64,000 nucleotides of DNA from Epiperipatus broadwayi (taxonomy: Eukaryota; Animalia; Onychophora), in the NCBI GenBank assembly GCA_028023455.1, contig JAQFVV010000010.1, positions 11,656,001 to 11,720,000 of the forward strand, in the 5' to 3' direction. Of the stretch, positions 1 to 64,000 are shown piece after piece; positions within the stretch are counted from its first letter, which is position 1; every line of letters starts with the position of its first letter. Below the pieces are notes generated by a model. That model was not told the origin of the DNA. It ran no database searches and saw only the letters and a program-made list of their open reading frames with translations. The position numbers were made by a program, and so were the translations under genes.

Positions 1-72
1 AAAGTTTTTTAATAATTAAAATTTTTGGTCCTATTGCAAAACAATTATAAAGATTATTTACACAATATTTAA

Positions 73-460
73 TAAATAGTCTGAACAGGCACTAACCTGT
101 ATTTAATGTGCTTTAAAACTCGCAATAATCAAGCATATTTTGCCCAAAGAGGGATCTTCCAAACCACAACACAAGATAGCAACTTTTATAAAGATAAGAG
201 CGGCCATCTTATCTTTAACCTAAATGTCCATTTATATAGGCGAATTTGAAGCATCTTGATTTAGAAGTGTGAAGTAGTTGTTTTCTTCACTGTTTAAATC
301 CACATTTCCTTTACAAATTAACTTATGCAAAATCTTGCGATTTATAAAAGTCGCTATCTTGGGTCGTGGTTTGGAAGATCCCTCTATCAGCAAAATATGC
401 TTGATTATTGCAAATTTTAAAGCGCATTGAATACAGATTAGTGCCTGTTCAGACTATTTA
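73..460. mobile_element. MITE / fold-back element with ~120-bp terminal inverted repeats, in an ALKBH6 intron
   Basis: TAAATAGTCTGAACAGGCACTAA at 73 is the reverse complement of TTAGTGCCTGTTCAGACTATTTA ending at 460. Complementarity continues ~120 bp inward. No ORF. Confidence 0.75.
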
Positions 461-553
461 CATAAGCTTTCTGTGCGCTCTATAAATTAATTATTATTCA
501 ATATTTAATAAAATATACAATATTTAGTAATATATCTATATATTTTTATCTAG

Positions 554-658
554 TGGTTAATGAAGCATATGACTCAAATTTTCAATCTCGGTGTATTTCA
601 GGATAAAATGCCCAATCATGTTCTCATAAATGAATATGAACCTGGTCAAGGTATAATG
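554..658 (+). CDS. ALKBH6: ALKBH6-like dioxygenase, internal exon ([35 protein letters not shown])
   Basis: AG acceptor at 552-553 and GTGAGT donor at 659. 105 nt, phase 0. [16 protein letters not shown] is the characteristic ALKBH6 motif. Confidence 0.93.
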
Positions 659-1139
659 GTGAGTTAGTTTATGTATTCTGTTATATATTAGAGCCAGTAT
701 TTATTTTCCTGTAAAAAAAAAAAAATTCAAATGTTTCATCCTAGTATTATTTTTAATTTATTGATAATCCAACTGATGATATAAATAACATCACTATAAC
801 TGTACATCTCTTTGTTCATTTCCTTGCTTTACATCCAGAGAGAAATTAAGCCATATGTAACTAGGCATTCATTTATCTTTATTAGAAATATAATTTTTTT
901 TCTATATTATTTGTGATTATGTTAGAATTAAATCTTTAATAAATTTTCAATATCAAAGCATTAAGTTTTATGCTTTTATCGAAGTTTATAACTTAATGCT
1001 TTGCTATTGTATATTGTCGTTTAACGTTAATCCATAGATAAAAGATGATTTTTCTTCCTTCGCTACTACTGAAAGGGAAGTGTTGTAATAAATTATGTAT
1101 ATAATTTAATTTCATTATTTGCTCTCTTTAACCAGTTCA

Positions 1140-2250
1140 TCAAATCGAAGACTGGTTTCCATGTGGAGACTATTTGTTTCATATGCTAATGCAGAAAATA
1201 AAGCTATCGGAATTTGATCTTCCTAGACACTATTAGAATATCAACAGATTCAGGACAATCCATAGTTGATATGCTCATCCCTTCATAAATAGAATTTATC
1301 GGTTACTGATATATGTAAATGTCGACAAAAGCAAATTATGAAAGATATAGTTAATAACTACAAAATCTATGACTTCGGTGGCAAAATTGAAGAACTTAAT
1401 TAAGTTACTATCGAATCTATTTCATGATTGGAATCTGCATATTTTTTTATATTTTGTTAATAATTAAGCTGTCATAAAAAAAAAAATCCATATGCAAATA
1501 AATAAATAATCTATAATTTAAATAAGTATATAGTGATTGTAATAATGATGGTAAGATTTCGTATGAAAATGTGACTTCTCAATCAAAATTTTTCTTTTCT
1601 TTTTTTGACTGTTTAAAAAGTGGAAGTATTATTAAATGGAATAGTAGTGGAAGAATAGTGATATGAAGAGTTAAAGTTTCTTATATTGAGTCATAATACA
1701 ATCTGTTACATTGGTGTTTGAATGTTATAATGTTTCCTAAATAACTATCCTTATGATTATTTTTGTATCATTTTTTTTTTTTTCAAATTTAAAAGTCACC
1801 CTTTATTTATTAATTATTATTTTCTTACTATTTCAGTTTCTGTTTCTAAGTTGTTGTTTTTTAAAACTAATTTTTAAACGAGCAATGCATTTTCTAACCA
1901 AAGTATATTGGTTGTATTTGGTTAGCATTCATATCTAGAGTGGAATTTAGATTTTTTTAATTATTTTTTTTACAGATAGTTGAATAATACCTGAACAAAT
2001 TCAAGATATTTCAAATATCTGTTAATAGCCACCCTAGCTACCAATTTAATGTTAATCAATAAATATAAATTTTTGCAGAGATTATAAAAGTTTCAGAAAA
2101 ATCTCGGCTAATCAAATGATTGTCAAATCTTTCATCACTGGCGAGGGAATATCATACACCTGTAAACTGAGCCTGCAATTCACTCTTATTTCTTTACATA
2201 ATAATTTAGATTTCGGTTTACAACAACTTTATTATGTCTCTGATACCATG
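1140..2250 (-). mobile_element. Possible decayed Ty1/Copia 5' fragment (PBS plus gag-like remnant)
   Basis: Minus strand reads CA|TGGTATCAGAG (2250-2238), an LTR-end CA followed by a tRNA-iMet PBS. It is followed by NLNYYVKNKSELQAQFTGV*Y, which resembles a Copia gag N-terminus. No LTR pair found. Confidence 0.35.
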
Positions 2251-4546
2251 CCTGCTTTAAAATAAGTGTGCAAAACTTAAGTTTTGTTTTTTCTGTTAAT
2301 AGCATTGTCAAATAAATTAATCATTGCTTATTATCTTTAGATTGCAAATTTTGGCTTCAAGTATTCTTTTTTTATATATCCAATTATCAACATATAGTTA
2401 AAGTTGATTGCTGTGTTGATTCTTTGGATAATGTCTTAAATAATTTTAGTATTTGCAAAAAATGTTTACATTTTTTTATCTTGCTTACTAAATTCGATCT
2501 TCTAAGAATGGCACTGTAAACTGTTAAAACAATATTTTTCATGTAAGCTTAAATAAAGCTTTTATTAGTTTTCTGTCACAATGATGGAAAGCTACACTAT
2601 TCCATCAGTAGTTAATGGTTTCGTTCTTGGAATCTGAGCTGAAAATGTGTTAATTATAAATTAAAAAATGTGTAATCTGAATAATTTTCTGTTTATAACT
2701 GTTTCGATTTTACTAAGTTTCTATTATTAAAAATAGATTTTTTTTTTAAAAGTAAAGCAAGAGAAAGAAATATTAATATCTTTTATTTAATTCCAGAGTC
2801 ACAATATAAGCAATGTATAACATAAATGGATACAAAACTAAAAAGTCTTTTTCTAATATGAGGCATTGAATTTACACTGCATCTTATTATCTTCTATCAG
2901 AAGTGGACATTTAATTACAAGTCTTTTTGCACATTCATTTAATGTTTGCTAGGGTTATTTATTTCATAGACTGTGGCTTTTGGAGTTGGGAGAAAAATGT
3001 TACAAGTGTCTCAGTAATGCAAGCTAAAGATGAAATATTAGTGAAAACTTGATAGCGAGATATTAGTAAATGAAATAGTTGATACAAGAATACTATTACA
3101 TCATTTGTAAATTAAAATTAGTTCACTATAATAATCTTCTGATGCTTCCTGTTTTTAATACATAGATTTTATAATATTTGCTTCCAGTTAAATTCCTTCA
3201 TTTTAAGAGTATTATTAAAATTTGAAAAAATTATTAGACAACCTTATAATGCTTTTGAATTATTAATTTTAAAAAAAAAGAAAGAAAAAAAAAATTTACA
3301 AATTATATTTTAAATTGGATCTCTAATCATTATCTTTATTTTTATAAAAGTTTTCTTTTTATATAATTCCAAAATTGTATGCATCAACACATCTACTCAA
3401 CTTTGTAATAGATAGCTTGAGTAGAGAGAGCAGATATGCTCTTGTTAACATAATAAGCTTTGAGATTCATAAGACGTGTTAATTAGAGCAAAATTGAGGC
3501 TATTAAAATGTATACTTATCGACCTGGCATTAGAACTACGCAACAATAAAGTAAGTTGGCTTGGATTTAAAATCTTAGGATTTTTTAAATTTTAAGATAA
3601 AATTTTTTTAAAAAAATTTGTAAATGGCTGCCAGATACACTGGTTCCAGCTTTAAATCCCACATTCTCATTGATAAAGACAAAAGTCAGTCTTATGATTG
3701 GAAATTGAATTACTGTGCCACATCTGGTAATCATTTGCAATAAGTGATAGTAGAGAAGAGATTAGAAATGCTTTTAGTTTTTTTATATATATGTAAACTA
3801 TATGTTTGAAAATGTTGTTACTAAAGTATTCAATCATTTTTATATATACATTTCATTTGTATATATATATCTGTGACTATATGTATGGTATTTTTTTTAT
3901 TACTAAATCATTTCATTACTGGCTTCTTTATCAAGCAAACATTTTTAGTAAAATTACTATCATTTGAAATATTTACATTGCATTTTTTTATTTTACTTTA
4001 AATAATTTGAAATATTTTTAAATGATAAATACTAACGATCAAAACTTTTGATTGTACTGCAAATTTTGAAGGATCTATGTATCCCTTAATTTATGTAATT
4101 AGTCTATTCTACGACTTTGCGTAAATCGAATTTTGCATAAGTTGGTACCATTACCTAAAGTACAGAATATATAAAAATATTTTAATAAATGGAAAAATCA
4201 CTACATTATATCTCAAGAAATGTTCATATAACTTGAGACACAGAATAAAGAACTGCATTAACTTATAGATCAATTTTTCATATGATTTGTGTTTTATATA
4301 TTTTAGACATTGTTTGTGTAAGTTCAATTCTATGTAAATCAGAGACTTCTCCCACTCTCAAAGCTTGTATTGGAAAATTAAAGAGATATATAAAGAAATT
4401 GTATATCATTAGATTATTCGTTTTATTTTCAGTGTTTATTTTTATCAGTATTTTGAATATTATCATTAATTTTTAATATTGCCAAATAAAAAATAATTGT
4501 ACTATTTGATTACTTGATATTATAAAATTACCTGCTTTTACTTTAG

Positions 4547-4753
<207 letters not shown>

Positions 4754-5132
4754 TAAAAAAAAGATACAGCAATAATACATTCCAAAGATTTATGTCTTTA
4801 CTATTTATTACACATGATATTGCTGCATGATCTGGAGCCGGACTAAAATGGCTGATTCTGGAGTTTAGGTTGTATGGATTGTCTCCAGCTTTGACACTTC
4901 TGTACTCAAACTTGTAACGAATTCCGAGTAATAAAATCATTTGATTATTATTATTTTTTTATGAGTAAAAATGTTACAAAATAAATTTTAATAATTACTA
5001 GTACAATCTTTTAAAAATATTTTGCACTTTTTACAGAGGAATTTTGTTATCTTGCACACATATCTATATGTGGATGCTTATGTTTTTGTATAATCAACAC
5101 TAAAAAATTAAAGAAATCCATGTTTTTTATTA

Positions 5133-5244
5133 TTTTGATCGACCAGCAATCTTCTTCAGAGCTAACGAAAACCAACATGGAGGAAGTGCGTGTTAGTATT
5201 AGTTAGCTATGAAGAAGATTACTGTTTGATCGAAATTGTCAAGG
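5133..5244. repeat. Divergent inverted pair of Penelope-type minimal hammerhead vestiges
   Basis: Minus strand CTGAAGAAGATTGCTGGTCGATCAAAA and plus strand ATGAAGAAGATTACTGTTTGATCGAAA. Both resemble the motif at 8125, and each has one core substitution. Confidence 0.55.
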
Positions 5245-5879
5245 TGATTAATTTTAATAAAATAAGCATTGTAAAAGTAATAAGAAAGGTGGGTATCTTT
5301 AATTTTTTTATAATTTTATCAACGCATAAAGAAGGCTAGATTGATAATATACTTCATGAAGAAAATATAATAAACACAATAATAACAGTGTCTTGGAAAT
5401 TAGAAGCCTAGGATATATATAAAAATAGTATAAAAATTTATTGGAGAATATTGCAGTGCAGAATACATTTGTAATCTGATAAATATAAAATAGTCTTTAA
5501 AAAGCTGTAAAACAAAAAAAATTGAAAGTTTTTTTTTCCTTTTGGTTTACCTTGTAGATAAAAATAACCAGATATTCAATTGCCAACCAGCAAATGGATG
5601 CCTAGCTAATTTGCTATGTTCAAATTTTTAATAAATATATTTTAAAAAAATAACCCTTGCTTCTATTTAACATAGACCCAATGAGACTAAAAAGGTCTCA
5701 ATACATATATAGTTAAATAAATAAAGATAAATCATAATAAATAGTTCACTGCAGGATAAAAGACTTCTTTATTATTTCTTTACAGAAAATAGTGAAGAAG
5801 ACAACACTCATATCAGTCTAGATAAACGATAGATTATAAAGGCATATAATTTCTTTCTTTTGTTTTTAATTCTGGCTAA

Positions 5880-7260
5880 AAAATTAGAGAACCATTTTTA
5901 ATCAATAATTGACTGAAAGAAAAATTCTAAAATTTTGTTGTAGCTTGAAAAATAATCTTCAAATTTCAAATTCAATTCAATTTCAGGATGTTAAATGTAG
6001 TAGGCTCTATACTGAGGCCCTTCATATATATATTAAACATTGTCTCTTGAACACATATTTTGTATACAATGTACAACATTACAGACAAGTTTTTGGTACT
6101 CCTATGGGCTCACCTATCTCAGGAGTAATAGCTGATTTATTCATGGAAAATATAAAAACTTGTGCTTTAGAATCATCATCTTTAAAACCTCTCATTGGGC
6201 TCAGGTACATAGATGACATTTTTGTCATTTGGTAACATGGAAAAAATAAATTAGATGATTTTTTCATACATTTAAATATACATCCTCATATTAAATTTAC
6301 AATGGAGACAGAGTCTGATGGAAAACTTCCTTTTTTGTTCTAGTCACCAGAACACCAAATAGTTTATCTTTTTCAATTTACAGAAAGACAACGGACAGAT
6401 ATTTACATTCTCATCATCATCCAACTCAGATAGTTTCTCTAGCCAAAACTCTTTTAAATAGAGCAATTAATCTTTCAGATAATTCACACCTGAAAGAAGA
6501 AATAAATCATATTAATAGTGTTTTATTAGCAAATAGTTATAATTATAAATTTATAAAAAAAAAAGCCTTATTTCAAGCCCAAAATGGATAAAATAGGAAA
6601 CAAAAAGATGATAAATCAGCTATTAGGATTTGTGTTCCATATGTAAAAGGAACTACAGGCAGCATTGGACATATATTAAAATGCTATAATATAGATACAG
6701 CATTTTCTACTCATCAAAAGATCAGCAATATAATAACCAAGCCTAAGGATTCAATCCCTCTTGAATCTCATGTGAAAATTGTAATGCTTCTTACATAGGT
6801 ATGAATAATCGTCGCATCAGTGGTAGGAGAGATGAGCATGCTAATGCAGTTAAACAACACTCATCATCATCAGCACTCTCACTCCATACTATAGATTCCA
6901 GTCATAAAATTGATTTTTTTAGTACCAGGATCATATCCAGATGTGATAATCTCTACCAGTGCAAAATTAGAGAAGCCATTGAGATACTTAAAAGGCCATG
7001 TTGTATCAATAAGTGAGATGATACATGCAAATTTCCTTCTCTTTGGAAAGATTTTTTTAAAAAACATTCTTAATTTAACATTTTTGCTATTGGTGGAACT
7101 TTAATGTTTTTTTCAAATCAGTGATTGTAGCGCCTCTACAACCATCTTTCTACCTTTTATCACCCAGTGGATGACTTGTGTGATCAAGTCGAAACGTCGA
7201 TATATCAATATTTAAATTTTTTAACATGGATGAACCCGCAAAATATGTCTTTTATATATA
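5880..7260 (+). mobile_element. Decayed Penelope-like element (RT plus GIY-YIG endonuclease)
   Basis: RT motifs GTPMGSPISGVIADLFME, RYIDDIFVIW and HPHIKFTMETE. GIY-YIG C-half YIGMNNRRISGRRDEH...REAIEI. Contains stops and frameshifts. A terminal-repeat-like HHR vestige lies at 7161-7198. Confidence 0.9.
7161..7198 (+). ncRNA. Vestigial minimal hammerhead at the Penelope 3' end
   Basis: Perfect helix II GACTTG/CAAGTC, then GAAA, palindromic helix III ACGT and a GTC site. The CUGANGA box is mutated (CAGTGGAT). Confidence 0.55.
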
Positions 7261-8016
7261 TTGTAAAACTATTTGAGAGAATGCAAAAACAAATAAATAA
7301 TCTCACAATTTTCAATTGCTTAATCAAGATTTTTTTTCGCTTACAAAAGGAACAACCTTTTTTCTCAATCTGTAAAGTTCTTAAATATCAACATGTGTGG
7401 GTGAACTGATAAAATAAGCATGGTCATTGATTTCATATCAAAATTTTTTGCCCTATTATAAAAATATTTTTATTAAATTTTTAGACATATTAGTCTAAAG
7501 TAGCTTTAAATTATATCCTAGGTGTTAAGTAATTTTTTTGAAAAGGAATTATTTCAAAGCACCATCTTCAAATAATAATCCTGCACAGGAGACAATGGAT
7601 ATTTATAAGTAAAATAAAAGTCCGTTCCACACCTATTAATTTTCAAACAAAAAAAAAATCATACTAAACTGTGATAATGATCAAAATGTTTACTCTCTCT
7701 TATTTATTATCTGATAAAAATTCTGAACCTGTTAACAAAAAAATAAAAATTTCTATTAAAGCTTGTCTCATAGCAAATCTTAATATTTCTAATATTAATC
7801 AGTTCTGATGGTTTTCCTAATATGCTAAATAAAACCTAGACAAACTGTAAGAACAATGCAACTTTAATCATCTAGAACTATATGATAGCTCAATGTCAAA
7901 AAGAATTTTGGACAGGTCTATTTTTTGCTGTAATTCTTTCTTAGATGAATCAATGTATTTGTGATCTGCTTCAAGAAGTATAATAACTAATCTTTCTTAT
8001 TGAAATTGCCAAATGT

Positions 8017-8227
8017 ATATCATATAATACTAAATCATCCATGCACTCACTACTGTTACACAATGCTTTATTCACCACCCTCTTTTACAGTTTACAGCAG
8101 TTGAAGTTAGGAGATATAAAAGTTCTGAAGAAGATTGCTGGGGCAATCGAAACTGTAAAAGAGCGTGGTGAATAAAGCATTGTGTAACAGTAGTCAAGTG
8201 CATGGATGATTTAGTATTATATGATAT
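8017..8227. repeat. Fold-back (~77-bp arms) enclosing a Penelope-type hammerhead core
   Basis: 8017-8093 is the near-exact reverse complement of 8150-8227. The core CTGAAGA-A-GATTGC-TGGG-GCAATC-GAAA lies at 8125-8152. Confidence 0.8.
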
Positions 8228-9118
8228 TTATGGTCTGCTTGGCTTAATGCACTGTTAGCGCATCAGTCTCTGAAACACAAGGTCTCAGATCACTTGTGGC
8301 ACTCAAATTTCTTACGAACTTTCAAGAAACAAAACCATCTGATTGTTTATTTATTTATTTAACGTATAAGTGTTTGGAGGCACAGAATAAGAAAAGCTTA
8401 ACAGTGAGTAGTATTAATCTTAGCATGCTTTCAATACCCTTGTCGATAATCTCATAATCATAGCAATGAAAGCATGCTAAGTATACCATGTTAATACTAT
8501 TCACTGTTAAGCTTTTCTTACTCAGAGCTTCTAAGCATCTAAATATCAATTACAATTGCTTAAGAAAAGTAAAAGCAACTTATTATAGAATTATTTATTT
8601 AATGTGTTCATATTATTATGTACAGACAGTTTTGGTTTACTAGAATAATAAAATCTCACAAATGCTATTAATTTTGTGAATGCTTACAAAAAGTTTCTTT
8701 GAGCAATTGTTTATAACATAGACGACTTGAAAGCAGAAAGAAAAAGTTTCTTTGAGCATGAAGATTAAAGTTTAATCTATACTCCAATAAAGTTTGATGC
8801 TAAAATATTCAAAAAGCCCTGTCTGCTTTCATGCATGATATTTATTTAACTATTTAAAACTTGTTTTTAAAACTTTTAGGTGTTAAAATCTTAGTCATTT
8901 ACTTTACTCCACATAATTATATATCACCTAGTGAGAATAATATATATATATGTATTTTAAAAAAACAATAAAAGATTTGGTATTAACAGGTTACATTATG
9001 GGAAATACTTTTATATACCTTTATATTTAAACACATATATCAAAATGTATATTGTATTCTTAGAATGTATTTTAAAAAATGTATTTAAACTAAAAAAATT
9101 TTACTATTATGATTTCAG

Positions 9119-9382
9119 CAATCTTTCAATGATCGCCATATGTATTCTTTGCTTCTGGAACCAAAGAGCTTACTTATTTTGAGAGATTCTATGTATTGTG
9201 ATTATCTTCATGGAATTCAGGAGATAACTGAGGACTGTATTTCTGAAAAAATAATTAATCTTCAACAAAGTCAATTTTCTGGATATCAATTTGGACAGAA
9301 GTTAGAACGAAAAACAAGAATTTCTCTCACTATTCGGCATGTACCTAAATTACTGAAAGTCAAATTAAAACTGGGAAGATAA
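9119..9382 (+). CDS. ALKBH6: ALKBH6-like dioxygenase, last coding exon (QSFNDRHMYSLLLEPKSLLILRD...YLHGI...RISLTIR...KLGR*)
   Basis: TTTCAG acceptor at 9113-9118 and TAA stop ending at 9382. Contains the distal His (YLHGI) and the RxxxxxR 2OG-binding motif (RISLTIR). Upstream exons lie outside the window. Confidence 0.93.
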   Translation, partial: QSFNDRHMYSLLLEPKSLLILRDSMYCDYLHGIQEITEDCISEKIINLQQSQFSGYQFGQKLERKTRISLTIRHVPKLLKVKLKLGR

Positions 9383-10039
9383 TTTTTATAATTTGTTTTA
9401 AATGATTTTAATAATTTTTTTAAATCCCTAGATTAGTAAAATGAAAAATAATTTTGATCAAGACATTTCTTTCCCATTAAAAAAAGTTCATTTTTTAAAA
9501 TTATGCACACTAAAATAATAATATAATTTGTAAATGTGGTTGTTCTCACACACTTATAAAAACAGATATAATAATTATATTTTTTCTATTACTATATGAC
9601 TTATAACAAATGAATTTTTATCAAGTAACTGTGGTCTAAGTCAGAAATTTGATTAATTATCTGATTTATGATTGGAATACCTGAACCAGTTGGCATTGTG
9701 AACATTATGTATTTGAAAGGGAAAATGATTGGAATGAATGAATTTAATAATAGAAATAAAAATTGTGAAGATTTTTATTTATTATCATTTGGAGAGAAGT
9801 AAAGATAATAAATAGTTACCAAAAAAAAAACTTTGCATAATATTAATGAAGTAATAGCAAAACCCAAATACCCAACTTAACTAATAAGACAAAAGCAGCT
9901 CTCCATCTGGTGTCAGCTAAAGTAATTAGTGATTTCCAGATAAATATAAAATTCCTATTCTTAATATTTCAATCCCATTCTCAGATCGTTTTCTAATTTT
10001 TGCTTTTATCAATAAAGCATGGGATTCAAAATTGGAAGG

Positions 10040-10546
10040 AATGTATATATTCATTCAGCAGATAACTTTTTAACTCTACTTTACTTGCTAAGGTTAAGAC
10101 TTGAAATTCATATCAGCCTAAAGTTTTGAACTCAAATCAATTTGCTTGAACATTTATATAGATCAAAACCAGTGCAGCAACTATATATTCTAATATCTTT
10201 AGTTCTTCATTAACCAAAGACACCTTAATCCCAGGCCTTATTCATAGAGGCAAAAGTTAGAACCTGGTTTGAGGATAGAGATTTAATTACTAAAGATAGG
10301 AATTTTATATGGCAGTAAAGTGGAAAACTACTTTTATCTTATTGGTTAAGCTGGATATTTGGTACTTTATTATTATATTCCTGGTTACATAAATAAGATG
10401 CCTACAGTTAATGAAGAACTGAATTACTACCATATTTATTGAAATGGTTTCAGTTCTATATAACTTTAAGTAGATTGATGAGTTCAAAACCTTAGGCTGA
10501 TTTAACTTTGAAGTTAGAAGTGGTTACTGAATGTATATATGAATTG
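10040..10546. mobile_element. Degenerate MITE-like inverted repeat
   Basis: TCAGCCTAAAGTTTTGAACTC (~10113) pairs with GAGTTCAAAACCTTAGGCTGA (~10481). Weaker outer complementarity. Confidence 0.35.
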
Positions 10547-12723
10547 TTTTCTACTTGGAATCTCAGGTCTTTATTTATAAAGACAAAATTCAGAAATTGA
10601 TCTAATACCTTCACATACTAAATGTAAGAATTTTAAATGTATCTCGTAATTACTGTTTACTTTAGCTTGCACTAGATGGCAATAAAGTAGAGAGTTTGCT
10701 TTTGTTTTATTTATGAAATGGTAGTTTGAAAGAACTAACTCCTCAACAAAATAATCTGACTGCAAAAATGCATTTTTGATTATAGTTTAAAATTAAAACT
10801 GCATTTAAGTCAATTTTTTAAGGTAAAAATATAACTTGAAAATCATTAGTACTTGAAATAATAAGATTACATATATGGGTCTGTGTTAATTTACAGCTTT
10901 AGAATATATATATATTCTGAAACTGTAAATTAATACTTTAACCATATATATATTGTAAAGTCTGATTTAAAAAATCTATTTTGTAGCATAAAGAAATATT
11001 AAGAAAGAAGACATTACTTAATAAACTAGTCAAACTGATGGTTGAAAATATATATATATATTTTTTTTTGTTATATTTTTTTCATTTTACTTTTTAACTA
11101 AAAACATCTAAATAAGTATTTATTAGCAATAATTAGATAGCCAGCTAGGTTGTCCATCAGCCATTTATCTTACAAATGACTTAACTTGTGTGGAAATTTT
11201 TCCTGCTTGAAAAATGTTCAAATTTCACTTGCAGATTGTGAATATAGCTATCAGATTTTAATTAACAATTAGACAAATAAAATCTTATGTTTATCTATAT
11301 ATTGTAATAAGATGACTGACCAAAGAGTGCAGATACAAAAGAAACATTACAATCAAGCCCACCATGTTGATTGCCAAAAAATCAACTATGTAACATGAAG
11401 ACTGAAAATGCGGTGCAGAGTCATTCAACGGTGCTGGACCACAGGAACAAAGAACAGGGCACACTGGCACCATAATACCTATGGATATTCCACAGAGTAT
11501 GAGCCCTCTTATAGACAACATAATATTTAATTATAATTACTAAAATACCAGGTTCTTCTTACAATTTTTAAAATCTCATATCAGGTTCTAAAATATGTCA
11601 ATTATTCAAGTTGTACTATAAACATTTTATATTTTATCTTTAAAATATATTATTAACTCTGCTACAACTTGAATTAGATTGTGAGCATTGAGCATATTTA
11701 TTTGCTCGCCTCATCATAGGTGTCAATATCATTTTCATGTTATTTTGTATAATACTTTTTCTATCTTTGTAAATCTATAAAGTGTCTCTACACTGATTTT
11801 CAAACCTAGTTTAGTTACTTAAAGTGTATAATATCTTACTGATGTCCTGAATATAGGCATATGGCTGTGTATTGTTTTACTCTGTGTGTATATTTAAAGA
11901 AAGACCCATAAAAATGCCAGCTCTTGGGTGATGGTAATTGCTTGTAATTCTTTAGGAATGTTTTATGGAAAGAGATATTTCTGTGTGTAAAGTTTTTTAA
12001 TATTTAGTCTAATTTAAGAAATTTTAAAAATGATGCTTATTGTAAATAAACATTTTATTGTATAAATATTATCATATGCTGTAAATAAATATTTTTGCTA
12101 TTAATTAAATACGTTTTTGTTTCATTGCCATTATTACACTATCACCTTCATTACTCAGAAAATCTTATTTAATAAAATTTTATTAGTAATTATTTTAAAG
12201 AGTACTTTTCAATGATCACATAGAATTTATTTATTTACTTTTCTTGTTGTTCATTTTACCTGCATTATAATAAGATAAATACTATGTTTATTTGCTTTTT
12301 ATTCTCAAATGCTCTTGTAATGTACTGGTAGCATAAAATATACCCTTCCTACCTACTGCATTATCCCATGTGGATACTTTTAGAAATATTCATAGGTGGT
12401 AGAAATGAAATAGTTACACTTGAAGAACTTTAAAATATTTAGAAATATCTAATCATATGTTATTTAAGTATTTAAATACTTCATTATTGTGTATTCACAT
12501 TTCTGCCTACTTAAAGAACAAATGTTTAATGACAAAACTAAATCTATGTGCATAAATGGTTAAACAATGATAGTTATTAATTAATCATGGTAATAAATAA
12601 GATGCTGGTATAATACCAGCATATAATCAATTTAATGACTTTAAAGGGAAGGATTTTTATTATTTTATAATGGATTTTTAGCATGGTAACATATGGGGAT
12701 CATATATTTCTATATTTAATGTT

Positions 12724-13345
12724 ACTGAAATTAAATTGAGAGACTGGAAATCTCACTGCGCTCGTTATAATGCTTATCTGACAGCCAATCAGATGTTCTG
12801 ATGCTGTGCGAATGACAAACCGTAAACACATGACAAAGAATTTACGAGAAGAAAAGTAAAGAAAAGGGTGGCCGCCCTTTTCCCGTAAATTCTTTGTCAT
12901 GTGTTTATGGTTTGATTGTCATTCGCACAGCCATTGTAACATCTGATTGGCTGTCAGATAGTGCAGTGAGATTTCCAGTCTCTCAATTTAATTTCAGTTT
13001 CATTTATCTGCACTTCGCAAATTAAAATATTATTTACATACTTTGTTGCTGGTTATATAATCTAAAAACTACTGCATAGTAAATTGTAGAATTTCACGCT
13101 GTGTTTATAATTTAGACTCAGTGAGTTAATTGTGAAGATATTTAAAGCTTCATGCTTTCAAACCTAAATACTTTCGACTGGCTTAGATATATAGAAAGAA
13201 ACGTAGGGATAAGAGTGGCCGCCCTTTTCTTGTAAAATCTTTGTCGTGTGTTTATGGTTTGATTATAATGAGCACAGTGAGATTTTCAGTCTCAATTTAA
13301 TTTCAGTTTTATTTATTTGCGCTTCACAAATTAAAATATTTACAT
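12724..13345. repeat. Fold-back element (~130-bp arms, 12724-12998) plus a direct partial copy of its right arm (13214-13345)
   Basis: ACTGAAATTAAATTGAGAGACTGGAAATCTCACTGC pairs with GCAGTGAGATTTCCAGTCTCTCAATTTAATTTCAGT. The inner arms CTGACAGCCAATCAGATG and ACACATGACAAAGAATTTACG also pair. Confidence 0.75.
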
Positions 13346-14359
13346 ATTTAATGTTAATGAGGTTGTAATATTTATGGTCATTTGACTGTATTCCCATACT
13401 GTGTACTTAATGATAATATAGTGTCTCTAAGTTCTTCTACTTTATTGGCTTCCATATTACTTCATCAGCTATTCCTCAAATACTAGAGATACCAGTTGAC
13501 TAGAGTAAACTCTGTTTTTAAATGGGCACATAAAACCAATGGACATAAGGTACTGAAGACACTTTGTTTTTGAACCTGGATTGTGCTTAGGCAAATGGGA
13601 TCCTTTCTCTAATAAGTAATTAGAAGTGAAGCAGCTATCCATCAATCAAATTGATGAAATGATGAAGACATTACTATACTGAAGACACATTTAAATATAT
13701 ATATATATACACACTAAGTACCATGCTTAATTTTACCCCTTTTTTAATAATTATGCCTGTTGATATATGCACTATGTGTGTACTATGCAGTTTCATTGTT
13801 CAACATCCATTAGGGGTTATAGATAAATATATATTTTAGCATAAATGAGGCTATGTTTAAGTCAGCCTCCAGCTTGTTTAGCTAATTAAGGAATACTAAC
13901 CTTACTTTTGTTCATGCACCATAGATTGATTTCCGCAATTCTTTCTATCTAATCATATTCATCCCTTTGTTTAATAATGTATACCAAATTCAAAAATTGT
14001 AAGCTACAATTGCATCTTATGTATGCACATGGGTACTTTCTCAAATTATTTGTAAATAATTACATCAAATAAAATATAGACATTCTTATACTAACAATAA
14101 ACTATAATTTACATTAGTAACAAGATGTAGATGTCCATTATGTATTAAAACCTGGCCATTACATGTTAGGATTCATAAGAGTCTTATCTCTATCTGACCA
14201 ACAGGCTGCATCAAGAAAATTAACACTTGTGAGGTTAAGGGAGTGAGTCACTTAGATATGATATAGAGGGGTGGGTGAGGTTCGAACCCACTTTACCTAT
14301 GTCTCTGGGTCAGGTTAAAGCAACTATACTTTCTGACTGTTACAATACATTATAACTGC

Positions 14360-15560
14360 TATATATAATTTTCTTATCTTTTTATTCAAATTTCTTTTTA
14401 TTTTTTCAATATTTTTCTTTCCACATAATTTATTAATTTTATTTGGATAATCATTTTTTGTTGCCTCATTTATTTATTTATTAAATAAATTTCCCCCTGT
14501 CCATAAATTTATTTCTCTAATTACTCTTTTATTTGTGTTCAGGGAAAATTTATTTAAGGAAGAAATTCATAAGAGAATAGAAGAGACAATGAAAAATGAT
14601 TATCCAAATAAAATTATTAATAAATTATGTGGAAAGAAAAATAAAAAGGAATTTGAATAAAAAGAACGATAAGGAAATTGTAGCAGTCATAATGTATCAA
14701 AAAATATTTTTTTTAAGATTATGAAGGATATAAATAAGAAATACAGAAAGGAATATAATTTGTTTTTTAAACCAGTGTACAAAAAGAAATTTAATTTAGT
14801 AAATGTGATAAAATAAATAAAAATATGAATGGAATTCATATGATTGAGTGTTTAGATTGTAAAACAGACAATAGGAATTTATTGATGAAAAGAAATAGGA
14901 ATTTATCATATATAGGTACAACAAATAGTAAATTAATGCAAGGTTAAAACAATTGAGTGATGGAAATTCAAATGTTAATATACATATTTTTTGGACATAT
15001 AGATTTTAAGATAAGAATATTAGAAAAAGTAAAATTATATAAAGAAAGAATGATAAAAGAAAGTTTATATATAAAGAGAGAAAAACTTGTCTTAAATAGG
15101 ATGAATTATATAAAAGATTAAAATAAAAACAAATTTAAAATGATATAAAAAAGGTATTGTTTTAAAGTAATTGGTTAAAATTAAAAAGGACTAAAAGAAA
15201 GAAAAATATTGGTATTTTTTATATGTGTATGTAAAAAAAGAAAAAGTTTAGAGAAAAAAGAAGTAAATATGGATTATATAATGTAATATTTATGTAAAAA
15301 CGATGTATGACTAGATGAAAGGGAAATATTGTTTTTTTATGATAAGAGTGTATTTTTTTATGTATTGATTTTATTTGTAACAATAATGATATAAATATGT
15401 AATTTTATAGATTCTTGAAAATGACTACAGAAAAAAGTGGTCAAAATATTGGGTGTTTAAAGATGTGAATATGTATCTATGGTTGATAAGAAAAAATAAA
15501 GTTTTTAAAAAGATATTATAGTTTATAAGACATATTTTAAAGAAAAGTTTTCTTATTATA
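14360..15560 (+). mobile_element. Highly decayed Penelope-like element with a 5' inverted segment
   Basis: GIY-YIG remnant GIHMIECLDCK...YIGTTN (14830-14930). 14370-14460 is inverted relative to 14590-14665. A terminal HHR vestige has helix II GACTAC/GTGGTC at 15423-15442. Confidence 0.6.
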
Positions 15561-15639
15561 GTTGTTAAAAAGTTTACTAACTGCAGTAATAATGTTAAAT
15601 ATCATCAATAGTAGTCTGTCCAATAAACAGGTCCAGAGA

Positions 15640-18600
15640 GTAGTCACTACATCAGTTCATCCATCCATTCCATTCTCTTCCTTGCCCACTTCCTCAATTC
15701 CACATAACCCCTTCCATCTCGTATATCATCCAATAATGTCAATCTCTTCCGTCCTTTCTTTTTATTTCCACTCACCATTCCTTCCAAAATATCTTTCATT
15801 AAACTATAATCTTTTCTTAGTATATGTCCAATCCAGTTTCTCTTTCTCTCTTTGATACTTTCAATCAATCTTCTTTCCTCATTAACTCTTTTCAAAACTT
15901 CATTTGTTATTTTATTCACCCAACTGATTTTTTCCATTTTTCTCCATGTCCACATCTCTAAAGCTTCCAGTCGTTTCTTAATTCTATTACTCAATGTCCA
16001 TGTCTCACAACCATACATTAATACACTCCACACATAACATTTAATTAATCTTTTCCTTAATTCTCTTTTCATAGGTCCACAAAATATTCTCTTTTCATAG
16101 GTCCACAAAATATTTTCTTTCTTTTTACAAATGTCACCTTTGCCAATGCTATTCTTCTTTTAACTTCATCTTCACTTCTTCCATCCTCACTCAACCAACA
16201 ATCCAAATATCTAAATCCCTTCACCTGCTGCACCATGTCATCATGGATTCCAATTTGCAGTCTTTTTGCATCTCTCCCTATCCATAAACACTTAGTCTTT
16301 TCAATATTAATCTTCATTCCATATGCCATACATCCTTCTTCCAATTTATTCAACATATTCTGAAGATCCTTTTCTTCCTCAGCAATAAGAGCCATATCAT
16401 CTGCAAATCTTATACACTTTATTACTCTCCCTCCAACATTTGCTCCTCCACAGTCCAAATAATTATTTATCATATCTTCTAAATAAATATTAAACAAAAC
16501 AGGTGACATACTACATCCTTGCTTAACTCCACTTTCTATATTCACTTCATCAGTCTCATTACATCCAAATCTAACTCTTATTCTTTGCCCATTATACATA
16601 TTCCATATCAGTCGTCTTTCTTTCCAGAATACTCCTTTATCTCTTAAGATAGACATCAGTTTATTCCAGCTTACTCTATCAAATGCCTTTTCTAAATCTA
16701 CAAAACATATACCAATTCCTTTATCTCTTTCAATATATCTTTCTGCAATTGTCCTAACAATACCAATAGCATCTCTTGTGCTTTTCCCTTTCCGAAAACC
16801 AAACTGTTCTTCAGCAATATAATAGTCAACCTTCCCATAAATCCTTTGAGTTAAAATCCTCAATAACACCTTAGAAACATGAGACAATACACTTATTGTC
16901 CTATACTCTTCACATTTAACAGCTTTCTTCTTTTTAGCAATTGGAATCACTATAGTTCTTAAAAAATCTTCAGGCCAAACTCCACTATTATATATCAAAT
17001 TGCAAAGTCCAACTATTTCCTTCATAGTAAATTCTCCCATTTCTCTCAAAAATTCTATAGGTACTGCATCAAATCCAATAGCCTTACCATTCTTCATTTG
17101 TGCGATTGCCTTTCTTACTTCATCTGGCAGTATGTCCATACCTCTATCATCCATTGCAACATCTTCATTTTCAAGTTCATAACTAATTAAATTATTTCCT
17201 CTACTAAACAGATACCGAATATATTCTTCCCATCTTTTTAATATATCATTACTATCGGTTAACCTTCTTCCATTCTTATCCGCAATCTCACTTGCTACCC
17301 ATGTCTTTTTCTCCCAAGAAATACTTTGTATTCTATCAAATGCTAGATCATATCTTTTCATCTGTTGAAACCTTTCTATCTCTTTACATTCTTGCTCCAA
17401 CCACTTTTCTTTTTCTAAATCTGTTTCTCTTCTTAATTCATTATTAAATTTCCTATATTCCTTTTGCCCTTCCTCAGTATTTACATTCTTCCACCATCTC
17501 CGCACTTCCATCTTTTCCAACATACCTTCAGTTATCCAAGGTCTTTTAGCTTTTCTCGCATGAATAATACCTATTTCATTTTTTGCTATTTTCAAGAATC
17601 CCTCTTTTCCAACACTCATCAGAGGTATTAATATAGTTCCCACCCTGAACAATTCTTTTAAATTCATTTTCACATATTAAACCAATTTTTCCTTTTTCCA
17701 TTTGTCTCAATTTATCCAAGTCCCATCTTGTGTATCTTTTCCCTCTTTTAATTCTTTTTAAACTTAACTTTAATTTAGCCATCACCAAATTATGATCCGA
17801 ATCTATATCAGCACCTGGAAAAGCATGTGAACCCTTAACAGCATTCTTATATCTATTCTGAATCGGTATATAATCAATTTGATAACGTTCTTTGTTACCT
17901 GGAGCTTTTCATGTATACAATCTTCTAATATGATTTTTAAAGCAAGTGTTTGCAATGACAAACCCATTCTCTTTACAAAATTGTACAAGTCGACTACCCC
18001 TTTCATTTCTTTTTCCAATACCATAATTTCCAACAATTTTCTCTTCCCTACCTTTCCCCACAACAGCATTCCAATCTCCCAATAGCAATATACATGCGTT
18101 TTTTCCTTCACATTGAATACTTTCTTCTATCTTCTCATACATTTCATCAATTTCACTATAGTTGGCATATAAACTTGTATAATTACCAAATCCCTAGGAT
18201 TTGCATTTATTCTCATCACCATCAGTCTATCATTAATACCATCAACCTTTGCCACACTATTCCATATTTTCTTCCTCACAGCAATGCCATCTCCATTAAT
18301 TGACCTATCACCACCTGAATAAAACAACTTTACATCTCCACTACTTACTTCTCCACATCCCTCCCACCTCACTTCACTTAATTCCATTACATCAATATTA
18401 TTCAAATGCAACTCTCTTTTCAAATTCTCCAATTTCCCACCTTTCCTCAAAGATCTAACATTCCATGTTCCAATTCTCAGTGTAATCCCCTCTCAATGAA
18501 TTATATTTATGAGGATTTCGCAGGTTGACGACCTGAGTAGCCTCATGTCCACTCCTGCCAGGCAAGACACCAAAGTTATTCTTAACTAAGGTCTCAACAC

Positions 18601-19010
18601 CAAATGTAATGATTCCTGTAGACATACGCATAATAAAACAAGGGAATTATAAGACAAAGTGGTTTCCCGTTGCCTTCTTTGCCCAGCAATAACCTCTATA
18701 ATAGGCTTAGTGCGCTAGCCAAATCCCATAAAATGAAAATCCAACTACCGCTTCCTCCTCATCATTGTCACCTCTAGTGATCTTCCGCTGACTTGGAAGA
18801 AATGCCGTTGCTGACCCAGCACCTAGTGGGTGTTGACCTATTTAATGGCGGTCAACACTCGCCATTATACATCCACCATCATAGGAATTGTGGCACTTTA
18901 TAGAAGTAAACATGCCACTGTCTCCACCACTTCCTGATAGTGAATGTTGTCCCATTGTCAGCGACTGCTTATTTACAGTACTCTGCTTATTCGCAGCTAA
19001 CCTTCATACT
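15640..19010 (-). mobile_element. Near full-length RTE-clade LINE (AP endonuclease plus RT), frameshifted
   Basis: EN motifs IGTWNVRSL, ELSEVRW and LLGDWNA. RT motifs EEQFGFRKG, FVDLEKAFD, GVKQGCSMSP and RFADD. C-terminal MYGCETW...WIGHILR. The 5' UTR has the RTE-typical GGCAACGGGAAACCACT. Split over at least 5 frames. Confidence 0.92.
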
Positions 19011-20729
19011 AGTGTGTCTTTTTAGTATATTAATTATACTTGAATTTAAATATAACTAAAATAGTGATTTACATACAATGTAATTTTAGGGCTTTGATCT
19101 AAGTTTGAGGCAACTATTTTATAGACATAATGACTCAAAAGGTTTAATAATTTATTAGTACGTATGTCTATGTAATAAGTAATTATTTTTTCTGCATCTA
19201 TACAATCACACTATTATTGAGCAGTGTAATGTAGATTTTAAGACTGATTATCAGCTGCACAGAAAGGTAGTTAATGAAGTAATCACAAAATTTACTGGAC
19301 AATGTATCATGTGATAATATAAATTCCAATAGAGATTTCAGAATGGTATTTGTATAGTGATAACCACAATGGTTATGTATACCACATGGAATTGTATTAA
19401 ATCCAGATTCTTGCCTATGCCTTGATACTCATGCCATGCAGTTAGCAGTTTTGTCACATCTTGCATCACATTATTTTTAAGTCTACAGCTAGCAAATGAG
19501 CTATATGCAAATTATGCATCTGTAGGACAATAAATATAAAAGACTATCACTGGTATGCACAAAAAATATAAAATGAAGAGGATACTCATTTTATTTTTGA
19601 TACAAACAGTGGCATTCAATTTCTAGTTTTTAATAGATAAGCCAATTGCTATTACAAATGCACACTCACTGATATGTTATTTTCTACCATTTTATATATA
19701 TGTGTGTGCATATATTCTATTTTAATAAAAGTGCAGTTATAAAAATATTTTAAAGTAATAAATTACCTTTGAAATTGTTTTAAAGGTTTTTTGTTAAAGA
19801 AATTATGATTTCTTTATTTTATTAATTTATTATAACTCAAGATAAAAATAGATTTTGAGATTTGTTTTTTTTTTTAAAAAAAATTTTTTGTAATTCTTAG
19901 AAAAACATGGGTTGGGGGGAAATTATAGCTTTTTACAATTAACTCTACATACAAAAAGTATTTGTAATTAAAAATATTGCTAGAGTCTATTGCACTAATT
20001 GAGCAAGAAGTCTTTCATTAGTTAAAAATTTGAGAATGAAATGACAGAAATTAGAAGTGTCAAAATGTATCTAAAGATAAACTGAAAAATGTGAATCTGG
20101 TTCATGAAAAACATAAATCGATGAGCTTGCTTTTGTTTAAAAAAGGGAAAAATCTCCAGAGCATTTGCTAAATAGTGTTATTAACCAGTGCCAAGAAAAT
20201 GCTCTTTACCTAGAGGACATGGAGAACTTTACCCTTGGGGAAAATACATTTCATAGACACTGGAGCCATCTGAATTAGTGCTAAATATGGAAAGAATGAC
20301 TTCAATAAGCTGGCAAGGATATGTCAAGAGACAGGGGACAAAAAGAATTCATGCCAGCAGTTCAAGACTGAAATTATATATGGACAATACCCACTTGATG
20401 AAAGTGAAAATTCTGATTGATCAGGGGAAATATGGACAGTTACTTAAAGAACTTTTATTCTAATTGGCATAATAGAATTCTAGACTCCATTAACTGAATT
20501 AGTTGTACATGGAAGTTTCAACAATAGAATGTGGGGGTTTAAGAGGGATTTTTTAATTTTATTTTAGTTGAATAAAGAAAAAGATGGTATGGTGTTATTT
20601 TACTAATTCATTAAAATTATGTATAATTTTAATTAATTTTATTATGTTGAATGTTTATACAGTTTAGAGTCCCAAATATTAACTGCTTGATCTAAAAAAA
20701 CAAATAGAGTGGGGGTAAAGTTCAGTTAA

Positions 20730-22138
20730 CTTCTTTGCTGTGAGTTAATTGTACAATTTCCTATTGGCCTAGTGAATTAAAGTTCTACAGTTTTGATTGG
20801 TCAATTACAGAATGAGCAGTAAAAATATATTCATCTTTTAATATATTCATTTTAGTTTTGTTTGTAAAAAGCAAATTAATAATTTGTCAGAATATGAAAG
20901 TGAATGAAAGTTTTTTTCAAAAATAAATTTCTATTTATAATTCAAAAGAATGTTCATAACATATTAGAAAATGTTGAATACATCTGATTTTCTTTCTCAA
21001 TTTACATTACTGTAAAAGTAAAGAATTTTTACTAAAATCTTAATTTCTTTTCTAAAATAATTATATTTTCAGCATGTTTTATCAAAATAATTTATAATAT
21101 GTAAAAACAAAAAATATTAAAAAACCACTCTAAAACATTTTCATTTTCAAAATTAAAACAAAGTTGGAGCAGTGAAAATTATTGACAGGTGCTCTTTTGT
21201 TGAAATGAGAACCAACCAATTAGCATCTAGGAAAGTCTGCCTTCTCCCATCTTGTAGCTTCAAATTATGATATTGATTTTTTACTTGTAAAATAATTTGA
21301 GAGAGGGCAGCATCTTGCGGTACGTTTTAAGCTTTAAAATGAGCATAAAAATATGATAATGTAAACCCTGATGGTTTTAGATTTGTTAAAGCCATCAACG
21401 AGTTTACATGGGGCAGTCAGTAAACCAGTTAATCTTTTAGATGTAGAAACTACAATTAGATGAGTGAGTTAAAACTCTCAGAATCACAGAATTAGAAATA
21501 AAAATATATTTATATTTTAATATTAAATTCATTTTAGTTTCATTTGTAAAAAGTATATTAATAATTTGTCAGATTATGAAAGTGAACAAAAGTTTTTTCA
21601 AAAGTAAATTTCTATTTATAATTATAAAAATATTTGATAGTGTAAGACCTAAAAGAAAGTTCGTAACAAATTTAAAAGTATTGCAACATCATTGATTTCT
21701 TTCTCAATTTTACGTTGTGTAAAAGTAAATAATTTTTTACTAAAATCTTAACTATTTTTCTAAAATAATTTTATTTTCTGCATATTTTATCTATATAATT
21801 CATAATAGGTCAAAAAATATTTTTAAAATGATCTAAAACTTAAATTTTTAAAATCAAAACAAAGAAGTTGGAGTGATGAAAATTATTGACAGGCAGTCTC
21901 TTTTGTCCTTAGCAACAATCAATCGGCACCTAGGAAAGACTGCCTTCTTCCTTTGTTAAAACTTAAATTTGAATATTATGGATTTTTTACTTGTAAAATA
22001 ATTCTAGAGAAGGCAGCATCATGTCGTATTTTTTTAAGCTTTAAAATGACCATAAATTTACTATGGTAATGTAAAAACTGATGGTTTTGGGTGACCAGAA
22101 GCTGTGTCCATCTATGGCCAGAGACTTCTATATAAGGG
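20730..22138. mobile_element. Tandem pair of ~700-bp piggyBac-like non-autonomous units inserted at TTAA
   Basis: TTAA at 20726-29, 21429-32 and 22139-42. The right end is ...AAGGG|TTAA. The homologous LTR has a single empty TTAA at 24986-89. Confidence 0.6.
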
Positions 22139-22969
22139 TTAAGAGTTCTGACCATAAGCAAACAGGAATCTTATATTGGAACCTGGTTTATATAAAAGGG
22201 ATGCTCACTGGCTGTAAGCAAATAATGGACACTCTCCATCTATTAAGGGATTAAATATAATTATTTAAAGTGAAATGCAGAGGGTTTGAGTGGTGCATAA
22301 TACTATTTATTTTTATTAATAAGATGACCTAAAGTTCACACCTATTTGGACAGGCCTCCAGAATAAAGCTGGATTGCTGTCATTCGTAGACTTTGTGCAG
22401 TGCATATTCCATCAGGAAACAAATTGTTTATTTTTGAATCATATTAAAAAGAAAAATGAATTAAAATTTACATTTCTCTTTTGTCTTAAGTTTTGGATTG
22501 GGTCAGTTGGAGTGCTTTAAAAAAGGGAATTGGAAAGATGATATTAAAAATGAATATAATAAATATTAAAGCCATACTTAAGTGCCTCTGTCTTTAATTA
22601 ATTTATAATGTTAACAACTAAGTGTCCTCTGGTTCAAACAAAGTATAATTAGAATTAGTGTAAGATTTCACCAAATTTTGTGAACCAATATTTAAAATCA
22701 CTGATGGTTGAAGATTCTTTGCAATCTAGTGCTAGGCTATATGGCTAGTGGTACCCTTGTACTGATCATTGTAATTATGTTAATCTTAGAAATTTTGTGG
22801 ACAGTATCAATTTGTAGTGGCACATAGGGAAGAATGGGAATCAGAAAATGGCTTAATGTGGGCCTGCTAATGTAGTGAATGGCCTGAGGAGAGTTAAGAA
22901 TTAGTTAAGGGATGTTCGGGTGTTGACAGGAAAGGGAGATAGTGTTCCATGGGCAGAGGTTTTTGAGAT

Positions 22970-24006
22970 AATTTTAAAATGAATGAAGACAAAAGCACAA
23001 TAGAAAACCCTGAGTGATGTCAGCTTGAAGAAATATTGAAAGCTATAGTTGATCTAAAAGAGATAATAGAGATAGCAAAGAAATTAAAGATGAAAATCAT
23101 GATTGGAGATCTGAGAAAGGATGTGAATGAGTTAAAAAAGAAAGGAAAAAAGTAGAAGTGGCAAAAGTAAAGCTGATGGGGATTTAGTAAAAGCTGATCC
23201 CAAAGTTAGAAAGGATATAGAAGAGCAAAAGAAAGGAATGGAAATGAAAACAGCTCATAAGGAAAATGAGTATGAAAAGAAAGACCACAGGAATAGATTT
23301 GAATAAAATAAATATGGAAATAAATAATTTGAATAAAATAAATATGGAAATGATGCTTAACAAAGGAGAGGAGGCTAATCCAGAGAGGGTTGCATTATAA
23401 AAAATTATACTAATCAAGGGGAATGGGGAAGAAAACCCATTTGATTATTTGTATAGTTTGCATGATTTCTTTTATGAGAAGGAAAAAATTTTCATAGGTA
23501 CAAACCATTTAAGTGTTCCTGCCAGGAATGGTTGAAGGTGATAGAATATAGCCTGCAAATGTTCCAGGAATATAAAATGATCCTGAGGAGTTTCTGGGGC
23601 ATCAAGAAACAGGAGGCAATCCACATGCAGATATCAGGAAAAGGATGAGTCAAAAAGGAGAAAGTTATAGACAGTTTTTCCAATATCAAGTTACCAAACT
23701 CAGCACTTGAGGCTTACTTACCTTATGGATCAATGCTGGATTGTGATGATAATAAGGTATAACCTTCCAGTAGGGGTCCAATGCAAGCTTGCTGAAAACT
23801 ACAGGTCAATAGAAGAGGCATTGGAAATGTTGGTCAATATGGAATATAGTGATCCTGGGAATGTGAAGAGACTAAAGTTCGGTGAAGGAATTAGAATGAA
23901 CCCCCATTTAGGACCAACAAAAAATCCCAAGAAACGAGAGGGGAAAAGACCAAATGGAATAGTTAGTTTTTTTTTTCATTTTTTATTTCTCCCAAGAGAG
24001 GAGTAA
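22970..24006 (+). pseudogene. Ty3/Gypsy (Arc-like) gag capsid remnant
   Basis: Joined across frameshifts: KGNGEENPFDYLYSL, EWLKVIEYSLQMFQEYKMILRSFWGIKKQEAI, QKGESYRQFF and IIRYNLPVGVQCKL...SIEEALEML. Confidence 0.75.
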
Positions 24007-26850
24007 TGAGATGGTATTTTCTGTCATATGTACATATATTTTATTTTAATAAAAGTACATAGTTATAAAAATATTTTAAAATAATAAATTACCTTTGAAA
24101 TCTTTTTAAAGTTTATTTTGTTATCTCAAAGAAATCAAGATTTCTTTATTTTATTAATTGTTTTCATTAAAAGTTTTTTTATTGTAATTCTTGAAAAACT
24201 GTGGGTTGGTGGAAATTATAGATTTTTACTATTAACTATTGTTAAAACATAAGATAAAAAAGTATTTGTAATTAAAAATGTTAGAATCTATCTTGTGCTA
24301 ATTGAGCAAGAACATTTTTATTAATTAAAAATGCAGTGAGAATGAAAGGCCAGAAATTAGAAGTGTCAAAATGTATCTAAAAATAAACTGAAAAGTGTGA
24401 ATCTGGTTTGTGAAAAACATAAATTGTGGAGTTTGTTTTTGTTATAAAAAAATCTCCAGAGCTTTTGCTAAATAGTGTTATTAACCTGTACTAAGAAAAT
24501 GTTCTCTGGCTAGAGGACATAGAAAACTTTCCCCTTGGGAAAATACATCTCTGCTATGCCTGGAGCCACCTGAGTGTTAAATATGGAAAGAATGAGTTAA
24601 TAAGCTAGTCGATATGTTGAGAGCCAGTGGACAAAAATAAAGGATATCAGCAGTTCAGGACAAATTATATATATGGACAGTACCCACTTGATGAAAGTGA
24701 AAGCTTATTGATCAAGGTAAATATGAACTATTATTTAAAGAACTTTTATTCTAATTAGCATCATAGAATTCTAGAATCCATTAACTAAGTTAGTTGTACA
24801 TAGAAGTTTCAACCTTTAAGACAGATTTTTTATATTATTTTGGTTGAATAAAGAAAAGGGAGGTATGGCGTTACTTTATTAACTTTTATTCATTAAAATT
24901 ATGTATAATTTTATTATGTTCAATGTTTGTACAGTTTGGAATTCCAAATGTTGGAAAGACAAATAGGGGTGGGGGTAAAGTTCATTTAAGAGTTCTGACC
25001 ATAAGCAAACACATAGGAATCTTATATTGGAACTTTGTGTATGTAAAAGAGATGCCTGATGGCTGTAAGCAAACACCAGACACAAGTGCCATCCATTAAG
25101 AGATTAAATATAATTATTTAACATGAAATGTAGAAGGTTTGAGTGGTGCATGGTACTGCCCATTCTTATTAGTAAGTCAACCTAAAGTTCACATCTATTT
25201 GGCCAGACCTCCAGAATAAACCTGGATCACTGTCATTTGTAGGTTTTGTGTGGCGCATGTTCCCTCAGGAAACAGATATAAAACATTTAATTATGAACCA
25301 TATTAAAAAGGAAAATGCATGGAATTAAAATTTACATTTCTGTTTTGTCTTAAATTTTGGATCGAGTCAATTGGAGTGTTGTGATAAACGAAATTGGGAA
25401 AGCAGTTAGCATTTAAAATGAATATTATAAATATTTAAACATTACTTAAGTGCCTCTATCTTTAATTCACTTATAACATTAACAACTAAGTGTCCTCTTG
25501 TTCAAACAAAGTATAATTAGTAGAGTCCGCATAAGATTGTCTTAAAATGTATTGTGACCACAATACTTAAACAAATTACCACTATGGTCATTGAAGATTC
25601 TTTGTGATCTAGTGCTATGCTGTATGCCTAGTGCGCCCTCATACCAGTCATTATAATTATGGTAATTTAGAAATTTTGTGAACAGTCGATTTATAATAGC
25701 ACACCACCTTCTGGAAATTATTTAAAGGGGAATCTTTTATTAATATGAATCTTTTTTTTTCTAGATGCCTTGAAATTTTTTAACTCTTGGGGTACAAGAT
25801 AAAAATGAAGAATTCTTATGCTACTACTTTTGTAAGTTCTGAAGCTATGGATTATCTCAGTTAAGAAGTATTATATATGATTTGCATGATAATTTTGTGA
25901 GGAATACAACAAATTGTCAATGAAGATGCTATTTTAAATTTAGTTAATGATAAATTAGAAATTATGAACAAACAATAAAGTAATAATTTTTTCAGATATT
26001 GAAATTTTTTTCCCTTGTGTTTTTAATGGTAATCATTACTTGTCTTAGCCTTATTTTTTTCCTTAGTTTTTCTAGTTTCTATCAATGTAAAGCTTTTTTC
26101 TCTAATAGTGTTAAACTTAATGTTATTATGAAAATTGTCTCAAAGCAATATTTTAAAAATTCAGTATGGCACAACATCCCGAAAGGAATAAATATGAGAA
26201 AATTAAATATGTTTGTAATAAAAATAAAAAATTTCTATAAGACAAGATTATATGTTGAGGAAGATATTATTTATTGCTATATTGTTAAGCAAATGAACGA
26301 TGTGAAATGTTTTTTCACCCTTAAATTTAAGTATGTACTTGTTAAGACACTTCAAATATGTGTATGTTAAGTTTCTGCATAAAGTCAGACTTATCTATCA
26401 AAATATTCAGATGTATGACTAAGTCACTGATAAATCTTAGCATTAGAAATGCTAATTTATTATTACCCTTAAAATGATTTTGTCTAATATCACACATCTA
26501 TAGGCATGTTACAAGCTCAAATGAATCCTATTTGATAATCTGTGTATCACCAAACTGCACAACTTAAAGTTAGAATTAAAAAATATTTGAGAAATAGAAA
26601 GTAATTGGGTAATGAAAGCAGTTAGCAAATATTGAGTAACTATAATTTAATATTTTTAAATATCTCATATGATTTAAAGATAATAAATTCTTCTAACCAT
26701 ATTGGAAATAAGTCATTATAGAAGAAAGCATTTTAATATCTCTAGTTTTATTGTGAATGGTGATAAAAATAATGTTTTAAGACTAAAATGTAGTGTTTCT
26801 TATGTTAGTCTTATTGAGTGAAGAGTGAAAGAAAGAATGATATAGATAAA

Positions 26851-26962
26851 AAAAAATTTTTTTCATTTTTTTTTCATATGTCAAAGCATCGGCCGGGATG
26901 TGAACCTGGGACAACTGCTTAGTAAGGCGGCTGTGCTGACCAATCGGCCACCAATGCTTGAC
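26851..26962 (-). mobile_element. tRNA-derived short SINE, copy 1
   Basis: Minus strand GTCAAGCATTGGTGGCCGATTGG...GGTTCACATCCCGGCCGATGCTTTGAC plus an A-tail. 10-bp TSD TATAGATAAA at 26841-50 and 26963-72. Confidence 0.8.
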
Positions 26963-27199
26963 TATAGATAAATATTTGGAAACGGAGTAATGAATTTTAA
27001 AAATATTCTATTCAAATATGTAATTTAGTAAGGGATTATATTTAACTGATAAATTTGTTCCCTGATTTTCTACTTCACTAATACTGGCTTAGTATTTTAA
27101 AAGAAATGAATAAAAGACAATATAATGAATAAATGATATGCAAACAAAATAAATTTAAATCAAATCTAAGAAATGTAAAAGTAAATAATATTTTAATAT

Positions 27200-28600
27200 A
27201 CATCAAACAAAGCAGCATATGACTCACAGTTTGAATTAACAGCTGTAATCAATATTGTTACTCTATTCCAAAGCCATTAGACAATAGCACCAACTAGATC
27301 TCCAGATGATTTATAATTGTTGCTCTTTATCATTGAGAAGTACTAAATTTGCTCTCACGCATCCAGCAATTACTGTTACTTTTTATCACTATCCTGGCTA
27401 TCAATGTGAGATTTAACATTCTAATGCTTGAAATGATTGCTTTGAAATAGAATTGAATGTATTACTGTCCATAATGCAGTTGTTATAAATAAAAATTGTG
27501 ATTATAGTAAATTTTATTATTAATTTGTCTTTTGTAATCTAATTATAATATTAAGAAACAATTACTTATAAAACATGATGAATTGCAAAGTTATTTTTTA
27601 ATTGTAAATTTGAATATAATAGATGTAATTAATTTATTATTAAGAATGTATTGTTTTTTTTTTAAGTTAACAAATATGCTAATTCACTGGCTTACAAATT
27701 ATTTACATATTCTCTTAATCTAAACCTAATATCTCTAGGAAATAATGTAGTGTTATGGAATATAATGGAGGTGTAATGTCAATGGGCATATAAGTTCATC
27801 ATTTCTTCCAACAAATTTTATTTTTGATCTGTATCAGAAATGTTAATAATTTGAAAGAGCTGTTACCTTTATTCTTTTCTAGAACTATCTTCTTTATCAA
27901 TTGACACCAGATGGCATAATGCTATAAAATCTGCATCTCCTGACTGTTTTCTGGTTTTTGCCTTTGTTAATGAAGAATAAAATTCAAAATTAAATATAAT
28001 GCACTTATGTATCTAACAAATATCTTTTACTTCTCTATACTATTCAAATTAATAATCTGAAACTTAAAAAAAACATTAAAATATTAAACCCAGGTTACCT
28101 CATTTATACAGATATATAGATTTGACATCAAGTCAATTTCTGAAAATTTTAGATGTTTCAGTTCTGTAATAACTGTAGTTCTCTTCATGTCCTTTGACTA
28201 GAAATGTTAATACCAACAGAAGCATTACATGGTCATTTATATATTTACTCATTTGCTTTCAAACTTCATCTTTCTTCACAGACATTTGCTATATAAGTTT
28301 GAGTCATTGATGGATACCAAATAGAATAATGTGTTAAAATTTCATCTTTAGATTGGTTTCTTACTTTTGCTTTTATCAGGAAGAATAGGATTCAAGGCTG
28401 GAACTCATAAATTCATGCATCTAGTACCATCTCTTATTTTTTTACACTACCTATGCTAGTAACCTGAAATATGTATAAAAATCTAAAGTTTTAAACCCAG
28501 CCTAACTCACTTGTCAACTTTCTAAGCCAAAAGATAAAAGAGCCTACAGTTGTTATATAACTAAAGTCTTTAAAATGTATGAAAACTGATCTGGTGTCCA
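27200..28600 (-). mobile_element. Very decayed LINE-like remnant
   Basis: Scattered RT-like fragments (IKSNNYKSSGDL, ADFIAL). No continuous frame. Confidence 0.25.
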
Positions 28601-29082
28601 CTCTATATATTGATATCAGTGAATTATTCTGTAATTAAAACCTTAGAATTCATTTAAATTTCAATTAATGAGTTTTAATAATATAGGATAGTAAAAAATA
28701 CCTGATACCTTTATAAGTTCATCAATTTCTGCCTGAAATGTAGTCTTTATTGATGAGGCAAAAGCCAGAAACTGGTTGGAGATGGGATTTTGTAGTTCTA
28801 TATCATCTTATTCAATCTTATAATATATGTCTTTAGAATGTAGATAACTGCTTTTGGAAGAATATGAGTAAATATATAAGAGAATCTTGTGATGCTGTTG
28901 GTAAGTGCTAATAGATTTATCAGATTAAGTAATCAATGGGATATCCATCTTAGATGAGATACAGAACTATCCAAGAAAGTGAAAAATATATATGATAAAA
29001 GGCATTTAAATTATAAATTACTTAAAGAGCCAAATATACATTGTTGAATATAAGATCTATTAACAAGAGCTCATAAGAAGAG

Positions 29083-29189
29083 GTCAAGCATTGGTGGCCG
29101 AGTGGTCAGCACAGTTGCCTTATAAGCAGTTGTTCTGGGTTTGCGGGTTCGCTTCCCATTCGATGCTTTGACACATGAAAAAAAAAAAA
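29083..29189 (+). mobile_element. tRNA-derived short SINE, copy 2
   Basis: A box TGGCCGAGTGG, B box GGTTCGCTTCC and a poly(A) tail. Confidence 0.8.
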
Positions 29190-30699
29190 GATAAGAAATG
29201 GTTTAGCAGGTTACCTGTTTCTGTTTAAATTTACTAATCTTTATTTTTGAATTAGTGGTTCATTTTTATAAAACTATATTTTTTCTGTATTAAAGAAACA
29301 TGCTACATCTTGAATTACTATTGATGAATAAACAACAATAGTAATCCATTTAAATATCAGAAAATTACAAAAGCCCAGGTGAACTGTTTTTTACTACACT
29401 ACATTATTAATGATTTATTATTAAGCACTAGAAGAAAAAAACCCCACATAAGACATCTCAGTCTCACAACCTGAGAAGAATAGTTAATGTGAATGAGAGC
29501 TAAAAATGATTTCTTCCTGATATATTTCTCTTGCAAACTTGGCAAATTCAAATTAGCTCCAAGAGTAGTAGGAATTCTTTCAAATAGTCACATGCAAGGT
29601 AGTAATTATAAGAAAATTATTATATTTCTGTTCAAATGTGTATTTGTATCAATAACATATAACACTGTAATTTCTAGGAATGATTCTTAAATAGGTTAAT
29701 ACATTTAGTAGTTTCGTCACGATTACTTGAAACAAGAATACGGAATTGATGAGCACGTTGTTCTGATTAACTAAGATTAAGAAATTTGTTTATAAGTCAA
29801 AAGATATTGGTAAGATTAAATAACTTTAAAAGATTCAGAAAAGATATATAAATAATGGATTTTTTTTTTTTTTAAGCATTTGTTTATATTATTTGCTAAA
29901 TTATTGTTTTGGATAAGGATAGAATTAAACAATCATCTGTTTTGTTGATGATAAGAGATGAAATTTATATATAGAAAATATAATCTAAAAATGAAAACTT
30001 TTAAAGATTAAGGCCATGAATGTAGGAAGTGGTGTTTGAAACAAATGTTATAGAGCTGATTAGTGCGTTTAAATAATATTTAAAAAAATTAACTAGTGAT
30101 TCAAATAGTAACCAAGATATTAGAATGAGTATTGTAATGATTAAATATCCTTTTAATAAACAGAAGAAGTTGTTTTGTGGTGCATTACAGATAATTTTAA
30201 GAAGAAAAAAAAGATTGAAAAATTTAGACTAGAGAATGTAAATCTAGAACAGATTGACATCATTAAGCTGAAAAGATAAGATTAGCAATGTAGAAATATT
30301 AAGTGAAAAAAATTACTTAAGGAAATTATGAAACAATATATTCTGTGATATAATAATTACAGATGTTAGAGAGTCTGGAATATAAGAGAGAGTTAGTAAT
30401 AGAAAAAAAAGTTTGATGATCTAACTTTTGACAAACAATTATTGATGATGATTGTTATATTATTATAGCCTACTGCCAATATTATTTTGAATCAAATGTT
30501 TTATCGAAAAAATATGTATATTATCTGCAATCCAAACCAGATTTCTTTATATGGTGTATGTGCATGATATTTTTTTTAGCAATTAACGTTGATGTTAATG
30601 ATAAATATGAGTACTAAAAATATATACAAATCTATTACGATCGATTCTGGTTATTAATCAAAGGGAAATTTATTTTAGAGATAAATATTCTCTCTTTTT

Positions 30700-32860
30700 A
30701 ACATAATATCTAAGAAAATTGCAAAATTAGTTAATTTTTTTACCATTAGAGGGCAAAATTGTATTTGAAAATGAACTAAATGAAGTAGAGAAGAAATTGA
30801 AAAGTGGGAAGGCAAGAGGTTTAGATGGATGGGCAGCAGAGATGGTAATGAATTTAGGATATAGGGCAAAAGTAAAGTTATTATCCTGTTTTAATAAAAT
30901 GGCACAGAATAGAGTTTTCCCAAGTAGTTGGAGTAATACAAGAGTAAGGTTATTATTTAAAGGAAAGGGTAAGGATCATAGAAAGTTGAATAATTATAGA
31001 CCGATAGCGGTAACATCAGTTTTATATAAAGTTTTCTCGTATATGGTGGCTAGTAAAGTTGTAAAATGGATGGAAGGGAATAATGTAGTGGGTGAAATGC
31101 AAGGAGGTTTTAGATTAGATAGGCGTATAGGAGATAGTTTATTTGTAGTTACACAACTTATGGATATGAGTAGGAATGCAGATAAACAGTTATATATGAG
31201 TTTTATAGATATAGAGAAGGCATATGATAGAGTAAATAGAAATAGATTATGGATAAGTTTAGCAAATTTGGGAATGGATGAAGCTTTAATAGATATTATT
31301 AAGAAATTATATGAAAATAATTATTATATATATCAATTAGAGAATATAGAATCAATTAAAGTTAAAAATGGTGTGGGACTAAGGCAAGGATGCCGTATGT
31401 CACCTATTTTGTTTGTGTTGTATTTGAGTGAAATGGAAAGAGCAATAGAAAGATTAGGAAGAGGGATAGAGATACCGTTAATAGGTAGTAAGGGAGTATA
31501 TATTTTGTCAGGTCTTTTTTTTGCAGATGATATATTTTTGTGTGCAGAAAAAAGAGAAGATATGGAAGTTATGTTGAGGACATGTGCAAGGGTGGGTAAA
31601 GAGATGGGGATTAAATTTAGTGAAGAAAAATCAAATATAATGATGCTTAATACTGAGGAAAGAGAAGATGTAGAATTTTTATTGGGAGATATTAAGTTAA
31701 GTGTGGTGAATAGATATAGTTATTTGGGAATTATTTTAAGTAATCAGAAAAATTATTTGGATGAATGGGAGAAAAAATTGATAAATGAAGCAAAGAAAAG
31801 AAAGAGATTGATAAAGAAATTAACAGTTTTTTCATATAATAAATATGATGTAGCTAGAATTATATGGAAAGGAGTTGCAGTAGCAGGGTTAACATATGGT
31901 AATGATGCATTATATGTTAGTAAAACGATATTAGATTATTTAGAAAAAGCTCAAAGGGAAGTAGGAAGACATGCATTGGATGCAGAAGTATGGACAGCAA
32001 GGGATGCAATTCAAGGAGAAATGGGATGGTCAAGTTTTCATATGAGAGATGCAAAAAGTAAAATGAAAATGTTTGGTAGATTGCAGTTTATGGATAATAA
32101 AAGAATAGCTAAAATAGTATTTAATTGGGTTATGAGTAAAGGGCAGGTAACAAGATGGGTGAGAAAGGTAATGTGCTATGCAAAAGATTTGGATAAAGAA
32201 TTTATATCAGTATATTTGTACAAAAGATGGGATGATTGTGTTAAGAGGATTATTGAGTGTTATAGTAGTAAGGAATGGGATAAAAGAATAAATTTATTAA
32301 TAAAGACTAGGGAGTTAGAGAGATGGAGAAATAGTATGGAGAGTAAAAAGAGTTTAAATATATATAGAAATAAACAGAATATTAGGTGTGAGTTAATATA
32401 TGATAATAGTAAGGAAAGTAGTTTATTGTTTAAGGCTCGAACGGGATCTTTAGCTACAAAAGAATATACATGTAAATGGAAAAATATGGGTGATTTATTT
32501 TGTAAATTATGTAAGGAAGGAATTGAAAATATTAGGCATTTGTTAATTGAATGTAAATGTTTGAAAACAGAAAGGGTACATATAATGAAGTTGTGGAAAA
32601 ATAAATATGAAAAGAGTGATTATACAGAAAGTGAATTATTGGTTTTTATGCTGGGTTTGGGAAAAGATAAGGGGGATTTAGATATAAAGGTTATAGAGTT
32701 GACAAAAATTATGTTGTGGAAATGGGATAGAGCAGATTATGGGTAAATTTAGAATGGGGAATGTAAAAGAAAGTGGCTAACAGGTTTATCTGGGCATAAT
32801 TGCTGAGATATTCTTGACTTCGTTTAAGGAGAAGCCATAATACATCACATCACATCACGT
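30700..32860 (+). mobile_element. 5'-truncated non-LTR retrotransposon with an open RT frame, CCHC knuckle and (ACATC)n tail
   Basis: 649-aa ORF at 30797-32746 with KARGLDG, EMQGGFR, FIDIEKAYD, GLRQGCRMSP, FFADD and CKLCKEGIENIRHLLIEC. The 3' end is ACATCACATCACATCAC. Clade not resolved (RTE-X-like by eye). Confidence 0.92.
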
Positions 32861-33899
32861 CAAAAAAAAATAAAAAAATAGCGAAATTAATAATTATAAT
32901 TCTGTTATATTGTAATTATAATAACTTGATAATTTTTATTTATTGTTTTTTAAAAAATGAAATATTGTCTAAAATATTATGTGACCAAAAGTTATATTTT
33001 GTTTTCGTCAATTAAATTTCGTTTATTTTTTTTAAGGTGTTGTATAGCTCTATAATGATGTTCTTTTAGATACTAGAATTCACTGGGAATAACTAGGAGT
33101 ATATTTTCATTCTCTTTCTGTTGCTATTTTTGGCCGGCTTAGATTAGTATAAGAAGAAGTCAAATTCATGCCATTGAGCATTAGATTAGATGAATTCATG
33201 CAGTCTATTTTCATTTTAAAAACCATTAGTTTGATAAGTATCTCTCTTTTTTTTTTTCTAAAATGGCTTGTTAGTTCCAATACATATTATCCCTATTTCT
33301 TTTGTTTGCTCAAGCTACTATATGGAGAGTTTTGCTGTTTTATAAATCTTATTACACTTTGTGGATCACCCCCCCCCCATCCATATTATTCGGTGTCTCT
33401 ATTTATGCTTATTCTTTTTCTCTATTTATTTTTTGATTATCTGTAGTCATTTTTAAGATTTTTTTCTATAAACATATACAGATCTGCATTATAATATTGT
33501 TCTGAACTTTTGCAAACATATTATAAATATAGGTTTGTATATTATAGGAATAAACATTGAAAGTAATCATAAAGAAATGCTCAAAACATAGATGAAGAGG
33601 TAGAATAATATATAGTATATATGGATGTGGGAAAAAATGATTCACAAAATGAAACAAAATTTATAAAGAAAAATCATGTTGAGAATTTATAATTCTAAGG
33701 TTTTAATTCATACTTCAATTTTTTTATTTTTCTTTGTGAATGCAAAATCAATTAGCATTGGAAAACCAGTAATGAAGACAGGTTTCATAAAAAGAGAGTT
33801 TTTAATTGCGATTTTACAGGAAGTAGTACAATCATTCTTTGATTGATAATATGTTTGATATTCTATTTTGGGTCTCCCTGTTTGCTCTGAATGTGGAAG

Positions 33900-34330
33900 G
33901 ACTTAAAAAATGGTGAGTTAGAAATGGCCTGTTTTTCAGGACCTAGTTAAGTTACTCTGCCTGGTATTGTTCTTAAAAGCAGTAAAAGTAATTCTAATAA
34001 TAATAATAATGACAATTGGTGTCAAAGCAGAAAATAATGGTGATAATCAAGGTAAGTATTTTCAGGGTTATTGTTTTTTTCTACATATAGATATTTAAAA
34101 TGTGCAAACATTTCTTAGTGGAAATTCTCCAAGACCTGAATGTGAGACAGCACTTGTAGCTAAGGAACTGCCATGGTTTAAGATTGATATAGCAGCTTGT
34201 GGAGAAACATATCTTCAAGATGAAGGAAATTGAATTGTACAAATAAATGGTTATAATTTTTTAAAAACGAATTATTAACTATAAGGGGACTTTATGTTGA
34301 TGAATTCATTAGAAAGTCTAACTTCATCTA
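33900..34330 (+). mobile_element. RTE-clade LINE 5' fragment (endonuclease N-terminus)
   Basis: NVQTFL...RPECETALVAKELPWFKIDIAACGETYLQDEG resembles the RTE PERRTALVARELARYNIDIAALSETR motif. Confidence 0.7.
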
Positions 34331-36436
34331 CTGTTGGAATATTTAGATTATATTAAATATTGATTTGCTCAATGGTATATGTGATTGATTTACCAGTTCT
34401 TGATAATTCAATGTTAGATTCAGAAAAAGTAAGAAAAATAAATCCTTTATTTCTTGTTATCTTTTGTAATTGCATCAATATATTATTGGAAGTTTTAATT
34501 CACATGCTAATGAGAACACTAAATTTTGGCCAGAGTTTCAGGAAATATCATTGCTCTTTGGCATCGATGGACTGTTTTTATTGAATTTTAGAATAGTATG
34601 TGGATTGATTATCATGCAAGACTTTGTGTAAGCAAAAAATAATAATAATATAAAGGGAACTCAGATGCATACATGATAAAAACAATTTCATCTTATGAAT
34701 TATGTAATAGTTAAAAGTCAGAATGTAATAGAAATTAATATTAGTATGTGCATTTGTAAACATAGACTAATTGATAGAAAGAATTGTTCAGAATACCTCA
34801 AGATTAAAATAATAGTTGGATTAAAAATTAGATCTTATTTAAAACATAAAGCATACAAATTTAATGTTTTTAGAAGAAACTATTACTTATACTAAATTTC
34901 AGTTTTGCACTAAAGAGAGTGATTTATTTTATTACAGCATATGAAATTGAACAATTATTAAAAGTGAAAACATTAATTCATATATAAAACTAATTTTTAA
35001 ACAAAAATAATTGAAAACTATATTAAACCACATAAAATAAATGATGTAAAATTGTTTACAGGTTAAGGAAATTAAGCAATGTTATAAAAAAAATCAGAGA
35101 CATTTTTATAAACAAACGATTACAAAAATTTTGACAAGTAGTCAAACCAAGTATAAAGTAATAATAAAAGCCACTTTGTACTCTGAGATAACAGTAAAAA
35201 AACTATGATAAATTAGATGTATAAATAGCAAGATAATATGACAGGCTAATAAGAAAAAAACAAGCTATTAATTGTAGCATATAAGAGTGAAAGTTAAATT
35301 TAAAATAGAGATAGATAAAGAATGGAAATATTACATATGAAAACACTTTTGTTAAAAGCAAGATTTCAAGAAATAAGCCAAATAAGGATTGTTAAAAATT
35401 ACATGCCATTTGAAGAGCACAATAAGACACAATTTCAGGAGATGCAGATTTAAAGATTTTTTTTTAATAGTGTAAATATTTTAGAAAAGAGAGCACACGA
35501 TCATCTCACTTTACAGATCTTCCTAAAATATAAACATCTTCAGGAAATGTATATTGCATATCTTTTATATGATACCAATCACCATCTTTTTAAAATATAC
35601 CATATAGCAAACATAGGACCCTCTTGCCTTAATTCTATAAATAACAGTAATTTTTATATTATTTCCCAATTATTAGATTCACTAGCACTCCATTTATTCT
35701 CATATTTGAGGACCTGTCTGCAATGTATAAAAATATTGAAATATATTTCCAATTTTATTAATGTTCTCCAGTAATTTACTATTTAATGCCATTCTCTACC
35801 TATAATTATTCAACATAATCTTTTTATTAAATTAATTTTTTTATGTAATCTTAATTTCACTTTATTACTGAAACAACCATTAATGATACTCTAAAAAGGA
35901 AATGATGTTAATGAAATCCTTTTAAGAGGTTTCTTTAAGTACCTATTTCACTCTTTTACATTTGATTATACCTTGAGTAATGTACCTAACTGCCATACTC
36001 AGTTGGATACCACCAGATTTCAGAGAAACCTATAATTTGTGGAAAAGGGTTCAGTCCTGTTTGACTACCTATTTTATCTATTAGATTAGTAAATAACACA
36101 AAAACTCTGTCAAATAATGTATATAGTTAATAGATTACTCCTTACTTTTAGTACTTGTTTTTTTCCTTATGATACTTCTTGGTTTCTCCCATATTTCTTG
36201 AATATCTGAATGACCACCAATGCATTAATTTTATTATCCTAAGCCATATTAAGAGATCATGAGACTTATTATTGAAAGGTTCTCAATTAAGATTAAACTG
36301 AGCTATAATAAACTAAAAAGCATACAGACATGATTAACAATGCATATAATAAATAAATATAATGGCATAATATGTTGTTGGAATTAATTTGAATTTCTTC
36401 CAGCTAATATTAATAAATTAAATACATTTATATTAA

Positions 36437-36656
36437 ACCTTAAAACATCACATGATCACTATCTAAGATCTAGGTGCAGTGCACTCAGATCCAAGGCTCC
36501 TCACTGATGAGGGCCATAAGCAAGAAACTAGTTTGGGGATATTGGATGAGTAAGCATTAGATAGGGATTTTATGCACAAGCCTTCTGGCATCCATTGATT
36601 ACTCTGTCTTGCTTAGAGTGGCACTACTGTATGGAGAGAGTTTTGCCTATTTTAAC
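36437..36656 (+). mobile_element. HHR-repeat family B copy
   Basis: Ends AAAACATCACATGATCAC...GAGAGTTTTGCC. 14-bp TSD TACATTTATATTAA at 36423-36 and 36657-70. Confidence 0.85.
36488..36547 (+). ncRNA. Type I hammerhead ribozyme (family B), core intact, helix II weakened
   Basis: GATCCAA-GGC-TCCTCA-CTGATGA-GGGCCATAAGCAA-GAAA-CTAG-TT-TGGGGA-TA-TTGGAT. Confidence 0.75.
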
Positions 36657-37489
36657 TACATTTATATTAATTATAAATGAAATTTATTCATTTTAAAGAA
36701 TGTCTTTGATAATTTAAAATGATAAAGTTCTTTTATATAATTATTATTCCAATTGGTTTCTTACAGAAATTATTGTTAGTTACTCTAATGATTCAGTTTC
36801 ATTATTCTCATTGAGATATCATTTTGTTTCACTTTTTTAATGTGAAACTTATAACTTTACATTTATTGTAATGTGATTGTAGTTATGATGATGTGAATAG
36901 ATTTTATTATAGATGCATGTTATCTTCATCTATATTATCCTTCATTCGGTGAATAAACATTCACACAAATTAGAATTACAGTAATTCTAATAAACATTAC
37001 CAAGCTTTAAATATATATTTTATATCTGATAGTTTTTAATTTCATAATGTATACAGCAATTTAGAGTAATTAAAATTTAAATCATTAGAATGTTTTATTG
37101 CTTACAAATATATCTGCACTGACTTGCTTTACTTACCAATCTAAAGATGGGTTTCATTCTCAAAACTGATTTATTTTGAACTTATAAAAAATATCAAGAA
37201 TTATTTTAATATTACACTAGATTCATGTGCATACGATTACCTAAATTCTATAGCTTAAACATATTTTTACTTTGTCTCCACCTCCAATCATCATCTTAGT
37301 AGTGATTCATGTGGCAAAGTTACTGTATTGTATAAAGTTATATATGTATTAGCCTTTTTAAAACTAGTGTATTGGTTTGCTAGTCATTCTACTAGGAGAA
37401 ACATTTTTATATATTCTGATCTTCTTTAAGCACTGCTAAGGTTATGCAATAAAAAGAAATTTGCATCTTAATCATGATTGTCAACCAAT

Positions 37490-37960
37490 ATCAATCCACT
37501 GCAGGATGAAGGTCTCTCCAAGTTCAGTCCATCTCTGATTTCTAGTCTCTCTTCTCCATGTCATCCCTACACACTTTCTTATTTCATCCATCCATCTCAC
37601 ATATAGTCTCTTTCTGGTTCTTTTACAATCTCTTAGAATCCAGTTTAAGATTTCAATTGTCCATCTATTATCATCTCTTCTAGCAATATGTCCAGCCCAA
37701 TTTCACTTCAGTTTTTTAATTTTTTCAATGATGTTAGTAATATCTGTTTTTTCTCTTACCCATATATTGCATTTTCGATCTCTTCTTGTTACTCCTAACA
37801 TGCATCTCACCATACTTCTTTGAATGGTCTGAAGTCTCTGTATTGTTTTTCTATTAAATGTCCAAGACTTAGATCCATAAGTAAGAACTGGTAAAACACA
37901 TTTATTAAAAACTTTCCTTTTCAAACATATAGGCATATTTCCTTTTAATATTATTTTTAC
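37490..37960 (-). mobile_element. RTE-type LINE 3' fragment
   Basis: CVLPVLTYGSKSW...MLGVTRRDR...WAGHIARR...RW. Confidence 0.85.
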
Positions 37961-38504
37961 CAAAAGCACTCCAATCAAGTTTAATTGGAGTGCTTTTGCC
38001 TTTGGTAGAAATAACTTGATATTAGCAGGAAATATGTCTATGTGTTTAAAAAGGAAGGTTTTTGTAATGCACAATTTACAGGTTCATATTTCTTTATATT
38101 AGTCACACAATTCAATAAATGAATAATTTTCAATCAAAATGATATGCAACAATATTTTTATATAGCAAAGTATAATTATGTGAAGATTCATTATCTAGAA
38201 TTTCTTGAATTCTTTGAAATTTCTGATTAGATAGTACAAATATTAATTTTTTTAAAAATTTCTTCCATTCTAGATTCTTCTCAATTGTCCTGACAACACC
38301 TATTCATTTATGATAAATGAATGCATTCACACCTACAAGTGACATTAATTAATTATCTTTGAAATATGTGGAACTTTACAGTAATGTGTTAATCCACATT
38401 TTTATTAGTTATTAATAATTTAGATAATAAATTTTACAGTTAAAACTTTGTTTTATAGAATTTTAAAATTTTGAACATGGTTAATTCATACAACAACATA
38501 TTAT

Positions 38505-38645
38505 AAATTTATTTAAAGGCACATTGATTATGTAAGTAATATTTACTAAGGCTGTAACCTCAAAAATGTGCGCGTAAAAATGCGATAGTAGAGACCTCTA
38601 CAGGTCTTAACCACAAGCTTATGCATGTGGTTAAGACCTGTAAAT
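38505..38645. repeat. Fold-back family C copy with a 17-bp terminal hairpin
   Basis: Shares AATATTTACTAAGGCTGTAACC...GACCTCTACAGGTCTTAACCACAAGCTTA with the copies at 43.1 and 48.2 kb. TACAGGTCTTAACCACA pairs with TGTGGTTAAGACCTGTA. Confidence 0.7.
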
Positions 38646-40894
38646 ATAACTAACAACATATTGTGTTTTCAGTTTTACATTCGTAGAAAATATTAGTGTT
38701 ATTAATAATTTCATGGATTAATTAATTTATTATTATGTTTCATTTATAATATATCAAATTATGAACTATTTAAATCAAAAAAATTTAATATTATTTTTTG
38801 TTATTTGACTATATATATTTAGATAATTATTTTATTCTCACATTAAATAAAAAATAAGGGAAGAACTCTGTTGGAGTATAATGATGACAATTTATTTAAA
38901 TAGAATACTTATTTGTCATATCATTGAGATAATTTATTGAATAATAATTCTAACTTCAAATATATTTGTTTTTTTCTTTTTACAACTTTACATACAATAA
39001 AATATTGTTAACTAAAACGTATAATTAAAGTGAAAGGCTAAAACCTTCTCGCATGCGCTTTAAGAATGCTTATATGACGGCCAATCAGATGTAATGAAGA
39101 CTGTATAGGAAGCTCTTAAGTCGCAATACAAGACAGAGATTTTTATTAGAAAAGAATATTTCCAATGTTATATAAATTAAATTTAAATAATATTTCAGAG
39201 CAAAATTAATCTTGCTTAATATTTTTAAATTTGCAGTTCCTGTTAAATTCTGGAAAATCTTTATGGGAAATTTGGAAAGCAGTGGATGAATAGTACATAT
39301 TATTTAAGATATAAATTTAGTGATTTCCACTTCTTTAGTTTAATCTTTATTGAAATACCACATTAACAGCATCTTTTTCATTTATAAATATTTTGTTGGT
39401 TTGATATGAATGATTGCTTATGAAAGATCTATGGCAGTATAACATCAACCTCTTAATAGAATTTAATTTTGTAGGGTTTCAACTTCTTAGTAGAGTCTAA
39501 TTTTGTGAAGTTATTTTTGCACTTTTATGTATATATATACTTAGTAGTTTTGGTGTTAGTATAGCTAATTATTGATATAAAAATTAAATATTTATAATTT
39601 TGAATCATTTCTTGTATATAGGATGGTATTAATTTAGAGATAAAAACAATATTTGGGTCATTTTTCAGGATATTAGCAACTTTCAGGAGAGACATTGCAA
39701 CATAGAATTGGAATTTAGTTATAGTATAACTTTCTACAGTCTCTGATTTTGACTTTTTGAATGCTATCTAAATCCTCTTTTATACCCTTTTAGGGTTTTT
39801 TTTTTCTTGAACCGTTTACCTTATAAAACACTTCCTACTATCTAACGGAATTAATTAATTTTTTAACAAAAAATTACAATACAAACCCTATTTTAATTAC
39901 ATTGCAGTTATTTTTTTGAGTGAAATATTTTCAGACTCGCGTTCTATTATTATTATTACTTTTTCTATTTTTTAAAAGTACTTCCTATTTTTAATTTAGG
40001 AACATTTAACATTATAGACAATAGTTTTCATTAACTAAAACATTTTAGCTAAATATATTTTTAACTTTATTTAGATGTTAATCTGTATTATTATACAATA
40101 CTTCTCCCAGCCGAATAGAAAAATAAGTAGGCAATTATTAAACTTACATGTAAAAGTAAATGTATTTAATTATAGCAAATATATAGATAGTTTATTATTT
40201 AACTGATGAGTATGCTAATCTATTTTAAAGCTTCACTGCACCCATATATTCAGATATGTCTTATTTTATATTAACGTCGATATATATTTAAGAATTAATT
40301 GTTATATAAATTAATAAAAAGTATTCTTACTGAAATATGATTAATAAGACCTTAAATATAGTTCTCATGATAATATTATTAATGATTTCCCTACATTTTA
40401 TTTTTCACTGTGTTTTTATGCATTATTTCACCTGGTTTAACCTCTTTTTATCTTTACATTTTCCTTCTATCTGTATGTACATCATTAACCCCTGAAATTA
40501 AAAATAGACTATAGGAATGAAAAATCTTATTCAGTATATTTATACTCTGCATACTTTCTTCCTCTCTTTTACATTTTTGAGAACTCTAAATTTTCTATAG
40601 CATTTAATTTTATGGTTATGTTTTTTATTTTGTCTACTTTTAAACACTAATCAGTATAGCTATGAAACCCACCTTAATGCATACATATCATGCTTTTTTT
40701 TGATACATAGTGGAAAATTATATACCTTTTTTAAATAATACCCCCCCCCCATTTTATATGACTTTTTTTGCAATATCTTATCTTAGATTTGTTAATTTTA
40801 TTGTTACTACATATAAAAATCGTTTGAAATGTCACGATTTTTAGTACTTATTTTATGACTATAGTTAATTTTAATTAATTTAGAAATTTACTTT

Positions 40895-41190
40895 AAATAT
40901 AAGGGATTTGAACTCAGACTTTCAAGTAACCTTCAACTATCCACACTATTTCATACTACTGATACACATGACCACACACATGTAGAAAAGATAAATAATC
41001 ACGAATATACGTACTTCGTGTTGAACCAGCACTCATCAGTTGGCCCAGGTTACCATCTCCCACACATATATATAATCAGTATTTATATTAAGATAGCCAA
41101 ATTTTCATACTTTAATGGACATGCATCAATCTACTCCAAACTCCAACTTTTCAGTCATCCATGTCATCGAAAATCTGATGATAGAATGCC
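40895..41190 (-). mobile_element. HHR-repeat family A partial copy (HHR at 40995-41053, A15.1 changed to G)
   Basis: Minus strand GCCAA-CTGATGA-GTGCTG-GTT-CAACAC-GAAG-TACGTA-TA-TTCGT. Flanks are collinear with the other copies. Confidence 0.85.
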
Positions 41191-42117
41191 CAAATTATTA
41201 TTTTTATTTTCCCAATAACCACCTCTCTAAAATTGGTTTTTCCTCTTAAAAACAATGTAACCTTTTAATATTAGATTTTACAATTTTTTTTTTTTTTTTT
41301 CTACGATAAAAATTTTCAATTTATTTTATTCATGGCATTTCTTATTAATCTTTATTTTTTTCGGATAAAATAAGATTTTGCATTTTAAAGTGTATTTTTA
41401 ATATATTTACAGATTAATTTCAGTGAAGTCAATAAAGCAAATTTTATTAACATTTGTTTCAACTTAGGATTTTTTAATCCGAGTTCATTTTAAGGTAACA
41501 GTTACCTTATTTTATAGCTTATTTTTATCCCTTAAGAATTAGATTTTTATTGTTAAAACAGAATCGCGTAGATGATTGGATTTACGATTTCAATTAGGGA
41601 CTTCATTATAAATCTACCCCCCCCCCCCCAAGTGAATAGTTTAAAATGGTTACTGTTATGTTTTTATTATCAAATTATAATATTTAGTAATTAGTGCTGA
41701 TTATTTTTAAAGATAATTGTAATATTTGGAAAACTAAACCAATCATAATATTTAATTAAAAATGATAATTTATGGCTCCCATTAGTGTTTGTTTACCAAA
41801 TACTCACGCGATATGAAAATTTCTCTTCAACTTTTTCCTTAGACAACAAACAATATGAAGGCATAAAATATTTTTGATAAATAGTAATGTATATTAATAG
41901 AAAAACTTTTTTTTTAAGAAACCGGAAGTATATACTGTATATGTTTGTATCTATGTTTAAACTGGGTTAGAACAATTACCTGTTTTTGTTAGTTTTAAAC
42001 CTGAAACTATTTTATCTTTATTTAACAATAAAGAGTATATATAAATGCGCGAGTATATGTGAATATATATATGCAGAATTGCATAAAATTGAACTTAAAA
42101 CATTTGACTAGTTTTGA

Positions 42118-42216
42118 GTGTAAAAAAAGCGTTGGTGGCTGAGTAGTCAGCACAGCCGCCTTACAATCAGTTGTTCCAGGTTCGCTTCCCGGCCAATTCT
42201 TTGACATCTAAAAAAA
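42118..42216 (+). mobile_element. tRNA-derived short SINE, copy 3
   Basis: TGGCTGAGTAG...GCCGCCTTACAA...GGTTCGCTTCCCGGCC...TTTGAC plus an A-tail. Confidence 0.8.
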
Positions 42217-43059
42217 AAAGACATTTGGGGGGATTACATGCTTTCCATACTATGGCCTTTTTTTTTTTTTTGCCTGATTATATGTATAAACTTAATATTT
42301 TTTCTTTTAGGCAATCACTTCATAATCTGATCCAGATAGTTGTTTAGTGGTTTATAAATGGATATCTAATTATTATTAACTGGAGGATACATTTTATTGG
42401 TTAATCGATCGGCTAAGTGTTAATGTTCCGATTGTAACAAATAATACTACATTCCGAAAGTTACTGAGACCATGAATTATCTTAAAAGAATAGCCAAATA
42501 ATAATCTGAAACAATTATTATATAGACTAGAAGCTGTCATTGTTTGGTTTAAGTAATTTAAAAGTAAACACCTCTGTAAAGTTAAACCTGTTAAATATAA
42601 TCCTAAATAAATTCGCTATTTTGGTAAATAAAATAAATATATCAAGGTAATCGTTTTTCAAATAAGTACGTGTTTTACCCTTCTACTTATATAAATGAAC
42701 CATAATAACAAAAAAAACAACAACAACTAGACTACATAGGCATATAAAGGAATAAAAGCATTTGCTATTTATGAAATTTTTTTGCAAATGTTTCAATTCC
42801 ATTAAATGTGATATGTTGGACTATTTCCATCATCTATGAGTGAATGTTGAATATTGTCACTGTGTATATAGGACACACAAATAGTAATACCTGAAGAAAA
42901 GTGGAGAATAATATTATTCGAAACATTGTGTAATTACTAACCTGTGTTGTCTATTTGTGTGTTATTATTAACAAGTTGTTTGTATTTGGAAAGTTTAAAT
43001 AAAGTTTAAAATTTTCTATATATTCAACATTCATTCATAGATGATTTAAAGTTGTAATT

Positions 43060-43185
43060 ATAAATTTATTTAAACGTACATTGATTACATAAGTAATATT
43101 TACTAAGGCTTTAACTTCAAGAATATGCGTGTAAAAATGTGATATTAGAGACCTCTACAGGTCTTAACCACAAGCTTACGCCTTC
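43060..43185. repeat. Fold-back family C copy without a hairpin
   Basis: Collinear with 38505-38620. It ends at CACAAGCTTA. Confidence 0.7.
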
Positions 43186-43786
43186 TAATAACATACCATC
43201 ATTACAAATCTTCAGACAAATATTTCAATTCCATTGTCATTATTTATTTTAAATTATAGGGAAAGTTTTTTATTCATAATGACTATATCAAGGAATAACA
43301 TACTTGTTCAAAATAGTAGAATTGTGAATTTATATCATATCACAGCAAATTTTAGAAGTATTTATATATGTGGTTAGATTGGCAGGCAAGTAGATAGATA
43401 GTGCATATATGGATATTGTAATGATAAGAGCATGAATAGACAAGACAAAGACCTAAAGAGAATTAGGATATAAAGGCCAATCCATTCACACTCAAAGATA
43501 CAACGTAGTTAGAAAAGGTACAGTTTTTTGCATCCAAACTGGATTTAAATGCAAATTAACCTTGATACAGTTATCAATCCTAGATTTAAATCCACTTTGA
43601 TCCAAATAATAATAATTAAAATTATGTAAATATGTAATGTATGTTTTGATACATTGTACAGGCTTAAACCTGCATTTATATATGTAATATATGCAGGATT
43701 CGAACTCAGATTTTCACATGACCCACTACTCTCAGTGCCATCTCATATTGCTGACCCACCTGATCACACACATGTTGAAAAGATAA

Positions 43787-43845
43787 ATAATCACTAATAT
43801 ACATATTTCATGCTAAACCAGCAATCATCAGTTGGTCTAGATTAC
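43787..43845 (-). ncRNA. Type I hammerhead ribozyme (family A)
   Basis: ACCAA-CTGATGA-TTGCTG-GTT-TAGCAT-GAAA-TATGTA-TA-TTAGT. Core intact, with one mismatch each in helices I and II. Confidence 0.75.
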
Positions 43846-44269
43846 TATCCTCACACATATATATAATCAGTGCTCAGCTTTATATTAAGATAGCCAATCT
43901 TCATACTTTAATGGACAGGCTTCAAACTATTCCAACTCACAACTCTTCAGCCTTCCATTTCATTGAAAATCTGATGATGGAACGTTCAAAGCCCTTGTTA
44001 GTGCCAAGATTGTCATCCTACCCATGTTGACATATTAGTCATTCTGACCTCTCATGTCCAGGAGAATAATCCATTTATATGTACATATGCGAGGGATGGG
44101 CAGACCTTTTACACACTATTTATATAAATTAATACATTGTACAGGCTTAAACCTGCATTTATATATGTAATATATGCAGGATTCGAACTCAGGCTTTCAT
44201 ACGACCTACTACTCTCAGTGCCATCTCATATTGCTGACCCACCTGATCACACACATGTTGAAAAGATAA

Positions 44270-44328
44270 ATAATCACCAATATACGTATTTCAGGCTAAA
44301 CCAGCAATCATCAGTTGGTCTAGATTAC
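44270..44328 (-). ncRNA. Type I hammerhead ribozyme (family A)
   Basis: GTAATC-TAG-ACCAA-CTGATGA-TTGCTG-GTT-TAGCCT-GAAA-TACGTA-TA-TTGGT-GATTAT. Perfect ATACGTAT palindrome, base of helix II mismatched. Confidence 0.78.
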
Positions 44329-45469
44329 TATCCTCACACATTTGATAATCTAATAAAATATTTCATAATGTAAATATTAGCTTTTTGTAATTTCTTACAA
44401 ATATATTCTTACATATGTGTGTGTATGTGTTTCGTTTGATTCTACCATGAAATTCCTTTTGAGTGCTTAGACCAATCTGAATAATTCGTAGTGAATTATA
44501 TTTCACACACCTCCATTCATCTCAACTATAGAAAAAAAAATCATGATTCAAAATATGTGTGAGGCAAATTAAGTCAGTTTATTCTATATAATAAATACAT
44601 CATTTAATCTTAACTAAATAAAAAATCCGAAGTCAGATTTAAATAAAAATCAATTAATAAATTTTATTACACATAGATATATGTATATAAAAATAAAACA
44701 TATAAATGAATGCTCTCAACCCCCCCCCCCTAATATTAGCAAACAAAAATAATTAGTTGCAAAGTAAATTAATTAAGAAATTGTTTGTGCTGGAGAATCT
44801 AAATATATATTACCATAGAAAAACAAACGTGTGTGTGTGTCAAGATAATATATAATGTGGATACGTTATGAATTAACGTTGAGAAATCTGATTATCCTGA
44901 TAAAGCTTTGTAAGTTATGCCTAAATATAATAAAAATTAATAAGCGTGCTTGATAAATTCTGGTTGAAGTAATTAATCATTCGGTCTTTAAAATGTATAA
45001 TAAATTATGCATAAATAAGCAAGCTAATACATCTAAAAACATTTAAGAATAATGGTGGCATTTTCTAGAACTGTCCCATATATATAATATTACGGTAACG
45101 GCTCTTATTCAACGATATCTATATATGGGGGAGGAGTTCTTTACTGTCTTCTTGCTGAATTTCCTTTTGTTATATCTGCTTAAAGAAAATCCATGTATCG
45201 TTATTTTATATCTATTTTTTTTTTCAATAAATAAATAAAAATCCATTAGAACTTAAAGGAATATGCTTTCTCAAAAATACTATTTATAGATTTTAACAGT
45301 ATAATAGTAATAATACTAGTTAGAAGTATGTATTCAGATTAAAAAACTAATACTAATCAGATTTTCCATATGTCACATATCACTACACATCAATCTGTTC
45401 TAAAAAAAAATTAATGTATGTGACATTATAAAAATTTTTAACTAAAAACAAAACAAAAAAAAACATACT

Positions 45470-45552
45470 ACTTTTTTTTCTCTCATATGTCATAGCATCA
45501 GCCGGGAAGCGAACCTGCTAACACGGGACCTTTCAACCACCAATGCTTGACA
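45470..45552 (-). mobile_element. tRNA-derived short SINE, internally deleted copy 4
   Basis: Retains the GTCAAGCATTGGTGG 5' end, the GGTTCGCTTCCCGGC B box and the A-tail. Confidence 0.7.
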
Positions 45553-45714
45553 AAATCATACTACTTTACTGCCTTTTATTCTATTCTTCGCAAATTCATT
45601 TTTAACTTGAGAGCTGAAGAAAATTAATAAAGATACAAATAATTTTTTTTAAAAAGAATAGTCATTTTATTTCTTCTTGTGATATATGATTTTTTTTTCT
45701 ACAGTACAAACTTT

Positions 45715-46022
45715 TCCATACCTGCACTCCAGTATGTAATGTATAGGGCGTTCGAACTCAGCCTTTCACACGACCCTCAACTATTATCTCACACTGCTGA
45801 CACACTTGATCTCAAACATATCGAAAAGAAAAATAATCACCAATATCCGTATTTCGCGTTAAAACCAAGCACTCGTCAGTTGGTCCAGATTATCATCTCC
45901 ACACATATATACAATCAATGCTCAGCTTATATTAAGATAGCCAATCTTCATACTTTAATGGACAGGTTTCAATCCACTCCACCCCACAACTCTTCAGCCG
46001 TCCATTTCATTGAAAATCTATG
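45715..46022 (-). mobile_element. HHR-repeat family A partial copy
   Basis: Collinear with the 43.7-44.0 kb copy, including the B-box-like GAGTTCGAAC and the HHR. Confidence 0.85.
45833..45893 (-). ncRNA. Type I hammerhead ribozyme (family A), best-preserved core
   Basis: ATAATC-TGG-ACCAA-CTGACGA-GTGCTTGGTTTTAACGC-GAAA-TACGGA-TA-TTGGT-GATTAT. All core nucleotides and the G10.1-C11.1 pair are present. Predicted AUA cleavage between 45844 and 45843. Confidence 0.82.
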
Positions 46023-46653
46023 AATTAATTTCTAATAATGATAGCCAGAATGATATAGTGTAGAGTATATTATTGCCTGGATAATACATATGTATGACTG
46101 GATTAGCTTGAAATTAGATTTTGAAGATTTAACGAGATCTCTTAATAAAACAGATAAATTATCATGATATAATGGATTCGTTTTTCTGCAGTTCATCAGT
46201 TTAATCAGTTAAGTAGAGCTCTATATTTTACTGAAGTTTATAACAAAAGTTCAAAGAAAAGTGAATAATAATTGAAGATTAAAGGAACTTTTTTTTAATG
46301 CCACTTACTAATAAAAATCGATTAGCTGAAGTCCCTTTAAACTGATGATAATGTTTTTAATGATTCCATGAAGTGTGACGACCTTTTAGATAGCAATTTT
46401 GTACAGGTGGTGGTGTTGATAAAGTAAGTAGTTTGTGAGGCCCAGTACTGCAGGCAGAAAACATTTTTAATTACTACATTTTTTTATGTTGATTACCAAT
46501 TATCCATTTAAAGCTATAATTAATTTCTAAGAATTTCAAGTAAATTAATAACTTTGGGTTTATGTCACTATTTTCAAGCAATTGACATAAACAAAAAAAA
46601 TATAGTTACTTTGGAATTCAATCTCCTGTACGTTTTTAGTGTTCTATAATGCT

Positions 46654-46767
46654 TTTTTTTCCATGTGTCATAGCATCGGCCGGGAGGCGAATCCGCAACA
46701 ACCGTCTGCAACTAACTGCTTGCTTGCAAGGCGGCTGCGCTGATCTCTCGGCTAACAACACTTGACT
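46654..46767 (-). mobile_element. tRNA-derived short SINE, copy 5
   Basis: Reverse complement of the same consensus, with a small internal duplication. Confidence 0.75.
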
Positions 46768-48160
46768 AGAATGCTTTTTTGAAGTGATTTTCCAGAGCAA
46801 TTCGATTACATGTTTATAAATAGTTCTAAATAATAAATATTTAAAAATTAAAAAATAATAAATTATACATTACCTTAAAATAAAAAGCCATGCAATGCCT
46901 TTAAAAGAAACACATTTTTCCTTTTTCAATTCTGTTTTAATTAAAAAAAGTTACACTTTTGAGAATAGAACAATAATGCATGCACACAGTGTGCATGAAT
47001 AAGAGGTGCCTTTATGCAAGATAAATTTTAATACCCCCTTCCCCCATTTTATGAAATAAAATTTGTAAACTAAAAGACATTTTTTCCCAACATTGTTGCA
47101 AGAAAAACTTGAAAATATGGCTTTAGTCATTTAATGTGTTGGTAAACACTTTACTGTATTTTATTCATTTGTTTCTATAAAATAATTCCGGAAAATAAAA
47201 CACAAACTAAAATAAAACTATGTGTTAAAAAAAAAATTTTGAAACAATAATTAAATAATATCTTAAAACAAAAATAGTTACTTAATAAATAGTCAAAATA
47301 AGAATCATAGATCACATGACCTATTCTCTTAAGCTTGTAAGTTATAAACAATGAGGATTTTAAATGCTTTCTCTGGCTAAGCATTTATCACAAAGCTTGT
47401 TGAGGAATTGGCAATCCTCATTTATTTACTTAATAAATTTGAAATTAAGATTTAATATTATTTTTTGGAGAATCTTGCGAAATTGCTAATAGCATTGGAA
47501 ACATCTGCGAATAAGATATTATTTTTAAATATTCAAGTGTTTTTATATTTAAATGAACCATCACACCCACTCATGAAAACCTTACACTGCTTCCCTCCAC
47601 TTCTTGGGCTGGCTCTACTATATTATATAAGTGATTCTTTGCTTCTAAATTCCATCCCATACAGTGAGAGAAAAAAAGAGCCCATCTTGTCTCCATTATT
47701 TTTTCTGAATCAATATTTAGATCAATTTTAACCAGCAAGTCAATAATTGATTAAAAATAGTTCTTGTTTGATTCAAACCCATTCAAAATGTCTTATGCAA
47801 AAACTTATTCATGTTTTTTATTAACAAAGTAAAAAAATATACTATTATTTAATTTTTATGTGGCATATATATATAATCCAATATTTAATTTTTTTTCCCA
47901 TATATAACTTTTATGTTTATTAGGACCACCAAACTAAGTCAATTTTAAATAACATGGCTGATATAACTCTTACATTCCATTAACACCATATTAAAAAGCT
48001 CTTTGTTTTAAAAATCCATTAATTACTTAAAATAGTTTCATTTATTTTCATTCAATAATAAAATATTTACACTATTATTTTATTTTTTAAAGCTTATTAA
48101 TAACTAAATTCTATTATATATTTTAATTATAAATTTTATTAAAAGCACATTAATATATTA

Positions 48161-48363
48161 AATAATATTTACTAAGGCTGTAACCTTAGGAATAAGCGTA
48201 TGAAAAATTCGAAGGTAGGGACCTCTACAGGTCTTAAACACAAGCTTATGCTCTTTCCCTCTTTTCTTCATAGCATAAGCTTGTGTTTAAGACCTGTAGA
48301 GGTCCCTACCTTCGAATTTTTCAGACGCTTATTCCTAAGGTTACAGCCTTAGTAAATATTATT
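48161..48363. repeat. Near-perfect 92-bp-arm palindrome of fold-back family C
   Basis: 48161-48252 pairs with 48272-48363, with one mismatch seen and a 19-nt pyrimidine-rich loop. Confidence 0.9.
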
Positions 48364-49159
48364 ATATATTTTATTATATAATTTGAGAATTAGGGATTTA
48401 GACAAAATTTATTTAAGTGAAGAAATTTTAACTTTTTAAACTTAAATTTTTTATTTAACATATTTTTATGAGCAATTAAAAGGCTTTGTATTTTAATTTG
48501 TTTATTTATAGATTATATCAGATAACTATTAAAAAATTTCAAACATTTGGTTTGTTCCACTAGATATATTTTTTAGACTTTGTTAATAATGCAATCATTT
48601 AGGGATTTTATTATAATGAAGACAATTTTATAAAATAATAGTATTACTGTGAAAATTGCTAAGAATTAAATATGTTGGCATGCAATATCTTTTTAAAAAA
48701 TAAGTTTTTTACTTACTCTGTTTGTCTTAGATTTGAACTGTAGTGTGGATTATGTATCAATTATTAATTTTTTAGTTAGAGAACAAACTTGAGTCCACAT
48801 CCAAAGAAAATCACTTTAGTAAAATGTATAAAAAGATAATATACCATATAAAAAAGAATAACATTATTAAAAATAGGAAAAGCTATTTAGTGAAATGTGT
48901 AAAAAGATAATATGACATAATACAAAAGGAGGAAAATATCATTGATACTAAAAAAAGTTTCACACAAGACAGCTTTGGAATCAATCCTAAGAAATGACAT
49001 TTCAGAGTCAGCCATGTTACCAGTACTCTAAACTGAATATGACAGCTAAATCCTGTAAAATATTGTTGATAAATATAATTTTATCATGCGAATTACTGTA
49101 ATTATGAGGCAATATTTTTAAAATAAAATTTTAAAATAAATTATTAATAATAAATCATT

Positions 49160-49660
49160 ACATTTTATACATTTAAATAAAAGTGAATGAGAATTCTAAA
49201 CCTTTTCATTTATATATAAATTTTATTAATCATGGCAACAAAATGGTGTCAGCCTACTCAGACTGTGCAATGGTAGAGAATATATGAAATATATTTCAAG
49301 GCTTGAGCAATTGTCTCAAAAGTTTAAGTAAAGAAATATTTCTCTTACATTTAAATAAAAAATATTTACAATCAGAATGTGTTTTCAACAATAAAGTGAT
49401 TCAGAAATCTAAATATTTACATACAAGTTTTATTAATCATTATGACAAAATACCATCGACTTGTTTGTTTTTGCACAATGAGAAGCGTATATATGTAGTA
49501 TATTACAAGCTTGAGGTTTGGGCAATTGTCAAAATAAGTTTAAGTAAAGAAGAATTTATTTTATATTTAAATAAAAAAATATTTACACTCAGAATGTACT
49601 TCTAAGAATGAAGTGATTCAAAAATGTAAACATTTTTATTTACATATAAATTTTATTAAT
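49160..49660. repeat. Diverged tandem repeat with a ~210-bp period (about 2.3 copies)
   Basis: The blocks ATTTAAATAAAA...AAGTGA...TTTTATTAAT recur near 49170, 49350-49430 and 49565-49660. Confidence 0.5.
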
Positions 49661-50159
49661 TATCTTGGTGTCTTGGCACCCCCATGATAAAGCACTTTTG
49701 TGCCCTACCCAAACTGCACACCTTCACATGTCAGCCTTGCACACATATTTTTTCTTTTACTACTTAAAATCCTTATTGCGAAATTCTAATCTTTAAATTT
49801 CATTCTAAATATATATGTATAAATAAAAAGTAATTGTCCACATATACATCTCATTCACACGCGTTAATGTAAAAATATATTAAAATGAAATATACTTCTA
49901 CATTTTTTAGATTTTATTTTTAACATAGAGAAAACAAAATATTGATACTCTGACTAAAATCCAAAATTGACAGAAATTATTATGCTAATACATGACTCTC
50001 CAAATAAATATAACGAAAATTTCATAATATATATTTTGAGCTATTTCTAAGATAATATATATATTTATAATCATTATAATAATACAGATGTTAATCTATG
50101 CTTACAATATATATATAGAGAGAGAAAGAGACACAAAAAAATAGACAGGTAAATAGATC

Positions 50160-50629
<470 letters not shown>

Positions 50630-51059
50630 TTTTTTTCAGTTTAAAACGATTTTTATTTAATTAAAAAAATAATTTAAATGAAATTAGAAAGAATTATTGC
50701 AATAATTAAAAATTAAAAATGGGTGCTCAGTTAAGAGGAAGATATTGCAATTTTTGAAAAATAAAATACTTTTTGTTTTTTAACACAATGATTATTTTAA
50801 AATTTCATTGTCTGAGGATTTTTCTTCTATTTGATTCTTCTTTAATTTAAAAATAAAATTCATCAACAGTTCCATTATTAAACAAAAACCAAAAAACATT
50901 CATTATTCAAACACCTTTTAAATAACTGTTTCCACTAATAATACTTAGTTAACCTAATTATTTTTTTAGACACGTTAAATTAGTCTTAAATAATTAATGT
51001 AATCAATCGTATAATATGTAAAACTGAATCGCGATATTTAAAACGAATATTCTGCAAAT

Positions 51060-51460
51060 GTTTAATTATCAGTGTAGATACATGTGAAAAACGTAAGATC
51101 CCAGAGATACACATTTCGTGCTGAACCAACACTCATCAATTGACTCACACCACAATCTCTTACACATATCTTTAACATTATTCAGTATATATAGATAGGG
51201 AATTACTACAGTTTAATTGATGTGTCAAATTTACTGTCCTGACAACTTAGATACAAAGCACTTAATGAAAATATATTAATATTTTTTATTAGTCATTCAT
51301 TAGAATAGTCAATAGAGATTATCCATTTAATGAATAATATTTCTGTAGTGAAATTGTCTCTACACGACCGCTTTTAACATCTTATGAAGGAGTGTGATCA
51401 TATACATATAGTCAAAGACATGTGAAAAAGATGTAAGATCTCCCAATATGCACATTTCAT
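51060..51460 (-). mobile_element. Diverged HHR-repeat family A-related copy with two HHR remnants ~340 bp apart
   Basis: TTGATGA-GTGTTG-GTT-CAGCAC-GAAA-TGTGTA-TC at ~51100-51146. A second remnant lacking helix II lies at ~51430-51460. Confidence 0.6.
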
Positions 51461-52741
51461 CAATGGACCCATACAAAAAAATCAAAATTTAAACATTAAA
51501 TAATCTTATAACTGGGACACTGTATCGTAGATTGAACAGAGACATATTTTATCTCCACCAAAGACTATATCATTACTGTCCTTCATTAAAAAATTATTTG
51601 TCCCAAATTTACAATTAGATAGACAATCTCACAAGTTTTAAGATAGTAATTAAGCATCAGTAAATTATACATACACATACAAAGTGTTTGTAATAAATAG
51701 GAAAATTAAATTTTGTACATTAGTTGAAAAGATAGGCTGAAAAATTTACCAAAAAAATATCGCGCATGCTTTCCTCATCTCTGCCCCCTCATGCTGCAAA
51801 TTTGGTTTTCCTAATTTAAAAGAAAAAGTAATTTACTTGGAAACATGAAAAAAAAGCAAACAGCTTTTAAATAATTAAAACTGGGTATATATATATAAAT
51901 TGATATTACTATAAATTTTATGACTCAGTAAATTTTACTTGGGCAGATTTTATTTATATAAACAAAAGAATTTCCTTAAAATGAAACTCAAAATTATTCT
52001 TTTTTTAAATATATTTTTCATGACATTTGAAAAAATATTTCAAATTTTGTCACAAAAAGGTATAGCACTTAAATCACTATTGTTACAAAAATAGCACGTC
52101 TTTGGATATATGGCGTGCTTGAATACTTCTAACTTTATGTAAGGAGAAATCATTTTGTTATAAGAAAAATTCCAATTTATTTGAGATAAGAATAGGAACA
52201 TTGAATACCAAGTAACAAAGATAAAAAGTATAATTGAAATTTGGTTATCTGAGCCACGTCTATATTTATTTCAAAATTGTCAATTATTTATATTTATTTA
52301 AAAGTAGTTATTTAAAGCTAATATTTAGAACCATGTTTAGCTTTCAATACTATAAATATTTGAAATACAGGCACTCTTCACATACCTGGAGCCCAGTTGT
52401 AAATATAGGGGATTTGAACTCGGACTTTCAAGCACCCTTCAACTATCCACACTATCTCATACCACTGATAACATGACTACACACATGTAGAAAAGAGAAA
52501 TCACCAATATACATATTTTGTGCTGAACCAGCATTCATCATTTAGTCCAGATTATCATCTCCCACACACATATATATAATCAGTGCTCAGCATGGGATTT
52601 GAGCTTTCCATCATCAGATTTCAATGGTATGAATGGCTGAAGAGTTGGGGGTTGAAGTAGATTGAAACCTACCCATTAAAGTATGAGGGTTTTCTGTCTT
52701 AATATAAACTGAGCACTGATTATATATGTGTGTGAGAGATG

Positions 52742-52800
52742 ATAATCTGGACCAACTGATGAGTGCTGATTCAGCAAGAAATATGGATATTGGTGATTAT
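52742..52800 (+). ncRNA. Type I hammerhead ribozyme (family A)
   Basis: ATAATC-TGG-ACCAA-CTGATGA-GTGCTG-ATT-CAGCAA-GAAA-TATGGA-TA-TTGGT-GATTAT. Only C11.1 changed to A. Predicted cut after 52789. Confidence 0.8.
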
Positions 52801-52837
52801 TTATCTTTTTTACGTGTGTGTGGTCATATGTATCAGT

Positions 52838-52892
52838 GGCATGAGATGGTGTGGATAGTTGAAGGGTGCTTGAAAGTTTGAGTTCAAATTCT
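52838..52892 (+). promoter_or_regulatory. Pol III type-2-like internal promoter motifs in family A
   Basis: A-box-like TGGCATGAGATGG (52838-50) and B-box-like GAGTTCAAAT (~52880-89). The 43.7 and 44.2 kb copies read GAGTTCGAATCC on the HHR strand. Confidence 0.5.
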
Positions 52893-53216
52893 TTATATTT
52901 ATATTTGGGCTCCAGGTATGTGAAGAGTGCCTGTATTTCAAATATTTACACATTAAGCCTGTATCCTGCCCATCTCTCTTCTCTGTATTTAAATGGATAA
53001 GGTCCTATATGTGAGGAGTCAGAGTGAGTTAAGGTCAACATGGGCGTGGCAATAATATTGGCGTCAGCATGGGATTTGAGTTTTCCATCATCAGATTTCA
53101 ATGGTATGGATGGCTGAAGAGTTGGAGGTTGGAGTAGATTGAAGTCTGTCCATTAAAGTATGAGGATTTGCTATCTTAATATAAACTGAGCACTGATTAT
53201 ATATATATGGGAGATG

Positions 53217-53275
53217 ATAATCTGGATCAACTGATGAGTGCTGGATCAGTACAAAATATGTATATTGATGATTAT
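53217..53275 (+). ncRNA. Type I hammerhead ribozyme (family A), G12 changed to A, probably inactive
   Basis: ATCAA-CTGATGA-GTGCTG-GAT-CAGTAC-AAAA-TATGTA-TA-TTGAT. Helix I is compensated (ATCAA/TTGAT). Confidence 0.75.
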
Positions 53276-54466
53276 TTATTTTTTTTGCATGTGTGGGGTC
53301 ATATGTATCAGTGGTATAAGATAGTGTGGATAGTTGAAGGGTGCTTAAAAGTCTGAGTTCAAATCCCCTATATTTACTTTCAATACTATTTATATATTAT
53401 TATTAACTTTCATTACAACTCGTTTAGCACAATGATTATTTTACTTAAGTACAGATATTTTATCTTCTGTAAATGATCTTAAAAAAAATTGAAATATAGA
53501 TTGTTTGTCCTCTTAGATTAGTCTTTTGTTATTATTGTTTTTTTTTAGACCAACACCTGCTTATTTTTGTACTGCAAAATCCTTATTTTTTTTAAAGATT
53601 ATAGGTGAGTTCATTTAAATTAAATAATAGATCTCCCTATACTTTGCTAACCAAAGTTTAACCTTCCTTTCCTCTGGTAGTATTTTATATTTTCTCTTAA
53701 GTCCAGACATGACCCGTTAAATCTACAATTATAAAATCATTCTATCTGCATTAGTATGTCTTTTTTGCTTTTTCTTTTTTAAAAAAAAAACCTGCTATCT
53801 ATTATTATCACAAAAGTATAAACAAAACAAAAAAAAGCTATCTTTAATTTTTCTCCTTTTATATTTATCACATTTTTAATAAAATTTGTTATCATGTTTT
53901 TATTGTCCTACAATCCATATATATATATTCTTGTTTTATTCTTTCATCTCTACATATATATCATGTGGTCCAAAATTATTAATATTAGCATATGTAAATA
54001 TTTTTCTGAAGTGTATTAAAATTAAGATAATTACTTCAGAAACAGTATTATTATTTGCATAATCATGAAATCCATTTTATTTACAATCTGCATAATATAC
54101 ATAGAGATATTTCAGTCCTCCCCTACTCTAGAAATAATACTTTCAATCACATATATAGTCCATTAATCTAGCTGCTTTCCTGTCTATGTATCTCTTCCTA
54201 GGAAACATTTTTCTTCCTCCTTCTATAGTTTGTTTTTCTTCTTATAGCAGTCTAGAAATAACACTATCTTTCTCAGACTCAATTATTTGATCCATACTGT
54301 GATCATTTATTATCTAGTTTTTGTCGTTTTTTCTTAGCTAATGAAGTATTTTTTGTTCCACATTCTTCATATGAGACTTTTCTTATCCTTTGCCAATTTA
54401 TTCTCAAAAACATTAACATATTGTATCTCATTTAGATGAGGACATATATGATTTACGTCTTAGCAG

Positions 54467-55209
54467 AACAGGCAAAACTCTCTATTATGTATTGCCACTC
54501 AGTGCAAGCCAGAGTAATCAATGGATGCCATAAGGCTTGTGCATAAAATCCTCATCTAATGCCTACTCATCCAACATCCCCAGACTAGTTTTTGGCTTGT
54601 GGCCTTTGTCAGTAAGGATCCTTGGATCTGGGAGCACTGTATCTAAATCTTAGGATCTAATGCAGGGGTCCCCAACCTTTTTGCACTTAAGAGCACATTC
54701 TATAATACTGGTCAGGTGGCGGGCACCATTTATTTTTTTCAACCAGATGGCAGGCACCATTTATTTTTTCAAAGTAAATTTATAGTTGGATATTGTTAAT
54801 AATACACAAAATGTACAAAAAAATATTTATTTCAAAAATAAAATTTTAACATATAATTAATGTTTATATTTTTACAACTGTAAAAGTATAGTATGCCCTA
54901 CAATTTTATTACAATATAATACAATAATTTATAACAAATTTTAAAAATTAAATTTATTTGTATCAGATAAATAATTTTTTATCTTGTTCGGATAGCAGCG
55001 GGCACACATAAAATGGGCATAGGGTTGTGGACCCCTGATCTAATGTAACCTTCCAGAAACCACCTTTTATCTCTACTTAATTACAAAACTATGAGTCTTA
55101 AATTGAAATCACTATAATATTATCAACCAAAACTCATTAGCTTATATAGTCATATAGGTCTGAACTCAATTCAGTACCTATACATATTGGTGATCATGTG
55201 ATGCTTAAT
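54467..55209 (-). mobile_element. HHR-repeat family B copy (HHR decayed) interrupted by a hAT MITE
   Basis: GGCAAAACTCTC end at ~54471 and GTGATCATGTGATG end at ~55192. HHR remnant CTGACAA...AAAA-CTAG-TC-TGGGGA. Degenerate TSD GTCTTA(G/T)CAG. Confidence 0.75.
54663..55037. mobile_element. hAT-superfamily MITE
   Basis: TIRs CAGGGGTCCCCAACC and GGTTGTGGACCCCTG. 8-bp TSD ATCTAATG at 54655-62 and 55038-45. Confidence 0.9.
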
Positions 55210-55399
55210 GTCTTATCAGTCATAGTTGCCTAGACAAAGTTTGCAATATCACTTCTGTCATCAATTTTTTTTTTTAAATATTGTTTATCCACGTGCTATC
55301 TGCAATTTTACATTTTTCATAATCATTAAATGTTTCATATGTAGTTGGAAACAACTCAGTGAGAACAAAAATGTCAGCACATTAATAATTCGACAGATG

Positions 55400-58300
55400 T
55401 CTTGTTAGTTGCTGTTTATGGAGCAAAGTTTACAGGAACATAGTATGAACTAGTATTTCTGGAACAGACTTAAAACAAGTTTTGTTCAATGTAGGCTTCA
55501 AATGTTGAATGGCATTCTCAGCTATGCCATTACTCTCGGGGTGATAAGGTGAAGTAAGAATGTACCATCTCCCTTTATTATCTAAATAATCCACAAATTG
55601 CTGAGAGGCAAAATCTGTTCCATTATTAATTATAATAATCTCCAGATAACAATATATAGCAAAAATTCTCTCAGTGCTTAAATATTACATTTTGCATTCA
55701 TATTCTTTATTATCTTTTATTCAGTCCAATGAGAAAAACACATCAAAAACTATATATCCATGAACTGGTCTGCATCATCTAAACATTTACAAAGTTTCAT
55801 AGACTTAGGACACGCTTTAAATTTTTTAGATGGCAATTTAGTGGTTGACAAACAATGTGCATTTCTTTACTATTTATTCTATTTTACCACACACAACTCC
55901 AGGATGACCTCAATGAAGTAAAGTAAGTGCATGGTTCTGGCTTTCTGGAAGTAGGACTACATGGTCAGTCATTAATAGACAATTATTGCTAGATGATAAA
56001 CTATGTTGTAAATTCCAAATGAGCTTTACAACTTATGTTTTCCTTGCCAGCCATATTTTATTCATTTCAGTAATTAGATATAATTTTAGTCTTGTTTAAT
56101 CTACTTAACAATTATTAAGTTAAATAGAGTCCATAGCGTCTATAAAATTTATCTCACTAATGCCATATTACTTTTCTTTAGTGTCAGGTAGAAGCGATAA
56201 AACATCCACATGTCCAATCTGCTTTTCTGGCTTATACATTAATTCATAATCATATCCCTAGTAATATACTTATTCAGAACAACATGTATTGACTTATGCA
56301 TTCAGGATTTTTTTCCGATCCCAAATATTCCTAGAGGCAGATGATGATCTATGCAGATTTAAAATTTTCAGTCATAAATATAGTAATGAAATTTTTTTAT
56401 AGGAAAAATAACTGCTAATATTTCTTTGTTAATATGGAAGTAGTTTTTTTCAACTGCTTTCACTTCCATGGCATGGATGAAAAATTATGGCTCCAACACC
56501 ATATTCTGATGCATAATCCATATCACTACAGTAGTGAGTCATAAGATCAGTTCCAACATTGTTTCTTTTTAAATAATTGATACAAGGGTGCTAGCAAATG
56601 AGATTTCTTTCTTTAAAGAAACTCTAATAATAGTTTAACAATCTTAAAAATGCTTGCAATTCTTTCACATTTCTTAATCTCAAAGCATTTATTATGCAAG
56701 GCAAAACTCTCCATACAGTAGTTCCACCCTGTGCCAATGAGAGTAATCATTATGTGCTAGTATAAGAGATGGTGATCATGTGATGTTTAGCATTTATTAT
56801 GACTGTCACTTTATATGAATTTGGATGTTTTCCATTTTTATTTATAATGTTTCCAAGAAACTTTATCTCATTTGTAGACCAGATGCACTTCAACGTATTT
56901 ATCTTGGCGCCTATATTATCCAATTTTGAACAAAGGGCATTTACTAGCCTTTCTTATTCCAGCTCCAATTCTGATATATTCAAAATATAATCTAAGTATG
57001 GAATGATGTTGTCCATGCTATGAAAAAGTGTATGCATTTTTTCTTGGAAAATATTTAATTTTACCATAATTCCATATGGAAATTTATTACATGTATAATT
57101 TCCCAAATTTACTATTCCTTCAATTGCATGAATTTGGTGGAAGGCAAGTTTAAGGAATACGGTTTAAGGTCTTTTTGGGGGGAAGTACAAAGCTTTTTCA
57201 ATGAAGTCAATACTTCAGTATACTAGGAACTGATAGGCAACTATATTAATAAATTTATTTAATGCAGTAGTCTCCACACAATCTAGGATTTACATCTGGT
57301 TTTATAATAACTACAGGTGTAACCTAGAATGAATCTTCTATCAATGTTAGTATTCCCTTTTGCACCATCTTGCTGATAGTTTTTCCTACTTTTTTTTTTC
57401 AGTGGGAAATGAAACTTTATGTGGTTTACAGATAATGGATTGCACTTCCTTTATTAAGTTAATGCCAACTGACCATGTTTTAACTCCACTGGTCCAACCT
57501 TAAACAGCCCAGGGTATTTCTTTTGTACCTTGTTTGCAATTGAATTTTATGATGTTTTTATGGTTTCCTACAGGGTGAAAGTAATTCCATCCAAATGGTT
57601 AACTAAAATTTTTGTTAACATTATACAATAGAAGAAATTTAATTCTTGAATTTAGTTTTACAGATAATGTTCTCTTTCACACATATAATTTCACTGATGT
57701 TAATATCTGTTGTGACAATATTCATTTTTGCAAGCATCATTTTCTTTCAATGACCTCTGTTGACTTTTAGACAGTCTTTATTATGATATCAATGATAGCC
57801 TGAACCATTAAATTTTTGATCACATATTCACATCAAGAAGTTTGTGATCATTGTGTGTACAATAATACTTCTTCATGTTATAATTACTACTCACTCTCCT
57901 TTCCCCAGATTTGTAGTCTGTCATTTGCTTAATTTTGACACTTCTTTCTTTACTGTGATAGATGTATGATAAATATCCTCTCTTTTTACAAATAGTGCAT
58001 GTTTTACTTTTATGTTCACAGTTTTTACTTAAACAGCCACTTTTACCATAATAACAACAAGTACAACATATTTTATTCGATTAGGGTCCAGTATATTTGT
58101 ATTTGTTTTCTGTACTGAGAGAGAGATATTTGAATCAGCTGTTGTGATAATGAAAATTCTGAAGTGTTGTCAAGCATGGCTTCTTGTGTGATGCATTTCT
58201 CTATCACATGTTTATAGTTGAGGTTGGGTTCGCTCAACAATATTTTTCTGAAATTTGAATCCAACATGCCATATAGAAAATAGTTCTAACAAGATATCAT

Positions 58301-58625
58301 TAATTTCCAAGTTGAAATCACCATATTTTGCAAAATTCCTCAATGCTATGTCATAATCTCCATATTTTTCATGAGGTAATTGTTTTCTGCTTTTTAGTTT
58401 CAATCATGCTACCCATTTTGTTATTTTTGGAGTGAAATATCCATTTAATTTGTCAGTCAGTTCATGATATAAAACTTTTTTGGATATTATAGGGTCATAC
58501 AATTCATTTGCTAGTTGTACAACATCTTGTCCTGCAAGCCATAAGAATGTAGACACTTTCAATCATTTCTCATCTTTTTTTTTCTGAGCTTTTACAGAAT
58601 TTTCCCACAAAGCACCAATCTTCAT
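55400..58625 (-). mobile_element. Decayed Ty3/Gypsy gag-pol remnant
   Basis: gag SRKQLPHEKYGDYDIALRNFAK and FRKILLSEPNL. RT TPVVIIKPDVNPRLCGDY, KFPYGI...IFQEKM and PYLDYIL. Integrase H*GHPGV. Many stops. Confidence 0.75.
56697..56788 (-). mobile_element. 92-bp internally deleted (HHR-less) family B derivative
   Basis: Both family-B termini are present. 13-bp TSD AGCATTTATTATG at 56684-96 and 56789-801. Confidence 0.85.
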
Positions 58626-59017
58626 AAACAAAGGCAAAACTTTCCATACAGTAGTGCCACCCTGTGCCAAACAGAGTAATCAATGGATGCCAGAAGGCTT
58701 GTGCATAAAATCCCTATCTAGTGCCTACTCATCCAATATCACCAGACTGGTTTCTGGCTTGTGGCCATCATCAGTGAGGAGCCTTGGATCTGAGAGCACT
58801 GCACCTAGATCTTAGGATCTAATGCAACAAGCCAGAAACTAGTCTGGGGATATTGGATGAGTAGGCACTAGATAGGGATTTTATGCACAAGCCTTCTGGC
58901 ATCCATTGATTACTCTGTTTGGCACAGGGTGGGACTACTGTATGGAGAGTTTTGCCTTTGTTTACAACAATTATGTGCTAATATAGAAATGGTGATCATG
59001 TGATGTTTAGTGGTTAA
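58626..59017 (-). mobile_element. HHR-repeat family B insertion with an internal inverted duplication
   Basis: 13-bp TSD CACCAATCTTCAT at 58613-25 and 59018-30. 58826-58965 is an inverted near-identical copy of ~58626-58762. Confidence 0.88.
58731..58790 (-). ncRNA. Type I hammerhead ribozyme (family B), core intact
   Basis: GATCCAA-GGC-TCCTCA-CTGATGA-TGGC-CACAA-GCCA-GAAA-CCAG-TC-TGGTGA-TA-TTGGAT, with a GUC site. Confidence 0.8.
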
Positions 59018-60354
59018 CACCAATCTTCATGATAGATAATTTTATATTATTATATAATGATGTCACTATTCATGATTTAAAGGTAATGGTATTATACACA
59101 ATCACTACTATTCTAGTGAATCACTATTATTTTCATAAAGAAGGTATGGTTGAACTGTTGAAAATGACATTCTGATATTGTTTGCATAGATTCTTCTTGA
59201 ACTATTGATTCCATCCATTCCACTATATTCTACATTCTAATATTGTTTGCATGGATTCTTCTTGAATTATTGATTGCCTCCATTCAACCATGTCCTGAGG
59301 ATGTTTATTAAATACCTATTGAGAAAGCATCAATCACTTTAAATAAATTAACACAAATTTAGTAACAAAACAATTTATTTAACAATAATAATAATGAAAT
59401 GAATAATGTGGACTCCATAAGAACCAAATATAGTCTCTTATTAATTCTCTAATTGCATATTTCATTTCTCACATATACAGGATATTACAAGCAATATTAT
59501 GTGTTTTTTCTCGTTAAGTGATATATGTGTATATTCTTTAAGGAACAATAACACTTCTAACAATTCAATATTTTATTTTAGCCGACTAACTGTTGTGTTA
59601 ACAACTTATCAATATTCTCTCCAAAGTTTCTTTATGCTTTCTTAGCACACACACTTTTCATACACCAATTTACTATCTCTCTGCCAATCCTAGTTTTAGA
59701 TTGAGTTTTTTAAATGCGAGTCCTATTTTTTTTTTTTACATATAAATGGCTAATTTACATAAGTCTGTTTATTATACTTGCAAATTATTAATAAGAATAT
59801 GTAGATTTTTTTAAGAATATATTAAAATTAAGATAATTAATTTAGAAACAATCTGTCCATATTTACATAATTATGAAATCCATTTTATTTACAGTTTATA
59901 TAATATATGCATAGATATTCTATGTATATAAAGATAGTGTCTGATTGTTTATTTGAAAAATATACTGACAGCAGTACACTTTTCTAGCTTATAAAAAATA
60001 GTCAGTAATGACTTCATTACTGCAAATAGATATAAGCACTCGGAAAATGAATAAATACTTAGATGGCAAGTGCATCAGTTTATACAGTCACATAACACTA
60101 ATTTTTAGCTAATTGCCCGTATTTTGATACTAGAATTTGTATTGTTTTTATTCATTTACTTTTCATTTTCTCATCGAAGTCAGTGATTTCACATTTAACC
60201 AATGAGTTTGTATAAGTGTATGTTGATTGACATATGATGACGGACATTTGTAAATTAATCTTTAATTTTTTGAATAGGATGGAAAGTGGATTAAAAAAAT
60301 TGAATAATAATAATAATAAGATTCACTATATAAAAAGCCTGTGTTTCAGTTATT

Positions 60355-60790
60355 ACATAGTAGAGATGTCTGTCCATCCCTTCTATATGTATTAAATGGA
60401 TTATGTCCTATACATGAGGGGTCAGATTGACCTATGGTCAATATGGGTGTGACAAGAATCTGGGTCTCAGGGTGGCTTTTAATCATTCCATCATCAGATT
60501 TTCAGTTGGATGAACGGTTGAAGAGTTAGAGTGTGGAGTGGATTGAAGCCTGTCCATTAAAGTATGAAGATTGGCTATCTTAATATATATCTGAGCACTT
60601 ATAGCATATATGTGTAGAAATGGTAATCTGGACCAACTGATGATTTCTGGTTTAGCATGAAATGCGTATATTGGTGATTATTTATCTTTTCGACATATAT
60701 GTGTTCAAGTGTATCAGTGTTATGAGATAGAGTGAAGAGTGGTGGGTGGTGTGAAAGTCTGTGATCATATACCCTATACATTATATAAAA
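60355..60790 (+). mobile_element. HHR-repeat family A near-monomer copy (HHR at 60623-60681)
   Basis: GTAATC-TGG-ACCAA-CTGATGA-TTTCTG-GTT-TAGCAT-GAAA-TGCGTA-TA-TTGGT-GATTAT. Flanks are collinear with 52950-53370. Confidence 0.85.
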
Positions 60791-61229
60791 AGTTGTAAAA
60801 GAAAAAACAAATTTAATGTAAAATAAAAAATCCAATCAGATTTTCAATATTTCATCTAGCTTTTTGACACCCCAAGTTAAACAAATTCTTGCTTGCTGAT
60901 AAAGTCGACAAAGGCAAAAGGAACACACACAGGGTGCCATGCTATATGAAACGCCAAAATAGGTGTATAATTCTTTTAAAGAAAAATAATATAACATAAA
61001 TAATTGAGACTTTTTGTAGCAACAAAAGCAAAAAAAAAAACATTTTTTGTAATATTTTGCGATTTTTTTTTATATAATTAAATACTGTACTTAAAAACTA
61101 ATTTATAATTATTTATCAATAAAAAAATTTGATGAGATATTAATTTATATAGATATATATTTAATCTTATATATTTTGTTGCCTTACCTAGGATGAAAAC
61201 AGACAAAACACTATATGCATTTTGTCTGT

Positions 61230-61292
61230 TTAATAACAGTTAAGAGCAAGCATTAAGAAATCAGTGATCATGTGATGTTTATTGACTTACTC
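61230..61292 (-). repeat. Family B terminal fragment
   Basis: GAGCAAGCATTAAGAAATCAGTGATCATGTGATGTTT matches the copies at 63.1 and 56.8 kb. Confidence 0.55.
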
Positions 61293-61580
61293 AGGATGCC
61301 AAAAAAGATAGTACCATTGGCTCCACTTACTGAGTCTATGTAAGATTATTAAAATAAAAACATAAATTCTATAAGAAGATATTAGAATCATTTTTTTATA
61401 TTTTGAATCTTGAATATTAGAGGCGACACAGTAAGTTTCTTAAGTCTTACAGAAAACATGCAATTTGTAAACGATATAAGTCTTATCCAACTGACAATTG
61501 TTTTTCATAAAAATAATATTGCATGAGGTCTATTTTGCATATAAATTAATTAAGCGTAATAACAATATCAAAAAACTACT

Positions 61581-62082
61581 AATATGCCTAAAAGCGTTAA
61601 AACGCAAGTATTGGTGGAACTAATTACAGATAATAAGATTAATTACTGAGCGCTTCCAAAAAGTTTTTATCTTCTCATAATCATAGCCAGCCAGTTAAAA
61701 GAGCACCATGGAAAATGTATGCGATAAATATTTAAATTTATGCAAAGTGGGAGAGTTCATTTTTTAGAGAGAGAGAAGCATGCTTCCTTCCGGTTTATAG
61801 CATGTGTGTTAGCTATAAGTCATGCTTTTTTAACTTTACATTTAGAGTCATAGCGCTCTATGCAACCCATGCTATAAACCAGAAGAAAACATGCTTCTCT
61901 CTCCAAAAAGTGGATTTTCCAACCTACTTTGCATAAATTTAAATGCACACATTTTCCATTATGCTCATTCAACTCGCTGGTTGTGATTATGAGAAGATAA
62001 ATCTTCTCGAAAGCTCTCAGTCATTGATCTTACCTGAAATTAGCTTCACCAATACTTGCGTTTTAGCACATTTAGACATATT
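61581..62082. mobile_element. MITE / fold-back element with ~220-bp arms
   Basis: AAAACGCAAGTATTGGTG pairs with CACCAATACTTGCGTTTT, ATTTAAATTTATGCAAAGT with ACTTTGCATAAATTTAAAT, and GGTTTATAGCATG with CATGCTATAAACC. Confidence 0.8.
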
Positions 62083-62546
62083 ACCTTTTTAATTGGAAGT
62101 TTACGTTTTTCTTATTAAAAAATTACTTGTAAATATTTTAAATTAATATACCCCCACCCCCATAAATGTTGTAAAATGTAATTAAAATGCGTACGAATTT
62201 ATTTTGTGGTTTAAGTATTCACAGCAATCACATTTAATCTTTCAACTGTTTTAAAATCGTAGTTATAGTTGAACACCCAGGCCTTAATTATGGTAGAAAT
62301 CAATATTTTTTTGTCATTTTTATTTTATTGTTCATCAAGTTATTTTTATTAAGAAATCAGTTAATAAAAAAGATTGGCATATTTTTAACTGATATTCTCA
62401 TAAAAGTTATAACAAACTCATTTAATTAACATCCTCATTAAACAAAATATCATAACAGATTTTACATAGAATGGTAACGATTTCTTTCCACCACTACTAT
62501 TTACTATATTCTGTTGGGTGCTATTTAACATTGTTTTATGTGATTT

Positions 62547-62646
62547 TTTTTTTCTCATGTGTCATAGCATCAGCCGGGAAGCGAACCCGCTAACCTGGGA
62601 CAACTGCTTGTAAAGCAGCTGTCGCTGACCTCTCAACCACCAATGA
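62547..62646 (-). mobile_element. tRNA-derived short SINE, copy 6
   Basis: Reverse complement of the SINE consensus, with a T-run (A-tail) at 62547-53. Confidence 0.75.
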
Positions 62647-63077
62647 TTTTCTTTTAAAAAAGTAACATAAAACAAAATTTTTTATTAAAGAATATCATTA
62701 CAAGAAATCACAGCAACATTTTGCTCTGTAAAGGACTTTGTAATTAGTACATTTATTGCCATATTAAGCAGAAAGTTTTATCTCAGACAGACCCATAGTC
62801 AAAACTATCTAGCTATCAAATATTGCTTAGTAATAGATATGTAGCTACATTTAGCTATAGAGAAAGCATGAATGTAAAACTACTGAAACTCATCACCATA
62901 TAACTAAGTTGAAAAACAATTGAATGACTGTTTCTCTTTCATAGTTACTCTATATGACCCCCTCCCCCCATGGTGGGGTCTTTGCTCTGAAATTGAGTAT
63001 TTAAAAGCTGTTTTATGTTAGATTTTATTCTAAATATAGATTATAGTGAATATATAATAAGCATTAAAGTATGTATA

Positions 63078-63145
63078 ATTATTAAAACAGGCAAAACTCT
63101 CCATAACAATCATGAGCAAGCATAAGAAATTGTGATCATGTGATG
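63078..63145 (-). mobile_element. Short HHR-less family B derivative
   Basis: CAGGCAAAACTCTCCATA...GTGATCATGTGATG. Candidate TSD GTATGTATA. Confidence 0.65.
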
Positions 63146-63178
63146 TGTATGTATAGTTACCTGGAAAAATAGCTTTAG

Positions 63179-63212
<34 letters not shown>
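63179..63212. repeat. (TA)n microsatellite
   Basis: Uninterrupted TA run. Confidence 0.95.
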
Positions 63213-63215
<3 letters not shown>

Positions 63216-64000
63216 CTTGGCTTAAAGTCTTCACTATTCAAAATATCAGCATGGAAGCTAATTCAAAGAGAAAATCTTTGTATATTTATATTTAAAAGGG
63301 TCTTTTTTAATTCAGAACTAACTATTTTCCTAATCTTCAGCACATTTGTGATTGCATTTTTTACTCTACTACTTTTTATTTGCAGTTGAAGACAGAAATT
63401 TTTTTCTCAGAAAAAAATGGATGTAGAAGTATGAGCAGTATATAAGAAATGAAAATCATCAAAGTTGGCATTCATGTTGAATAAGAAAGTTTACAATACA
63501 TTAGCACAACATAAATATTCATACAATAGAGCTCTCAACGATTCTTCCACCTATTCAGTTTTCTATCAGCACCAGAGCATTCGGACACCATAAGTGCATT
63601 CCAGACAATCCCACGATTGTGTGTAGAGAGAGAGACATGACCTTAAAAGAAAAATCAAAGAGGCCTTTTTCATCTCACGAGACAAAGATTCCATAAATAG
63701 GAAGGACACGTACTATGCTTTATCAAAGAAATGGAATTAGCATATTTGCATATCATTAAATGTAGTAGCAAGCTATGATTATGAAGGCAAGATCCTTTGA
63801 AAGTGCTCAGCTCTTTTGTTTTTAGTTATCTTTTTTATATTAACACTTTATAGCTTTTGGGAATAGTTGTGTCGCACGCGCACACATGCTAGAATACATT
63901 AAAGAAACAAAATTACCAGGAAATGTGTTCAAGATTCTTCAAGCAATTTAAAATGTTTCAAAAATGTGGGTATAGATCTACATGATTTCATTGAGAATAT

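Follow-up and report, generated by a model that had tools for sequence, protein, structure and literature searches.

In animals, small circular RNAs are produced abundantly from retrozymes. The non-LTR retrozymes were defined by Cervera & de la Pena (2020; PMC7229834), with metazoan units of 170-400 nt, and self-cleavage and circularisation of related retrozymes have been demonstrated by experiment (PMC7229834); a more recent preprint gives a consensus length range of 51-972 bp (bioRxiv 10.64898/2026.07.22.740005). Retrozymes have been proposed to be derivatives of Penelope-like elements (PLEs) (bioRxiv 10.64898/2026.07.22.740005; Li, Clavereau & Pollet 2026). Among the published marks of PLE insertions are 5' truncation, partial tandems, an inverted 5'-truncated copy alongside and, at one end only, a tail of 30-40 bp (PMC8557442); hammerheads may also simply parasitise PLEs (Craig et al. 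2021, PMC8557442).

The window analysed here is a stretch of 64,000 nt from the onychophoran Epiperipatus broadwayi (contig JAQFVV010000010.1), in which the original prediction placed nine hammerhead motifs, all within one repeat of about 480 nt that we refer to as Family A. Checked one by one, all nine motifs are present at the predicted positions, and, when 3 or fewer mismatches are allowed, the 26-nt core has 6 matches in the window against 0.00 expected. That a single repeat family holds all nine is confirmed by blastn with the unit at 52587-53063, which finds 10 pieces, all of them within 40894-60786, and leaves the rest of the window empty. The features are as follows.

40894..41195, minus strand: single Family A arm, unit ~11-315, with an 'alpha' 3' end at 40894
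40995-41053, minus strand: decayed hammerhead of that arm (A15.1>G; helices I and II contain mismatches)
43646..44349, minus strand: arm of 1.4 head-to-tail units from a divergent subfamily, 3' end near 43650
43787-43845 and 44270-44328, minus strand: hammerhead remnants of that arm, spaced by 483 nt, with U.U at the base of helix II
45700..46015, minus strand: single arm with a hammerhead at 45833-45893 that keeps the invariant core, helix I and helix III
51097..51192, minus strand: short Family A fragment with a dead hammerhead remnant at ~51097-51160 (C3>U, helix I gone)
52341..52353, plus strand: left copy of a 13-bp target-site duplication, CTTTCAATACTAT
52354..52590, minus strand: inverted 5'-truncated arm, unit 123-362, with a 'beta' outer end carrying the 47-nt tail
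~52497-52555, minus strand: dead hammerhead of that arm (C3, G8 and G12 changed)
52587..53376, plus strand: direct arm of 1.66 units (unit 1-477, followed by 1-315) whose outer end is 'alpha'
52742-52800 (11.1 C>A) and 53217-53275 (G12>A), plus strand: hammerhead remnants of that arm
after 52789 and after 53264, plus strand: predicted cleavage sites of that arm
~52814-52902 and ~53290-53376, plus strand: tRNA-like stretches of that arm
53377..53389, plus strand: right copy of the 13-bp target-site duplication
60327..60792, plus strand: 0.95-unit insertion with its flanking duplications, the element itself at 60338-60781, unit ~343 to ~315
60327-60337 and 60782-60792: 11-bp duplication, TATATAAAAAG, around that element
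60623-60681, plus strand: hammerhead remnant of that element

Tandem units in the window are spaced by 483 nt and by 475-477 nt, units inside a single insertion are ~11% diverged, and two of the insertions are flanked by exact target-site duplications (TSDs), of 13 bp and 11 bp. None of the nine motifs (0/9) is itself an intact hammerhead, and on this point the original prediction is corrected: four (those at 40995, ~51100, ~52497 and 53217) are altered at the invariant core positions given above, and the other five (43787, 44270, 45833, 52742 and 60623) keep the core with a defective helix II. Least damaged is the hammerhead at 45833-45893, where the damage to helix II consists of a mismatch plus a 2-nt insertion. 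The window copies are old, CpG-decayed relics that are not expected to cut.

For the ancestral form of the family the assignment to type I is upheld, with CUGAUGA and GAAA boxes and an AUA cleavage triplet. The consensus reduced from the window copies exists in nature as a full 59-mer at three loci (L037, L038 and L041), in which all 19 of the 19 designated pairs are canonical and the invariant core (C3 U4 G5 A6 N7 G8 A9, G12 A13 A14, A15.1-U16.1, H17) is complete, as it likewise is in 41 exact genomic copies. In the 59-mer, helix I is made up of 5 bp, a UGG bulge and a further 6 bp; helix II has 6 bp; and helix III has just 2 bp, with ACGU as its loop, on the 8-nt palindrome AUACGUAU, the "dimer" type of newt and axolotl; helix I is open and helices II and III are closed, giving the type I topology. 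Among 93 distinct copies the designated pairing holds in 94.1% of cells, against 24-53% with the partner slid. The ensemble probabilities in the 59-mer monomer are ~0.42 for helix I, ~0.42 for helix II and 0.04 for helix III, and the cofold of two 59-mers reaches -40.5 kcal/mol, against 2 x -13.3, by way of the palindrome. Because the 2-bp helix III is closed on this palindrome, two units probably must pair as a double hammerhead if cutting after AUA is to be efficient. When the motif is folded in isolation, its minimum free energy (MFE) structure is not the hammerhead (-8.8 kcal/mol) but an alternative hairpin (-13.3 kcal/mol), and the copy at locus L035, whose helix I extension is a variant one, has an MFE z-score of only -0.56 relative to shuffles. 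The dominant young variant, present in 1,196 exact copies, has G.U instead of G-C at 10.1-11.1, which may weaken catalysis.

The Rfam Hammerhead_1 model (RF00163) had no hit at the gathering score or at E<=10, whether in the window, in positions 40000-61500 (searched at E<=10), in a near-perfect copy or in a whole unit; the model does match GAAAC...GUC-type hammerheads of other families in the same genome, and it misses Family A because helices I and III differ. Covariation across genomic copies is not above that of shuffles (0.115 versus 0.111, with 73/500 shuffles as high), as is to be expected of copies that decay neutrally from one master. The original prediction had named a lack of covariation as a refutation, and formally it is lacking, but for the dead-on-arrival copies of a young repeat this carries no information. 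Conservation is 0.918 both in the hammerhead block and in the rest of the unit, with decay uniform along the unit, and with no excess of covariation there is thus no sign of selection in the genomic copies.

The Family A unit has a GC content of 36% and a period of 475-483 nt in the window; most of the full-length units sampled measure 464-487 nt and one measures 445 nt, and each has one hammerhead, the units being arranged head to tail. Terminal direct repeats (LTRs) beyond the tandem units themselves are absent, and the repeat lacks coding capacity, as predicted, the median longest ATG-ORF being 51 aa even in trimerised copies. Counting the consensus across the genome confirmed a large family: the 44-nt core is found exactly 41 times (control 0), the 5.6-Gb assembly contains 8,422 near-intact cores when four transition-prone sites are left free (control 0), and first-look candidates number 10,966. 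The total in the assembly probably exceeds tens of thousands of copies. Contigs from 24 public runs of organisms coded A-K, no run being on record as RNA, also contain parts of Family A, and the family is therefore common to related species; joints in these contigs that go back 476-478 nt fit circles or tandem DNA alike. Contig depth in the public runs is higher over the hammerhead bins, an observation that we do not count as evidence. Exact-pattern scans of metagenome and viral contig collections yielded no Family A match.

Exact TSDs of at least 9 bp (9-18 bp) flank 18 of 54 sampled insertions and none of 49 controls, and the insertions are products of retrotransposition. The 3' ends fall into two groups, at unit 308-322 and at 355-366, both finishing in ATATTTA and lying 47 nt apart, and the 5' ends are scattered; A-rich or simple-repeat tails are absent from the insertion ends. 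Most copies are dispersed. No array among the 54 insertions exceeds 2.8 units, and arms extend to 2.76 units; these multi-unit arms imply a template longer than one unit, either multimeric or circular. Clusters with arms on opposite strands are always (22/22) in the order (-)(+), that is, with their 3' ends outward, as are neighbouring pairs on opposite strands in an independent list drawn from the whole genome (11/11), and each of the 17 two-arm insertions with both ends classified (17/17) has one end of each kind. Units within one insertion, in the same or the opposite arm, are 0.90 identical, versus 0.861 between loci, indicating that both arms come from one event. Arm 5' ends at the cleavage site were considered as a trace of cutting in vivo and are not significant: three arms start within 3 nt of the site, two of them in the same composite structure, with ~1.2 expected, and there are other 5' hot spots.

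Family A is thus supported as the dispersed, ~480-nt non-coding retroelement with a type I hammerhead, and candidate non-LTR retrozyme, that was originally predicted; the basis for reading it as a retrozyme is the topology, the ancestral core, the ORF-less period of 477-483 nt, the TSD-flanked dispersal and the presence of PLEs in the genome. We consider it quite probable that Family A is a very high-copy, non-autonomous non-LTR retrozyme, the observed motif, copy number, TSDs, termini and arm architecture being joined in this reading to presumed cleavage and circularisation and a presumed PLE enzyme. In the proposed life cycle, multimeric transcripts would be cut to unit length, the units would probably be ligated into circles by the host tRNA ligase, and the RNA would then be reverse-transcribed at a staggered break in the chromosome. 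In the insertions, copying begins in every case at one or other of the two ATATTTA-ending sites 47 nt apart and proceeds for a variable distance of up to 2.76 units; very often the break is primed from both ends, giving two arms with 3' ends outward and a 47-nt tail on one of them. If integration proceeds in this PLE-like manner, one of the two ATATTTA sites at which reverse transcription would start is the one at the 3' end of the tRNA-like fold.

A PLE reverse transcriptase/GIY-YIG endonuclease is the most likely mobiliser, because the insertion anatomy, the most informative of the results, is the published signature of PLE integration. The genome has 10,243 GIY-YIG candidates, of which 150 were scored and all 150 were above the cut-off, and tandem PLE units with open frames of 875-901 aa. 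Comparison of Family A with 33 PLE loci (30 GIY-YIG loci and three intact ones), a sample of the many PLE families in the genome, revealed no shared terminus or similarity, just incidental Family A insertions and matches of 13-15 nt. The two-ended insertion anatomy is not described in the retrozyme papers cited here, and neither the tail nor inverted arms are mentioned in the 2026 preprint (bioRxiv 10.64898/2026.07.22.740005). We suggest tentatively, and with slightly less than even confidence, that Family A may be the first insertion-level evidence of animal retrozyme integration by Penelope-like machinery, with two defined start sites, an obligatory one-of-each arrangement and a circle as template; earlier support for a tie between PLEs and retrozymes consisted of co-occurrence or sequence kinship, to which Family A would add insertion structure.

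The tRNA-like stretch raises the alternative of a tRNA-derived SINE of the Sm-alpha type, with an internal Pol III promoter, copied by a LINE, inverted by twin priming and carrying the hammerhead as an accessory. Sm-alpha itself joins a tRNA-derived part and a hammerhead (PMC2770079), LINE reverse transcriptases occur in the window, a B-box-like GAGTTCRAATCC lies ~90 nt 3' of the cleavage site, and ARAGORN at thresholds of 80-90% draws a cloverleaf in 13/31 copies, always at unit ~220-327 and ending at the 'alpha' terminus, with a T4 run just upstream in 27/29 copies. However, ARAGORN at default thresholds makes no tRNA call and Rfam no tRNA match, the B box is present within one mismatch in only 7/29 copies, and the tRNA-like part stands at the 3' end of the insertion, whereas in SINEs it is the 5' head. 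We regard this alternative as unlikely, since Family A insertions also lack an A-rich or simple-repeat tail and their strict one-of-each ends and multi-unit arms are not features of LINE twin-priming. A Pol III transcript running from the tRNA-like promoter to the T4 after the hammerhead is a model weakened by the poor boxes and by a second T4 run, at unit ~30 in 18/29 copies, that would halt the polymerase ahead of the hammerhead.

A different possibility is that the hammerhead is a non-functional passenger from a PLE terminus, with cleavage and circles playing no part in the spread of the family. The lack of a selection signal in genomic copies, the competing fold of the isolated motif, insertion ends that never coincide with the cleavage site and the view of Craig et al. 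that hammerheads may merely parasitise PLEs all agree with this, as does the G.U at 10.1-11.1 in the most successful recent variant, although both changes in that variant preserve pairing (C>U opposite G). It is nevertheless quite improbable, given that a complete core and three helices persist in the ancestral form of so large a family, that related retrozymes have been shown by experiment to cleave and to form circles (PMC7229834) and that a circular template easily explains arms of more than one unit. A plain satellite or segmental repeat that multiplied as DNA and bore a chance hammerhead-like motif could account for the head-to-tail units and for a motif to which Rfam is blind, but is highly implausible: it is already contradicted by the TSDs and by fixed 3' termini with variable 5' ends, copies are dispersed, arrays in the 54 sampled insertions do not go beyond 2.8 units, and the 59-nt motif obeys every hammerhead rule.

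As a retrozyme, Family A is no new kind of element: the suggestion that it may be undescribed holds for Family A alone and fails for its class, which is well described (PMC7229834; bioRxiv 10.64898/2026.07.22.740005). Being large and inserted with a clean, recurrent anatomy, it offers a good natural data set on the return of retrozymes to DNA, one that connects a retrozyme with the unusual products of PLE integration and argues for a multimeric or circular template. For annotation, the standard Rfam hammerhead model misses the family entirely despite its size.

Among known systems, the axolotl and newt non-LTR retrozymes resemble Family A in their non-coding units of a few hundred nt with one type I hammerhead each, and in a helix III of 1-2 bp whose loop is palindromic, which implies that two molecules act together; the U.U at the helix II base of axolotl HHR_Amex2 is also found in one subfamily in the window. 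With metazoan non-LTR retrozymes it shares a low GC content (36%), head-to-tail units, TSDs above the 4 bp of plant retrozymes, a PLE-bearing genome and, probably, tens of thousands of copies. It departs from them in a unit of 477-483 nt, above the 170-400 nt of PMC7229834 and within the 51-972 bp of the 2026 preprint, in being mostly dispersed rather than in long tandems, and in its AUA cleavage triplet and tRNA-like stretch. Like Sm-alpha and Sj-alpha it is a short interspersed non-coding retroelement with a hammerhead and a tRNA-related stretch, high copy number and multimers; unlike them, its tRNA likeness is weak and placed at the 3' end of the insertion, and its hammerhead sequence and helix III type differ, the schistosome-based Rfam model missing it. 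PLEs differ from Family A in having an ORF, a reported tail of 30-40 bp rather than 47 nt, and a minimal hammerhead variant in place of a full-size type I; PLEs and their non-autonomous derivatives share with it 5' truncation, partial tandems, an inverted 5'-truncated neighbour and an extension at one end.

A blastn search of the whole window with the repeat unit at 52587-53063 recovers ten pieces of a single repeat, Family A, extending from 40894 to 60786, and alignment of these pieces yields the nine hammerhead-like motifs of the original prediction, each at its predicted position. The 26-nt hammerhead core has six matches in the window with at most 3 mismatches (0.00 expected). Two tandem spacings are confirmed, one of 483 nt (43646/44129) and one of 475-477 nt (52587/53064), and the description of the repeat as ORF-less is borne out by the absence of a conserved ORF and a median longest ATG-ORF of 51 aa in trimerised copies. 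The GC content of Family A is 36%, versus 28% for the window.

The proposed hammerhead consensus corresponds to a natural sequence: a 44-nt core has 41 exact matches in the 5.6-Gb assembly and its reversed control has 0, and the full 59-mer is found in L037, L038 and L041, three genomic loci outside the window. Under standard hammerhead numbering, the parts of the 59-mer are as follows.

Helix I: ACCAA/UUGGU, then a UGG bulge, then AUAAUC/GAUUAU
Core C3-A9: CUGAUGA
Helix II: GUGCUG/CAGCAC, with G10.1-C11.1
Core G12 A13 A14: present in the 59-mer
Helix III: A15.1-U16.1 plus U-A, enclosing an ACGU loop
Predicted cleavage site: 3' of the AUA triplet, A17

The topology is type I, as assigned originally, and 19 of the 19 designated pairs are canonical. 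In the isolated motif helices I and II have probabilities of ~0.42 each, helix III has a probability of only 0.04 in the monomer 59-mer, and the hammerhead fold (-8.8 kcal/mol) is less stable than an alternative hairpin, which is the minimum-free-energy structure (-13.3 kcal/mol). Cofolding of two copies through the 8-nt palindrome AUACGUAU gives -40.5 kcal/mol, as against -13.3 per single copy. The hammerheads of newt and axolotl retrozymes act as dimers through a weak helix III and palindromic loop (PMC7229834), and Family A similarly has a weak helix III with a palindromic loop. The Rfam Hammerhead_1 search proposed with the prediction leaves Family A unmatched, even for a near-perfect copy at E<=10; since the same model finds four other hammerheads elsewhere in the genome, all of the GAAAC...GUC type, the miss is attributable to differences in helices I and III rather than to a fault of the tool.

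The window copies are degraded, with invariant core bases lost in four of the nine motifs and helix II defective in the other five; the least degraded lies at 45833-45893. Pairing holds in 94.1% of cells over 93 distinct copies, covariation in the helices is no higher than in shuffles, and the majority frequency is 0.918 both in the hammerhead block and in the remainder of the unit. Flat conservation and shuffle-level covariation are expected of dead-on-arrival copies that decay neutrally, and these measures are thus silent on structure, for or against. Transitions at CpG sites are the most frequent changes (CACGAAA to CATGAAA or CACAAAA; TACGTA to TATGTA), which agrees with the depletion of CpG in the window (observed/expected 0.30). 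With four transition-prone sites left free there are 8,422 cores genome-wide, although this and other Family A copy counts are possibly up to three-fold too high, as the numbers of the contigs with matches form three blocks (1-6196, 6197-12392 and 12393-18588) and the 5.6 Gb may represent three haplotype or assembly sets of ~1.9 Gb and 6,196 contigs each. Of these cores, 1,196 are exactly the variant GGUUUAGCAUGAAAUACGUAUA. Since it retains the helix III CpG, this variant owes its two C>U changes to an active master; the two changes preserve pairing as G.U, one of them at 10.1-11.1.

Chained blast matches from the window and 40 further loci define 54 insertions, of which 18 are flanked by exact 9-18 bp target-site duplications, compared with 0 of 49 displaced controls. 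Two of the duplication pairs are in the window.

52341-52353 / 53377-53389: target-site duplication pair
60327-60337 / 60782-60792: target-site duplication pair

The 3' ends of the arms (one-strand stretches of Family A within an insertion) are of two kinds, alpha at unit 308-322, ending ...CCCCTATATTTA, and beta at unit 355-366, ending ...TTCAAATATTTA, with ATATTTA common to both. The 5' ends are dispersed and the arms are 0.1 to 2.76 units long, so that the template must have exceeded one unit; no arm terminates at the predicted cleavage site (unit 203). Adjoining opposite-strand arms are always ordered (-)(+) with their 3' ends outward, in 22 of 22 clusters among the sampled insertions, and the same order recurs in all 11 adjacent pairs of an independent genome-wide list. 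All 17 two-arm insertions with both ends classified (15 + 2) have one alpha and one beta end, placing the 47-nt alpha-beta stretch on one side only. Arm-to-arm junctions mostly overlap by 0-6 nt. Identity between units of one insertion is 0.900 for units of the same arm and 0.899 for units of opposite arms, higher than between loci (0.861, sd 0.032), so both arms derive from one event.

Identical composite inverted structures are also seen at unrelated loci, L036 and L039 (G000:C9:17.63 Mb and C55:4.94 Mb), and further recurring ones at C1:4655049/4655159, C2:15317036/15317157, C21:6883622/6883735 and C27:3941280/3941386. One composite joins arms 115-315 and 201-360 with ATAT microhomology at the joint, and in another the opposite-strand hammerhead cores are separated by only 106-121 nt. 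This recurrence suggests either hot spots for arm junctions or re-mobilisation of already inverted copies.

A B-box-like sequence, GAGTTCRAATCC, lies ~90 nt 3' of the predicted cleavage site. Neither default ARAGORN nor Rfam calls a tRNA in Family A, and at ARAGORN thresholds of 80-90% a cloverleaf appears in 13 of 31 copies, always at unit ~220-327, its 3' end coinciding with the alpha terminus. Schistosome Sm-alpha is a precedent for a hammerhead combined with a tRNA-derived part (PMC2770079). The stretch could be read as a Pol III element, but the box matches are poor and a second T4 run is present. According to a review of retrozymes, these elements appear to be promoterless (PMC7761336).

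Several other features were noted in the window.

15647-17673 (-): LINE-type reverse-transcriptase ORF, RVT_1 E 2e-37
30797-32746 (+): LINE-type reverse-transcriptase ORF, RVT_1 E 5e-31, also zf-RVT
29087-29168 (+): tRNA-Ile(tat), ARAGORN, 82-83 nt
62565-62647 (-): tRNA-Val(tac), ARAGORN, 82-83 nt

Both tRNA calls are longer than usual and could be tRNA-derived repeats, not genes. GC skew swings strongly around 16-36 kb, and a long microsatellite-like array of 8-nt period occupies 50058-50700. A near-perfect palindrome at 48151-48373 (102-nt arms, 96% complementary), with a related flank at 43052-43137, has matches on both strands to the plant MIR9481 model at 70 bits (E 9e-14, below gathering) and resembles a MITE-type foldback, not a microRNA gene. 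A second hammerhead-like motif, at 58735-58780 (-), has CUGAUGA, a 4-bp helix II (UGGC/GCCA) and GAAACCAGUC, and is of the type matched by Hammerhead_1 elsewhere in the genome; it lies within an inverted repeat (58625-58765 / 58824-58964; 141 nt, 96% complementary) with further copies at 54470-54664 and 56698-56760.

Words of a young Family A array are present in 24 public runs from organisms A-K (6-71% of words; no run is recorded as RNA), indicating that the family is common to related species. Four possible-RNA runs give thousands of short contigs, for which no molecule ends are reported and whose joints are compatible with circles or tandems alike. Penelope-like elements (PLEs) are abundant in the genome, which has 10,243 GIY-YIG candidates as well as PLE units in tandem whose open frames span 875-901 aa; a comparison of Family A with 33 PLE loci found no sequence similarity. 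Insertions of PLEs are described as 5'-truncated and partly tandem, accompanied by a neighbouring inverted copy that is itself 5'-truncated, with a tail of 30-40 bp on just one side (Craig et al., PMC8557442). At one locus (L077, G000:C12394:20940000-20949999) an apparently intact PLE stands in partial tandem with a period of ~3.1 kb; its open frames measure 901 and 855+ aa, an inverted 319-aa fragment lies upstream, and the element does not have a canonical CUGANGA...GAAA hammerhead.

Judged by its sequence, Family A fits the definition of a non-LTR retrozyme (PMC7229834); the suggestion that it may be undescribed therefore stands for this family and not for its kind, which is already known. 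Taken together, we think it likely that Family A is a non-LTR retrozyme with PLE-type integration, for which self-cleavage and circles are predicted. Its unit length is within the 51-972 bp range of retrozymes in a 2026 preprint (bioRxiv 10.64898/2026.07.22.740005), where retrozymes are linked to PLEs because the two co-occur and are related in sequence, and where neither a tail nor inverted arms are mentioned. The insertion anatomy of Family A, in tying a retrozyme to PLE-type integration, goes beyond the published retrozyme accounts compared here.
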